Part shown: piece by piece, positions 1 to 32,000 of the stretch | Layout of the letters: the number at the start of each line of letters is the position of its first letter | Numbering within the stretch: the first letter of the stretch is position 1 | From: Candidatus Saccharimonadota bacterium | GTDB taxonomy: Bacteria > Patescibacteriota > Saccharimonadia > Saccharimonadales > Saccharimonadaceae | Direction: 5' to 3' | DNA: 32,000 bases | Assembly (NCBI GenBank): GCA_001029695.1 | Contig: CP011211.1 | Coordinates: 690,001 to 722,000 of the forward strand | Notes under the pieces: generated by a model | What the model saw: the letters and a program-made list of their open reading frames with translations, nothing else | Databases searched by the model: none | What the model was told of the DNA's origin: nothing | Program-made: the position numbers and the translations under genes

Positions 1-875
1 ATAGCGAATGATTTGTAGCTACGAAATAGCGCCGTATAGCCATTTGTCGGTGCTGACCAGCCAATTGCTGCTTTTGCCCCTGACTTACCTGTGCCCGCTG
101 CGCGTACTGTGAGGCTACCGCCTGCGCTGTCACCCCATATAGCGACGCGTGATGGATCTATTTTGTACATACCTGCGTTATTGATCACGTGTCGGATACC
201 GCGCATAACGTCATCGAGCTGATAATAGACACCGCTTGGACCAAGTCGGTATGTAAGTGAGAAGAATGCGTAGCCTCGAGCAGTAGCGCTTGGCTGAAGT
301 TTTTCAGCAGCTCCGTCGTTTACTCGCCAACCACCACCATGAATGTAGATAATAGCTGGTGCGCCATCGCCTGCTTGGTTGACTCCTATACGCTGGTAGT
401 CACCTTTTCCATTTACGTACTCGCCGTACTTATTGTCAGGTACTTGGTCAGGATTCTTTTTTGGCTCTTTTGATTCGCGCTCTTGGCGTTCAGCAAAAGA
501 TTCGAGAGCTTCTCGTGCTTCTTTTTCTTTTTGCTCCTTTGTTTTTTCATCCGGAGTTGTCGGTGTCGTTGGGGTCGTCGGTGTTGTCGGAGTGTTCGTA
601 GCCTTTTCTTCGGCAACTGCCGCTTCGAGACAGATCGTCTCGTGCGCCTCATTGTGTGTCTCGAGCCAGCCATCACACGCCTTTCCTGCCCAACCGTCTG
701 TACAGGCGAGTTTTTCGCTTTTTACTGTAAACTTACTACAGTATTCACCTACAGTTGAAGCTTCTGCTTGCACTTTTGGTGTAATAGCAAAAGGAGCGAT
801 TGCGGTTATGAGGGCGACGAGGGCCATAAATGTCAGTGTTGAAAATGATTTCTGAGACTTTGTTTGTATCTTCAT
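1..875 (-). CDS. secreted alpha/beta-hydrolase (esterase/lipase-like); N-terminus complete, C-terminus runs off the window
   Basis: Absent from the ORF track because it is open to the window edge. My own minus-strand translation from ATG at 875-873 gives MKIQTKSQKSFSTLTFMALVALITAIAPFAITPKVQA (signal peptide), a Cys-containing segment, a TPTTPTTPTTPTTP linker and a K/E-rich spacer. It then gives AIIYIHGGGW (HGGG oxyanion motif) and AIWGDSAGG (GxSxG nucleophile elbow). Confidence 0.7.
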   Translation of the reverse strand, partial: MKIQTKSQKSFSTLTFMALVALITAIAPFAITPKVQAEASTVGEYCSKFTVKSEKLACTDGWAGKACDGWLETHNEAHETICLEAAVAEEKATNTPTTPTTPTTPTTPDEKTKEQKEKEAREALESFAERQERESKEPKKNPDQVPDNKYGEYVNGKGDYQRIGVNQAGDGAPAIIYIHGGGWRVNDGAAEKLQPSATARGYAFFSLTYRLGPSGVYYQLDDVMRGIRHVINNAGMYKIDPSRVAIWGDSAGGSLTVRAAGTGKSGAKAAIGWSAPTNGYTALFRSYKSFA

Positions 876-999
876 AGTTATGTACAGAATACCATTAGTA
901 CTTATATAAGGACAAGCATAATACACGCGCACCTCTAGGTCTACGCATGATGCTTATGGTAGTGTATACTCGTACATATAATCTAGCTAAGGAAATTAC

Positions 1000-1668
1000 A
1001 TGGCAGGCGCAAAAAAGAAACAACAAAGCACTAGTAAGCGTACAGCTACGCGAAAAAAGACTTCTCTTCTTCGGAGTGATAGTTTTCGTAAAAAAGCAGT
1101 TCTTCTACTTATTGTCTTGATTGCCGTAGGTGCTATAGTCGTCTTTACATGGGTACTTCCGAAGTACAATGGCGCCAAGAGCGGTGTTGGCGCTGACGGT
1201 TTTAGTGTGTACGAAATGAAAGGCGCTGATCTTGGCGTAGCGAACAGTGTCTCAAAGGAAGATGTGCAGCGCATTCTTGGGGATCAAGTAAAGAGTGTGT
1301 CAGATGTGAAAAAATCTGGTGTGATCAACCTTAACGGTGCAAAAGGTCAGACAGCTACCTTCCCTATCGTTACCAAAGGAGATCAACAAGCGAGTTTTTA
1401 TGTTGATGTGCTTGAATACAAAAATGTCGCAGCCCTCGAAGACTCTGGCGTCACTAAGGGTACTGTCTCTGCAGGGAGAATCAATGACTCACCTGCGTAT
1501 TATATGAAATCAAATAAGCTTGGCGACCAACGAGAGACGACACTGCTCGTATCAAAAGGTTCTAAGTCATACAAATTCGTGATAGCCCAGCCGCGACAGA
1601 ATATTACCATCTCGGAGGCGGAAGGTCTCGAAAAGCTAATTGAGATTGCAAAGACTGCAAAGCTTTAA
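1000..1668 (+). CDS. hypothetical bitopic membrane protein (basic N-terminus, one TM helix, ~165-aa external domain)
   Basis: 222-aa ORF. AAGGAA Shine-Dalgarno lies 5 nt upstream of the ATG. It has a K/R-rich N-terminus, a TM helix AVLLLIVLIAVGAIVVFTWVL and a following hairpin terminator. No motif recognised. Confidence 0.6.
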   Translation: MAGAKKKQQSTSKRTATRKKTSLLRSDSFRKKAVLLLIVLIAVGAIVVFTWVLPKYNGAKSGVGADGFSVYEMKGADLGVANSVSKEDVQRILGDQVKSVSDVKKSGVINLNGAKGQTATFPIVTKGDQQASFYVDVLEYKNVAALEDSGVTKGTVSAGRINDSPAYYMKSNKLGDQRETTLLVSKGSKSYKFVIAQPRQNITISEAEGLEKLIEIAKTAKL

Positions 1669-1715
1669 GATATTCGCCGATCTTTCGTTGACTCGGTGTA
1701 GCACAGATTTTTACT

Positions 1716-1742
1716 AAATATAGCTCCTAGGGAGCTATATTT
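1716..1742. terminator. bidirectional intrinsic terminator between convergent genes
   Basis: Perfect 12-bp inverted repeat AAATATAGCTCC-tag-GGAGCTATATTT, A-rich on one side and T-rich on the other. It lies between the stop of 1000..1668 (+) and the stop of 1791..4574 (-). Confidence 0.6.
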
Positions 1743-1790
1743 AGATTCCTCAACTGCGAAATAAAAGAGTGTAGTGGTTCTGCTGTATGT

Positions 1791-4574
1791 TTACTTCGGT
1801 TCAATAAATGTACGTTGAGATGAGATATATAGGATGTCGTTGTTCTGATAGAAGCTGTCTTGCGCTTCCCGCTCTCGATCAGTCATGGTGCAATCTTCAA
1901 TATTTGCGTATGAGCCATCAACTGAACACATCATTGTGTAGGCGCGAAAATTATTCATCATTTCACTCTCTTCGAGACACTTCTTGCCTGTATACCAGTC
2001 CTGATCTTGAGCGGACCCTTCGGTGATGGACATGTAAGAGTCGACATATTTCTTATCATTTTCGCTTTTGGCATTTTCGTTACCATCAAGTGGGTAGCCG
2101 TTTACATCTGTTTTGCCGCGAATCTCTTCTTTTTCTTTTTCACTGAGCTCTTCTCGTCGCACAACCATCGCAGAACGACCCCATGGATCTTCACGGTTGA
2201 CACAATAGTCGAGGAATTTTTCGTACTCGGAGAATTTACTAGGCTTACCTGTCTTTTTATCGATAAACGGTGCGTTGCTTCCCTGTTGCGCTTCACTCAC
2301 CATTCTACTCACTTCTGCAGCGTCCCCTTCTCCATCTGTCCGCCCTAGTCTCGATTGGAGGTCACTTAACCCATCACTCGACTCGTCGGGGTGGGCTTTG
2401 CTCATATACTCAAGTACGCTATCTACTTTTGCGTCAAGTTCGGTCTTGCTCATGCTGTAGCGGACGTTGCAGGCTATGTCCGCATCGATGCCGATGCTTC
2501 GGTATTCTGCATCGGCACACTTGAGGCGTGACTCATCGAGGCTGAGCGGTTGTAGACGATAGTACGCAGAGGCTTTTTGTCCAAGTGTTGTGATTGACGA
2601 AGGTATGATCGCGAGAACATTTGAGATAGAAGATAGAAGTGGTGCGCCGCCATTGTACGTGACACCAAGCGATCGAACAACTGATCCTGTAAATGAGTAT
2701 TTGTTGTAGATATCTAATGGATTTTTCTGACCATTATCGCGTGCCACTTGGTCGATTTCGTTGAAAACTTCGTCTCCACTAGCGAGATATTGTTTTAATG
2801 ATTGCTTATCAGCTGGTCGCATACCTCGAGACATTGCCATATCGCCTAGCACTGCACCGGTACCAGCAAATAGTACGTCACTAGCTGTAGTGCCTTTTGT
2901 GTCGCTGCTAAATTTTTTCGCAGCATCCCCCGCCCATTTCGTGATAGCGTCGGCAAATATACTCGCGGCAATCGGCGTAACGACCGGATCGGTCATCCTG
3001 ACTGGAGGGAGCATGAGCCAGATGCCCTTAGGGGGGAAAGGACATATATTGTCAGATGCGGCAGCGATACCCCCTAGTGCTCCTCTGGCACCTGCAAATT
3101 CGTTTGCAGTACCGGCGGCATTTGTAAGCGCTGGGCACGATCCTGGCTTCATGGCGCTTTTGTTGCTGCTTGTTTGGCCGTCAAGGCAGTATGCTCGAGG
3201 ATTTGAGGCGATGTCATTTGGAGGTTGACGAAGGTTTCCTGGACTTCCTGTGATGCCTTTTGTAGCATCGGCATTTTTAATAATAGCGTCCCATGGTTTT
3301 TCAAGTGCGCTGATACTATCAAATACGTCCAGATTAACGCTTAGATCTTTTACCGGTTCGTTAAAGAGTATGTGTTGATACATTGTGGCGTCAGTGGCGT
3401 TTGCACCAACGTACCCACCTTGCTGGCCGTAGGCGAGCTTTCCGGAAAGAACGTTCGCAGGTACTTCATCAGCCATACCTGCCTTGATTTGGTCTGCTGC
3501 TTTTAGGTACTGCATAGCAAAGCGTGCGATTGTGTGTTCTTTTGCCGTCTTTGCGGCGTTGCTGGCTATTTTTCCTACCGTGTAATGTGCACATTGAATC
3601 TGCGTGTAAGAGTTTGCTTTACGTCCGATCTGCTGTGCTATCTGTGCGAGCTGACTTTTGACTGATCCTTCTTGCAGTGCATACAGTCCGATTCCAGCAC
3701 GTCCCGCCTCATCGAACTTTTCTTTTGAGCCTTTGAGTGATTTATCAAATGATTCATTTACTTTTTCCTCAGAATTACCTGTCACTGTCGGACTTTTTGA
3801 GAGATCAAATTTTTTCTTCAATCTGTTTTTGAATCGTTCGTCTGCATAAAAACTTGATTTACCGTTGAATACACTATTTGTCAGCTCGCGCATGGCGACA
3901 CTTTCGTTGGCTTTTTTATCAAAGTCAGCGCCGCTACTGACTGAGTCACCATTTGGAAACTTGATTGAAGAAACCTTCCAGCGACTCTCTGGCTTGTCGT
4001 TCGTGCGATCTTGATCGTCACGATTATCTTCTTCAACCTTTTCACCCTCTACTGTAAAGCCGTTCTTTTCGAAAGTAGTTTTCTGATTTCGGCTCATTGT
4101 ACTGAGCTTGCATTTGATGCTGTCTTTCTCGTCGCACTGTGCTTTGCCGATTTTGTTATCGAGCATTTTTTTGTTGTATGTGTAGAGCGCGATTGTTGCG
4201 TCGGCCAGGTCATCAGTAAACATCTCTTTTATATTTACCATGATGATATTTGGTGCAAATAAATAGAAAAACGCGATACTAAGACCAATCATACCAAAAA
4301 CAAAACCAAGTGGGCCTTTATGACGAAACGTTCCAAAACGACGCCCTCTAGCTGTGCTTGCTTTTTTTTGGCGAGGTTTCGAAACTTGCTTTACAGTGGC
4401 ATGACTATCTTCGGGTTTTTGTTCTTGTTTTTTGACGGATTCGTCTTTTTTATCAGCTTCACTAGGCTTTTTTTCTAATCGGTTTAATGTTTCACTGACG
4501 TTTGATAGTTTATCAGCATATAAGTCATCTGCTCGATCATAACTTCTGTTAGTGGGATCGTCGTCTTGAGCCAT
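1791..4574 (-). CDS. large bitopic membrane protein with ~820-aa extracytoplasmic domain (12 Cys); function unknown, co-oriented with the VirB6-like gene
   Basis: 927-aa ORF that starts 8 nt after the stop of the upstream 676-aa gene, consistent with an operon. It has a K/E/D-rich N-terminal ~85 aa, a single TM helix LGFVFGMIGLSIAFFYLFAPNIIMV and a long mixed domain. No Walker A motif, so it is not an ATPase. Confidence 0.75.
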   Translation of the reverse strand: MAQDDDPTNRSYDRADDLYADKLSNVSETLNRLEKKPSEADKKDESVKKQEQKPEDSHATVKQVSKPRQKKASTARGRRFGTFRHKGPLGFVFGMIGLSIAFFYLFAPNIIMVNIKEMFTDDLADATIALYTYNKKMLDNKIGKAQCDEKDSIKCKLSTMSRNQKTTFEKNGFTVEGEKVEEDNRDDQDRTNDKPESRWKVSSIKFPNGDSVSSGADFDKKANESVAMRELTNSVFNGKSSFYADERFKNRLKKKFDLSKSPTVTGNSEEKVNESFDKSLKGSKEKFDEAGRAGIGLYALQEGSVKSQLAQIAQQIGRKANSYTQIQCAHYTVGKIASNAAKTAKEHTIARFAMQYLKAADQIKAGMADEVPANVLSGKLAYGQQGGYVGANATDATMYQHILFNEPVKDLSVNLDVFDSISALEKPWDAIIKNADATKGITGSPGNLRQPPNDIASNPRAYCLDGQTSSNKSAMKPGSCPALTNAAGTANEFAGARGALGGIAAASDNICPFPPKGIWLMLPPVRMTDPVVTPIAASIFADAITKWAGDAAKKFSSDTKGTTASDVLFAGTGAVLGDMAMSRGMRPADKQSLKQYLASGDEVFNEIDQVARDNGQKNPLDIYNKYSFTGSVVRSLGVTYNGGAPLLSSISNVLAIIPSSITTLGQKASAYYRLQPLSLDESRLKCADAEYRSIGIDADIACNVRYSMSKTELDAKVDSVLEYMSKAHPDESSDGLSDLQSRLGRTDGEGDAAEVSRMVSEAQQGSNAPFIDKKTGKPSKFSEYEKFLDYCVNREDPWGRSAMVVRREELSEKEKEEIRGKTDVNGYPLDGNENAKSENDKKYVDSYMSITEGSAQDQDWYTGKKCLEESEMMNNFRAYTMMCSVDGSYANIEDCTMTDREREAQDSFYQNNDILYISSQRTFIEPK

Positions 4575-4581
4575 ATCTCAC

Positions 4582-6612
4582 CTACTTACTATCTTTATGG
4601 ATGAGGTCTATCGTATCATCGTCTTTTTTTTCAGTGAGCTTGAGGTCTAATGCCTTACGTGCTTCCTCTACGTCATTTGCGGCATCAAATATGTATTTTT
4701 GTGCACGAGCTTTTGCCTTTGCTTCCGAGCCACTGACAGGTACTTGATCGTGAACACCAAATTGCCCTACAGCATTTGCAGCAGTCGCTTCGCCTCCTGG
4801 TTTCTTGCCAAGAAGTGCTGATGCGTCGACTTGCACTGGTACGGCAACAATCTGCTGAACTGAATTAGTGTTCGCTTGGCCGGCGTTCTGTGTATTGATT
4901 CCTCCGGCTTGCGCCATAGATGGAGCACGGTACTCGTTTGCTTGTCCACCGTTTGGAGCCTGTCCATTGCTACCTCCTGATGACTGTTGTCCGCCAGCGG
5001 CACCAAGTGAGCGCATTTGGTCTTTTGAAGGTGGTTTTTGCTTGTTGTTGAAGTCTGTTTTCTTCTTATCGTCGTCTTTATCTTTCTTAGAAAGACTAGC
5101 CTGAATCGCGTCAGCGTCGACATTGAGTCCGTCGGCACCTTCGACTTTTGCTTGGGCCGCTTGGGCGAGCTGTGCATTATTTATTTCTTCAGCCTTTGCT
5201 TCGCTCAATCCTTGACCGAGAGCGCCAGCCGATAGTGGGTCATTTGCTGTTGATGATGCGGTAGGCATACCGGTATTTGATTTATCTGCACTAGTTCCAG
5301 GTCGGCGTAGTGCTTCGCCTGCGGGGTTGCCCGCACCTATAGCACTTCCGCCAAGGGCTGATTTTCGACGTCGACGCATAAAGGTCGGACGCTTATCAAA
5401 GTTACCGCCAGCAACAGCTGATTTTGTCGGCGGTGTTTTACCAGCCAACTTACCCATGCGTGCTTCACTTTTGTCGGATTTTCGTATACCACGGCTTGCG
5501 TCGGAAAGTTTCGATCCGGCTGACGTTGCGACGGTTGTCGCGCTTTTCATGACAAACCACACACCGAGTAGAGGCATGACAGCTGCTGCTGCTGCTGCAA
5601 GTCGAGTCATTGCACTTGTGGATGTTGAGCCGCTCTTTGTTTCATAATTGTCGTCTTCAACCTTATATCCACTATCTCCGATACTATCTATCGTTGCGCT
5701 TACGATCTGTCCTGCCCCAAGTAAGAGTGCGATGACTGGATAAATCAGAAGAAGTTGTAGTGATAGCCGGACCCACTGCTTGAAATAGTTTTCAGTATTT
5801 GGCAAAAGATACGCGACAAACATTAATGGGGAGATAAGGATAAGCATAGAGGCGACGACCTTGCGAGCGATTAATAATACCAGCGCTACCGCAGAAACCA
5901 CAGCAATTCCTGTTGTTACTATGGCTATAGGAGCGAGGAGGATCCACACGGTACCTGTTTTTGTGAGCATCGATGAGACGATCTCCGTAAGTACTCCATC
6001 TTTGAAGCCATCCTGTGCTGCAGCGAGTGACATACCGGGTGTTCCGCCAATTTGTTCAACTACTCCACTCGTTATTGAAAAGATGACACTGCCAAGAATA
6101 TTAGAGAGTTCAGCTCCCATCGCACATATATGGTAGGACAGGTTGACAAAGATTGCGCCTAATATTAAACGTGGCAACATTCGCTTGATACTATAGCCTC
6201 CGGAATTTTTACCAGTTACTTGTGAGTAAATGATTATAAGAAATACAAGAACGAAGACGATATTTGCGATGTTACGCATGACTTCCCATGCCTTGTAGGT
6301 TCCACTCTGGGTGTTTGTGAGACTGTAGTCGATCTCAAGAAAAGTTTTGTTGATGAATGCAAAGCCGTAATCGCCCATGCGTGCAATAGTACGTAGAGTC
6401 GGACATATCACCCATCCCACCATCTCTATGGAGCAGGTTGATACACCCGCGCTATAGTTTGATGTATTGACGGGCTGTGCAGATGAAGTGTTTGCGTTGA
6501 GGACTGAAAAACTTAGAGTAAGAACGCTAAAAATAGCTAGCGTAAACAGCATAACGCGCCTGCGCTGTTGTTTTGCGGCTGTAGCCACCCCTATTAGCCA
6601 TCGGATTACCAT
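4582..6612 (-). CDS. VirB6/TrbL-like polytopic membrane protein with ~300-aa low-complexity C-terminal tail
   Basis: 676-aa ORF with a signal-like N-terminus (alternative start at M21: MLFTLAIFSVLTLSFSVLNA). It has at least 5-6 hydrophobic helices in residues ~110-370, matching TrbL/VirB6-type topology. An A/G/Q/K/N/S-rich tail follows. The family call is from topology and context only, not from a search. Confidence 0.55.
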   Translation of the reverse strand: MVIRWLIGVATAAKQQRRRVMLFTLAIFSVLTLSFSVLNANTSSAQPVNTSNYSAGVSTCSIEMVGWVICPTLRTIARMGDYGFAFINKTFLEIDYSLTNTQSGTYKAWEVMRNIANIVFVLVFLIIIYSQVTGKNSGGYSIKRMLPRLILGAIFVNLSYHICAMGAELSNILGSVIFSITSGVVEQIGGTPGMSLAAAQDGFKDGVLTEIVSSMLTKTGTVWILLAPIAIVTTGIAVVSAVALVLLIARKVVASMLILISPLMFVAYLLPNTENYFKQWVRLSLQLLLIYPVIALLLGAGQIVSATIDSIGDSGYKVEDDNYETKSGSTSTSAMTRLAAAAAAVMPLLGVWFVMKSATTVATSAGSKLSDASRGIRKSDKSEARMGKLAGKTPPTKSAVAGGNFDKRPTFMRRRRKSALGGSAIGAGNPAGEALRRPGTSADKSNTGMPTASSTANDPLSAGALGQGLSEAKAEEINNAQLAQAAQAKVEGADGLNVDADAIQASLSKKDKDDDKKKTDFNNKQKPPSKDQMRSLGAAGGQQSSGGSNGQAPNGGQANEYRAPSMAQAGGINTQNAGQANTNSVQQIVAVPVQVDASALLGKKPGGEATAANAVGQFGVHDQVPVSGSEAKAKARAQKYIFDAANDVEEARKALDLKLTEKKDDDTIDLIHKDSK

Positions 6613-6694
6613 AACTACTATAAAGTATCGTTTATAGCGACGCGACTGTCAATGATATAGCACTCCGTTTTCAGATAGTGTACGATGAGTATAT

Positions 6695-7261
6695 ATGATC
6701 AAAAAAAGCACACACTTTTCTTTTTTACGAACAATAATTATCGCTAGTTTTATTGTTACTGGTCTCGCACTGTTTCAGAGCAGCTCTCCTGTTTCTGCTG
6801 TTGGTGTCTGTCCTGGCGGTGAGATTGTTGGCTCAGCAAGTACGCCTGGCGCGACTGACCTCGCAAAATGCTATAAAGTAAAATCTGTCACCAATGGTGT
6901 CGCTACGTACGAAGCGACTACATCAAAGCCGACGGTCGACTCCACCACTCCGCCTACTGGAGGTACCACTCAGGGAGAGTGTGCAGGTGTCAAAACCTCT
7001 TTTATAAGCTGTAAAGGTCAAGGCGCTGAGGCGGTTGGCGGTGTGTTGAAGCAGATTATCCTGATCGTAAGTATTGGTGTCGGTATCGTTGCAGTGGGCG
7101 GTATTGTGTATGGCTCTTTGTTATATACAAGCGCTCGTGATAGTCAAGCGCAGACGCAAAAGGCAATTACGATCATCAGTAGTGTCGTTATTGGGTTGCT
7201 TCTCTATGTATTTATGACTGCGATACTCAACTGGCTTATTCCAGGTGGTGTGTTTAGCTAA
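6695..7261 (+). CDS. pilin-array member P1: secreted protein with 4-Cys ectodomain and C-terminal double-TM module (subtype A)
   Basis: 188 aa with a signal peptide (...SSSPVSA). The C-terminus CAGVKTSFISCKGQGAEAVGGVLKQIILIVSIGVGIVAVGGIVYGSLLYTSARDSQAQTQKAITIISSVVIGLLLYVFMTAILNWLIPGGVFS aligns along its length with the P2 C-terminus. Confidence 0.7.
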   Translation: MIKKSTHFSFLRTIIIASFIVTGLALFQSSSPVSAVGVCPGGEIVGSASTPGATDLAKCYKVKSVTNGVATYEATTSKPTVDSTTPPTGGTTQGECAGVKTSFISCKGQGAEAVGGVLKQIILIVSIGVGIVAVGGIVYGSLLYTSARDSQAQTQKAITIISSVVIGLLLYVFMTAILNWLIPGGVFS

Positions 7262-7312
7262 TAGTTAACTGCTTGTGTTTACTGTTCTCGTAATGTATTT
7301 TATGTAGTAGGT

Positions 7313-8461
7313 ATGAACATAAAACAAAAAATATTATTTCCTGTCTTATTCCTGGTTCTAAGTTTCTCGACGGCGATCTTTTACGATGTCAGTACAACGT
7401 ACGCATGGTGTGATAATTTGAATGCTAGTACAAAGGATCAATGTGTTTATGATAATTATGATAATCTCGATGATAAGCGTGGAGTTGATCAAACTAAGTA
7501 TTTAGAGTGGGTAAACGGCTGCTTCGGTACTAATACGGGTGGCCTGATTTCTGATAAGGCTGATGGCGGTGAATGTGCCAATGCAGTAACAAACTGCATG
7601 AGATACGCTGTAAATTTAGACAAATGTGGAGATAATGAGCAGACCGCAAAGTGGGCTAGTGATAATTGTAATGGTGGTCGCGGAACATCTGGGTCACCGT
7701 CCTGTGCAACAGGGGTGAATCAAAGTGAATTTACGGATAAAGACAAGAGTATTGTCGATAAGGCTGTTCAAAATTGTACGCAAAATCAAGGTCAACAGCA
7801 AAAAAATCTGGAAGACTGTAAAAAAAGTGTCGAGCAATCCGTAAAAGCCTGCAAAGAAAAGCAAGGTATTACTTCGCCACTTAGCTATAGCGATCGTAAT
7901 AAACTCGATATTAATGCTTATCAAAAATGCATCAACGATGGCATGCTCTCCTCATCTAAAGATCAGGCAGAGTGTGAAGGGAGGGGTGGTGTTTGGAACG
8001 GTACAATAGGTCCAGTTTCTGGTAGCCGATGCGCCGCCCCGCCAACGCCCGCTGCCACGTGTGCCGACGGAAGTAAGCCTGGAGCAGATGGCAAATGTGC
8101 GGATGGAAGTACACCAGGAAAAAAAACAGCCGAGCAGCCGAGTGGATCGTATAAAGGCACGCAAACTCAAAACTGCGGAAAAGCGCAGACGAACATCCTG
8201 AGTTGTGATAAAGATAGTAGCGGAAGCGAAGTTATTGGATATATACTGAAAGCTATCTTGATGATTATGAGTGTTGGGGTTGGAATTCTCGCGGTCGGCG
8301 GTATTGTATACGGTGCTATTCTCTACTCTAGTGCTCAGGACAATGCAGCGCAGACGAAAAAAGCAATTGAGGTTATAATAAATACTGTTATCGGATTATT
8401 GCTATATATATTTATGTATTCGATTCTAAATTGGCTTGTACCAGGAGGAGTATTTCTGTAA
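7313..8461 (+). CDS. pilin-array member P2: secreted protein with ~300-aa, 18-Cys ectodomain fused to double-TM module (subtype A)
   Basis: 382 aa with a signal peptide and 18 cysteines in an N/D/K/Q-rich ectodomain. The C-terminus is CGKAQTNILSCDKDSSGSEVIGYILKAILMIMSVGVGILAVGGIVYGAILYSSAQDNAAQTKKAIEVIINTVIGLLLYIFMYSILNWLVPGGVFL. Confidence 0.7.
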   Translation: MNIKQKILFPVLFLVLSFSTAIFYDVSTTYAWCDNLNASTKDQCVYDNYDNLDDKRGVDQTKYLEWVNGCFGTNTGGLISDKADGGECANAVTNCMRYAVNLDKCGDNEQTAKWASDNCNGGRGTSGSPSCATGVNQSEFTDKDKSIVDKAVQNCTQNQGQQQKNLEDCKKSVEQSVKACKEKQGITSPLSYSDRNKLDINAYQKCINDGMLSSSKDQAECEGRGGVWNGTIGPVSGSRCAAPPTPAATCADGSKPGADGKCADGSTPGKKTAEQPSGSYKGTQTQNCGKAQTNILSCDKDSSGSEVIGYILKAILMIMSVGVGILAVGGIVYGAILYSSAQDNAAQTKKAIEVIINTVIGLLLYIFMYSILNWLVPGGVFL

Positions 8462-8949
8462 TGCGCATCGCACTACCTATAAAAATAAGAAGGGCTATTG
8501 TAGTATCTATATTTACTATGGCTCTCGCGGTGACATCGCTTGCGCCGATTACCACCCCTGCAGTTGCCGCACAGAATCAACCGGCGGGTGGCCAGCAGAC
8601 AGCTCAGGATAAGTGTAAACGAGGTAGTTTCCTTGCTTTTCCTCGCTGGTACGATGGGCTTTGTGAGAATGGTAAGATTAAACCCATCTCTAACACAAAT
8701 GCAACTGGTGCTGGTAGCTTGGGTAGTATGATATGGACGATTGTGCTTAATATTATCGCCATAATGCTCTATGTAGTAGGTTATGTATCTCTCGGATTTA
8801 TTATCTGGGGAGGGATTAAGTTTGTGATCTCTGGAGATAATGCCAATGGTGTCGCCTCTGCACGAAAGACTATACTTAACGCGGTTATTGGACTTGTGAT
8901 CTCGATCATGTCGACAGCCATAGTCAATGTAATAGCGGGAACATTTTAA
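8461..8949 (+). CDS. pilin-array member P3: VirB2/TrbC-like double-TM small secreted protein (subtype B, divergent)
   Basis: In-frame ATG at 8461 overlaps the P2 stop (TAATG), and I prefer it to the track start at 8431. It has a signal peptide ending ...PAVAA and 2 Cys. The C-terminal module is WGGIKFVISGDNANGVASARKTILNAVIGLVISIMSTAIVNVIAGTF. Confidence 0.7.
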   Translation: MRIALPIKIRRAIVVSIFTMALAVTSLAPITTPAVAAQNQPAGGQQTAQDKCKRGSFLAFPRWYDGLCENGKIKPISNTNATGAGSLGSMIWTIVLNIIAIMLYVVGYVSLGFIIWGGIKFVISGDNANGVASARKTILNAVIGLVISIMSTAIVNVIAGTF

Positions 8950-8954
8950 CTAAT

Positions 8955-9350
8955 ATGAATATGATTTTTCAAGGCTTTTCACAAACACCATCGGCACAGA
9001 TCACTATCAGCCCCGATGAAATTAAGGCACCCGTAAACCAGCTTGATGAAGCATCGCTTGGTTTGCTCTTAAATACCGTTTACTTATGGGTTGGGATTAT
9101 TGCAGTTATTGTGATTATCATCGCAGGTATTCGCTACACGACAAGCGGGGGCGACCCTGCACGGGTGAAGGCTGCTAAAAACACAATTCTCTACGCAGTT
9201 GTAGGGCTTGTGGTTGTAATTATGGCTGCTGCGATTACTCAGTTTGTGATTCAGGGTGCTACTAGTGGTGGTACGGGTGGCTCAAATGCAGCGAATCAGC
9301 AGCAAAACCCAGCAGGGGGCGGTACTACCCCTCCGGCATCAGGTAATTAA
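8955..9350 (+). CDS. pilin-array member P4: double-TM module protein without obvious signal peptide, G/T/N/Q/P-rich C-terminal extension
   Basis: 131 aa. The module is VGIIAVIVIIIAGIRYTTSGGDPARVKAAKNTILYAVVGLVVVIMAAAITQFVIQG. It is followed by ATSGGTGGSNAANQQQNPAGGGTTPPASGN. Confidence 0.65.
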   Translation: MNMIFQGFSQTPSAQITISPDEIKAPVNQLDEASLGLLLNTVYLWVGIIAVIVIIIAGIRYTTSGGDPARVKAAKNTILYAVVGLVVVIMAAAITQFVIQGATSGGTGGSNAANQQQNPAGGGTTPPASGN

Positions 9351-9382
9351 TGATATATTGACTATGAAAGGCGAAATAAAAA

Positions 9383-9760
9383 ATGAATCAATTTAAAAAG
9401 ATAATGACCGCAACGCTTATTACACTTGGGTTGGCTGGAATTACCACACTAACACTAGTTGATAGTGCATCTGCTGTTGAAGTGTTTCAGGGGTGTAGCG
9501 GAGGAAATTCATCCGTAGTGTGTAACTCAAAGGGCGATAACGCTCAAACGATCATCAAGAATGTCATAAACACGATTTTGGTCGTACTAGGTATGATCGC
9601 TGTGATCATGATCATCATTGGCGGTATCCGCTACACGACGAGTAACGGTGACTCGGGTTCGGTCAAAAGCGCAAAAGATACTATTCTCTACTCTGTCGTT
9701 GGGTTGGTAGTTGCCATACTGTCATTTGCAATTGTTAATTTTGTAGTAGGAAGATTTTAA
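9383..9760 (+). CDS. pilin-array member P5: VirB2/TrbC-like T4SS-pilin-type protein (subtype B)
   Basis: 125 aa with a signal peptide ending SASA and a CSGGNSSVVC pair. The module is LGMIAVIMIIIGGIRYTTSNGDSGSVKSAKDTILYSVVGLVVAILSFAIVNFVVGRF. Confidence 0.75.
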   Translation: MNQFKKIMTATLITLGLAGITTLTLVDSASAVEVFQGCSGGNSSVVCNSKGDNAQTIIKNVINTILVVLGMIAVIMIIIGGIRYTTSNGDSGSVKSAKDTILYSVVGLVVAILSFAIVNFVVGRF

Positions 9761-9777
9761 AAGGAGTTAATTATTAT

Positions 9778-10161
9778 ATGAAGAATCTAAAACTAGGACT
9801 TATCTCTGTGATGGCTATTGTAGGAGTTGCTTTTGCGACCCCACTGCTCGTCGTTTCAACTGTCGGTGCCGAAGGTCCAGCGGATGCGATAGGAGAGGGT
9901 GCAAAGAAAGTCGGAGGCGACAACGCTGGTATGTCTCTTGAAGACGGGATTAAGAACGTTGTTAACGTGCTTCTTTTCCTTCTTGGAGCGATTGCTGTGA
10001 TCATGATCATCATTGGCGGTATCCGTTATGCGACAAGCAATGGCGACTCGGGCGCGATTAAGGGTGCAAAAGATACGATCCTCTATGCGGTTATTGGACT
10101 GATCGTAGCTATTCTCGCCTATGCAATCGTCAACTTTGTCGTTGGTGCATTTGCGAAGTAA
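9778..10161 (+). CDS. pilin-array member P6: VirB2/TrbC-like T4SS-pilin-type protein (subtype B)
   Basis: 127 aa, with AAGGAG upstream and a signal peptide ending TVGA. The module is LGAIAVIMIIIGGIRYATSNGDSGAIKGAKDTILYAVIGLIVAILAYAIVNFVVGAFAK. Confidence 0.75.
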   Translation: MKNLKLGLISVMAIVGVAFATPLLVVSTVGAEGPADAIGEGAKKVGGDNAGMSLEDGIKNVVNVLLFLLGAIAVIMIIIGGIRYATSNGDSGAIKGAKDTILYAVIGLIVAILAYAIVNFVVGAFAK

Positions 10162-10234
10162 GCTATTAACAAACCGACCCGTATCTGCTATAACATAAGT
10201 AGGACAATTCCATAAGAAAGGAACTATAAAAATA

Positions 10235-10663
10235 ATGAAAAAAAATATCAAACAACTGCTAGCTGGCGCACTTCTTCTACCAGTTATGGTGCTTGGAGCG
10301 AGCTTTTTCACAACAGCACTTCAACCAGCACCTGCAGTACACGCAGCATTTGAAAAAGGCATGATGGATGGCGCTAACTCAGCTCAAGGTAAGAACCAGC
10401 AGGGTGATGCCGCAACTCTCTTTGGTGAAGGTGGCGAAGGTGGTATTTTCCGTACTATCACAAACGTGCTCCTCTTCCTTATCGGTGCGATCAGTGTGAT
10501 CATGCTTATTGTTGGTGGTATTCGCTACGTTGTATCTGGTGGTGATCAGTCAGCTGTTCAAGGTGCCAAGAACACAATTCTCTACGCGATTGTTGGTGTG
10601 GTTGTAGCTATCCTAGCTTTTGCCGTCGTCAACTTCGTTATCACAAGCTTCTCAAATTCATAA
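10235..10663 (+). CDS. pilin-array member P7: VirB2/TrbC-like T4SS-pilin-type protein (subtype B)
   Basis: 142 aa with a signal peptide ending AVHA. The module is IGAISVIMLIVGGIRYVVSGGDQSAVQGAKNTILYAIVGVVVAILAFAVVNFVITSFSNS. A strong terminator follows. Confidence 0.75.
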   Translation: MKKNIKQLLAGALLLPVMVLGASFFTTALQPAPAVHAAFEKGMMDGANSAQGKNQQGDAATLFGEGGEGGIFRTITNVLLFLIGAISVIMLIVGGIRYVVSGGDQSAVQGAKNTILYAIVGVVVAILAFAVVNFVITSFSNS

Positions 10664-10682
10664 TTGAGTAGTAGCATTTACA

Positions 10683-10713
10683 CTACCCTGTCATGACAGC
10701 AGGGTAGTTTTTT
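10683..10713 (+). terminator. intrinsic terminator closing the pilin array
   Basis: Stem CTACCCTG / CAGGGTAG (8 bp) followed by TTTTTT. Confidence 0.7.
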
Positions 10714-10762
10714 GTTTGCTGTGACCTTGGTATTACGCCTAGGTCATATTTATTGAGCACTA

Positions 10763-10791
10763 AAATACCCCCTTCTCGCTAGGGGGTATTT
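10763..10791 (-). terminator. intrinsic terminator of hsp20
   Basis: Stem AAATACCCCC / GGGGGTATTT (10 bp) with a 9-nt loop. On the minus strand it is followed by a T-run. It lies 26 nt past the hsp20 stop. Confidence 0.6.
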
Positions 10792-10816
10792 CTTTGAATT
10801 GAGCGTGATTTCCGTA

Positions 10817-11278
10817 CTAAAGTACTTGGATCTTTTTTGCTTGCTCTTGCTTCACCTTACTAAAGCTGATGGTGAGGACGCCGTCTTTGAGGACTGCTTC
10901 AACTTCATCTTCTTTTACAGCTACAGGAAGTGCAAGCGTGCGGCTGAACTCACCCCAGAAACATTCTTGGATGTGCCAGTTTGTTGCACTGCTGTCGTCA
11001 CCACTACTTAGCGTACCGCTAATAGTAAGGATGCCGTCGCTGATGCTAACATCAAGCTCTTCTTTGTTTACACCAGCAGTACGTGCTTTGACAACGAGCT
11101 TTTCTTCAGTCTCATATACATCAACAGCAAGCTGTCCTGGAAATTCATCTTCAGCGGAATCTGTTTCATCAACAGCTGGAGTATGGGGTGCTTGTACTTG
11201 AGATAGGTCATCATCGTTCAAGAACGCTGCTGCCAACTCATCTTCGATCAATAGATCATCGTTTTGCTTTCGGGCCAT
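10817..11278 (-). CDS. small heat-shock protein, Hsp20/alpha-crystallin family
   Basis: Alpha-crystallin-domain pattern: LAVDVYETEEKLVVKARTAGVNKEELDVSISDGILTISG ... FSRTLALPVAVKEDEVEAVLKDGVLTISFSK. I moved the start to ATG at 11278 (MARKQ...), which has GGAGG 5 nt upstream. The track GTG at 11290 overlaps that SD. Confidence 0.85.
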   Translation of the reverse strand: MARKQNDDLLIEDELAAAFLNDDDLSQVQAPHTPAVDETDSAEDEFPGQLAVDVYETEEKLVVKARTAGVNKEELDVSISDGILTISGTLSSGDDSSATNWHIQECFWGEFSRTLALPVAVKEDEVEAVLKDGVLTISFSKVKQEQAKKIQVL

Positions 11279-11385
11279 GGTAACCTCCACTTTTCTCTTG
11301 GCTCACTTGACAAATAGTCTTCTACAGTATAACCAATATATGCAGTATAATCAATAAAATAGCATAGCTAAACGTAAAAAGTACA

Positions 11386-12054
11386 ATGATAGATGACATA
11401 TTATCACTCATAGCCCCTCACTACTGTTTTGGATGCACAAAAGTAGGGGTAGTTTTATGTCAAAATTGTAAATATAACATCATATCTGAGCCGTATCGAC
11501 GATGCATAAACTGTGCAGTTCCCATAACGACAAACAGAGGAGTATGCTTGCGTTGTAAACTACCCTACTCTCGTGCCTGGTGTATCGGGGAGAGAAATGG
11601 TGAGCTGGAGTCATTACTTAACGCGTATAAATTTAGCAATGTACGTGCAGTGTATAAGGCGTTTGCTGATCTTCTCGACTCATCGCTTTCAAACCTTCCT
11701 TCTTCGGTGTATGTCGTTCCAGTTCCTACTATTACTACTCATATACGACAACGTGGCTATGATCATACTGCATTGATTGCAAAAGAGTTTGCCCGTAAGC
11801 GTAAACTGACGTACTTACCGTGTCTTGGGAGAAAGACTAATACGGTACAGCGAGGTAAAGGGCGTGGCGAGCGTATCAAGCAGGCGAAGACCGCGTTTAC
11901 ATGTCAGGCTCAGCTTGATGACAGTGGTGTTTATCTATTGATTGATGACGTAGTGACGACAGGCGCAACCGTACGATATAGTGCAAAAGCATTAAAAGCC
12001 GCGGGCGCTAAAGATGTATGGGTGGCATCAATTAGTCGTCAACCTCTCGACTGA
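11386..12054 (+). CDS. comFC: ComF-family protein (ComFC-type phosphoribosyltransferase-fold competence protein)
   Basis: N-terminal 4-Cys zinc-finger pattern (CFGC ... CQNC, then CINC ... CLRC). C-terminal PRTase motif VYLLIDDVVTTGATV. Confidence 0.8.
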   Translation: MIDDILSLIAPHYCFGCTKVGVVLCQNCKYNIISEPYRRCINCAVPITTNRGVCLRCKLPYSRAWCIGERNGELESLLNAYKFSNVRAVYKAFADLLDSSLSNLPSSVYVVPVPTITTHIRQRGYDHTALIAKEFARKRKLTYLPCLGRKTNTVQRGKGRGERIKQAKTAFTCQAQLDDSGVYLLIDDVVTTGATVRYSAKALKAAGAKDVWVASISRQPLD

Positions 12055-12096
12055 ATGCCTATAATCTGGTACCATGGTTTTCGTACACTTACACAT

Positions 12097-12186
12097 GGAG
12101 AGGTGCCCGAGTGGTTGAAGGGAACGGTCTTGAAAACCGTCGAGCCGGCAACGGTTCCGAGAGTTCGAATCTCTCTCTCTCCGCCA
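12097..12186 (+). tRNA. tRNA-Ser (anticodon UGA), CCA encoded
   Basis: Cloverleaf folded by hand. Acceptor GGAGAGG/TCTCTCC, anticodon stem ACGGT/ACCGT with loop CTTGAAA, long variable arm, T-arm GAGAG-TTCGAAT-CTCTC, 3' GCCA. Confidence 0.9.
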
Positions 12187-12194
12187 TAGAAAAC

Positions 12195-12220
12195 GCGCGA
12201 TCATTTTGGTCGCGCTTTTT
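12195..12220 (+). terminator. intrinsic terminator after tRNA-Ser(UGA)
   Basis: Stem GCGCGATC / GGTCGCGC (one G-U pair) followed by TTTTT. Confidence 0.55.
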
Positions 12221-12283
12221 CTATGGTAAAAATACGTATTTCTCTACCCATTCACCTATAAAGAGCATATAATCATAACCATA

Positions 12284-15055
12284 ATGAAAATATCCTCTCC
12301 ATCAAACGAGGCGTATCGTCTCTCTGTCGACGACGCACTAAACCAATATCAGACAACAGAAAAAGGTCTCGGTGTCATGCGAGCTGGTCAACTGTTTGAG
12401 GAAAATGGCCCAAATGCGCTCATTGCCCTTAAGTCTGAGCCGTTGTGGCGTCGTTACCTGCGTCAATTCCAGGACTGGATGATTCTCTTACTGCTTGCGA
12501 GTGGTGCTATATCTGCATACCTCGGTGATATACGTACAGCAGCGGTTCTCGCGGCATTAGTCTTATTTAACACTATCATAGGCTTTATGCAGGAGTACCG
12601 AGCCGAGCGAACGATGCAAGCACTTGAGAAACTCGTTCAGCCGCTTGCTGAGGTATATCGCGACGGAACACTGACAGAAGAAGAATCTCGACGGCTGGTC
12701 GTGGGAGATGTGATTCGTCTCACTGAAGGCGATAGCGTACCTGCGGACGTAAGGCTTATCGAGGTTTCTGCATTTTCAACCAACGACTTTGCGCTGACGG
12801 GCGAAAGTAACCCAACACGTAAGTTTGTCCACGCAATTGGCGGTACGGTTCCTATGGCGAACCGTCATAATCTCGCATATATGGGCACAACCGTAGCAAC
12901 TGGCGAGGCCTACGGCCTTGTGATCGCCACTGGTATGGATACGGAGCTTGGCCGTATTGCGAGCCTTAGTCAGGAGGCACCTCACGATATTAGCCCGTTG
13001 CAGCGGGAAATGCGTCACATAGCCACGTACGTGACATATGGCGTCGTTATTTTGTCACTTATCTTGTTGATCGTGGCTATTTATGCGGATCTTCCACTTA
13101 AAGAGGCGCTACTCTTCGCGGTTGGGTTTGCAAGTGCGCTCATTCCACAAGGCTTACCTGCCGAAGTAAACACTTCCTTGGCGCAGGCTGCAGGCAAGCT
13201 ATCTCGGGCAAAGGCGTTAGTTAAGAAGTTGAGTGCCGTGGAGACGCTTGGCGCGACGCACATTATCTGTACAGACAAGACAGGGACGCTGACGAAGAAT
13301 GAAATGACTGTCGAGAGTATTATCGTCGGCGATCAGGCGTACGACATATCAGGGACTGGCTATCAACCAAAGGGAGCTGTTGAACGAAGAGGCCGACAGA
13401 TAAGTGAAAAAGAATTAGCACAACTCCAAGACTTTTTTCGTATAGGCCTGTACGCCAGCAATGCTAAGATTCTCGCTCCTGATCAGCACTCTGAGAAATG
13501 GTATTGTCTTGGTGATCCAACCGAAGGTGCATTAATCACCCTTGCTGCAAAAGCAGGCCTTGTCACCGAGGATGAGTTGGCGAGGCGTGTTGAGATTCGA
13601 GAATTGCCGTTTGACTCGAGTCGAAAACGCATGACGTCTATCCGTGATCACGGCCATCGGGCGATCGCGTACGTAAAAGGTGCTCCCGAAAATATCCTTG
13701 AGCGCGCTACGCATATTTACGAGAACGGTGCCGCACGAGCTATAACCGACAAGGATAAGCAGCGTTTTCTCGATGAGCATACGGCGCGTGCGGGTCGTGC
13801 ACTTCGAAATCTTGCCTTTGCCACACGCGAGCTGACGCTTGATCAGGCAAAGCACCTTGCTCTCGACGATGTCGAATCGCGCCTCACGCTCGTAGGTATG
13901 GTGAGTATGATTGATCCTATTCGCGAAGCAGTGCCAGCTGCTATGCGAGCCGCCCGCCAAGCTCACATCAAGGTAAATATCGTGACGGGTGATTTTGCAC
14001 TTACGGCTATGGCGATAGCGAAGCAGGCGGATTTGGTTGCAGATGAAAGCGAGCTAACTGTCGTAACTGGTGAGCAGCTTAATACTATGACTGACGATGA
14101 GGTTCTGAAGCAAACGACAAAGGGTGGTACGATTTTTAGTCGTGTCAGTCCAGAAGATAAGATGCGTATCGTAGGGCTCGTGCAGTCATCTGGGCAGGTT
14201 GTTGCTGTAACTGGTGACGGTATAAATGACGCCCCTGCTCTAAAGCGAGCCGACATTGGCGTAGCGATGGGTATTACGGGGACGGATGTGGCTAAGCAGT
14301 CTGCCGAAGTGATCCTTCTCGATGACAGTTTTAGTACGCTTGTGCGAGCAATTCGCCAAGGGCGTACTATTTTTGCCAACATCAAAAAAGGCGTGTTGAG
14401 TTGTTTTACCTCAAATGCTGCTGAGCTTGTCGTCAATATCGGTAGTCTTGTTTTACTGAGCGTCGCGGGTATTCCGCTTTCGATTAATGTCTTGCAGCTT
14501 CTAGCTATCGATCTTCTCGCAGAGCTCTTCCCTATTGCGGCGCTTGGATGGGACAAGGAAGAGGGTGAAACTATGAAGCAAAAGCCGCGTGATCCAAAAG
14601 CTCATATCCTTAATCGTCGAAGTATCCTTGATATCTTGTGGTGTGGCCTTGTGATCGGTGGCTTGGCACTCCTTAATTACCTATGGTTCTTCGATCGTCA
14701 TGGGGTCAATCCTCAAGATGCCGCTACAGACCTTCTATATAGCGCTACTACTATGACGTATGTGACGATTGTATTCTGTCAGTTGGTAAATATCGCTCAG
14801 CGACGCAGCGTCCATGGTCTTTTCACGAGGTATCAACTATCAAACCGCTATTTCTGGATTGCAGTACTCTTCTCGATTGGAGTGGTGCTCGCCATTACAT
14901 ACGTGCCATTTGTCAGTCAGTTCTTTAAGAGTGGTCCAATAGGGCTTATCGACTGGGCATTTATCGGAGCGGCGATGTTGATCTTCCTTGGTGTTCGGGA
15001 AGTGCAGCGTTTATGGGGTGAATTTCGTCGAAAAGATGTCGTAGAAGCTGTCTAA
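12284..15055 (+). CDS. cation-translocating P-type ATPase (P2/SERCA-like architecture; ion specificity unresolved)
   Basis: 923 aa. Motifs read: LTGES (actuator TGES), ICTDKTGTLT (phosphorylation site), VKGAPE, VTGD, VAVTGDGINDAPALKRADIGVAMG. M4 reads IPQGLPAE. Confidence 0.9.
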   Translation: MKISSPSNEAYRLSVDDALNQYQTTEKGLGVMRAGQLFEENGPNALIALKSEPLWRRYLRQFQDWMILLLLASGAISAYLGDIRTAAVLAALVLFNTIIGFMQEYRAERTMQALEKLVQPLAEVYRDGTLTEEESRRLVVGDVIRLTEGDSVPADVRLIEVSAFSTNDFALTGESNPTRKFVHAIGGTVPMANRHNLAYMGTTVATGEAYGLVIATGMDTELGRIASLSQEAPHDISPLQREMRHIATYVTYGVVILSLILLIVAIYADLPLKEALLFAVGFASALIPQGLPAEVNTSLAQAAGKLSRAKALVKKLSAVETLGATHIICTDKTGTLTKNEMTVESIIVGDQAYDISGTGYQPKGAVERRGRQISEKELAQLQDFFRIGLYASNAKILAPDQHSEKWYCLGDPTEGALITLAAKAGLVTEDELARRVEIRELPFDSSRKRMTSIRDHGHRAIAYVKGAPENILERATHIYENGAARAITDKDKQRFLDEHTARAGRALRNLAFATRELTLDQAKHLALDDVESRLTLVGMVSMIDPIREAVPAAMRAARQAHIKVNIVTGDFALTAMAIAKQADLVADESELTVVTGEQLNTMTDDEVLKQTTKGGTIFSRVSPEDKMRIVGLVQSSGQVVAVTGDGINDAPALKRADIGVAMGITGTDVAKQSAEVILLDDSFSTLVRAIRQGRTIFANIKKGVLSCFTSNAAELVVNIGSLVLLSVAGIPLSINVLQLLAIDLLAELFPIAALGWDKEEGETMKQKPRDPKAHILNRRSILDILWCGLVIGGLALLNYLWFFDRHGVNPQDAATDLLYSATTMTYVTIVFCQLVNIAQRRSVHGLFTRYQLSNRYFWIAVLFSIGVVLAITYVPFVSQFFKSGPIGLIDWAFIGAAMLIFLGVREVQRLWGEFRRKDVVEAV

Positions 15056-15459
15056 ACGTTTGTTCCACCACCGCTGGTGCCGCTAAACGAAGAGATGACA
15101 AATTCAATTGCCGCATAAGCAAGTATTGCGACGATAAGTCCTACGATTGCATATAAGATAGTGTTTTTTGCTGACTGCACGGCACTTGAATCTCCGCCAG
15201 AGATAACGTAGCGGAGACCACCGATAATAATCATTACCACACTCAGTGCGCCGATGAGAAAGAGGAGGACGTCAGTGACGGTCTTAAACACACCCGCTTC
15301 GCCGAAGAGGTCAGCTACTTGGTCGGCACCCTTTGCTGCTTGGGCTCCTTCGCTCATACCTATGTCTAGGTTTGCTGCGTGGGTGGATGCTACGAAAAAG
15401 AGTGTCGCGGCTGAAATGGCGACGAGATAGGCGACGGAGATTTGTACGATCTGCTTCAT
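15052..15459 (-). CDS. pilin paralog P8: VirB2/TrbC-like T4SS-pilin-type protein (subtype B), detached from the array
   Basis: 135 aa with a signal peptide ending STHA. The module is IGALSVVMIIIGGLRYVISGGDSSAVQSAKNTILYAIVGLIVAILAYAAIEFVISSF. It is closest to P7. Its stop codon overlaps the ATPase stop by 4 nt, with the two genes convergent. Confidence 0.75.
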   Translation of the reverse strand: MKQIVQISVAYLVAISAATLFFVASTHAANLDIGMSEGAQAAKGADQVADLFGEAGVFKTVTDVLLFLIGALSVVMIIIGGLRYVISGGDSSAVQSAKNTILYAIVGLIVAILAYAAIEFVISSFSGTSGGGTNV

Positions 15460-15638
15460 TCTATAACACTCTCAATTACTTAACTATGTAATATACTTGT
15501 TATTATAGCAAATATTAACAAAAAAGTCTAGTCCTCTGTAGGGTATTCATGCTATAATAATCGAGCTAGACAGGTGTAAATAACCGAATTAGTACAAGCC
15601 AGTATCGATTTTTACTGTAACGTAAATTGAGAACATAC

Positions 15639-15731
15639 GGAGGAGTACCCAAGTGGCTTAAGGGGACGGTTTGCTAAATCGTTAGTCTGGGGAGACCTGG
15701 AGCGGGAGTTCGAATCTCCCCTCCTCCGCCA
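15639..15731 (+). tRNA. tRNA-Ser (anticodon GCU), CCA encoded
   Basis: Acceptor GGAGGAG..CTCCTCC, anticodon stem ACGGT/ATCGT with loop TTGCTAA, long variable arm, T-arm GGGAG-TTCGAAT-CTCCC, 3' GCCA. Confidence 0.9.
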
Positions 15732-15753
15732 AATATTTGTTACCCAATCCAGT

Positions 15754-15782
15754 CCGCGCGAAAGTGCGGGCTTGTTTTTTTG
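15754..15782 (+). terminator. intrinsic terminator after tRNA-Ser(GCU)
   Basis: Stem CCGCGC-gaaa-GTGCGG (GNRA-type loop, one G-U pair) followed by a T-rich run (CTTGTTTTTTTT). Confidence 0.55.
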
Positions 15783-15898
15783 TGTCATATGAAAGTCAGG
15801 GGCGCTTAGGGGTACGCGAGGCTGCAGGGTTTATTCCTGTTCGCGGTGGCATGAGAAAAGGTGCGATAAGCGCTAGCCATAGTCTTTGCCATCGTGAC

Positions 15899-16414
15899 CT
15901 ATAGATTAATTTGGCACTGAGTAACGACGCCGCCCTCATTTACTCCTGATGCTCCTGCGACCGAACAGCTCTGGTTTGTGCCTTGTAGGTAATATACGAT
16001 TCGAGGGTATGGAGTTGTGAAATATACCGCTCCTGCACGCATATTGTTCGCTATGCCGATAGGAAATCGAGAAGTCGCAAGTGTCGGCTTATTCCCTCCG
16101 ACTATAGGAGATAGTTCATTATCGAGAGCTGCCGAAACGGCTTTTGCTCCAGAGTCTCCTATCCAGCACTGATCACCAGGATAGCCTTTGCCTAGGCATC
16201 CGATATTGGTGGGAAAGTCACCCTCGAGGGTCTGGTATTGCTTAAAAGCCTTATAGTATGCATTTACGCCCGAGATAACCTGTGTATTGCGAGCTTTTTG
16301 CTGCACGCCATTGAAAGCGACTATCGTAATCGCTGCAAGAATACCAATAACAACGATTACTATGAGAAGTTCTACGATCGTAAACCCATTTTTGGCGCTA
16401 TTTTTTATGCTCAT
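15899..16414 (-). CDS. type IV pilin (prepilin-type N-terminal cleavage/methylation domain)
   Basis: N-terminus MSIKNSAKNG|FTIVELLIVIVVIGILAAITIVAFNG is the class III signal motif G/FT(I/L)xE plus a hydrophobic alpha-1 helix. The variable C-terminal domain has 4 Cys. Confidence 0.85.
   Translation of the reverse strand: MSIKNSAKNGFTIVELLIVIVVIGILAAITIVAFNGVQQKARNTQVISGVNAYYKAFKQYQTLEGDFPTNIGCLGKGYPGDQCWIGDSGAKAVSAALDNELSPIVGGNKPTLATSRFPIGIANNMRAGAVYFTTPYPRIVYYLQGTNQSCSVAGASGVNEGGVVTQCQINL
16302..16384. repeat. 83-nt perfect direct repeat, copy 1 (encodes pilin alpha-1 helix)
   Basis: TGCACGCCATTGAAAGCGACTATCGTAATCGCTGCAAGAATACCAATAACAACGATTACTATGAGAAGTTCTACGATCGTAAA is identical at 16924..17006. 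Confidence 0.95.
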
Positions 16415-16529
16415 GCTTAATTCATTTTAATACATAAGGAAGAAATAAAACAGATTGATTGCGATCGTCGCGCGAAGCTATAGCAGCTATCGGCTGAAGC
16501 GTAGTTAGGAATGAGATTCTTGTGAGTTT

Positions 16530-17060
16530 CTAATTGACCTGGACCCACGGCCATGTTGCGTGCCAGCCAATAGTAGCGGTGTCGAGCCCTAGCACAGCAT
16601 ATGTTCCTGGTACACCCCAGGTCACCCCAATAGCTGTCGCAGTTGCGGTACCGTTAACAGCAACTCCTTCTTGAAGGTTCGTATTGGTTAAGATGAATCC
16701 TTTTCCAGTTTTTGATCGAACGCCAAGCGCATACAAATCATTAACTGTGTCTGTAATATAATATATGTTATTCAGTTTCGTATCATACGCCGACCTTGTA
16801 ATCTTGAAGCTCGGAAACTCGGCGAGTGAACGAGGATAGTGCCCTAGATCGACTTTTGTTAATTCCAATTTTTTTCTAGCATTGCTGAGGTCTGTTGAAA
16901 CGGTCGTGTCGTTTGCGCGGTTTTGCACGCCATTGAAAGCGACTATCGTAATCGCTGCAAGAATACCAATAACAACGATTACTATGAGAAGTTCTACGAT
17001 CGTAAATCCGCTCTTAGTCGTAAAAGTATTCGTGCTTGATTCTGTGCTTTTATTTAACAT
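16530..17060 (-). CDS. type IV pilin paralog (prepilin-type N-terminal cleavage/methylation domain)
   Basis: N-terminus ...TTKSG|FTIVELLIVIVVIGILAAITIVAFNGVQNRAND. The C-terminal domain is unrelated to its neighbour and has no Cys. Confidence 0.85.
   Translation of the reverse strand: MLNKSTESSTNTFTTKSGFTIVELLIVIVVIGILAAITIVAFNGVQNRANDTTVSTDLSNARKKLELTKVDLGHYPRSLAEFPSFKITRSAYDTKLNNIYYITDTVNDLYALGVRSKTGKGFILTNTNLQEGVAVNGTATATAIGVTWGVPGTYAVLGLDTATIGWHATWPWVQVN
16924..17006. repeat. 83-nt perfect direct repeat, copy 2
   Basis: Identical to 16302..16384 by direct comparison. The flanks diverge immediately on both sides. Confidence 0.95.
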
Positions 17061-17180
17061 ATAGCTTAGTATTATTTATAGAGCATAAGCGGTACGTAGT
17101 CAACGCTTCGTAGCTGATCGTATCTAAAACTTCGTAGCCGAAATAATTAAGTGTATATTGGAATTGAGAGTTATATATTT

Positions 17181-17245
17181 AAAATAAAAATACCCGCCTC
17201 ATCAAGTTTCTCGGACCTCCGAGCAATCTCAAAGAGGTGGGTATT
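17181..17245 (-). terminator. large intrinsic terminator (nested hairpin) for the micro-ORF unit
   Basis: Outer 12-bp stem AATACCCGCCTC / GAGGTGGGTATT (one G-U pair) encloses the inner hairpin CTCGG-acct-CCGAG. On the minus strand it is followed by TTTTTATTTT. Confidence 0.65.
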
Positions 17246-17263
17246 CTTGGTTCTGACGGGTGG

Positions 17264-17353
17264 TTAGGTGGAGTACCTTTGGTAGACTCTCACTACTTGA
17301 TTGACTATACAGCCTATCAAGAAGCTCAGTACCAGCGCGGTCCAGCGAGTCAT
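17264..17353 (-). CDS. candidate 29-aa single-TM micro-protein (ORF-B)
   Basis: MTRWTALVLSFLIGCIVNQVVRVYQRYST. AAGGTGG lies 7 nt upstream of the ATG and the terminator starts 18 nt after the stop. I prefer this to the 62-aa track ORF 17264..17452, whose start has no RBS. Confidence 0.4.
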   Translation of the reverse strand: MTRWTALVLSFLIGCIVNQVVRVYQRYST

Positions 17354-17357
17354 CTTC

Positions 17358-17465
17358 TTACCACCTTTTCTCGTGGATGGGAAACAGTGCGCAGAAGAGT
17401 CCGACGGCCATGACGCTGAGAACATGCTGTCTGTTTCTTTGCAGTGCAGCAAAAAATGTACTCAT
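17358..17465 (-). CDS. candidate 35-aa single-TM micro-protein (ORF-A)
   Basis: Not in the track because it is under 60 aa. AAGGAG lies 5 nt upstream of the ATG. The product is MSTFFAALQRNRQHVLSVMAVGLFCALFPIHEKRW. Its stop TAA lies inside the RBS region of ORF-B, with a 4-nt gap between the two ORFs. Confidence 0.4.
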   Translation of the reverse strand: MSTFFAALQRNRQHVLSVMAVGLFCALFPIHEKRW

Positions 17466-17501
17466 ACATTCTCCTTGATTGGCGGATAGAATCTAATACT
17501 T

Positions 17502-17529
17502 ACTATAACACATTCATAAAAATCAGCAA
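17502..17529 (-). promoter_or_regulatory. putative sigma-70-type promoter for the micro-ORF unit
   Basis: The minus strand reads TTGCTG, a 16-nt spacer including TG, then TATAGT (TGtTATAGT extended -10). It sits about 30 nt upstream of the ORF-A SD. Confidence 0.45.
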
Positions 17530-17553
17530 AAATATTCTCAATGACAATGCTCA

Positions 17554-17562
17554 TGCTATACT
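17554..17562 (+). promoter_or_regulatory. extended -10 (TGcTATACT) 6 nt upstream of ATG 17569; leaderless-type promoter
   Basis: Read directly. There is no SD between the element and the start codon. Confidence 0.45.
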
Positions 17563-17568
17563 AAAAAC

Positions 17569-18399
17569 ATGCAACCAAACGACCAAAGAGGTTACTGGCA
17601 GCCAGAGCCGGTTCAGCCGCCTCAGTCTGTGACGCCACCTCCTTCTCCTTTGCAGGCGCAGCCTATGGCCGCTCCTGTTGCTCAGCAGCCGCAGCAGCAA
17701 CCTATCGCTCCTGCTCCAGCGCCGCTACCTGGTCCTCAGTACTCTACGCAACCAAGTCAGCCGCTTAGTCCTGTCATGACTACTGATATACCACGTCAAG
17801 CAGTCTCCTCTCCTGTGCAACAACCTATCGTACCCGCCCCGCAGGCTATCCCTCAGCAGCAGTATGATACTCAACAGCAGCCGGCTGAAGACGAAGAGTA
17901 TTATGAAGATGAGCTCGACGAAAACGAAGAGCCAGCAGCACTCATGGCTCCTGTTAATTGGGAGGCTCAAGAGTATATCCATCAAGAAAAAGGTACTGTT
18001 TGGTTTATTATCTTTGGTGTTGTTCTTGCGGTAATGATCGGCGTGGCCATTTGGCAGCAAGCGTGGACATTCGTACTGCTTCTTATTGTTATCGCAACGA
18101 CGATTATTGTCTTTGCAAAACGGCCACCGCGAGTCATTAGCTACTCACTGACGGACAAGGGTCTGTCAGTTGATGATACGCTTCATCCATTCAAGAATTT
18201 CAAGTCGTTTGGTGTGGTTCGTGACGGTGAAGAGTATTCAATTATGCTTATTCCGACTAAACGATTCCAGCCAGGTGTGACAGTGTACTTCCCTGAAGCT
18301 TCGGGTGAAGCAATTGTTGATATGCTCGGTGCGCGTTTGCCTATGCGAGAACTACACCTCGACGTTGTTGATCGATTCGTTCGTAAAATCCGTCTTTAG
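17569..18399 (+). CDS. hypothetical membrane protein: P/Q-rich N-terminal ~130 aa, two TM helices, ~95-aa C-terminal domain
   Basis: 276-aa ORF with a P/Q-rich low-complexity region (QPPQSVTPPPSPLQAQP...) and an acidic stretch. TM helices are WFIIFGVVLAVMIGVAIW and TFVLLLIVIATTIIVFA. No motif recognised. Confidence 0.65.
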   Translation: MQPNDQRGYWQPEPVQPPQSVTPPPSPLQAQPMAAPVAQQPQQQPIAPAPAPLPGPQYSTQPSQPLSPVMTTDIPRQAVSSPVQQPIVPAPQAIPQQQYDTQQQPAEDEEYYEDELDENEEPAALMAPVNWEAQEYIHQEKGTVWFIIFGVVLAVMIGVAIWQQAWTFVLLLIVIATTIIVFAKRPPRVISYSLTDKGLSVDDTLHPFKNFKSFGVVRDGEEYSIMLIPTKRFQPGVTVYFPEASGEAIVDMLGARLPMRELHLDVVDRFVRKIRL

Positions 18400-18528
18400 C
18401 CTTGCTCCTACCTCTCGAGATGTGTTACAATAACCGTTGTTCATGTCGCCAATTTTGACGATAGAAAGCACCTTCTAGTTACACAAACGCGAGGCTTTAT
18501 ATGAATTTCATATCTAGTCACGCATTTT

Positions 18529-18605
18529 GGACCCGTAGCTCAGCTGGATAGAGCGTCGGCTTGCGGAGCCGAAGGCCATATGTTCGAATCATATCGGGTT
18601 CACCA
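18529..18605 (+). tRNA. tRNA-Arg (anticodon GCG as read), CCA encoded
   Basis: Acceptor GGACCCG/CGGGTTC, D-arm GCTCAGCTGGATAGAGC, anticodon stem TCGGC/GCCGA with loop TTGCGGA, T-arm ATATG-TTCGAAT-CATAT, 3' ACCA. Confidence 0.85.
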
Positions 18606-18612
18606 AGAAAAG

Positions 18613-18640
18613 AAGATTAGTATTGTGCTAGTCTTTTTTT
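18613..18640 (+). terminator. intrinsic terminator after tRNA-Arg
   Basis: Stem AAGATTAG / CTAGTCTT (one G-U pair) with a 7-nt loop, then TTTTT. Confidence 0.5.
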
Positions 18641-18660
18641 CTTGGTGAAACTTTAGTGGA

Positions 18661-18669
18661 TGATATGAT
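18661..18669 (+). promoter_or_regulatory. extended -10 (TGaTATGAT) 6 nt upstream of ATG 18676; leaderless-type promoter
   Basis: Read directly. Confidence 0.4.
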
Positions 18670-18675
18670 TAAAGG

Positions 18676-19038
18676 ATGAGCAGTACGCAAAAACCAGAAG
18701 CAGTTTTTCGTCCCGACGACAATGAACACCTTGGGTTCGTGTTATCTGTTGGCGGTGCCTGGCAGGCGCAGACTATTTTTGGGTATGATTTCGCAACACT
18801 TGCTACCCGAGACGATGCGGTGCGGGAAGTAATGAAAAATGGTTTACAAATTCTCAAAAAAATCTGGCAATATTATGATTCGTCCGACGGTGAGTGGTAT
18901 CCGTGCCTCCTAAAAGAAGTACGGACGGATAAGGTGGTTGTTATTCGTGTAAATCAATTAGGCTATCAGGATTCTGAGATCTCAATTCTCTATTCGATTA
19001 CTCGTCCCGACGCTACATCGCTCGTCGCACCGATTTAG
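18676..19038 (+). CDS. hypothetical protein (120 aa, soluble)
   Basis: ORF only; no motif recognised. It is bounded by tRNA genes. Confidence 0.55.
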   Translation: MSSTQKPEAVFRPDDNEHLGFVLSVGGAWQAQTIFGYDFATLATRDDAVREVMKNGLQILKKIWQYYDSSDGEWYPCLLKEVRTDKVVVIRVNQLGYQDSEISILYSITRPDATSLVAPI

Positions 19039-19066
19039 GGGTGATATGATAAAATTATTGCAGCGT

Positions 19067-19156
19067 GGAGAGGTGTCCGAGTGGTTGAAGGTGCCGCTCT
19101 CGAAAAGCGGTGTAGGGTAAAACCTACCGAGAGTTCGAATCTCTTCCTCTCCGCCA
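19067..19156 (+). tRNA. tRNA-Ser (anticodon CGA), CCA encoded
   Basis: Acceptor GGAGAGG..CCTCTCC, anticodon stem CCGCT/AGCGG with loop CTCGAAA, long variable arm, T-arm GAGAG-TTCGAAT-CTCTT, 3' GCCA. Confidence 0.9.
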
Positions 19157-19157
19157 G

Positions 19158-19190
19158 AAAAAATAACGTCCCTAGGGACGTTATTTTTTT
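19158..19190. terminator. bidirectional intrinsic terminator (tRNA-Ser on + strand, 150-aa gene on - strand)
   Basis: Perfect palindrome AAAAAATAACGTCCC-ta-GGGACGTTATTTTTT. It overlaps the stop codon of 19189..19641. Confidence 0.75.
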
Positions 19191-19641
19191 AGAAGAGTCG
19201 TCGTAGCTGCTCGAATTCTTTATGTAATTCCCCTGGCTCCGACGTAAGTTCACCGATATACGTACGGCCGGCAGCTTGCGGTGAGACAACATCTTTTACG
19301 AGTCGATAAAAAATGATGAATTTTGGCGTACCAACATGTTCGGCAAGTCGAATAATATGGTCGATGATGGTTTTTGCTGCTTTTTTCTTCTCTTTGTTCA
19401 TCTCTGGTGCGAGTCGTCGCGCGAGTACCCAGATAATGAGCCACATAATAGCTAGAATAGTCATGATGAGGCTCGGTACAAATGCGAGTAGCCACCACCA
19501 GTTACTTACTGACGATGCTATCCACCCGATGAGAAGAAGGAGGATTCCATACACTGTAAGTCCTACCCAAAGCGCGAGCCAAAGGAGCTGTTTTGCATAT
19601 TCGGATGTGACTGCGCGAACGGCTAAAATAGATGAGTTCAT
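19189..19641 (-). CDS. hypothetical membrane protein (3 predicted TM helices, helical C-terminal domain)
   Basis: 150-aa ORF with hydrophobic helices LLWLALWVGLTVYGILLLLIGWIA and WWWLLAFVPSLIMTILAIMWLIIWVLA. No motif recognised. Confidence 0.6.
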   Translation of the reverse strand: MNSSILAVRAVTSEYAKQLLWLALWVGLTVYGILLLLIGWIASSVSNWWWLLAFVPSLIMTILAIMWLIIWVLARRLAPEMNKEKKKAAKTIIDHIIRLAEHVGTPKFIIFYRLVKDVVSPQAAGRTYIGELTSEPGELHKEFEQLRRLF

Positions 19642-19647
19642 ATCTCT

Positions 19648-19655
19648 AGTATACT
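19648..19655. promoter_or_regulatory. palindrome AGTATACT supplying a TATACT -10 hexamer on both strands for two divergent, apparently leaderless genes
   Basis: The intergenic region is only 21 bp. On the plus strand TATACT (19650-19655) lies 7 nt before ATG 19663. On the minus strand TATACT (19653-19648) lies 6 nt before ATG 19641. Confidence 0.45.
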
Positions 19656-19662
19656 AAAGAGT

Positions 19663-20055
19663 ATGCAAGACTCTATTTTTACGAAGATTATCAAAGGTGA
19701 AATTCCGTGTCACAAGATCTATGAGGATGATAACGTCATTGCATTTCTTGACGTCCATCCTCAGGCAGAGGGGCATACTCTCGTCGTTCCGAAGAGGCAA
19801 GTTGATCATCTCTGGGATCTTGATCAGGTTGAATACGAGGTGCTGTGGCGCGCCGTTAAGAAGATAGGCGCACATCTCAAGGATGAGATTGGTTCGCCAC
19901 GTGTTGGGGTGGTTGTCGAAGGTTTTGGCGTACCGCATGTACATGTTCACCTTATCCCTATTTACCATGGAGAGGATTTGAAGAAGGCTCAGGATCTGGA
20001 AAGTGAACCAGATCACGTGGCGCTTGCTCAACTCGCCAAAAGGCTTGCTCTGTAG
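19663..20055 (+). CDS. HIT-family (histidine triad) nucleotide hydrolase
   Basis: IFTKIIKGEIPCHKIYEDDNVIAFLDVHPQAEGHTLVVPK plus the histidine-triad motif HVHVHLIP. Confidence 0.9.
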   Translation: MQDSIFTKIIKGEIPCHKIYEDDNVIAFLDVHPQAEGHTLVVPKRQVDHLWDLDQVEYEVLWRAVKKIGAHLKDEIGSPRVGVVVEGFGVPHVHVHLIPIYHGEDLKKAQDLESEPDHVALAQLAKRLAL

Positions 20056-20514
20056 ATGCCAATTCGTATTCTCGCCGTAGGTAAGAAGCATGAATCATGG
20101 GTATCTGAAGGAATTGATCGCTATGAGAAGCGTCTCAAGCAGCCTTTTTCTGTAGAGTGGGTACTTTTACCACATAGTATGCACGATGGCCTTCAGGCTC
20201 GTCATGAAGAGTCTGAACGCCTACTTAAGCGGGTGGGTGATGATGAGTTCGTTATCCTTCTTGACGAACGTGGTAAAAACATTGACTCCCCTGCCCTATC
20301 GCATCTTTTGTTGGCGCCACTTGAGACCTCACGCACAGTGACAATTATCATTGGCGGAGCATACGGTGTCGACGGGAGAGTGCACGCACGAGCAGACTTT
20401 ATTTGGTCCTTGTCTCTCCTTGTACTACCCCATCAGCTCGTTCGCCTGGTGCTTGTCGAGCAAATCTATCGAGCTCAAGAGATCGCGAGGGGTGGCCTGT
20501 ATCACCACGAGTAG
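20056..20514 (+). CDS. rlmH: 23S rRNA (pseudouridine1915-N3)-methyltransferase RlmH (SPOUT)
   Basis: The size (152 aa) and the pattern are typical of RlmH: MPIRILAVGKK...YEKRL...ILLDERGK...IIIGGAYGV...SLSLLVLPHQLVRLVLVEQIYRA. The ATG directly abuts the HIT stop (TAGATG). Confidence 0.85.
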   Translation: MPIRILAVGKKHESWVSEGIDRYEKRLKQPFSVEWVLLPHSMHDGLQARHEESERLLKRVGDDEFVILLDERGKNIDSPALSHLLLAPLETSRTVTIIIGGAYGVDGRVHARADFIWSLSLLVLPHQLVRLVLVEQIYRAQEIARGGLYHHE

Positions 20515-20538
20515 AGAGTTTCTTTAAAAGACATATAG

Positions 20539-20567
20539 TTGACATATAATAAAACTTATGCTATATT
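20539..20567 (+). promoter_or_regulatory. near-consensus sigma-70 promoter
   Basis: TTGACA, a 17-nt spacer, then TATATT. It lies 26 nt upstream of ATG 20594. Confidence 0.55.
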
Positions 20568-20593
20568 GGTACATGTAAACCTAAAAAACAAAC

Positions 20594-20941
20594 ATGCACA
20601 ATATAACTCATCACATCATTAACTCTGCAGTTGTAAGTCTTAGTCTTGCGACCTCAGTCGGCGTCTTTATCCACGATACTAAAGTCGATCAGGCGGCCGC
20701 TACTCTGTTTGCAGTCCCTGTTATTGCGGCTGGATTCGAAAGTGTTCAGCGTCCGATGAAAATCGCTGGAGATCCTCATACGCACAGTGAGCGCGGGTCA
20801 TTAGCTCAGGCAATGCGCGGTATCGGTGGTGGAACACCACGTATCCAACCACGCGACGACAACAAGCTGTATCAACTTCAGAAAAAGGTAGCCAAGGGCG
20901 TACACGCCTTTGACGGCTACTATCTCCCTATCGACTTTTAA
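20594..20941 (+). CDS. hypothetical protein (115 aa; N-terminal hydrophobic segments)
   Basis: ORF downstream of a strong promoter. No SD and no motif recognised. It ends 1 nt from the convergent valS stop. Confidence 0.5.
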   Translation: MHNITHHIINSAVVSLSLATSVGVFIHDTKVDQAAATLFAVPVIAAGFESVQRPMKIAGDPHTHSERGSLAQAMRGIGGGTPRIQPRDDNKLYQLQKKVAKGVHAFDGYYLPIDF

Positions 20942-20942
20942 A

Positions 20943-23492
20943 CTAAGAGAGAACTTCAAGTTCGCGAGCAAGTCGCACGAGTAGATCTTGCTTCTCTACG
21001 AGCTGCTGGCGTGTTTCTTCGACGAGCCGCTCAGGGGCTTTATCGACATAGCTAGCATTACCAAGTCGTCCCTCTAGATTGCTGATGAATTGTTTTGTTT
21101 CAGCAATACGTACCTCGAGATTCGTTTGATGCTCGTAGAGTGTGTCGTCATCAACATCTAGCCATGCTTCGCGGTTGCTTGCGGCGAGCCGTAGTCCGCG
21201 AGCTTGATCAGCTTGTGTCACTTCTTCGAGTTTGGCAAGATGCTTGATAAGCTCTCTATTTTCTTCGATAAGACTATCCTCTTGGTAAAGGAGCGTGTAT
21301 TTCTTGTTGCCTGGAAGCTCGGAAGTGACGTATCGAGACTCATTGACGAGAAGCTGTAGTTGTTCGAACTGAGCAGCCGAGATATCGCTATATTCTATCG
21401 GCTGTGGCCAATGACTACTGATAAGCTGTTCTTCATGCCAGCCGAGTGTCTGCCAGATGGTTTCAGTGACGAATGGCGCAAAAGGATGGGCGAGTCGAAG
21501 GCTGGTATTGAGTACCCAGGCAAGCATGTCAGGGTTTTCTTGTTTTTTACTTGCCTCGATATACCAGTCCGCGACATCATCCCAGATTGCATGGTAGACG
21601 GTCTCGCTTGCCTCAGCGAAGCGATAGCTAGCGATCTGCTCTGCAGCAAGGTCAGCAGTAGAAATAAGACGCTGAATAATCCAGTTATCAGCGAGTGTTG
21701 CTGGAATTGGATCGGCTGGTGTGAATCCTTCACCTAGCTTGCCTTCGATAAAGCGTGCAATATTCCACAGTTTGTTGCAGAAGTTACGGCCAGCGATCAC
21801 CTTGCTCGTGCTAAAGGCTTGGTTTTGCGCTGCACTACGACTACCGATCAATCCTATACGGAGGGCGTCAGCACCGTATTCATTTACAACTTCGATAGGA
21901 TTTACGACATTACCCTTTGACTTACTCATCTTGAGGCCTTTTTCATCGAGAACCATACCGTGAAGATAGACGTCTTTAAAAGGCACCTGTCCTGTCATAT
22001 GGATGCCAAGCATGAGCATGCGAGAGACCCATGGATAGAGTATATCCGCCCCTGTTTCCATGACATTGATCGGGTAGAACCGCGCAAGTTCACCTTCGGA
22101 TAGATAATCTGTAGTGATGAATGGCCATTGCCCACTACTAAACCATGTATCGAATGTGTCATCTTCGCGTTTGTATGTTGTGCCATTTACATCGATTGTT
22201 TCTTGGTCGATGCGCGTATCAAATATCCAATCGTCAGGATCTGTCGTGCTTTGAAACGCTGGAATTGGAATTCCCCATGGGATTTGACGGCTGAGATTCC
22301 AGTCTTTGAGGTTATCGAGGTATTGGATGAGTGCTTGTTTGCGTGATGCAGGGATAAACGTTACGTCACCGTCAACGAGTGCCTGCTTTGCTTTGTCGGC
22401 AAGAGGTCGTACTTTCAGGAACCACTGATCTTTGATGAGTGGTTGGATCGGGAGTCCGCTCTTGTAGTCGTAGCCGACGCTATGCTCTATCGTATCCTCA
22501 CCACGACGAAGCTGTTCATGCTGAAGCGCTTCAAGTACGCGCTTTCGAGCCTCGTCTACCTCTAGCCCGAGGTATGCAGGTGGTGTGTTGATCATTTTTC
22601 CATCAAATCCGATCACTTGAATGCGAGGCAGGTCGTGTCGCTTCCCTACTTCAAAATCGTTTGGATCATGTGCTGGAGTGATTTTGACTGCGCCGGTACC
22701 AAATTGCGGGTCGACGTACTCATCGGCAATAATAGGAATCTCACGATCAGTCAGTGGCAATTGTACTTTACTCCCGATAAGGTGCTTATAGCGCTCATCG
22801 TCAGGATGGACGGCAATAGCAGTATCTCCTAGCATCGTCTCTGGCCGTGTCGTTGCGACAACAATCTCTTCGATCTGATCCATAACAGGGTAAGCGATTT
22901 TCCATAACGTCCCCTTCTCTGTCTTGTGATCTACTTCGATATCGGCGTAGCTTGTTTGATACTTCGTACTGTAGTTGACGATACGCTCACCTCTGTAAAT
23001 AAGTCCTTCGTCCCACAGTTTCTTGAATGTTCCGTAGACAGTTTCGGTGACTTTATCGTCTAGGGTAAATGTATTATGCTTCCAGCTCGCGCTTGCGCCA
23101 AGTGCTCGAAGTTGAGTTTCCATATTACCCTTCTGGCCTTGTACGAAATCCCACACTTGGTCGTATAGCTCTTCCCTACTAAACTCAAAACGACTCTTGC
23201 CTTGTGCAGCGAGAGTGCGTTCGTAGACAACCCATGTTTCAAAACCTGCATGATCCGCACCAGGGATATATGCAACTGACCTCCCTTGCATACGGTAGTA
23301 GCGACTTAGGATATCTTGCAGGTCGACGGTAAGTGCATGCCCTATATGAAGATTGCCATTAGCATTTGGTGGCGGCATGACGATACTATAAGGCTCCCCG
23401 CTTGCACGTGGACTGAAGGCGTCGGCGGTTTCCCACATTTGGTAGATTGTTGATTCGTATTGATTTGGATCGTAAGTTTTTGCTAGTCGCAT
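20943..23492 (-). CDS. valS: valine--tRNA ligase
   Basis: 849 aa with class I aaRS motifs PPNANGNLHIGHAL (HIGH) and LKMSKSKGN (KMSKS). It has a ValRS-type editing and anticodon-binding layout and a C-terminal coiled coil. AGGAA SD lies 5 nt upstream. Confidence 0.95.
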   Translation of the reverse strand: MRLAKTYDPNQYESTIYQMWETADAFSPRASGEPYSIVMPPPNANGNLHIGHALTVDLQDILSRYYRMQGRSVAYIPGADHAGFETWVVYERTLAAQGKSRFEFSREELYDQVWDFVQGQKGNMETQLRALGASASWKHNTFTLDDKVTETVYGTFKKLWDEGLIYRGERIVNYSTKYQTSYADIEVDHKTEKGTLWKIAYPVMDQIEEIVVATTRPETMLGDTAIAVHPDDERYKHLIGSKVQLPLTDREIPIIADEYVDPQFGTGAVKITPAHDPNDFEVGKRHDLPRIQVIGFDGKMINTPPAYLGLEVDEARKRVLEALQHEQLRRGEDTIEHSVGYDYKSGLPIQPLIKDQWFLKVRPLADKAKQALVDGDVTFIPASRKQALIQYLDNLKDWNLSRQIPWGIPIPAFQSTTDPDDWIFDTRIDQETIDVNGTTYKREDDTFDTWFSSGQWPFITTDYLSEGELARFYPINVMETGADILYPWVSRMLMLGIHMTGQVPFKDVYLHGMVLDEKGLKMSKSKGNVVNPIEVVNEYGADALRIGLIGSRSAAQNQAFSTSKVIAGRNFCNKLWNIARFIEGKLGEGFTPADPIPATLADNWIIQRLISTADLAAEQIASYRFAEASETVYHAIWDDVADWYIEASKKQENPDMLAWVLNTSLRLAHPFAPFVTETIWQTLGWHEEQLISSHWPQPIEYSDISAAQFEQLQLLVNESRYVTSELPGNKKYTLLYQEDSLIEENRELIKHLAKLEEVTQADQARGLRLAASNREAWLDVDDDTLYEHQTNLEVRIAETKQFISNLEGRLGNASYVDKAPERLVEETRQQLVEKQDLLVRLARELEVLS

Positions 23493-23513
23493 GTATGTTC
23501 CTGTACGTAATTA

Positions 23514-23556
23514 TTCACGTGAAAAATGCAGCTCAACCCAACACTTCACGTGAAAA
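23514..23556 (-). promoter_or_regulatory. two copies of TTCACGTGAAAA (10-bp perfect palindrome TTCACGTGAA) in the valS 5' leader
   Basis: The palindrome cores are at 23514..23523 and 23545..23554, 31 bp centre to centre. ACGT-core half-sites also occur at 23503-23510 and 23557-23563. Confidence 0.4.
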
Positions 23557-23606
23557 TACGTGAGCGCTTTTACCCAGGTTTCACCACATGTTTGTTTTAT
23601 GTCTCT

Positions 23607-23615
23607 AGTATATCA
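23607..23615 (-). promoter_or_regulatory. extended -10 (TGaTATACT) for valS, overlapping the stop codon of the upstream femAB-like gene
   Basis: The minus strand reads TGATATACTAGAGA. It predicts a valS leader of about 105 nt. Confidence 0.4.
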
Positions 23616-24557
23616 TATTCGAGGGAGCGTACGTCTCAGCTGGCGCAGTAGGCGATAGGCTGTATAGCGATACTTTCGGATAGGATACTCGTATGTTTCG
23701 GAGAGATCTTGAGCGTAGCCTCCAAATGATTTTTTGAAGCGCGTGAAGCCTGCCCATTTATGAGTAGGATCATCGCTAGTGGTAATTCCATATAGGTCGC
23801 AGGTGCGCTTGCCGTGGAGATGAGTGTCGACGATGATTTTTGCGAGTAGGGCAGTGCTCGCTCCTAGTTTTCGGTGCTCATGGTCTGCTGCTGCGTGTCC
23901 GTAGTAGTGAGTGTGCTCATCTTCGTAGACGAGTGCGGCAGCTACGGTGTTATTTTCGTAGGTGATGAAGTGTAGCGAGGCGGCATGGATTGGTAGTAGA
24001 GCGGCAGCTTGTTGCTTAAAATAACTGTCTGGATGGACGGTTATTTGATTATGCTGAGCAACTTGATGGAGTAGGGTAGTGAGTCTTGTGATGTCGGCGG
24101 GATCGTAGCTTTTCTCGTACGCCATTCCTTTTTTTTCATAGGTACGGTAAAGGTTGCGGTTGTTTTGCTTCATGTTAGCAACAATCTCATCTTCGGAGCG
24201 AGAGGTATCGATACACCAAGTATGCGCGGGCTGGGAGTATTCGATTGCGCGTGCGCCAAGTGCCTCTATGTCATGTGAAGTAAAATGATTGCCGAGCGGT
24301 TGAATCCGTATATATGCGGCATCTTGAGTGAGCGCGAGTTTCTCTAGTGAGGTGAGCGCGTCATTTAGGGCTTGCTGTGAATTAGCGGTTGGTCCGTAGG
24401 GGCAATACAGTCGATTGAGTCCAAAACGTGCTTTTTCGAGAATAGCACGATACTCCCAGCCTTGTCCGCTCTCGTGAAAGACCGTACGACCGAGAGATTC
24501 TTGAAATTTTTGCCACGCTTCTGATTGTTGAAAATGAACGTTTAAGTTGTTTTTCAT
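23613..24557 (-). CDS. FemAB-family peptidoglycan interpeptide-bridge aminoacyltransferase (FemX-like)
   Basis: 314 aa. The N-terminus FQQSEAWQKFQESLGR, the central MKQNNRNLYRTYEKKG and the C-terminus YYGHAAADHEHRKLGASTALLAKII ... WAGFTRFKKSFGG match the FemAB/MurM family layout. The ATG overlaps the tsaD stop (ATGA). Confidence 0.75.
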   Translation of the reverse strand: MKNNLNVHFQQSEAWQKFQESLGRTVFHESGQGWEYRAILEKARFGLNRLYCPYGPTANSQQALNDALTSLEKLALTQDAAYIRIQPLGNHFTSHDIEALGARAIEYSQPAHTWCIDTSRSEDEIVANMKQNNRNLYRTYEKKGMAYEKSYDPADITRLTTLLHQVAQHNQITVHPDSYFKQQAAALLPIHAASLHFITYENNTVAAALVYEDEHTHYYGHAAADHEHRKLGASTALLAKIIVDTHLHGKRTCDLYGITTSDDPTHKWAGFTRFKKSFGGYAQDLSETYEYPIRKYRYTAYRLLRQLRRTLPRI

Positions 24558-25636
24558 ACAACAATATTCCTTGGTGCCATTGATAAACTTGGCTGAATCT
24601 CAAGGTCAAATGGCGAAACTGGTTGCTTGCGCAACGTTTCGTAGTAGCCAAGCGTTGCAATCATAGCGGCATTATCTGTACAGAGAGAGGGTGGTGCGTA
24701 CTCTATGTCGATAGGGACCGCCTCGCGTAATTGACGCCGTAGTTCTTGGTTTGCGGCGACTCCACCTGCAATCACGACAGACGCTGGTTGGTATTCGTCA
24801 TACGCAAGCCGTGCCTTACTTACGAGGGTTTCTATAGCAATACGTTGGAAGCTTGCGGCAAAATCATGCCGTAATTGGTCATTTACGAGCGCAGGGAGCT
24901 CGTGAGAGGGAAAAGTAAAGTCTTTACCCACTTCTGACTGAAGACGTCGTAAAACGGCTGTTTTGAGGCCTGAAAAGCTAAAGTCATATTTACCCGCCAG
25001 TTTAGCTTTTGGAAAGGTGTAGGCTGCCGCATTACCCAACTCAGCAGCACGGGCGATTGATGGTCCGCCAGGGTAGGGGAGGCCGAGCATTTTAGCTACC
25101 TTGTCGAAGGCTTCGCCGACTGCATCATCTTGGGTTTGACCGAGTAGCTCGTAGTCACCGTGATCCCTAAAAAGAGCGAGTTGAGAGTGCCCACCGCTGA
25201 CAATCAATGCGAGCATCGGAAATTCCGGTTGGCGATTTGGAAGTGCGAGTGAAAGCGTGCCTGCTTGCTCTGTAATGAAATTTGCATATACATGTGCCTC
25301 GACATGGTGAATAGGGTAGAGTGGTTTACCTTTGAGGTGGGCAATAGTTCTTGCTGCCAGGGTGCCGACGAGGAGGCTGCCCGAGAGGCCTGGTGCATAG
25401 GTGACGGCGATTGCATCGATATCGTCCCATGTGTGATGTGCATCATCAAGCGCACGCTGGATAACTGGATTTATTACCTCTATATGGCTCCTTGCAGCAA
25501 TTTCAGGAACAACCCCGCCGTATTCAGCGTGGATGTCTATTTGTGTGTGGACAACGTTACTTAGTAGTCGCGTGCCATCCTCGACGATCGAAGCTGCGGT
25601 CTCGTCGCAGCTACTCTCTATTCCCAGTATCTTCAT
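24554..25636 (-). CDS. tsaD: tRNA N6-adenosine threonylcarbamoyltransferase TsaD
   Basis: MKILGIESSCDETAASIV, then HVEAHVYA (metal-binding His pair) and SGGHSQL, all typical of the Kae1/TsaD family. Confidence 0.95.
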   Translation of the reverse strand: MKILGIESSCDETAASIVEDGTRLLSNVVHTQIDIHAEYGGVVPEIAARSHIEVINPVIQRALDDAHHTWDDIDAIAVTYAPGLSGSLLVGTLAARTIAHLKGKPLYPIHHVEAHVYANFITEQAGTLSLALPNRQPEFPMLALIVSGGHSQLALFRDHGDYELLGQTQDDAVGEAFDKVAKMLGLPYPGGPSIARAAELGNAAAYTFPKAKLAGKYDFSFSGLKTAVLRRLQSEVGKDFTFPSHELPALVNDQLRHDFAASFQRIAIETLVSKARLAYDEYQPASVVIAGGVAANQELRRQLREAVPIDIEYAPPSLCTDNAAMIATLGYYETLRKQPVSPFDLEIQPSLSMAPRNIVV

Positions 25637-25706
25637 CTGTTACTATGATAAACCATTTACAACAGAGAGTAAATTCAGTGTAAGTGTCGTCTCTAGGATA
25701 ATACGA

Positions 25707-25715
25707 TGATATACT
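25707..25715 (+). promoter_or_regulatory. extended -10 (TGaTATACT) upstream of the beta-helix gene
   Basis: Read directly. The same TGATATACT nonamer occurs at the valS promoter. Confidence 0.4.
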
Positions 25716-25762
25716 AAACGTAAGGTTTATTTAGAAATAAAAATATGGAGAGGATTAATCGT

Positions 25763-27562
25763 ATGGTACGTTTACCGCAACCTGGGGGAGACCAAGGAAA
25801 TTGGGGGAATATCCTCAATGAGTATCTTGAGCAGTCCCATGATCCCCGAGGTAATTTGAAAGACAATGTCGTTACCGCAAATACTCTCGCGCCACATGCC
25901 GTAACAACGGCTGCGCTTGCAAGTGACTCGGTGACCGCAGCGATCATTGCTGATGGGACTATATCGGAGACGCTCCTAGACAGTGCTTTACAGACAAGGC
26001 TCAACACTCCTGCACCGAGCGCTACGACCAGCTCTGTGGGCCTCTTGCAGCTCGCTGGTGATCTTTCCGGGACCGCTCAGGCGCCTACGGTACCAGGGTT
26101 AGTTACAAAAGTTTCAAAAGGTGATCTTGTCTTTAATGTAAAAGACTATGGCGCTCAAGGTAATGGTACGGCTAATGATACGGCAGCTATTAATGCTGCT
26201 ATAACGGCGATGCCATCGATAGCAAATACATTTGGTGGTGTAGCGGGGGTATTGTTTTTTCCTGCTGGTCGGTATCTAACTGATGGCGGGCACACTATTC
26301 CTGCGGACAAACGTATGCAGGTCCGTGGGGCGGGTCCGTATGTGTCAATTATCCAACAGAGGTCAGGAGCAACCAGCGATCTCATTACGATCAAGGCTTC
26401 AAACTCGGGGATTACGGCGCTTACGCTGACAGGACAGCGGGGTGGAACCCCCAGCGACCTTCTTGTGCTCGATGTGGCGTATTCATACGCACGAAACGTG
26501 ACGATTAATAGTGCGGCCGGTAATGGTATCACGATAGGAAAGACGAGTAGTGCAATAGCGCATCGACTAACAGAGGTCAATATACGTTCCTGTAAAGGCT
26601 ATGGCGTACAAGTTATCAGTGGATCTGAGAGCACTGACGGGCAATGGAGTAATTGTGACATTGGTCAATCTGGTCTTTCAGGGGTGCGAATATCAAACGG
26701 CGCGCAGAACTTATTTGGTGTACATGTATGGGGGTCTGGAGTTGAGTCAAGTACGGATAAATATGGTTTTTGGCTTGATTCATCATCTAATATCTTAATC
26801 GGGTGTCAGTCGGAAACAAATCTGGGTATTGGTATCCATGTTGGCGGGACTGGAAGTGAAGGTAATGTTGTGAACGCAGCCAAGGTGTGGGGTAATCTAG
26901 GTGCAGGTATATATGGATTCTCAAGTCACCGTCACACAATTACAGGTTCGAATATTTATAACAATGGTGTCAATAATACGGGTAGTAATACCAACTCATT
27001 TGCGGGCATAATGAATGATGGCGGTGTTGAATGGGTAGTGTCGGGAAATAATATTTATGATGATACTAAAGCACTCCAAGCGGGTTCGTATAGTGGTTTT
27101 ACACCAGGTTTTACCTATCCAGGGCGAACAGCACAGGCGACGCAATCATACGCATATGCTGAAGGTGTAAATGCTGACTTCAATTCTATTTCTGGAAATG
27201 TCATGCGACGAGAACGTACTCGCTCGGGTGTCTCGTATAACTCGGTAGGTGTCCGTAACTACTGGTCTGGTAATACTATCGGTGCTATGGCGATACCTGT
27301 TGTTGCGTCTGCAGCATCGGTGACGCTTCCAGCGACGAATGATTTTATCTTTGTATCTGGTGCAGTAGCGATTATATCTATTGCCGCAACGGTACCTGGG
27401 CGTCGCGTAACACTCCGTTTTACCGATGCTGTTCCAGGTGGCCTTGTCGATGGCTCTAATCTAAAACTAGCAGCAACATTCACTCCGACGCAGAATGACA
27501 CAATTTCACTTGCTTGTGATGGCACTGATTGGTATGAGATTACACGCAGCGGTGATATATAG
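25763..27562 (+). CDS. right-handed parallel beta-helix (pectate-lyase-superfamily / tailspike-like) protein with phage-tail-fibre-like N-terminus
   Basis: VFNVKDYGAQGNGTANDTAAINAAI is the hallmark N-cap motif of pectate_lyase_3 / tailspike-type beta-helices. Many G/N/S/T-rich coil repeats follow. The N-terminus is MVRLPQPGGDQGNWGNILNEYL. I chose ATG 25763, which has GGAGAGG 9 nt upstream; the track start at 25745 is the alternative. Confidence 0.75.
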   Translation: MVRLPQPGGDQGNWGNILNEYLEQSHDPRGNLKDNVVTANTLAPHAVTTAALASDSVTAAIIADGTISETLLDSALQTRLNTPAPSATTSSVGLLQLAGDLSGTAQAPTVPGLVTKVSKGDLVFNVKDYGAQGNGTANDTAAINAAITAMPSIANTFGGVAGVLFFPAGRYLTDGGHTIPADKRMQVRGAGPYVSIIQQRSGATSDLITIKASNSGITALTLTGQRGGTPSDLLVLDVAYSYARNVTINSAAGNGITIGKTSSAIAHRLTEVNIRSCKGYGVQVISGSESTDGQWSNCDIGQSGLSGVRISNGAQNLFGVHVWGSGVESSTDKYGFWLDSSSNILIGCQSETNLGIGIHVGGTGSEGNVVNAAKVWGNLGAGIYGFSSHRHTITGSNIYNNGVNNTGSNTNSFAGIMNDGGVEWVVSGNNIYDDTKALQAGSYSGFTPGFTYPGRTAQATQSYAYAEGVNADFNSISGNVMRRERTRSGVSYNSVGVRNYWSGNTIGAMAIPVVASAASVTLPATNDFIFVSGAVAIISIAATVPGRRVTLRFTDAVPGGLVDGSNLKLAATFTPTQNDTISLACDGTDWYEITRSGDI

Positions 27563-27684
27563 GTTACGCTTAAAGCGGTTTTGTCTTATTAATAGTTACT
27601 CTCTATTTACAATATATAAAAATATGTTACTATGATTACACGTACTATGGCCCCCAGAGCCGTAGGCAGTTCATTGGAGTAAAA

Positions 27685-28185
27685 ATGTCCGGTTCAAGTA
27701 TTGTCCTGGCGGCTGTTGTTGCCTTCATGGTTTTTGCGGTGATGTGTCTGCTGATGCGGGTGTTTGCTAAGCAGATCATTAGTGGTTTCTTTGCTGCAGA
27801 GCAGATGAAGATGATCGAGCTTTCGAAGCAGACTGTTGATGTGGAGGCGCTTCACGCGCAGGCGCGCGAGGAGGCAAAACAGATGGAGCTGATCTCGATC
27901 GATCCGTCGGCGCCGTCGAAGGTATTGGCTGAAGCTGCGATGCTGCGTGTGTCGCAGTTGCGACACGCTCACGACACTGCTTTGCAGGCGTTGTCAGCTA
28001 CGCAGAATGCTTTGCTTACCAAGCGTAAGTACTATGCTACCTACGGTAGCGGTGCGAGCGATATCAAGAGGCTGGAGGACTTTATCGTCCAGCAGGAAGG
28101 TAAGCTTGCTCAGCTGGAGCCGCTGTTGACGCAGTGGGGTGTACAGACGGAGAAGTTGGCTACTGGCCTGCATCTCGTCGATTAA
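27685..28185 (+). CDS. hypothetical N-terminally anchored coiled-coil protein
   Basis: 166 aa. TGGAG SD lies 5 nt upstream. It has a TM helix IVLAAVVAFMVFAVMCLLM and an A/Q/E/L-rich helical remainder. A terminator follows. Confidence 0.65.
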   Translation: MSGSSIVLAAVVAFMVFAVMCLLMRVFAKQIISGFFAAEQMKMIELSKQTVDVEALHAQAREEAKQMELISIDPSAPSKVLAEAAMLRVSQLRHAHDTALQALSATQNALLTKRKYYATYGSGASDIKRLEDFIVQQEGKLAQLEPLLTQWGVQTEKLATGLHLVD

Positions 28186-28204
28186 TATCATTTTTCGCTC
28201 CAAG

Positions 28205-28228
28205 CCCCCGATTCGTCGGGGGTGTTTT
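28205..28228 (+). terminator. intrinsic terminator
   Basis: Stem CCCCCGA-ttcg-TCGGGGG followed by TGTTTT. Confidence 0.7.
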
Positions 28229-28243
28229 ACTTTCTACATAATA

Positions 28244-28272
28244 TTGACTAAAAAGCACTAAAATACTAAAAT
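28244..28272 (+). promoter_or_regulatory. near-consensus sigma-70 promoter of a ~180-nt orphan transcription unit
   Basis: TTGACT, a 17-nt spacer, then TAAAAT. Confidence 0.55.
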
Positions 28273-28292
28273 AGGTATATCTAAGGAGCAAA

Positions 28293-28412
28293 TTGCTTTT
28301 TAGTGTTGTGAGACGACTGTCTATCTTGGAACGGTATCATCGCGTGTGCAGGGGTGCCTGTAGCAACGCCGTCTCGTGCGGTAAAGTGATAGTTAGTACA
28401 AATAGTGCATGA
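28293..28412 (+). CDS. candidate 39-aa Cys/Ser/Thr-rich micro-protein (or non-coding sRNA body)
   Basis: AAGGAG at 28283-28288, then TTG at 28293 (a short 4-nt spacing). The product is MLFSVVRRLSILERYHRVCRGACSNAVSCGKVIVSTNSA. The stop lies 15 nt before a strong terminator. The non-ATG start and short spacing keep confidence low. Confidence 0.3.
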   Translation: MLFSVVRRLSILERYHRVCRGACSNAVSCGKVIVSTNSA

Positions 28413-28426
28413 TGCGCTTACCAAAT

Positions 28427-28461
28427 GTCCTCCATCTGATGCATTGATGGGGGACTTTTTT
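28427..28461 (+). terminator. intrinsic terminator of the orphan unit
   Basis: 10-bp stem GTCCTCCATC / GATGGGGGAC (one G-U pair) with a 9-nt loop, then TTTTTT. Confidence 0.7.
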
Positions 28462-28505
28462 GTTGCATCTACTTGTTTTTCGCATAAAAAGGACTATAAT
28501 TCGAT

Positions 28506-28832
28506 TTGCCCACACCGATAACGGTGAGAGTACCTCGAGAAGATGGGTGTGAAATGACACTGTTGATACCCCGTAGGTCAGTGAAAAGTACTGTCGTTCA
28601 GAGGCCAAGTGCCCTTTCTTTGAAAAAAGCAGCCGACCAGCGTCGTGACTGCCTAGAAAGAGCATTGAGGTCACCACGACCAGTAGAAGCTGTGTGTTTG
28701 GCTGCGCGTAATGAGTGGTATGTCGCGCAGCTTGCGTATTTGCGCGAAGCGCAGAGATTGTGCGACAGCGGTTCACGTCGAGCTATCCTACTGGGTAACG
28801 ATATTCGTGAACTAGAGATACTCTCCAAATAG
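28506..28832 (+). CDS. hypothetical Arg/Ala-rich small protein (108 aa from TTG, or 92 aa from ATG 28554)
   Basis: TATAAT at 28495-28500 (TTGTTT 16 nt upstream) sits 5 nt before the TTG. A helix-like C-terminus AARNEWYVAQLAYLREAQRLCDSGSRRAILLGNDIRELEILSK is followed by a 12-bp hairpin. There is no homology cue, and the region is also rich in RNA-like stems. Confidence 0.35.
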   Translation: MPTPITVRVPREDGCEMTLLIPRRSVKSTVVQRPSALSLKKAADQRRDCLERALRSPRPVEAVCLAARNEWYVAQLAYLREAQRLCDSGSRRAILLGNDIRELEILSK

Positions 28833-28848
28833 TTCCACTTCATCTCTC

Positions 28849-28880
28849 GAGAACCCCCGACTAAAAATCGGGGGTTTCTC
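28849..28880. terminator. 12-bp perfect hairpin (terminator-like, no T-run)
   Basis: GAGAACCCCCGA-ctaaaaa-TCGGGGGTTCTC. It shares the CCCCCGA/TCGGGGG core with the terminator at 28205. Confidence 0.4.
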
Positions 28881-28888
28881 ATGTTCGG

Positions 28889-28897
28889 TGGTAAAAT
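28889..28897 (+). promoter_or_regulatory. extended -10 (TGgTAAAAT) 6 nt upstream of the murE ATG; leaderless-type promoter
   Basis: Read directly. There is no SD before ATG 28904. Confidence 0.4.
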
Positions 28898-28903
28898 AAA
28901 GAT

Positions 28904-30193
28904 ATGAAACAGAAGTTGGTTAAAGGGGTTCGAAAAGTATTGCCGTCTGGAGCGGTTCGTAAGATTGAGGAAGCGTATCGTACATCACGCGTTAAGCTTG
29001 TGTCTGCTCGATATGGCAACCCAGCAAAGCACTTACGGGTGATTGCTGTTACGGGTACAAATGGCAAGACGACAACCGTAAACTATCTCAATGAGATCCT
29101 CAAAGAGGCTGGCAAAAAAACCGCTATGTTTAGTACTGCGGTTATCGAAGTAGCTGGCAAGCGCCAGCTCAATGATCTCAATGCGACAGTCGGTACAACA
29201 GACCGAATGCAACGTTTCTTTAGAGACGCGAGACAGGCTCATGTCGACTTTGTCGTACTCGAGATCACTAGTCATGCGCTCGACCAACACAAACTTGACT
29301 CTGTGCCTATAGAGGTAGCTGTCATGACAAACCTTACACAGGATCATCTTGACTATCACGGTACGATGCAGCGCTACGCCGATGCAAAGGCAAAGCTCTT
29401 TATGAACGAGCCAAAATTTATCGTTCTTAACCGCGACGACGAATGGTTTGATTTCTTCAATAAGTTTCAGGCGAGTGGCGAGAAGATCACTTACGGCAGA
29501 CATGACGAATCTGAAGCGAAGATTGAGCACACAAAGCTATATAAAAAAGGCAGCGAAGCAACAATCGTATTTGATCATCAGACGAAACTCGAATTAGCTA
29601 CGGCACTTCCTGGCGAATTCAATATTTCAAACATGACTGCCGCAGCTGCAGTCGCGTATGTGCTGGGTGTTGATACAAACGATATTATTGAGGGCGTGGC
29701 AAATCTTGAAGGTGTCCCGGGTCGGTTTGAGCGAGTTGTTGAAGGGCTTGGTTATGACGTTATTGTCGACTATGCGCATACTCCCGATGCACTTGAGAAA
29801 CTACTTGAGTCTGCGAAGTCTGTTACGAAAAATCGCGTTATTCTCGTGTTTGGAGCTACTGGAGACCGCGATAAAGGGAAGCGGCCTATTATGGGCGAAA
29901 TCGCAGCTCGCTTAGCAGATCGCATTATTCTTACCGACGAAGAAAGTTACGATGAAGACCCACACAAAATCCGAGAACAAGTGTTCGAGGGAATCGAACG
30001 AGCAAAAGGATCTAGTAAAACTCATGAACTCCCCGAGCGTCGTGATGCGATCGCAAAGGCGCTTGCTATTGCTACAAAAGGCGACACAATCCTCATCACT
30101 GGCATGGGACACGAACAATTCCGTATCGTAAACGGCAAAAAGCTACCGTGGAATGATGCTGCGGTGGTTCGAGAAATCCTCGAGAAGCAGTAG
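28904..30193 (+). CDS. murE: Mur ligase, MurE-like (UDP-MurNAc-L-Ala-D-Glu:diamino-acid ligase) with shortened N-terminal domain
   Basis: Motifs read: VIAVTGTNGKTTT (P-loop), VMTNLTQDHLDYHG, DYAHTPDALEKLL and FGATGDRDKGKRP (MurE-type). The protein is 429 aa and the P-loop already appears at about residue 50. Confidence 0.8.
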   Translation: MKQKLVKGVRKVLPSGAVRKIEEAYRTSRVKLVSARYGNPAKHLRVIAVTGTNGKTTTVNYLNEILKEAGKKTAMFSTAVIEVAGKRQLNDLNATVGTTDRMQRFFRDARQAHVDFVVLEITSHALDQHKLDSVPIEVAVMTNLTQDHLDYHGTMQRYADAKAKLFMNEPKFIVLNRDDEWFDFFNKFQASGEKITYGRHDESEAKIEHTKLYKKGSEATIVFDHQTKLELATALPGEFNISNMTAAAAVAYVLGVDTNDIIEGVANLEGVPGRFERVVEGLGYDVIVDYAHTPDALEKLLESAKSVTKNRVILVFGATGDRDKGKRPIMGEIAARLADRIILTDEESYDEDPHKIREQVFEGIERAKGSSKTHELPERRDAIAKALAIATKGDTILITGMGHEQFRIVNGKKLPWNDAAVVREILEKQ

Positions 30194-30198
30194 GTTAA

Positions 30199-31239
30199 TT
30201 AATACCAATTTTCATGGTGAAGGTGGCTATGTATGCGTAGTGTAATTTTTTCGCCAACGGCTGACCATATACGATACTGAAGTGGCCGTACTGGTACGTC
30301 AAACACTCCGACGTAGTCGGTTACCTCTTTATTGAAGCTTGTCTTGAAGCGCCCAATCCCGTAGTAAGGGTGCTGTTCGTTTTTAATTTGATCACTAGGT
30401 GGTGTGCCGCACAAATCATGTATCAACGATCCTTTTTCTTTCGCCCATTGAATTACCTCCCATTGTAGAAGATGACTTGCACCATAGACGACTCGTTCGC
30501 GGATACTTGCTCCATCTTTATAGGTACTCTTTGTGCCGAAGGTGATCGCGTACGCTCCAGCGACAATCTTGTTGTCGACATAGGCAAAAAAGAGCTGGCC
30601 TTGACTGGCAGCGCTGTATCGCTGCCAGTACGTTCGATAGTACTGCTTTGAGCGAATTCGAAAAGAACCTGCCGCCGTCTCGCTGAGAAGCTGGTAGAAC
30701 TGCTCGCAATTTTCGTCGCTTGTCTCAACGCGTTGAATTGTAACGCCGTCTCGCTCAGCGCGTCGCAGTGCATGTCGCCCTTTTTGATTGAGAGATGAAA
30801 GGATAGTCTCCAGAGGCGGACTGAGATCCAGCGTGACTGTCGATACATTCGGCTGGATCGGTGTTGCGGGGAGAAGATGCATGTTTCGTAGCGCAGCCAG
30901 TGTTTCATTTGTTTTTACGAACTCAGGTTCGATCTTGATCGCAAAGACACTACATTGAGAGGCGAACTTCCGTAGTTCGGGGAGGAGGGTAGAGATATCG
31001 TCCGCATTTACTACACCAGGGCCTTTAGAGATGTACCATAGACAGCCGAGTCCAAAAATGCTTTTTTCAAGTACGGTGATCGCAAGTGAATCGGCCATGA
31101 TGAGCCGCGGCGTCCATCCTCCGAGTCGTTTTTGCTCAGCAAACTCATAGCCTTGAAACAAGTTACCTTTGTCTGGGTTCGAGAGAACATATGTATTCCA
31201 CTGATTTCGCTCTTCGTCGCTCGCAAATCTGATATTCAT
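30199..31239 (-). CDS. FemAB-family peptidoglycan interpeptide-bridge aminoacyltransferase (second paralog)
   Basis: 346 aa. The N-terminus WNTYVLSNPDKGNLFQGYEFAEQKRLGGW, then LNQKGRHALRRAERDGV, YKDGASIRE...GASHLLQWEVIQWAKEKG and YGIGRFKTSF match the FemAB family layout. Confidence 0.75.
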   Translation of the reverse strand: MNIRFASDEERNQWNTYVLSNPDKGNLFQGYEFAEQKRLGGWTPRLIMADSLAITVLEKSIFGLGCLWYISKGPGVVNADDISTLLPELRKFASQCSVFAIKIEPEFVKTNETLAALRNMHLLPATPIQPNVSTVTLDLSPPLETILSSLNQKGRHALRRAERDGVTIQRVETSDENCEQFYQLLSETAAGSFRIRSKQYYRTYWQRYSAASQGQLFFAYVDNKIVAGAYAITFGTKSTYKDGASIRERVVYGASHLLQWEVIQWAKEKGSLIHDLCGTPPSDQIKNEQHPYYGIGRFKTSFNKEVTDYVGVFDVPVRPLQYRIWSAVGEKITLRIHSHLHHENWY

Positions 31240-31292
31240 TATTATCCACTATACGGCAAGACGCGGCCAGGCTGCAACGCGCCGAGTAAACA

Positions 31293-31301
31293 TGGTATAA
31301 T
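31293..31301 (+). promoter_or_regulatory. extended -10 (TGgTATAAT) 9 nt upstream of ATG 31311
   Basis: Read directly. Confidence 0.45.
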
Positions 31302-31310
31302 TAACAGATT

Positions 31311-31748
31311 ATGAGTACTATATTTTCTGGATTTGATATTCGTGGTCGCCTCGGCGAGTCGATGACAACTGAAGACGCATGGACGCTCGGTAAGGCCTTT
31401 GCAGACTGGCTCCCCGAAGATGGTCGTGTCGTTGTAGTCGCGAGCTCCACAGCAAACGCAACAATACTAAAAGCAGTTACCGAAGGGCTTCGATTGCAAG
31501 GTAGGGATGTTATAGATGGTGGTCAAGGCGATGCTCAGACCGTCATTCAGATTAGCGTTGGCTCAAAAACCGCTGGCGGAATCCTGGTTAGCCACGATGA
31601 TTTACAAGACCTAGAGACGATTGAACTCTACGAAGCAAATGCCGTACTTATTACGAGTGAAAATGGTCTTTCAGAAATCTCTTCACTTGTCGAAGCAGGA
31701 AACTTTGTTCCCGCAGCGGTCAAGGGTGAGTTAACCTCGATCATATAG
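31311..31748 (+). CDS. stand-alone phosphohexomutase (PGM/PMM) domain-I-like protein, active-site loop degenerate
   Basis: 145 aa. The N-terminus IFSGFDIRGRLGESMTTEDAWTLGKAFADWL resembles the PGM_PMM_I start (F..YDIRG). The loop GGILVSHDD occupies the position of the canonical TASHNP phosphoserine loop. Domains II-IV are absent. Confidence 0.5.
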   Translation: MSTIFSGFDIRGRLGESMTTEDAWTLGKAFADWLPEDGRVVVVASSTANATILKAVTEGLRLQGRDVIDGGQGDAQTVIQISVGSKTAGGILVSHDDLQDLETIELYEANAVLITSENGLSEISSLVEAGNFVPAAVKGELTSII

Positions 31749-31753
31749 AAAAG

Positions 31754-31801
31754 CTGGTTTTACACAGAGCCGCCGTAGCGTAACTCTATGTAAAACCAGC
31801 C
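31754..31801. terminator. bidirectional hairpin between convergent genes
   Basis: 12-bp perfect stem GCTGGTTTTACA / TGTAAAACCAGC with a 24-nt loop. Confidence 0.45.
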
Positions 31802-31808
31802 GATGTAA

Positions 31809-32000
31809 CTATCTACTCGTGGACGAGATGATGATTGTAGCACGCCTTTCTGCTCGTAATTCTGGCTTACCTAGAATGATTGCAATGAGGTCTCCTTCTG
31901 TAGTTTTCCCTATACGAGTTGGCGAATCGTCTACATCCACAAATCGTGCTTCAATCGGAGTAGGGTTGTCACCTTTGATGGGAATGGATACGGATGTACC
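31809..32000 (-). CDS. C-terminal fragment of an unidentified protein (gene continues beyond window)
   Basis: Own translation of the minus strand gives ...GTSVSIPIKGDNPTPIEARFVDVDDSPTRIGKTTEGDLIAIILGKPELRAERRATIIISSTSR*. It is open to the window edge and is followed by the hairpin at 31754-31801. Confidence 0.4.
   Translation of the reverse strand, partial: GTSVSIPIKGDNPTPIEARFVDVDDSPTRIGKTTEGDLIAIILGKPELRAERRATIIISSTSR

Follow-up and report, generated by a model that had tools for sequence, protein, structure and literature searches.

T4SS clusters of Saccharibacteria and comparable machines

The T4SS locus of Southlakia epibionticum ML1 comprises the genes SEML1_0006-0019 (Wang 2023, PMC10633639). 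By Tn-seq, nearly all of these genes are essential, including all six pilin genes, with SEML1_0012 being the exception; essentiality for epibiotic growth has been established for ML1 only, by this method (PMC10633639). A Saccharibacteria T4SS with a pilin array had been reported in 2020 as the "Sec-secreted array" of TM7x (McLean 2020, PMC7427843), and a survey of Patescibacteria followed in 2025 (Quinonero-Coronel 2025, PMC12102498) and a review in late 2025. The survey describes 441 VirB2 arrays of 2–11 genes in 383 assemblies, with a pilin gene near virB4 in 1135 of 1948 Patescibacteria assemblies. Relaxases were found in only 103 genomes, and most Patescibacteria T4SS clusters are without one (PMC12102498). 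Like the locus described here, the TM7x array and the arrays of the survey are made of tandem divergent PF18895/PF04956 pilins near virB4 and are abundant in Saccharimonadia. No pilus or channel has been observed for any Patescibacterial T4SS in the literature, and a cryo-ET paper on Mycosynbacter contains the T4SS in its reference list only.

The MPF-FATA systems (pCF10 Prg, pIP501, and ICEBs1) share with the present cluster PrgI/VirB3, VirB4, a VirB6-like protein of the PrgH class, and a membrane-anchored multidomain cell-wall hydrolase, and outer-membrane core components are absent from both. PrgK of pCF10 contains LytM/M23, SLT, and CHAP domains. However, VirB2-like pilins are missing from the MPF-FATA systems, which depend on a relaxase and a T4CP, whereas the present cluster contains 7+1 pilins and neither of these two components in ~41 kb. 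It is also chromosomal and appears to be vertically inherited, unlike pCF10, pIP501, and ICEBs1. The Gram-negative VirB/Trw systems, in which the VirB2 pilus is assembled on a VirB6 platform, likewise have neighboring genes for VirB2-like hairpin pilins and a VirB6-like polytopic protein. In contrast to these, the present envelope is monoderm, VirB5, VirB7, VirB9, VirB10, and VirB11 are not recognizable, and there are several pilin paralogues, some of them with large Cys-rich ectodomains.

Architecture of the cluster

The window—meaning the whole 32-kb stretch of DNA analyzed—covers one half of the already described Saccharibacteria T4SS cluster and holds no new kind of system (Table 1). Its composition had been regarded as poorly described in the original prediction, which is contradicted by the papers of 2020, 2023, and 2025 and the review mentioned above. 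Very probably, the locus represents the pilin-proximal half of a chromosomal, vertically inherited T4SS of the monoderm, MPF-FATA-derived type with acquired VirB2-like pilins.

Table 1. Features of the T4SS cluster in the order of the forward strand; coordinates refer to the window.
Feature	Position	Strand	Basis or remark
p975, 975-aa Peptidase_M23 protein	off-window, past VirB4	-	Pfam
VirB4, 632 aa	-8300..-6402 (window-equivalent)	-	P-loop_TraG 99.9 bits, AAA_10, DUF87
TrsD-like protein, 293 aa	off-window	-	length and position as SEML1_0009
PrgI/VirB3	off-window	-	PrgI 47 bits
VirB6b, 705 aa, second VirB6 paralogue	off-window	-	35% identical to VirB6a
alpha/beta-hydrolase (BD-FAE / Peptidase_S9-like), N-terminal part of 470 aa	1..875	-	window edge truncates gene
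p222, 222-aa bitopic protein, K/R-rich N terminus, one TM	1000..1668	+	ORF
p927, 927 aa	1791..4574	-	ORF
VirB6a, 676 aa	4582..6612	-	ORF
divergent intergenic spacer VirB6a/pilin array, 82 nt	6613..6694		promoters presumed
seven tandem pilin genes A1-A7	6695..10663	+	diverge from VirB6a/p927 pair
A1, 188 aa, divergent VirB2-like subtype	6695..7261	+	PF18895 18.6 bits, below cut-off
A2, 382 aa, VirB2-like C-terminal hairpin	7313..8461	+	PF18895 19.4 bits, below cut-off
A3, 162-aa VirB2-like pilin	8461..8949	+	PF18895 30.3 bits; signal-like N terminus, two TMs
A4, 131-aa VirB2-like hairpin protein	8955..9350	+	PF18895 44.6 bits; NF045849 40.1 bits
A5, 125-aa VirB2-like pilin	9383..9760	+	PF18895 49.2 bits (E 5.6e-13); NF045849 43 bits
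A6, 127-aa VirB2-like pilin	9778..10161	+	PF18895 43.9 bits
A7, 142-aa VirB2-like pilin	10235..10663	+	PF18895 37.2 bits
intrinsic-terminator-like hairpin and T-run	10682..10718	+	array end
conserved flank: Hsp20 (-), ComF-like (+), tRNA-Ser (+)	10817..12186		Pfam; tRNA; synteny in related loci
P8, orphan eighth VirB2-like pilin	15052..15459	-	PF18895 34.2 bits

The predicted layout of a minus-strand pair diverging from seven same-strand genes was confirmed in its coordinates, with p927 and VirB6a being separated by 7 nt instead of 8 nt. The gaps along A1–A7 amount to 51, -1, 5, 32, 17, and 73 nt in this order, the range being as predicted; herein, the start of A3 was taken at the ATG at 8461, which overlaps the stop of A2 by 1 nt. 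The expected terminator was likewise found at the array end as a hairpin at 10682..10708 with a 10-bp stem, five GC pairs, and the tail TTTTTTGTTTG. On its minus strand, the spacer between VirB6a and the array contains one weak promoter-like sequence (TTGACA-17-GATACT at 6652..6624). No promoter is claimed because the number of such sites in the region, 21, is not above the level of shuffled sequence (21.4).

The window is identical to contig DNUC01000001.1 of a Saccharibacteria MAG, with 0 mismatches over 11,668 nt, and on this contig the cluster extends leftward past window position 1. From left to right, the minus strand encodes p975, VirB4, the TrsD-like protein, PrgI/VirB3, p177, VirB6b, p343, and the alpha/beta-hydrolase, followed by p222 on the plus strand, p927 and VirB6a on the minus strand, the seven pilins on the plus strand, the terminator, Hsp20, ComF, and tRNA-Ser. 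VirB4 lies 6.4 kb past position 1 and has intact Walker A (AKSGSGKS) and Walker B (MLIVDE) motifs. The reported lack of VirB4 or any Walker A protein in 32 kb is thus literally correct for VirB4 inside the window but does not stand as an absence from the system: the missing ATPase is an artifact of the window edge. The label TrsD-like reflects a precomputed match to PF26593 ("TraC-like") only, which our own Pfam scan did not reproduce. The alpha/beta-hydrolase (Pfam BD-FAE, 81.9 bits), whose full-length gene was seen on L001 and L042, is a conserved member of the cluster and occurs at the same position in ~30 related loci. The position and the opposite orientation of p222 within the cluster are also kept in ~30 loci; p222 has no family match in Pfam or PHROG.

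ML1 shows the same order, which begins with a large protein bearing a hydrolase domain and continues with VirB4, the TrsD-like protein (293 aa), PrgI, a pair of VirB6-like proteins, and the VirB2-like array in divergent orientation, with the same Hsp20/ComF/tRNA-Ser flank (SEML1_0020-0022). Relaxase and T4CP are absent from both clusters. The differences are the number of pilins (seven and an orphan eighth compared with six in ML1), the length of the VirB6 proteins (676 and 705 aa compared with 1088 and 998 aa), four extra genes between the VirB6 genes (p927, p222, the alpha/beta-hydrolase, and p343), an NTF2-like gene not recognized here by sequence-family searches, and the domain of the post-VirB4 protein, which is M23 here and DD-peptidase-like in ML1.

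Among Saccharibacteria species representatives, the gene order is kept across 37 loci, and VirB4 is present in all loci with sufficient flank, save for four divergent ones. Complete arrays in this set contain six to eight pilins, counting a separate A7-like copy beyond ComF. In Saccharibacteria, the pilins are strictly linked to VirB6, VirB3, and VirB4. Co-conservation with VirB4, the lack of which the original prediction had named as refuting, is present and favors the reading as a T4SS.

Pilins, VirB6a, and the large ectoprotein p927

All eight small proteins, A1–A7 and P8, end in a pair of hydrophobic helices connected by a short polar loop, as predicted and as seen by hydropathy and alignment. 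The loop sequence is basic (GGIRY..S.GD......AK). The longer motif N(V/I)LLFLxGxxxVIMIIxGGIRYxxSxGDxxxxxxAK(N/D)TILYAxxGLxVAIL had been assigned to five array proteins and P8; it stands out in A4–A7 and P8, is less strict in A3, and survives only as a vestige in A1 and A2. The second predicted element, a signal peptide preceding the hairpin, stands for six of the seven array proteins and does not for A4; signal-like N termini with AxA-like ends, read by eye, occur in these six and in P8. The family named in the original prediction, PF18895 (T4SS_pilin), is the right one: with a gathering cut-off of 26.6 bits, it recovers A3–A7 and P8 (30–49 bits), with A1 and A2 falling below. A4 and A5 are in addition above the cut-off of NCBIfam NF045849 ("pilin-like conjugal transfer protein"). 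TrbC/VirB2 PF04956 (cut-off 27.9 bits) is missed by A4 (23.5), A5 (21.3), and A6 (23.8); the relation to this family is at the clan level only. The copy number of 7+1 was confirmed.

The individual members differ mainly outside the hairpin. A1 consists of a signal-like N terminus, an ectodomain with four Cys, and a C-terminal hairpin that aligns with the other array hairpins; a pilin HMM recovers it together with its orthologues. A2, which is 43% identical to A1, has a signal-like N terminus and a 280-aa ectodomain with 18 Cys, and a long-ORF pilin is kept at this VirB6-proximal array end in related loci. A4 is without an N-terminal hydrophobic segment or signal peptide and carries a C-terminal tail rich in Gly, Asn, Gln, and Pro; short ORFs occupy its position in other genomes too. 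A5 has more than 1990 homologues, with PF18895 in 120 of 120 among the matches listed. Its AF2 model (pLDDT 78.7) shows a signal helix and a hairpin of H54-86 and H91-124. A Foldseek search of the PDB with this model returned no VirB2/TraA structures and only nonspecific helical matches (best E 1.2), and phmmer against PDB sequences gave nothing relevant. A7 is the most conserved array position, its hairpin being 93% identical between species. It is also the closest relative by alignment of P8, which lies 4.4 kb away from the array; an A7-like pilin beyond ComF is kept in at least six loci.

Between genomes, pilins at the same position are 52–93% identical, whereas paralogues within a genome share 23–71% in the hairpin domain, compared with an average within-array identity of 25% in the survey (PMC12102498). 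The best match in another genome falls at the same array position in 742 of 913 comparisons. Judged from these comparisons, the seven pilins are ancient orthologues tied to array position. On this position-specific orthology, recent tandem duplication or antigenic variation was rejected as an explanation of the array. It also makes it probable that the pilins are subunits of a heteromeric structure and not redundant with each other. For VirB2 arrays in general, it has been suggested that variation may aid adaptation to different host strains (PMC12102498), whereas the paralogues described here are conserved by position between species, which argues for fixed and distinct roles.

VirB6a, an extended polytopic membrane protein, belongs, as predicted, to the TrbL/VirB6-like proteins. 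It matches PF04610 marginally (26.3 bits, E 7.6e-6, residues 171-314), only 0.4 bits above the cut-off of 25.9 bits; the family criterion also includes at least five TM helices, and VirB6a has seven to eight hydrophobic segments followed by a low-complexity hydrophilic C-terminal tail of 320 aa. A precomputed match to PF19590 (TrbL_3) exists, and the alignment with VirB6b reaches E 2e-53. Among PDB sequences, the sole match is TrwI of R388 (7o3v), which is nonsignificant (E 2.1).

The neighboring p927 is the bitopic, Cys-containing ectoprotein without a fold match that had been foreseen. A disordered cytoplasmic N terminus (~85 aa) precedes one TM at ~87-110 and a mostly helical ectodomain of 815 aa, and 12 Cys are invariant across 45 homologues. 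The confident AF2 model (pLDDT 80.3, pTM 0.81) gave nothing below E 0.1 by Foldseek against PDB and BFVD, with TM-scores <0.1; the nominal best viral matches are tape-measure proteins and are nonsignificant. The family profile has no match among PDB sequences, Pfam found nothing on 45 family members, and p927, VirB6a, p222, A2, p343, p177, and VirB6b have no match in PHROGs. Homology was found within the T4SS itself: p927 is related to the N terminus of p975 (E 2e-10) and to an 849-aa post-VirB4 protein of locus L040 (E 8e-28). These homologies make it a paralogue, without a hydrolase domain, of the T4SS protein whose gene follows virB4. A relation to the long ML1 VirB6 (SEML1_0013) by splitting or fusion was rejected because of the separate TM anchor of p927 and its homology to the post-VirB4 protein class. 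About 940 sequence clusters make up the large-ectoprotein family of p927, in which the C-terminal hydrolase is swappable; its distant relatives carry EEP, M23, CHAP, or NlpC/P60 domains.

Proposed function and alternatives

In the proposed mechanism, Sec would insert the pilins into the membrane in the form of helical hairpins whose basic loop points to the cytoplasm. A platform of VirB6 and VirB3, powered by VirB4, would then extract and polymerize them into a short pilus or conduit across the cell wall toward the host bacterium, and the M23-bearing p975 would open the peptidoglycan. From family membership only, we infer that A1–A7 may form a filament. Herein, A7 is a candidate for the major subunit; A1 and A2, which are rich in Cys, could be tip or adhesin subunits, with A2 being the candidate for this role. 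The ectoprotein p927, always paired with VirB6a, may serve as a disulfide-stabilized extracellular scaffold. Since no relaxase or coupling protein occurs in the region examined, the most likely role of the system is in host interaction or protein export, not in conjugation. This agrees with the published view (PMC10633639, PMC12102498), as did the original prediction of a host-contact system.

The cluster could instead be a conjugative element (ICE or integrated plasmid) with relaxase and coupling protein encoded elsewhere, the pilins forming a mating pilus for DNA transfer. All recognizable parts—VirB2, VirB3, VirB4, VirB6, and the cell-wall hydrolase—are those of conjugation machinery, the DNA-uptake protein ComF adjoins, and VirD4 homologues are distant from virB4 in many Patescibacteria (PMC12102498). 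We nevertheless consider this improbable: relaxase, T4CP, integrase, and repeat boundaries are all lacking in ~41 kb (Pfam-scanned window and off-window cluster proteins), the cluster occupies the identical chromosomal site between housekeeping genes in at least 25 Saccharibacteria species, the GC content of the present cluster is uniform with its flanks, and in ML1 the T4SS is essential, whereas comEC and the T4CP homologue are dispensable (PMC12102498).

Slightly less probable still is the original suggestion for the TM7x array that the small proteins are effector or toxin subunits secreted via the T4SS, like pertussis ptx/ptl. This analogy was drawn from signal peptides and the T4SS-adjacent position (McLean 2020, PMC7427843), and the signal-like N termini of six of the seven array proteins would fit. 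However, every member ends in the hydrophobic hairpin of the T4SS_pilin type, Pfam and NCBIfam detect no toxin or enzyme domain (e.g., ADP-ribosyltransferase S1) in A1–A7, and identity to Ptx S1 was only ~11% in the 2020 paper (PMC7427843), with later work having re-annotated such proteins as pilins. That the array proteins are membrane proteins of another role (holin-like or membrane-remodeling) with a generic hydrophobic hairpin is very improbable, since the low information content of hairpin folds, the nonspecific Foldseek matches, the PF04956 scores of 21–24 bits, and many weak matches to unrelated hydrophobic DUFs stand against PF18895 scores of up to 49 bits, NF045849 above cut-off for two proteins, and the linkage to VirB6, VirB3, and VirB4, near virB4 also across Patescibacteria.

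Within the preferred reading as a Saccharibacteria T4SS, a more far-reaching proposal is speculative and, taken as a whole, rather unlikely. In it, members of the p927 family would serve the Patescibacterial T4SS as a conserved carrier module outside the cell, fused to interchangeable hydrolases (EEP nuclease/phosphatase-type, M23, CHAP, NlpC/P60, GH43, and amidase). The seven position-specific pilins, including the two with Cys-rich ectodomains and the one without a signal peptide, would build an ordered heteromeric appendage, and the machine would breach the host envelope and scavenge nutrients instead of translocating DNA or effectors. The pair of p927 and VirB6a would be a duplicate of p975 and VirB6b that has a structural role and lacks the hydrolase.

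Few machines have been demonstrated to be essential for epibiotic CPR life, and the Saccharibacteria T4SS is among them. In environmental Saccharibacteria, the cluster has a second module of VirB6 and large ectoprotein, and its ordered, ancient pilin paralogues argue for a heteromeric structure over antigenic or host-range variation.

Gene layout and the off-window part of the cluster

The ORF map reproduces the predicted layout, in which a minus-strand pair diverges from seven plus-strand genes. The pair encodes the ectoprotein p927 and the VirB6-like protein VirB6a, with 7 nt between the genes, and is divided by an 82-nt spacer from the array of VirB2-like proteins A1 to A7. The intergenic distances within the array are 51, -1, 5, 32, 17, and 73 nt (with the start of the third gene, A3, set at ATG 8461). 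VirB6a consists of 7 to 8 hydrophobic segments and a low-complexity tail of 320 aa, and it narrowly passes the TrbL/VirB6 profile (26.3 bits; cut-off 25.9; E 7.6e-6).

The original prediction was right in its observations and largely right in its interpretation; its headline anomaly, the missing ATPase, is an artefact of the window edge. Exact matches to p927 and to the 222-aa protein p222 lead to GenBank DNUC01000001.1 (corresponding ENA scaffold, 182 kb), which agrees with the window at all 11,668 nt compared. In this record, the cluster runs on leftward past the start of the window. Herein, it contains a VirB4 with the Walker A motif AKSGSGKS and the Walker B motif MLIVDE, the end of which lies 6.4 kb past the window edge. 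For the TrsD-like protein, a precomputed PF26593 "TraC-like" label is not recovered by the Pfam scan, and the sole match is a weak one to a PHROG terminase large subunit (E 2.9e-4), which is consistent with a degenerate VirB4/ATPase-N-terminal-like fold.

The first of four tRNA genes spread over 7 kb comes after ComF, exactly as in Southlakia epibionticum ML1. In the right half of the window, two FemAB-family genes and one Mur-ligase gene suggest a branched or cross-bridged peptidoglycan. A β-helix protein in housekeeping surroundings has an architecture reminiscent of a tailspike or surface adhesin.

Features of the window and of the off-window cluster
Feature	Coordinates	Strand	Remarks
p927 gene	1791..4574	-	927 aa
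VirB6a gene	4582..6612	-	676 aa
A1 to A7	6695..10663	+	pilin array
A4	8955..9350	+	fourth array gene
Terminator-like hairpin	10682..10708		10-bp stem, then T-run; closes pilin array
P8	15052..15459	-	orphan eighth VirB2-like pilin
tRNA genes	12097..12186, 15639..15731, 18529..18605, 19067..19156		three tRNA-Ser (tga, gct, cga), one tRNA-Arg
Type IV pilus-type pilins	15899..16414, 16530..17060	-	N_methyl, PF07963
FemAB-family genes	23613..24557, 30199..31239	-
β-helix protein	25745..27562	+	605 aa; pectate-lyase-like (PF12708), DUF5907 repeat
Mur-ligase gene	28904..30193	+
Alpha/beta-hydrolase	cut by window edge	as VirB6a/p927
p343	off-window left	as VirB6a/p927	343 aa
VirB6b	off-window left	as VirB6a/p927	705 aa; 35% identity to VirB6a, E 2e-53
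p177	off-window left	as VirB6a/p927	177 aa
PrgI/VirB3	off-window left	as VirB6a/p927	47 bits
TrsD-like protein	off-window left (L042 2602..3483)	as VirB6a/p927	293 aa
VirB4	off-window left	as VirB6a/p927	632 aa; P-loop_TraG 99.9 bits, AAA_10, DUF87
p975	off-window left	as VirB6a/p927	975 aa; Peptidase_M23

Architecture and order of the pilin array

All array proteins, as well as P8, end in a pair of strongly hydrophobic helices that are connected by a short polar, basic loop. Of the predicted signal peptide plus hairpin, the hairpin holds for every array protein, and the signal peptide fails for A4, which lacks a signal-like N terminus. The sequence motif quoted originally is obvious in A4 to A7 and P8 and fainter in A3; little of it is left in A1 and A2, which form a subgroup of their own (43% identity to each other) with Cys-rich N-terminal ectodomains (4 Cys in A1, 18 in A2). 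The family had been named correctly as T4SS_pilin (PF18895; cut-off 26.6 bits): A3 to A7 and P8 pass with 30 to 49 bits, and A1 and A2 stay below the cut-off. A4 and A5 also pass the NCBIfam model "pilin-like conjugal transfer protein," and TrbC/VirB2 (PF04956) is matched by array proteins only below its cut-off. A5 has more than 1990 homologues, with PF18895 present in all 120 of those listed. Its AlphaFold model consists of a signal helix and a helical hairpin; in a Foldseek search of the PDB, this hairpin is indistinguishable from other helical hairpins there.

The order of the array was assessed by comparing the 72-residue hairpin domain across 12 genomes with seven array genes. The same position in different genomes shows 52 to 93% identity (position 7, 93%; 6, 80%; 5, 71%; 3, 63%; 4, 61%), and different positions within one genome show 23 to 71%. 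Of 913 cross-genome comparisons, 742 give their best match at the corresponding position; for positions 3, 6, and 7, all of them do. Also conserved are the short signal-less pilin at position 4 and, at the end nearest VirB6, a long pilin rich in Cys. These comparisons favor old, ordered pilins that would act as distinct, non-redundant subunits; a recent amplification for variation is disfavored by this position-specific orthology.

The signal-less fourth pilin recurs at its position in L005, L008, L010, and other related loci, as whole ORFs of ~95 to 150 codons; the A4 of this genome has a C-terminal tail rich in Gly, Asn, Gln, and Pro. P8 lies 440 nt from two type IV pilus-type pilins, which puts pilins from two unrelated filament systems side by side.

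The p927 family

p927 contains one transmembrane helix (~87–110), which separates a disordered cytoplasmic N terminus from a large ectodomain. Its 12 Cys residues are all invariant among 45 homologues, and in every case its gene is paired with that of VirB6a. AlphaFold predicts a mostly helical structure with good confidence (pLDDT 80.3, pTM 0.81). No match was obtained in a fold search of the PDB and BFVD, in a profile search of PDB sequences, or against Pfam and PHROGs. p927 is nevertheless no orphan: its membrane-proximal region can be aligned to the N terminus of p975, the M23 protein whose gene follows virB4 in this genome (28% identity, E 2e-10), and most of p927 aligns in two segments (E 8e-28 and 2e-16) to the post-VirB4 protein of the related locus L040. 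A p927-profile search of 1.84 billion representatives gives 942 relatives, 353 of them with E <= 1e-30. The domains found in 40 distant relatives are Exo_endo_phos (21), Peptidase_M23 (13), CHAP (5), NlpC/P60 (4), GH43 (2), Amidase_3 (1), and VanY (1); in all five members with checked coordinates, they lie C-terminal of the p927-like module (e.g., EEP 788–1050, M23 1099–1195). p927 is thus a paralogue, lacking the hydrolase domain, of the protein that carries the cell-wall hydrolase of the T4SS. This carrier (the p975 class) is the functional counterpart of the PrgK/CwlT-type VirB1 proteins of Gram-positive systems.

Many remote relatives (P0256, P0274, P0297, P0315) combine the p927-like module with both Exo_endo_phos (EEP) and Peptidase_M23. 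In the literature consulted, no mention was found of a T4SS-associated ectoprotein with a nuclease/phosphatase-type (EEP) domain, and no paper was found that explains "iviTM7," the GenBank name of the p927 homologue P0074.

Conservation, the published system, and proposed role

A p927-family scan over GTDB species representatives (cluster genes by phmmer, pilin domain by HMM) yields 37 loci, every one of them saccharibacterial. As far as the 10-kb flanks extend, the order is kept: ComF, Hsp20, pilin array, VirB6a, p927, p222 (a bitopic protein), hydrolase, (p343), VirB6b, (p177), PrgI, TrsD-like, VirB4. Hence, the genes are co-conserved with each other and with VirB4, and the original prediction is not refuted by the lack of co-conservation that it had named as a refutation. 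Complete arrays comprise 6 to 8 pilin matches per locus, counting the A7-like copy that stands apart on the far side of ComF. In four divergent loci (L029–L032), only the VirB6a–p927 pair is kept, adjoining a ClpB-like AAA+ gene (e.g., L029 5143..12661), with no pilins or VirB4 within 10 kb; the pair is therefore separable from the rest of the T4SS. In L040 and L041, a p927-like gene directly follows VirB4 and precedes a phage-lysozyme and then a PEGA protein, which is the ML1 order.

The locus is the published Saccharibacteria T4SS and thus no new finding. In ML1, the order is lysozyme/CHAP protein, 1113-aa protein with a C-terminal peptidase fold, VirB4, 293-aa protein, PrgI, VirB6-like, NTF2-like, VirB6, six divergent pilins, Hsp20, ComF, and tRNA-Ser (PMC10633639); the arrangement and the Hsp20/ComF/tRNA-Ser flank are the same here. 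By Tn-seq, the ML1 cluster is essential for epibiotic growth (Wang et al. 2023, PMC10633639), and its gene table lists all genes except SEML1_0012, including all six pilins, as essential at later time points (PMC10633639), which fits non-redundant pilin subunits. A VirB4/VirB6/VirB2 region with an array of 4 to 6 small Sec-signal proteins was described across Saccharibacteria (McLean et al. 2020, PMC7427843). Quinonero-Coronel et al. 2025 (PMC12102498) report 441 VirB2 arrays of 2 to 11 genes in 383 assemblies and most Patescibacterial T4SS clusters as relaxase-free, and a December 2025 review treats the system as a recognized T4SS class.

The data above establish the families of the proteins, the make-up of the cluster, its synteny and conservation, and the predicted topologies; the mechanism below is inferred. 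Pilins would be inserted by Sec with the basic loop toward the cytoplasm, VirB4 would drive their extraction and polymerization on VirB6/VirB3, p975 would open the peptidoglycan, and p927 may serve as an extracellular scaffold. The ~41 kb covered (window and off-window cluster) yielded no relaxase, T4CP, or integrase, the chromosomal context is fixed, and the GC content is uniform. Because of these features and the ML1 genetics, the cluster probably serves contact with the host or export, not conjugation, and the functional role proposed originally agrees with the literature. What remains of value beyond the known system is the architecture of the p927 family and the ordered orthology of the pilins.

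Follow-up and report, generated by a model that had tools for sequence, protein, structure and literature searches.

Two neighbouring genes of a Candidatus Saccharibacteria T4SS locus, named here P1 and P2, encode class A pilins. Judged by profile comparison, class A is a distinct subfamily of the VirB2-like T4SS_pilin family and not a new fold. P1 and P2 are class A versions with a passenger inserted after the signal peptide and before the conserved disulfide loop. Strain comparisons indicate that variation in the locus is concentrated in the P2 passenger, its most variable segment, and that passenger and hairpin reassort independently. In our judgement, it is an evenly balanced proposition that the hairpin of P1 and P2 docks into the T4SS pilin assembly and that the variable passenger faces the host as a binding or specificity determinant.

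The locus in the window (the whole stretch of 32,000 nucleotides analysed here) is a chromosomal VirB4-type T4SS of a Candidatus Saccharibacteria epibiont (Patescibacteria). P1 and P2 are followed on the + strand by P3-P7 (8518..10663), five class B (canonical PF18895) pilins occupying slots B1-B5 (8518-8949, 8955-9350, 9383-9760, 9778-10161 and 10235-10663), which score 30-49 bits against PF18895, above the cut-off. The start of P3 at 8518 was taken from a 143-aa gene call in L052, a contig carrying identical genes. A terminator-like hairpin with a T-run 3' of P7 (10682..10708, + strand), found by pattern match only as a 10-bp stem with five G-C pairs and then TTTTTGTTTG, likely marks the end of the P1-P7 operon. 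A 676-aa VirB6/TrbL-like T4SS membrane protein (4582..6612, - strand) is encoded divergently from this operon. It matches Pfam PF04610 TrbL (E 7.6e-6, 26.3 bits for a cut-off of 25.9), and the identical protein of L052 matches PF19590 TrbL_3. The intergenic region between this gene and P1 (6613..6694) is presumed from the gene layout to be the promoter region of the pilin operon; a promoter scan gave consensus-level matches only, not exceeding the shuffled background. Further along the - strand lies a conserved 927-aa T4SS-cluster protein (1791..4574) with no credible Pfam or NCBIfam match and no recognised domain, the position of which is constant across all related loci and which is 98.4-99.7% identical between strains. 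P8, a solo class B pilin (15052..15459, - strand; PF18895 E 2.7e-8), is of a type found at the matching relative position in most related loci. On L052, VirB4 (DUF87/P-loop_TraG), PrgI and a TraC-like protein are located about 8-10 kb away, and two further TrbL_3 proteins also lie just past the window edge. Genes for true type IV pilins are also present in the window.

The gene order of the window is that of S. epibionticum SEML1_0013-0024, with pilins divergent from a VirB6-like gene, Hsp20, ComFC-like, tRNA-Ser and an opposite-strand solo pilin (compared with PMC10633639 Table S1/S2). In Southlakia epibionticum, the six array pilin genes are individually essential by Tn-seq (PMC10633639), and the essential SEML1_0014 is a putative class A gene, assigned from its position and length only. 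Saccharibacteria cannot grow as epibionts without the T4SS and its pilin array, the role of which has been called 'completely unknown' (PMC11665869); a pilus or filament has so far been demonstrated for no patescibacterial T4SS (PMC12857230), and no adhesin has been reported for one (PMC12102498).

The original prediction described two ORFs of 188 aa with 4 Cys and 382 aa with 18 Cys, which is what we find. They are not chance ORFs, since P1 is 100% identical to the annotated Candidatus Saccharibacteria proteins AKM80611.1, HBH77159.1 and OGL33622.1, P2 has 67 database relatives, and both genes are called by gene callers in related contigs. The C-terminal pattern that they had been said to share is real: their C-terminal modules are identical at 51 of 78 positions (65%, local score 281), as compared to 13-30 identities (20-37%, scores 68-101) between either C-terminus and P3-P7. 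The module had moreover been described as differing from that of P3-P8 and as a distinct kind of double-TM module. The difference holds at the subfamily level, but the second description has to be replaced, as hhalign of class A (alignment A2) with the P3-P8 type (alignment A3) gives a probability of 99.3% and an E of 1.1e-20 over 73 aligned columns with 23% identity. The module is hence homologous to that of P3-P8, and the two belong to one VirB2-like pilin family, in which it forms a subfamily.

Class A is defined by a Sec signal peptide, a disulfide loop (consensus C-x-G-x-x-T-x-(I/L)-x-x-C), a Gly-rich two-helix hairpin (GVGI-AVGGIVYG ... VIGLLLY) and a PGG end, PGG(V/I)(F/I). The hairpin shows about ten invariant residues and a mean identity of 56% across 29 species; by this measure it is conserved beyond the needs of a mere anchor. 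The usual class A protein, and the commonest form, is about 130 aa long and carries no passenger. P1 and P2 score 18.6 and 19.4 bits against PF18895, both under the gathering score of 26.6, and neither matches PF04956; precomputed annotations do assign PF18895 to certain class A relatives. The published survey criteria were PF18895 or PF04956 with i-E < 0.001 and coverage > 50% (PMC12102498). P1 (E 0.002) and P2 (E 0.0011, whole-protein PF18895) narrowly miss this 2025 filter, while P3-P8 pass it. The class A sequence signature can serve to find such proteins, which current Pfam thresholds overlook.

P1 (6695..7261, + strand; 188 aa) is assigned to class A by HMM, with 135.5 bits for class A versus 62.7 for class B, and carries a small passenger. 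Its predicted signal peptide (aa 1-35, 6695..6799) has a basic n-region and a hydrophobic core at aa 7-31, with a small-x-small cleavage site between PVSA and VG inferred by reading the sequence. The passenger (aa 36-95, 6800..6979) consists of a beta-hairpin unit bounded by Cys39-Cys59, then a Thr/Pro/Gly-rich linker. AF2 models strands at 59-66 and 69-75 with pLDDT 62-72, and residues 81-110 as disordered. This passenger is restricted to the close relatives P0068-P0072, and the linker varies from strain to strain by indels (188 versus 193-195 aa). Kinship with the beta-type passengers of P0008, P0048 and P0066 was considered and rejected: the pattern C...KC(W/Y)KV is common to them, but BLAST gives E ~6, that is, a pattern-level resemblance only. 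The remaining cysteines, Cys96 and Cys106, close the conserved disulfide loop C-A-G-V-K-T-S-F-I-S-C (aa 96-106, 6980..7012), in which an alignment of 37 class A sequences shows C96, T101 and C106 to be invariant. The transmembrane helical hairpin (aa 111-181, 7025..7237; AF2 and hydropathy), modelled as helices 111-146 and 151-181 at pLDDT 74-85, leads to the conserved PGGVFS end. In the same alignment, A133, G136, G167, L181, P183 and G184 are invariant.

P2 (7313..8461, + strand; 382 aa, 18 Cys) is likewise class A by HMM (131.3 bits versus 66.7 for class B) and carries a large Cys-rich passenger. A predicted signal peptide (aa 1-31, 7313..7405), with a hydrophobic core at aa 5-27 and inferred cleavage between TTYA and WC, begins with an MxIKQ start conserved in the family. 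The passenger ectodomain (aa 32-270, 7406..8122) runs from a helical Cys-stapled domain through a CE-x-x-GG-x-W beta-hairpin unit to two C-x-DGS-x-P repeats. In the AF2 model, helices extend across aa 43-223 (block pLDDT means 53-86) and a beta pair lies at about aa 226-241; a Pro/Ala/Gly-rich stretch, AAPPTPAATCADGSKPGADGKCADGSTPG, begins at residue 241. The composition of the ectodomain (aa 31-270) is G 11%, D 9.6%, K 8.8%, N 8.3%, S 8.3%, C 6.7% and Q 5.8%. Across 20 homologs, six cysteines (C33, C70, C88, C206, C221 and C240) do not change while other residues vary. A polar linker (aa 271-287, 8123..8173; AF2 pLDDT <50 for residues 271-306) connects the ectodomain to the conserved disulfide loop C-G-K-A-Q-T-N-I-L-S-C (aa 288-298, 8174..8206), where C288, G289 and C298 are invariant (alignment A1). 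The transmembrane helical hairpin follows (aa 304-375, 8222..8437; AF2 helices 304-340 and 345-375, and hydropathy), then PGGVFL. Every one of the 67 P2 relatives has the class A module, and no P2-type ectodomain without the pilin hairpin was found among these matches of the full-length P2 search.

Both proteins have the VirB2-type layout by hydropathy: a signal-peptide-like N-terminal segment, then two C-terminal hydrophobic helices with a short polar joining loop. Of 206 family members, 181 have an even number of cysteines upstream of the hairpin (binomial p = 2e-30). An extracellular location of the P1 and P2 ectodomains would fit the signal peptide, the even Cys counts and the secreted-type enzyme domains found on the other outward end in relatives. 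The ectodomains gave nothing significant in Pfam (E up to 1), NCBIfam, a PDB sequence profile search or Foldseek searches of the PDB that used the two AF2 models, so that no known enzyme fold and no fold or family of adhesin-like or lectin-like type came up; confidence in these models is low (mean pLDDT 63-64, pTM 0.35-0.39), and a known fold may go unseen in them. Pfam likewise gave nothing significant for the ectodomains of ten other family members. The same profile search of PDB sequences returned no solved conjugative pilin. With the low-confidence P1 model, Foldseek returned no match at E <1; the Aeropyrum pernix conjugation pilin 8dfu ranked fifth (E 5, TM-target 0.67, 71 columns).

Within arrays, the position of class A genes is fixed. 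Where arrays were located through the last pilin gene instead of through class A, class A came first in 36/36 complete arrays, and the class A genes located inside arrays, from more than 40 genome loci, all stand at the head. Array order and lengths are stereotyped in 29 + 36 other arrays; the six slots (A, B1-B5) are positional orthologs, stereotyped in Cys pattern as well as in length. Hence the co-occurrence with short paralogs anticipated for P1 and P2 is observed throughout, every in-array class A gene heading its array. The architecture is not peculiar to P1 and P2: it elaborates a first-slot class A protein that is present, and usually short, in every array examined. This first slot is obligatory, and it has repeatedly been given outward-facing domains in evolution.

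Passengers are found at either end of the hairpin, N-terminal in P1 and P2 and C-terminal in enzyme fusions. The C-terminal passengers on other class A hairpins comprise Y_phosphatase3, Exo_endo_phos (EEP), GDPD, GDSL lipase, pectate-lyase-like and beta-lactamase/AmpH-like domains, and the Pfam model 'Polymorphic toxin system DSP-PTPase' gives weak matches to some of the phosphatase domains. Judging by family, these fused hydrolases would suit phospholipid, phosphodiester polymer, polysaccharide or peptidoglycan substrates. In two genomes, the class A genes with a fused phosphatase are remote from the T4SS and sit in a conserved RRF-RecF-...-EF-Ts neighbourhood. Enzyme-fused class A genes are adjoined by a 210-212 aa protein that is weakly OmpA-like.

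We propose the following sequence of events for P1 and P2. Export and signal-peptide cleavage would leave the passenger and the C-terminus outward, and the short inter-helix loop cytoplasmic. The constant hairpin would dock the protein into the T4SS pilin assembly, where the disulfide-stapled passenger, displayed towards the host bacterium, would determine binding or specificity, and recombinational allele replacement would renew that passenger. Class A would most likely be incorporated into the filament as a minor, distal subunit and bind the host, and the ectodomains are plausible candidates for an adhesin or tip role.

The hairpin could instead be a generic surface anchor that only tethers extracellular proteins to the cytoplasmic membrane of the epibiont and does not polymerise, standing beside the T4SS without being part of it. 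The tethered proteins, binding modules in the case of P1 and P2 and hydrolases in that of other family members, would then work on the cell surface or in the wall zone. VirB2-type pilins (VirB2, TraA) are held as a membrane pool before assembly, which counts for such an anchor, as does the presence at both hairpin ends of passengers that include ordinary exoenzyme families. Against docking into the pilin assembly stand the enzyme-fused class A genes, found off the T4SS locus in conserved housekeeping neighbourhoods and accounted for as well by a general anchor as by a pilus adaptor; in addition, a 240-aa domain on a pilin may impede polymerisation. On the other hand, a mere anchor would have no need for some ten invariant residues, for the disulfide loop to be conserved or for the PGG end to be fixed, its constant occupation of the first pilin-operon slot would be unexpected, and in the commonest, passenger-less form of class A it would have nothing to tether. 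We regard the anchor as unlikely.

Comparison of close strains strongly confirmed that the ectodomain is hypervariable while the TM module is conserved, a contrast for which the original prediction had proposed a check. By blastn, the window matches L002 at 97.2% over 1-7264 and at 96.4% over 8120-12186, with nothing between. This delimits a recombination cassette (7265..8119, + strand) devoid of DNA similarity to L002, a strain otherwise 96-97% identical. In L001, the divergent segment is 7418-7957, and both dN and dS are saturated there. Three close strains have P2 counterparts at 63%, 43% and 31% identity, and the flanking genes are 96-100% identical. Between close strains, the P2 signal peptide and hairpin are 100% identical and aa 31-220 only 23-47%, with saturated dS. 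Since dS is saturated in the divergent block of P2, versus 0.05-0.2 in the flanks, P2 alleles are exchanged via recombination. The exchange is modular: the P2 hairpin is identical at 84/84 positions to that of P0003 and at 83/84 to that of P0008, despite divergent or, in P0008, unrelated ectodomains; conversely, P0001 has the P2 passenger (189/190) on a different hairpin (66/84). The same carrier hairpin with unrelated passengers in different genomes is thus seen both in P0008 versus P2 and in the enzyme fusions. One and the same 382-aa P2 allele is shared by all 14 contigs in which the 927-aa neighbour is identical.

Two other origins of this divergence were considered and rejected. With dS saturated, dN/dS is uninformative as to in-situ positive selection, and recombinational allele replacement explains the pattern better. 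DGR-diversified surface proteins are common in CPR bacteria; here, the 32-kb window holds no direct repeats involving 7313-8461, and no template/variable repeat pair or notable tandem repeats in or near P1 and P2, and no reverse transcriptase domain was found among the scanned window ORFs. Whole-domain blocks with saturated dS are also unlike A-site mutagenesis, which argues against DGR diversification of P2 in this window. The natural allele pairs, with different ectodomains in one strain background, suit host-range experiments.

Sharp-edged allele replacement with a conserved Cys scaffold would also be in line with P2 being an exposed, abundant surface component, the ectodomain of which is diversified against phages, host-derived defences or competitors and acts as a shield or decoy, not as an adhesin. 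VirB2 paralogs of Anaplasma and Bartonella have been interpreted as antigenic variation (as cited in PMC12102498), and phage or host defences, in place of receptor choice, could drive the variation of P2. However, the array slots behave as positional orthologs of stereotyped length and Cys pattern, the individual essentiality of the six S. epibionticum pilins argues against redundant variants, and no switching mechanism (silent cassettes or a DGR template) was found in the window, which makes such evasion improbable to us. A function of class A in nucleating or capping pilin assembly at VirB6, with the P1 and P2 ectodomains binding the epibiont's own wall or S-layer, would agree with the adjoining divergent VirB6-like gene, with the first slot held in every array and with the short class A that suffices for most genomes, so that the core role cannot need a passenger, but we hold it to be very improbable, as a self-binding domain should be conserved between 97%-identical strains and is instead the most variable segment of the locus.

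Overall, if class A pilins do present their passengers to the host, those of P1 and P2 are the best candidates for host recognition by an essential T4SS, which can be tested. The class A hydrolase fusions are similarly testable candidates for T4SS action at the host surface. A broader and tentative reading, which we see as possible though somewhat unlikely, is that the class A hairpin is a dedicated pilus adaptor on which interchangeable passengers are mounted at the distal end of the essential T4SS filament. The pilus itself would then deliver host-recognition and envelope-attacking activities to the host bacterium, the passengers being Cys-rich binding domains, phosphatases, EEP/GDPD phosphodiesterases, lipases, polysaccharide lyase-like and DD-peptidase-like domains. 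Slots A and B1-B5 would in that case form an ordered heteromeric tip-to-shaft assembly and not a set of redundant variants.

VirB2-like pilin arrays of Patescibacteria/Saccharibacteria were described by Wang et al. 2023 (PMC10633639) and Quinonero-Coronel et al. 2025 (PMC12102498). The published Saccharibacteria arrays represent the same locus and family as here, with tandem PF18895-type pilins beside VirB6 and VirB4. Their pilins are small and divergent (103-185 aa in S. epibionticum), and variation among paralogs was suggested; the first-slot subclass, the large Cys-rich passengers, strain-level cassette exchange and the enzyme fusions do not appear in these papers. The role proposed for P1 and P2 is that of VirB5/TraC minor pilins, the tip adhesins of Gram-negative T4SS, namely a minor, host-contacting part of a VirB2 filament that is encoded together with the pilin. 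However, VirB5 are soluble helical-bundle proteins without a membrane hairpin (PMC12857230), whereas P1 and P2 themselves have the pilin fold, a two-helix hairpin, with an added domain, and no VirB5-type sequence similarity is found in them with Pfam at E up to 1; the analogy is functional at most. The Mycoplasma ICE Mbov_0395 family (NF045849) is a two-helix pilin-like protein of a monoderm MPF-FATA-type conjugation system. The NF045849 model matches class B pilins and one short class A pilin at E 4e-4 to 4e-6 and 20-26 bits, far under its 40-bit cut-off, and does not match P1 or P2. To our knowledge, this family has no passenger domains.

The minor pilins of type IV pilus systems that bear appended domains, such as tip-located modular pilins and PilY1-associated priming complexes, follow the same logic of a conserved polymerisation module with a variable outward domain and are likewise encoded at the head of the minor-subunit set. 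Machine and fold are unrelated, a type IV pilin having one N-terminal helix and a prepilin-peptidase N-methylation motif, whereas class A combines a Sec signal peptide with a two-helix hairpin. Finally, 'evolved' T6SS VgrG/PAAR/Hcp proteins and polymorphic toxins combine, as class A does, a constant structural or trafficking module with interchangeable passengers that include hydrolases. This is an analogy only, since the secretion system is different and class A passengers stand at either end of the hairpin. If the adaptor reading were true, class A proteins would be to the T4SS what evolved VgrG/PAAR are to the T6SS and could be termed 'evolved pilins'.

Seven genes, P1-P7, lie head-to-tail on the forward strand of the window: P1 (6695-7261; 188 aa, 4 Cys), P2 (7313-8461; 382 aa, 18 Cys), P3 (8518-8949, the start following the 143-aa product called in related contigs, with a longest ORF from 8431), P4 (8955-9350), P5 (9383-9760), P6 (9778-10161) and P7 (10235-10663), 3' of which is a terminator-like hairpin (10682-10708). 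An eighth member, P8 (15052-15459, minus strand), is a solo class B pilin, class B being the P3-P8 type. The original prediction, which proposed an adhesin or tip role for P1 and P2, relied on a shared C-terminal module. The sizes, cysteine counts and motifs that it quoted were all found in the window sequence, and P1 and P2 share 51 of 78 module residues, versus 13-30 between either one and P3-P7; its observation is therefore correct.

P3-P8 match PF18895 (T4SS_pilin) above the cut-off of 26.6 bits, and several also weakly match TrbC/VirB2 in Pfam. P1 and P2 score below this cut-off, at 18.6 and 19.4 bits. The divergent neighbour of the array (4582-6612) is VirB6/TrbL-like, and a contig with identical genes encodes, further upstream, a second TrbL_3 protein, PrgI (VirB3-like), a TraC-like protein and the VirB4 ATPase. 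P1 and P2 are VirB2-family proteins of this T4SS operon. Three annotated Candidatus Saccharibacteria proteins, AKM80611.1, HBH77159.1 (locus tag DDX46_00225) and OGL33622.1, are 100% identical to P1. Two further proteins, of 927 aa (1791-4574, minus strand) and 222 aa (1000-1668, plus strand), occur as constant members of the T4SS cluster in all related loci, with 98-99.7% identity from strain to strain; with no credible match in Pfam or NCBIfam, they are uncharacterised conserved T4SS components.

A search with P1 retrieved many proteins of 120-150 aa having only the P1/P2 module in common. These short proteins of the P1/P2 type, hereafter class A, have a signal peptide (often with an M-x-I-K-Q start), a C-x-G-x-x-T-x-(I/L)-I-x-C loop and a two-helix membrane hairpin with GVGI-AVGGIVYG and VIGL-Y motifs and an invariant L-x-P-G-G end. 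Their profile aligns with that of class B at 99.3% probability (E 1.1e-20, 73 columns, 23% identity). The module had been described as distinct from that of P3-P8; the two are therefore homologous, and "distinct module" becomes "distinct subfamily". Class A and class B were called with our own HMMs, built from 26 and 15 sequences. No NCBIfam model matches P1 or P2. Against 1.84 billion cluster representatives, the class A profile gave 222 matches at E <= 1e-30, 2,858 at E <= 1e-10 and 10,745 at E <= 1e-3, the last count certainly taking in class B. Weak matches to NF045849, the NCBIfam model for Mbov_0395 family pilin-like conjugal transfer proteins of Mycoplasma ICEs (20-26 bits, cut-off 40), were obtained for two class B pilins of the window (8518-8946 and 10235-10660) and for the short class A pilin P0080. 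They are relevant to whether monoderm MPF-FATA systems are truly devoid of VirB2-like proteins.

A genome scan with the class A motif yielded 46 loci, nearly all labelled Saccharibacteria, Saccharimonadia or Saccharimonadales. In each array, one or two class A genes come first; next are about five class B genes with stereotyped lengths and cysteine counts, and another class B gene is found a few kb further downstream, on the opposite strand. Since this sample was chosen by class A itself, the scan was rerun on metagenome contigs with the final array gene (slot B5) as anchor, covering relatives with at least ~50% B5 identity. Class A came first in 36/36 arrays of at least five genes with upstream sequence present, as a single gene in 33 and as two in 3. 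Hence, P1 and P2 are enlarged forms of an obligatory first-slot pilin. Class A lengths in this sample ranged from 117 to 438 aa and reached at least 178 aa in 14/39 (longest-ORF estimates, as in the genome scan, and so upper bounds). L136, a relative with a P2 of only 36% identity, retains the pair of P1-like and P2-like genes; a close strain, L003, has a single class A gene.

Six slots, A and B1-B5, recur from species to species with stereotyped lengths and cysteine counts (window 6695-10663; loci L003-L050 and L056-L135). Slot A encodes ~130-400 aa with at least 2 Cys, B1 ~145 aa with 2, B2 ~98 aa with 0, B3 ~125 aa with 2, B4 ~128 aa with 0-2 and B5 ~140 aa with 0-2. The array is therefore not made up of interchangeable paralogs, and the pattern suggests that the slots build a heteromer in a set order, against the antigenic variation offered as a reading in the literature. 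Across 29 species, mean pairwise hairpin identity is 0.56, 0.55, 0.53, 0.61, 0.68 and 0.80 from A to B5, a rise that would fit a variable distal portion and a conserved shaft but is only suggestive. The B1 product of the window (P3, 8518-8949) also has a small ectodomain with a disulfide, and in some genomes (L028, L030, L068, L071, L130) B1 reaches 226-257 aa with at least 4 Cys by longest-ORF estimates; passenger growth is thus not entirely confined to class A.

Both P1 and P2 have an N-terminal basic n-region, then a hydrophobic core and then a site of the small-x-small type (VSA|VG in P1, TYA|WC in P2). Cleavage of this signal peptide would leave the passenger, that is, the insert between signal peptide and disulfide loop, outside; helix 1 would then run inwards, the LY-SA-x-D-x-x-x-Q loop would be cytoplasmic and helix 2 would bring the C-terminus back outside. 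Such a topology fits two independent findings: the even number of cysteines found upstream of the hairpin in 181/206 non-redundant class A proteins (p = 2e-30), and C-terminal extensions belonging to normally extracytoplasmic families. A cytoplasmic Cys-rich part, the outcome that would have spoken against the original prediction, is not indicated. The P1 and P2 passengers are built for an extracellular, disulfide-bonded state.

The AlphaFold2 model of P2 (20-sequence alignment; mean pLDDT 63.7, pTM 0.39) predicts a mostly helical domain at residues 43-223, with pLDDT of 74-86 in some 10-residue blocks, a small beta pair about a conserved C-E-x-x-G-G-x-W motif, a disordered linker (271-306) and then the hairpin. 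Cysteines 33, 70, 88, 206, 221, 240, 288 and 298 are invariant in the 20 homologs despite an overall column identity of 34%, which indicates variable surfaces on a conserved disulfide scaffold. In the P1 model (mean pLDDT 63.4), the passenger consists of a single short beta-hairpin, which Cys39-Cys59 close, and a disordered linker rich in Thr and Pro comes after it. Neither ectodomain has a Pfam family, and Foldseek against the PDB gave nothing significant (best E 4.4 for P2, 1.5 for P1). Because model confidence is low, the lack of a match to a known fold carries limited weight for either.

The strongest result of the analysis is the hypervariability and modular exchange of the passenger. At the DNA level, the window is 97.2% identical to the related locus L002 over 1-7264 and 96.4% over 8120-12186, with nothing detectable between. 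This gap corresponds exactly to the P1-P2 spacer plus P2 from its signal peptide to ectodomain residue 269; in P2's place, strain L002 encodes P0008, an unrelated protein of 364 aa whose hairpin matches P2's at 83/84 positions. The converse exchange is seen in P0001, which combines the P2 ectodomain (189/190) with a different hairpin (66/84). Passenger and hairpin thus reassort independently. Compared with strain L001, flanking genes have 94-98% protein identity and dN/dS of 0.03-0.09, and P2 as a whole reaches only 63%: identity is 100% for residues 1-30 and 281-370, and 23-47% for residues 31-220, where dS is saturated. This divergence represents allele replacement by recombination rather than local point mutation. 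No DGR-type repeat pair was found within the window.

L003 (GCA_016000075.1) matches the window at 99-100% in the 927-aa gene, in P7 and in Hsp20, and at 92% in VirB6; P1 is absent, and P2, P3, P4, P5 and P6 are 31, 52, 57, 77 and 73% identical (window 7265-10161 compared with L003:9809-12623). Therefore, the proximal array was swapped as a block between close strains, and it is as a whole a diversity hotspot of which the class A passenger is the extreme. No element of this otherwise conserved, essential locus varies more than the P2 passenger. As a rival reading, such variation could serve evasion instead of binding.

Of the top 150 class A matches, sixteen, with lengths of 357-608 aa, carry the module near the N-terminus and a long C-terminal extension. 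Pfam assignment of these, together with the shorter P0294, identified Y_phosphatase3 (P0215, P0234, P0243, P0254, P0309, also P0061; E down to 7e-41), Exo_endo_phos (P0227, P0256, P0283, P0299), GDPD (P0260, P0279, P0294), a GDSL lipase (P0310), a pectate-lyase-like beta-helix (P0250) and the Beta-lactamase family (P0055, P0059; E 9e-42, the closest NCBIfam models being AmpH-type DD-peptidases, below cut-off). P0055 and P0061 have both an N-terminal Cys-rich passenger and a C-terminal enzyme. Class A thus serves generally to carry passengers that face outwards; P1 and P2 represent it inside the array, in non-enzymatic form. The phosphatase-fused gene lies outside the T4SS cluster (L004:10001-11431; L137:3929-5047), in the same housekeeping surroundings in both genomes: RRF, a RecF-like gene, the fusion gene, a ~210-aa protein and EF-Ts. 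This dispersal of enzyme fusions away from the array would suit a hairpin that is a plain membrane anchor, but this reading is weakened by the conservation of the hairpin, its array position and the existence of passenger-less forms. Within the window, a 605-aa protein (25745-27562, plus strand) with a pectate-lyase-like beta-helix (PF12708) and a DUF5907 repeat belongs to the same enzyme family as one class A passenger type, without the pilin hairpin.

Pilins in solved conjugative pili (F and T pili) have both termini exposed on the outside of the filament, with the loop between the helices lining the lumen; a passenger at either terminus of a pilin hairpin would therefore face outwards. From hairpin conservation, the first-slot rule and the passenger-less forms, we infer that the hairpin docks into the pilin assembly, while the passenger may touch the host bacterium and set or tune specificity. 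We give about even weight to P1 and P2 being host-facing specificity domains associated with T4SS assembly, and less to a strictly tip-located, VirB5-like role. Anchoring in the cell's own envelope, or nucleation, sits poorly with a passenger that varies between near-identical strains.

The pilin arrays and their essentiality are already published (PMC12102498, PMC10633639); arrays of 2-11 VirB2-like genes, documented in 383 Patescibacteria assemblies, make the array itself known (PMC12102498). In the literature searched, we found no description of a first-slot pilin subclass, of large Cys-rich passengers on these pilins or their strain-level exchange, or of enzyme-fused VirB2-like hairpins. 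The 2025 survey detected no adhesins in its own Patescibacteria dataset (PMC12102498); P1 and P2 fall just outside its detection filter. The finding is of real interest for research on epibiont-host recognition, in which P1 and P2 have a putative role.

Three tRNA-Ser (tga, gct, cga) and one tRNA-Arg genes (12097-12186, 15639-15731, 18529-18605, 19067-19156) are scattered within 7 kb among the pilin and ATPase genes. Two adjoining type IV pilin-like genes with an N_methyl motif (15899-16414 and 16530-17060, both minus strand) share an 86-nt stretch, 99% identical, encoding their N-terminal helices (16302-16387/16924-17009); the remainder differs, which looks like recent gene conversion or duplication. 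P8 converges on the P-type ATPase gene (12284-15055), overlapping its end by 4 nt, and a solo pilin is kept at this relative position in most related loci.

The gene order of the window is VirB6-like, pilins, Hsp20 (opposite strand), ComFC-like, tRNA-Ser (12097-12186), P-type ATPase and solo pilin (opposite strand). SEML1_0013 to SEML1_0024 of Southlakia epibionticum follow the same order, except for the gene separating tRNA-Ser from the solo pilin. Tn-seq in that species scored the six array pilins as essential and SEML1_0024, the positional counterpart of P8, as non-essential (PMC10633639).
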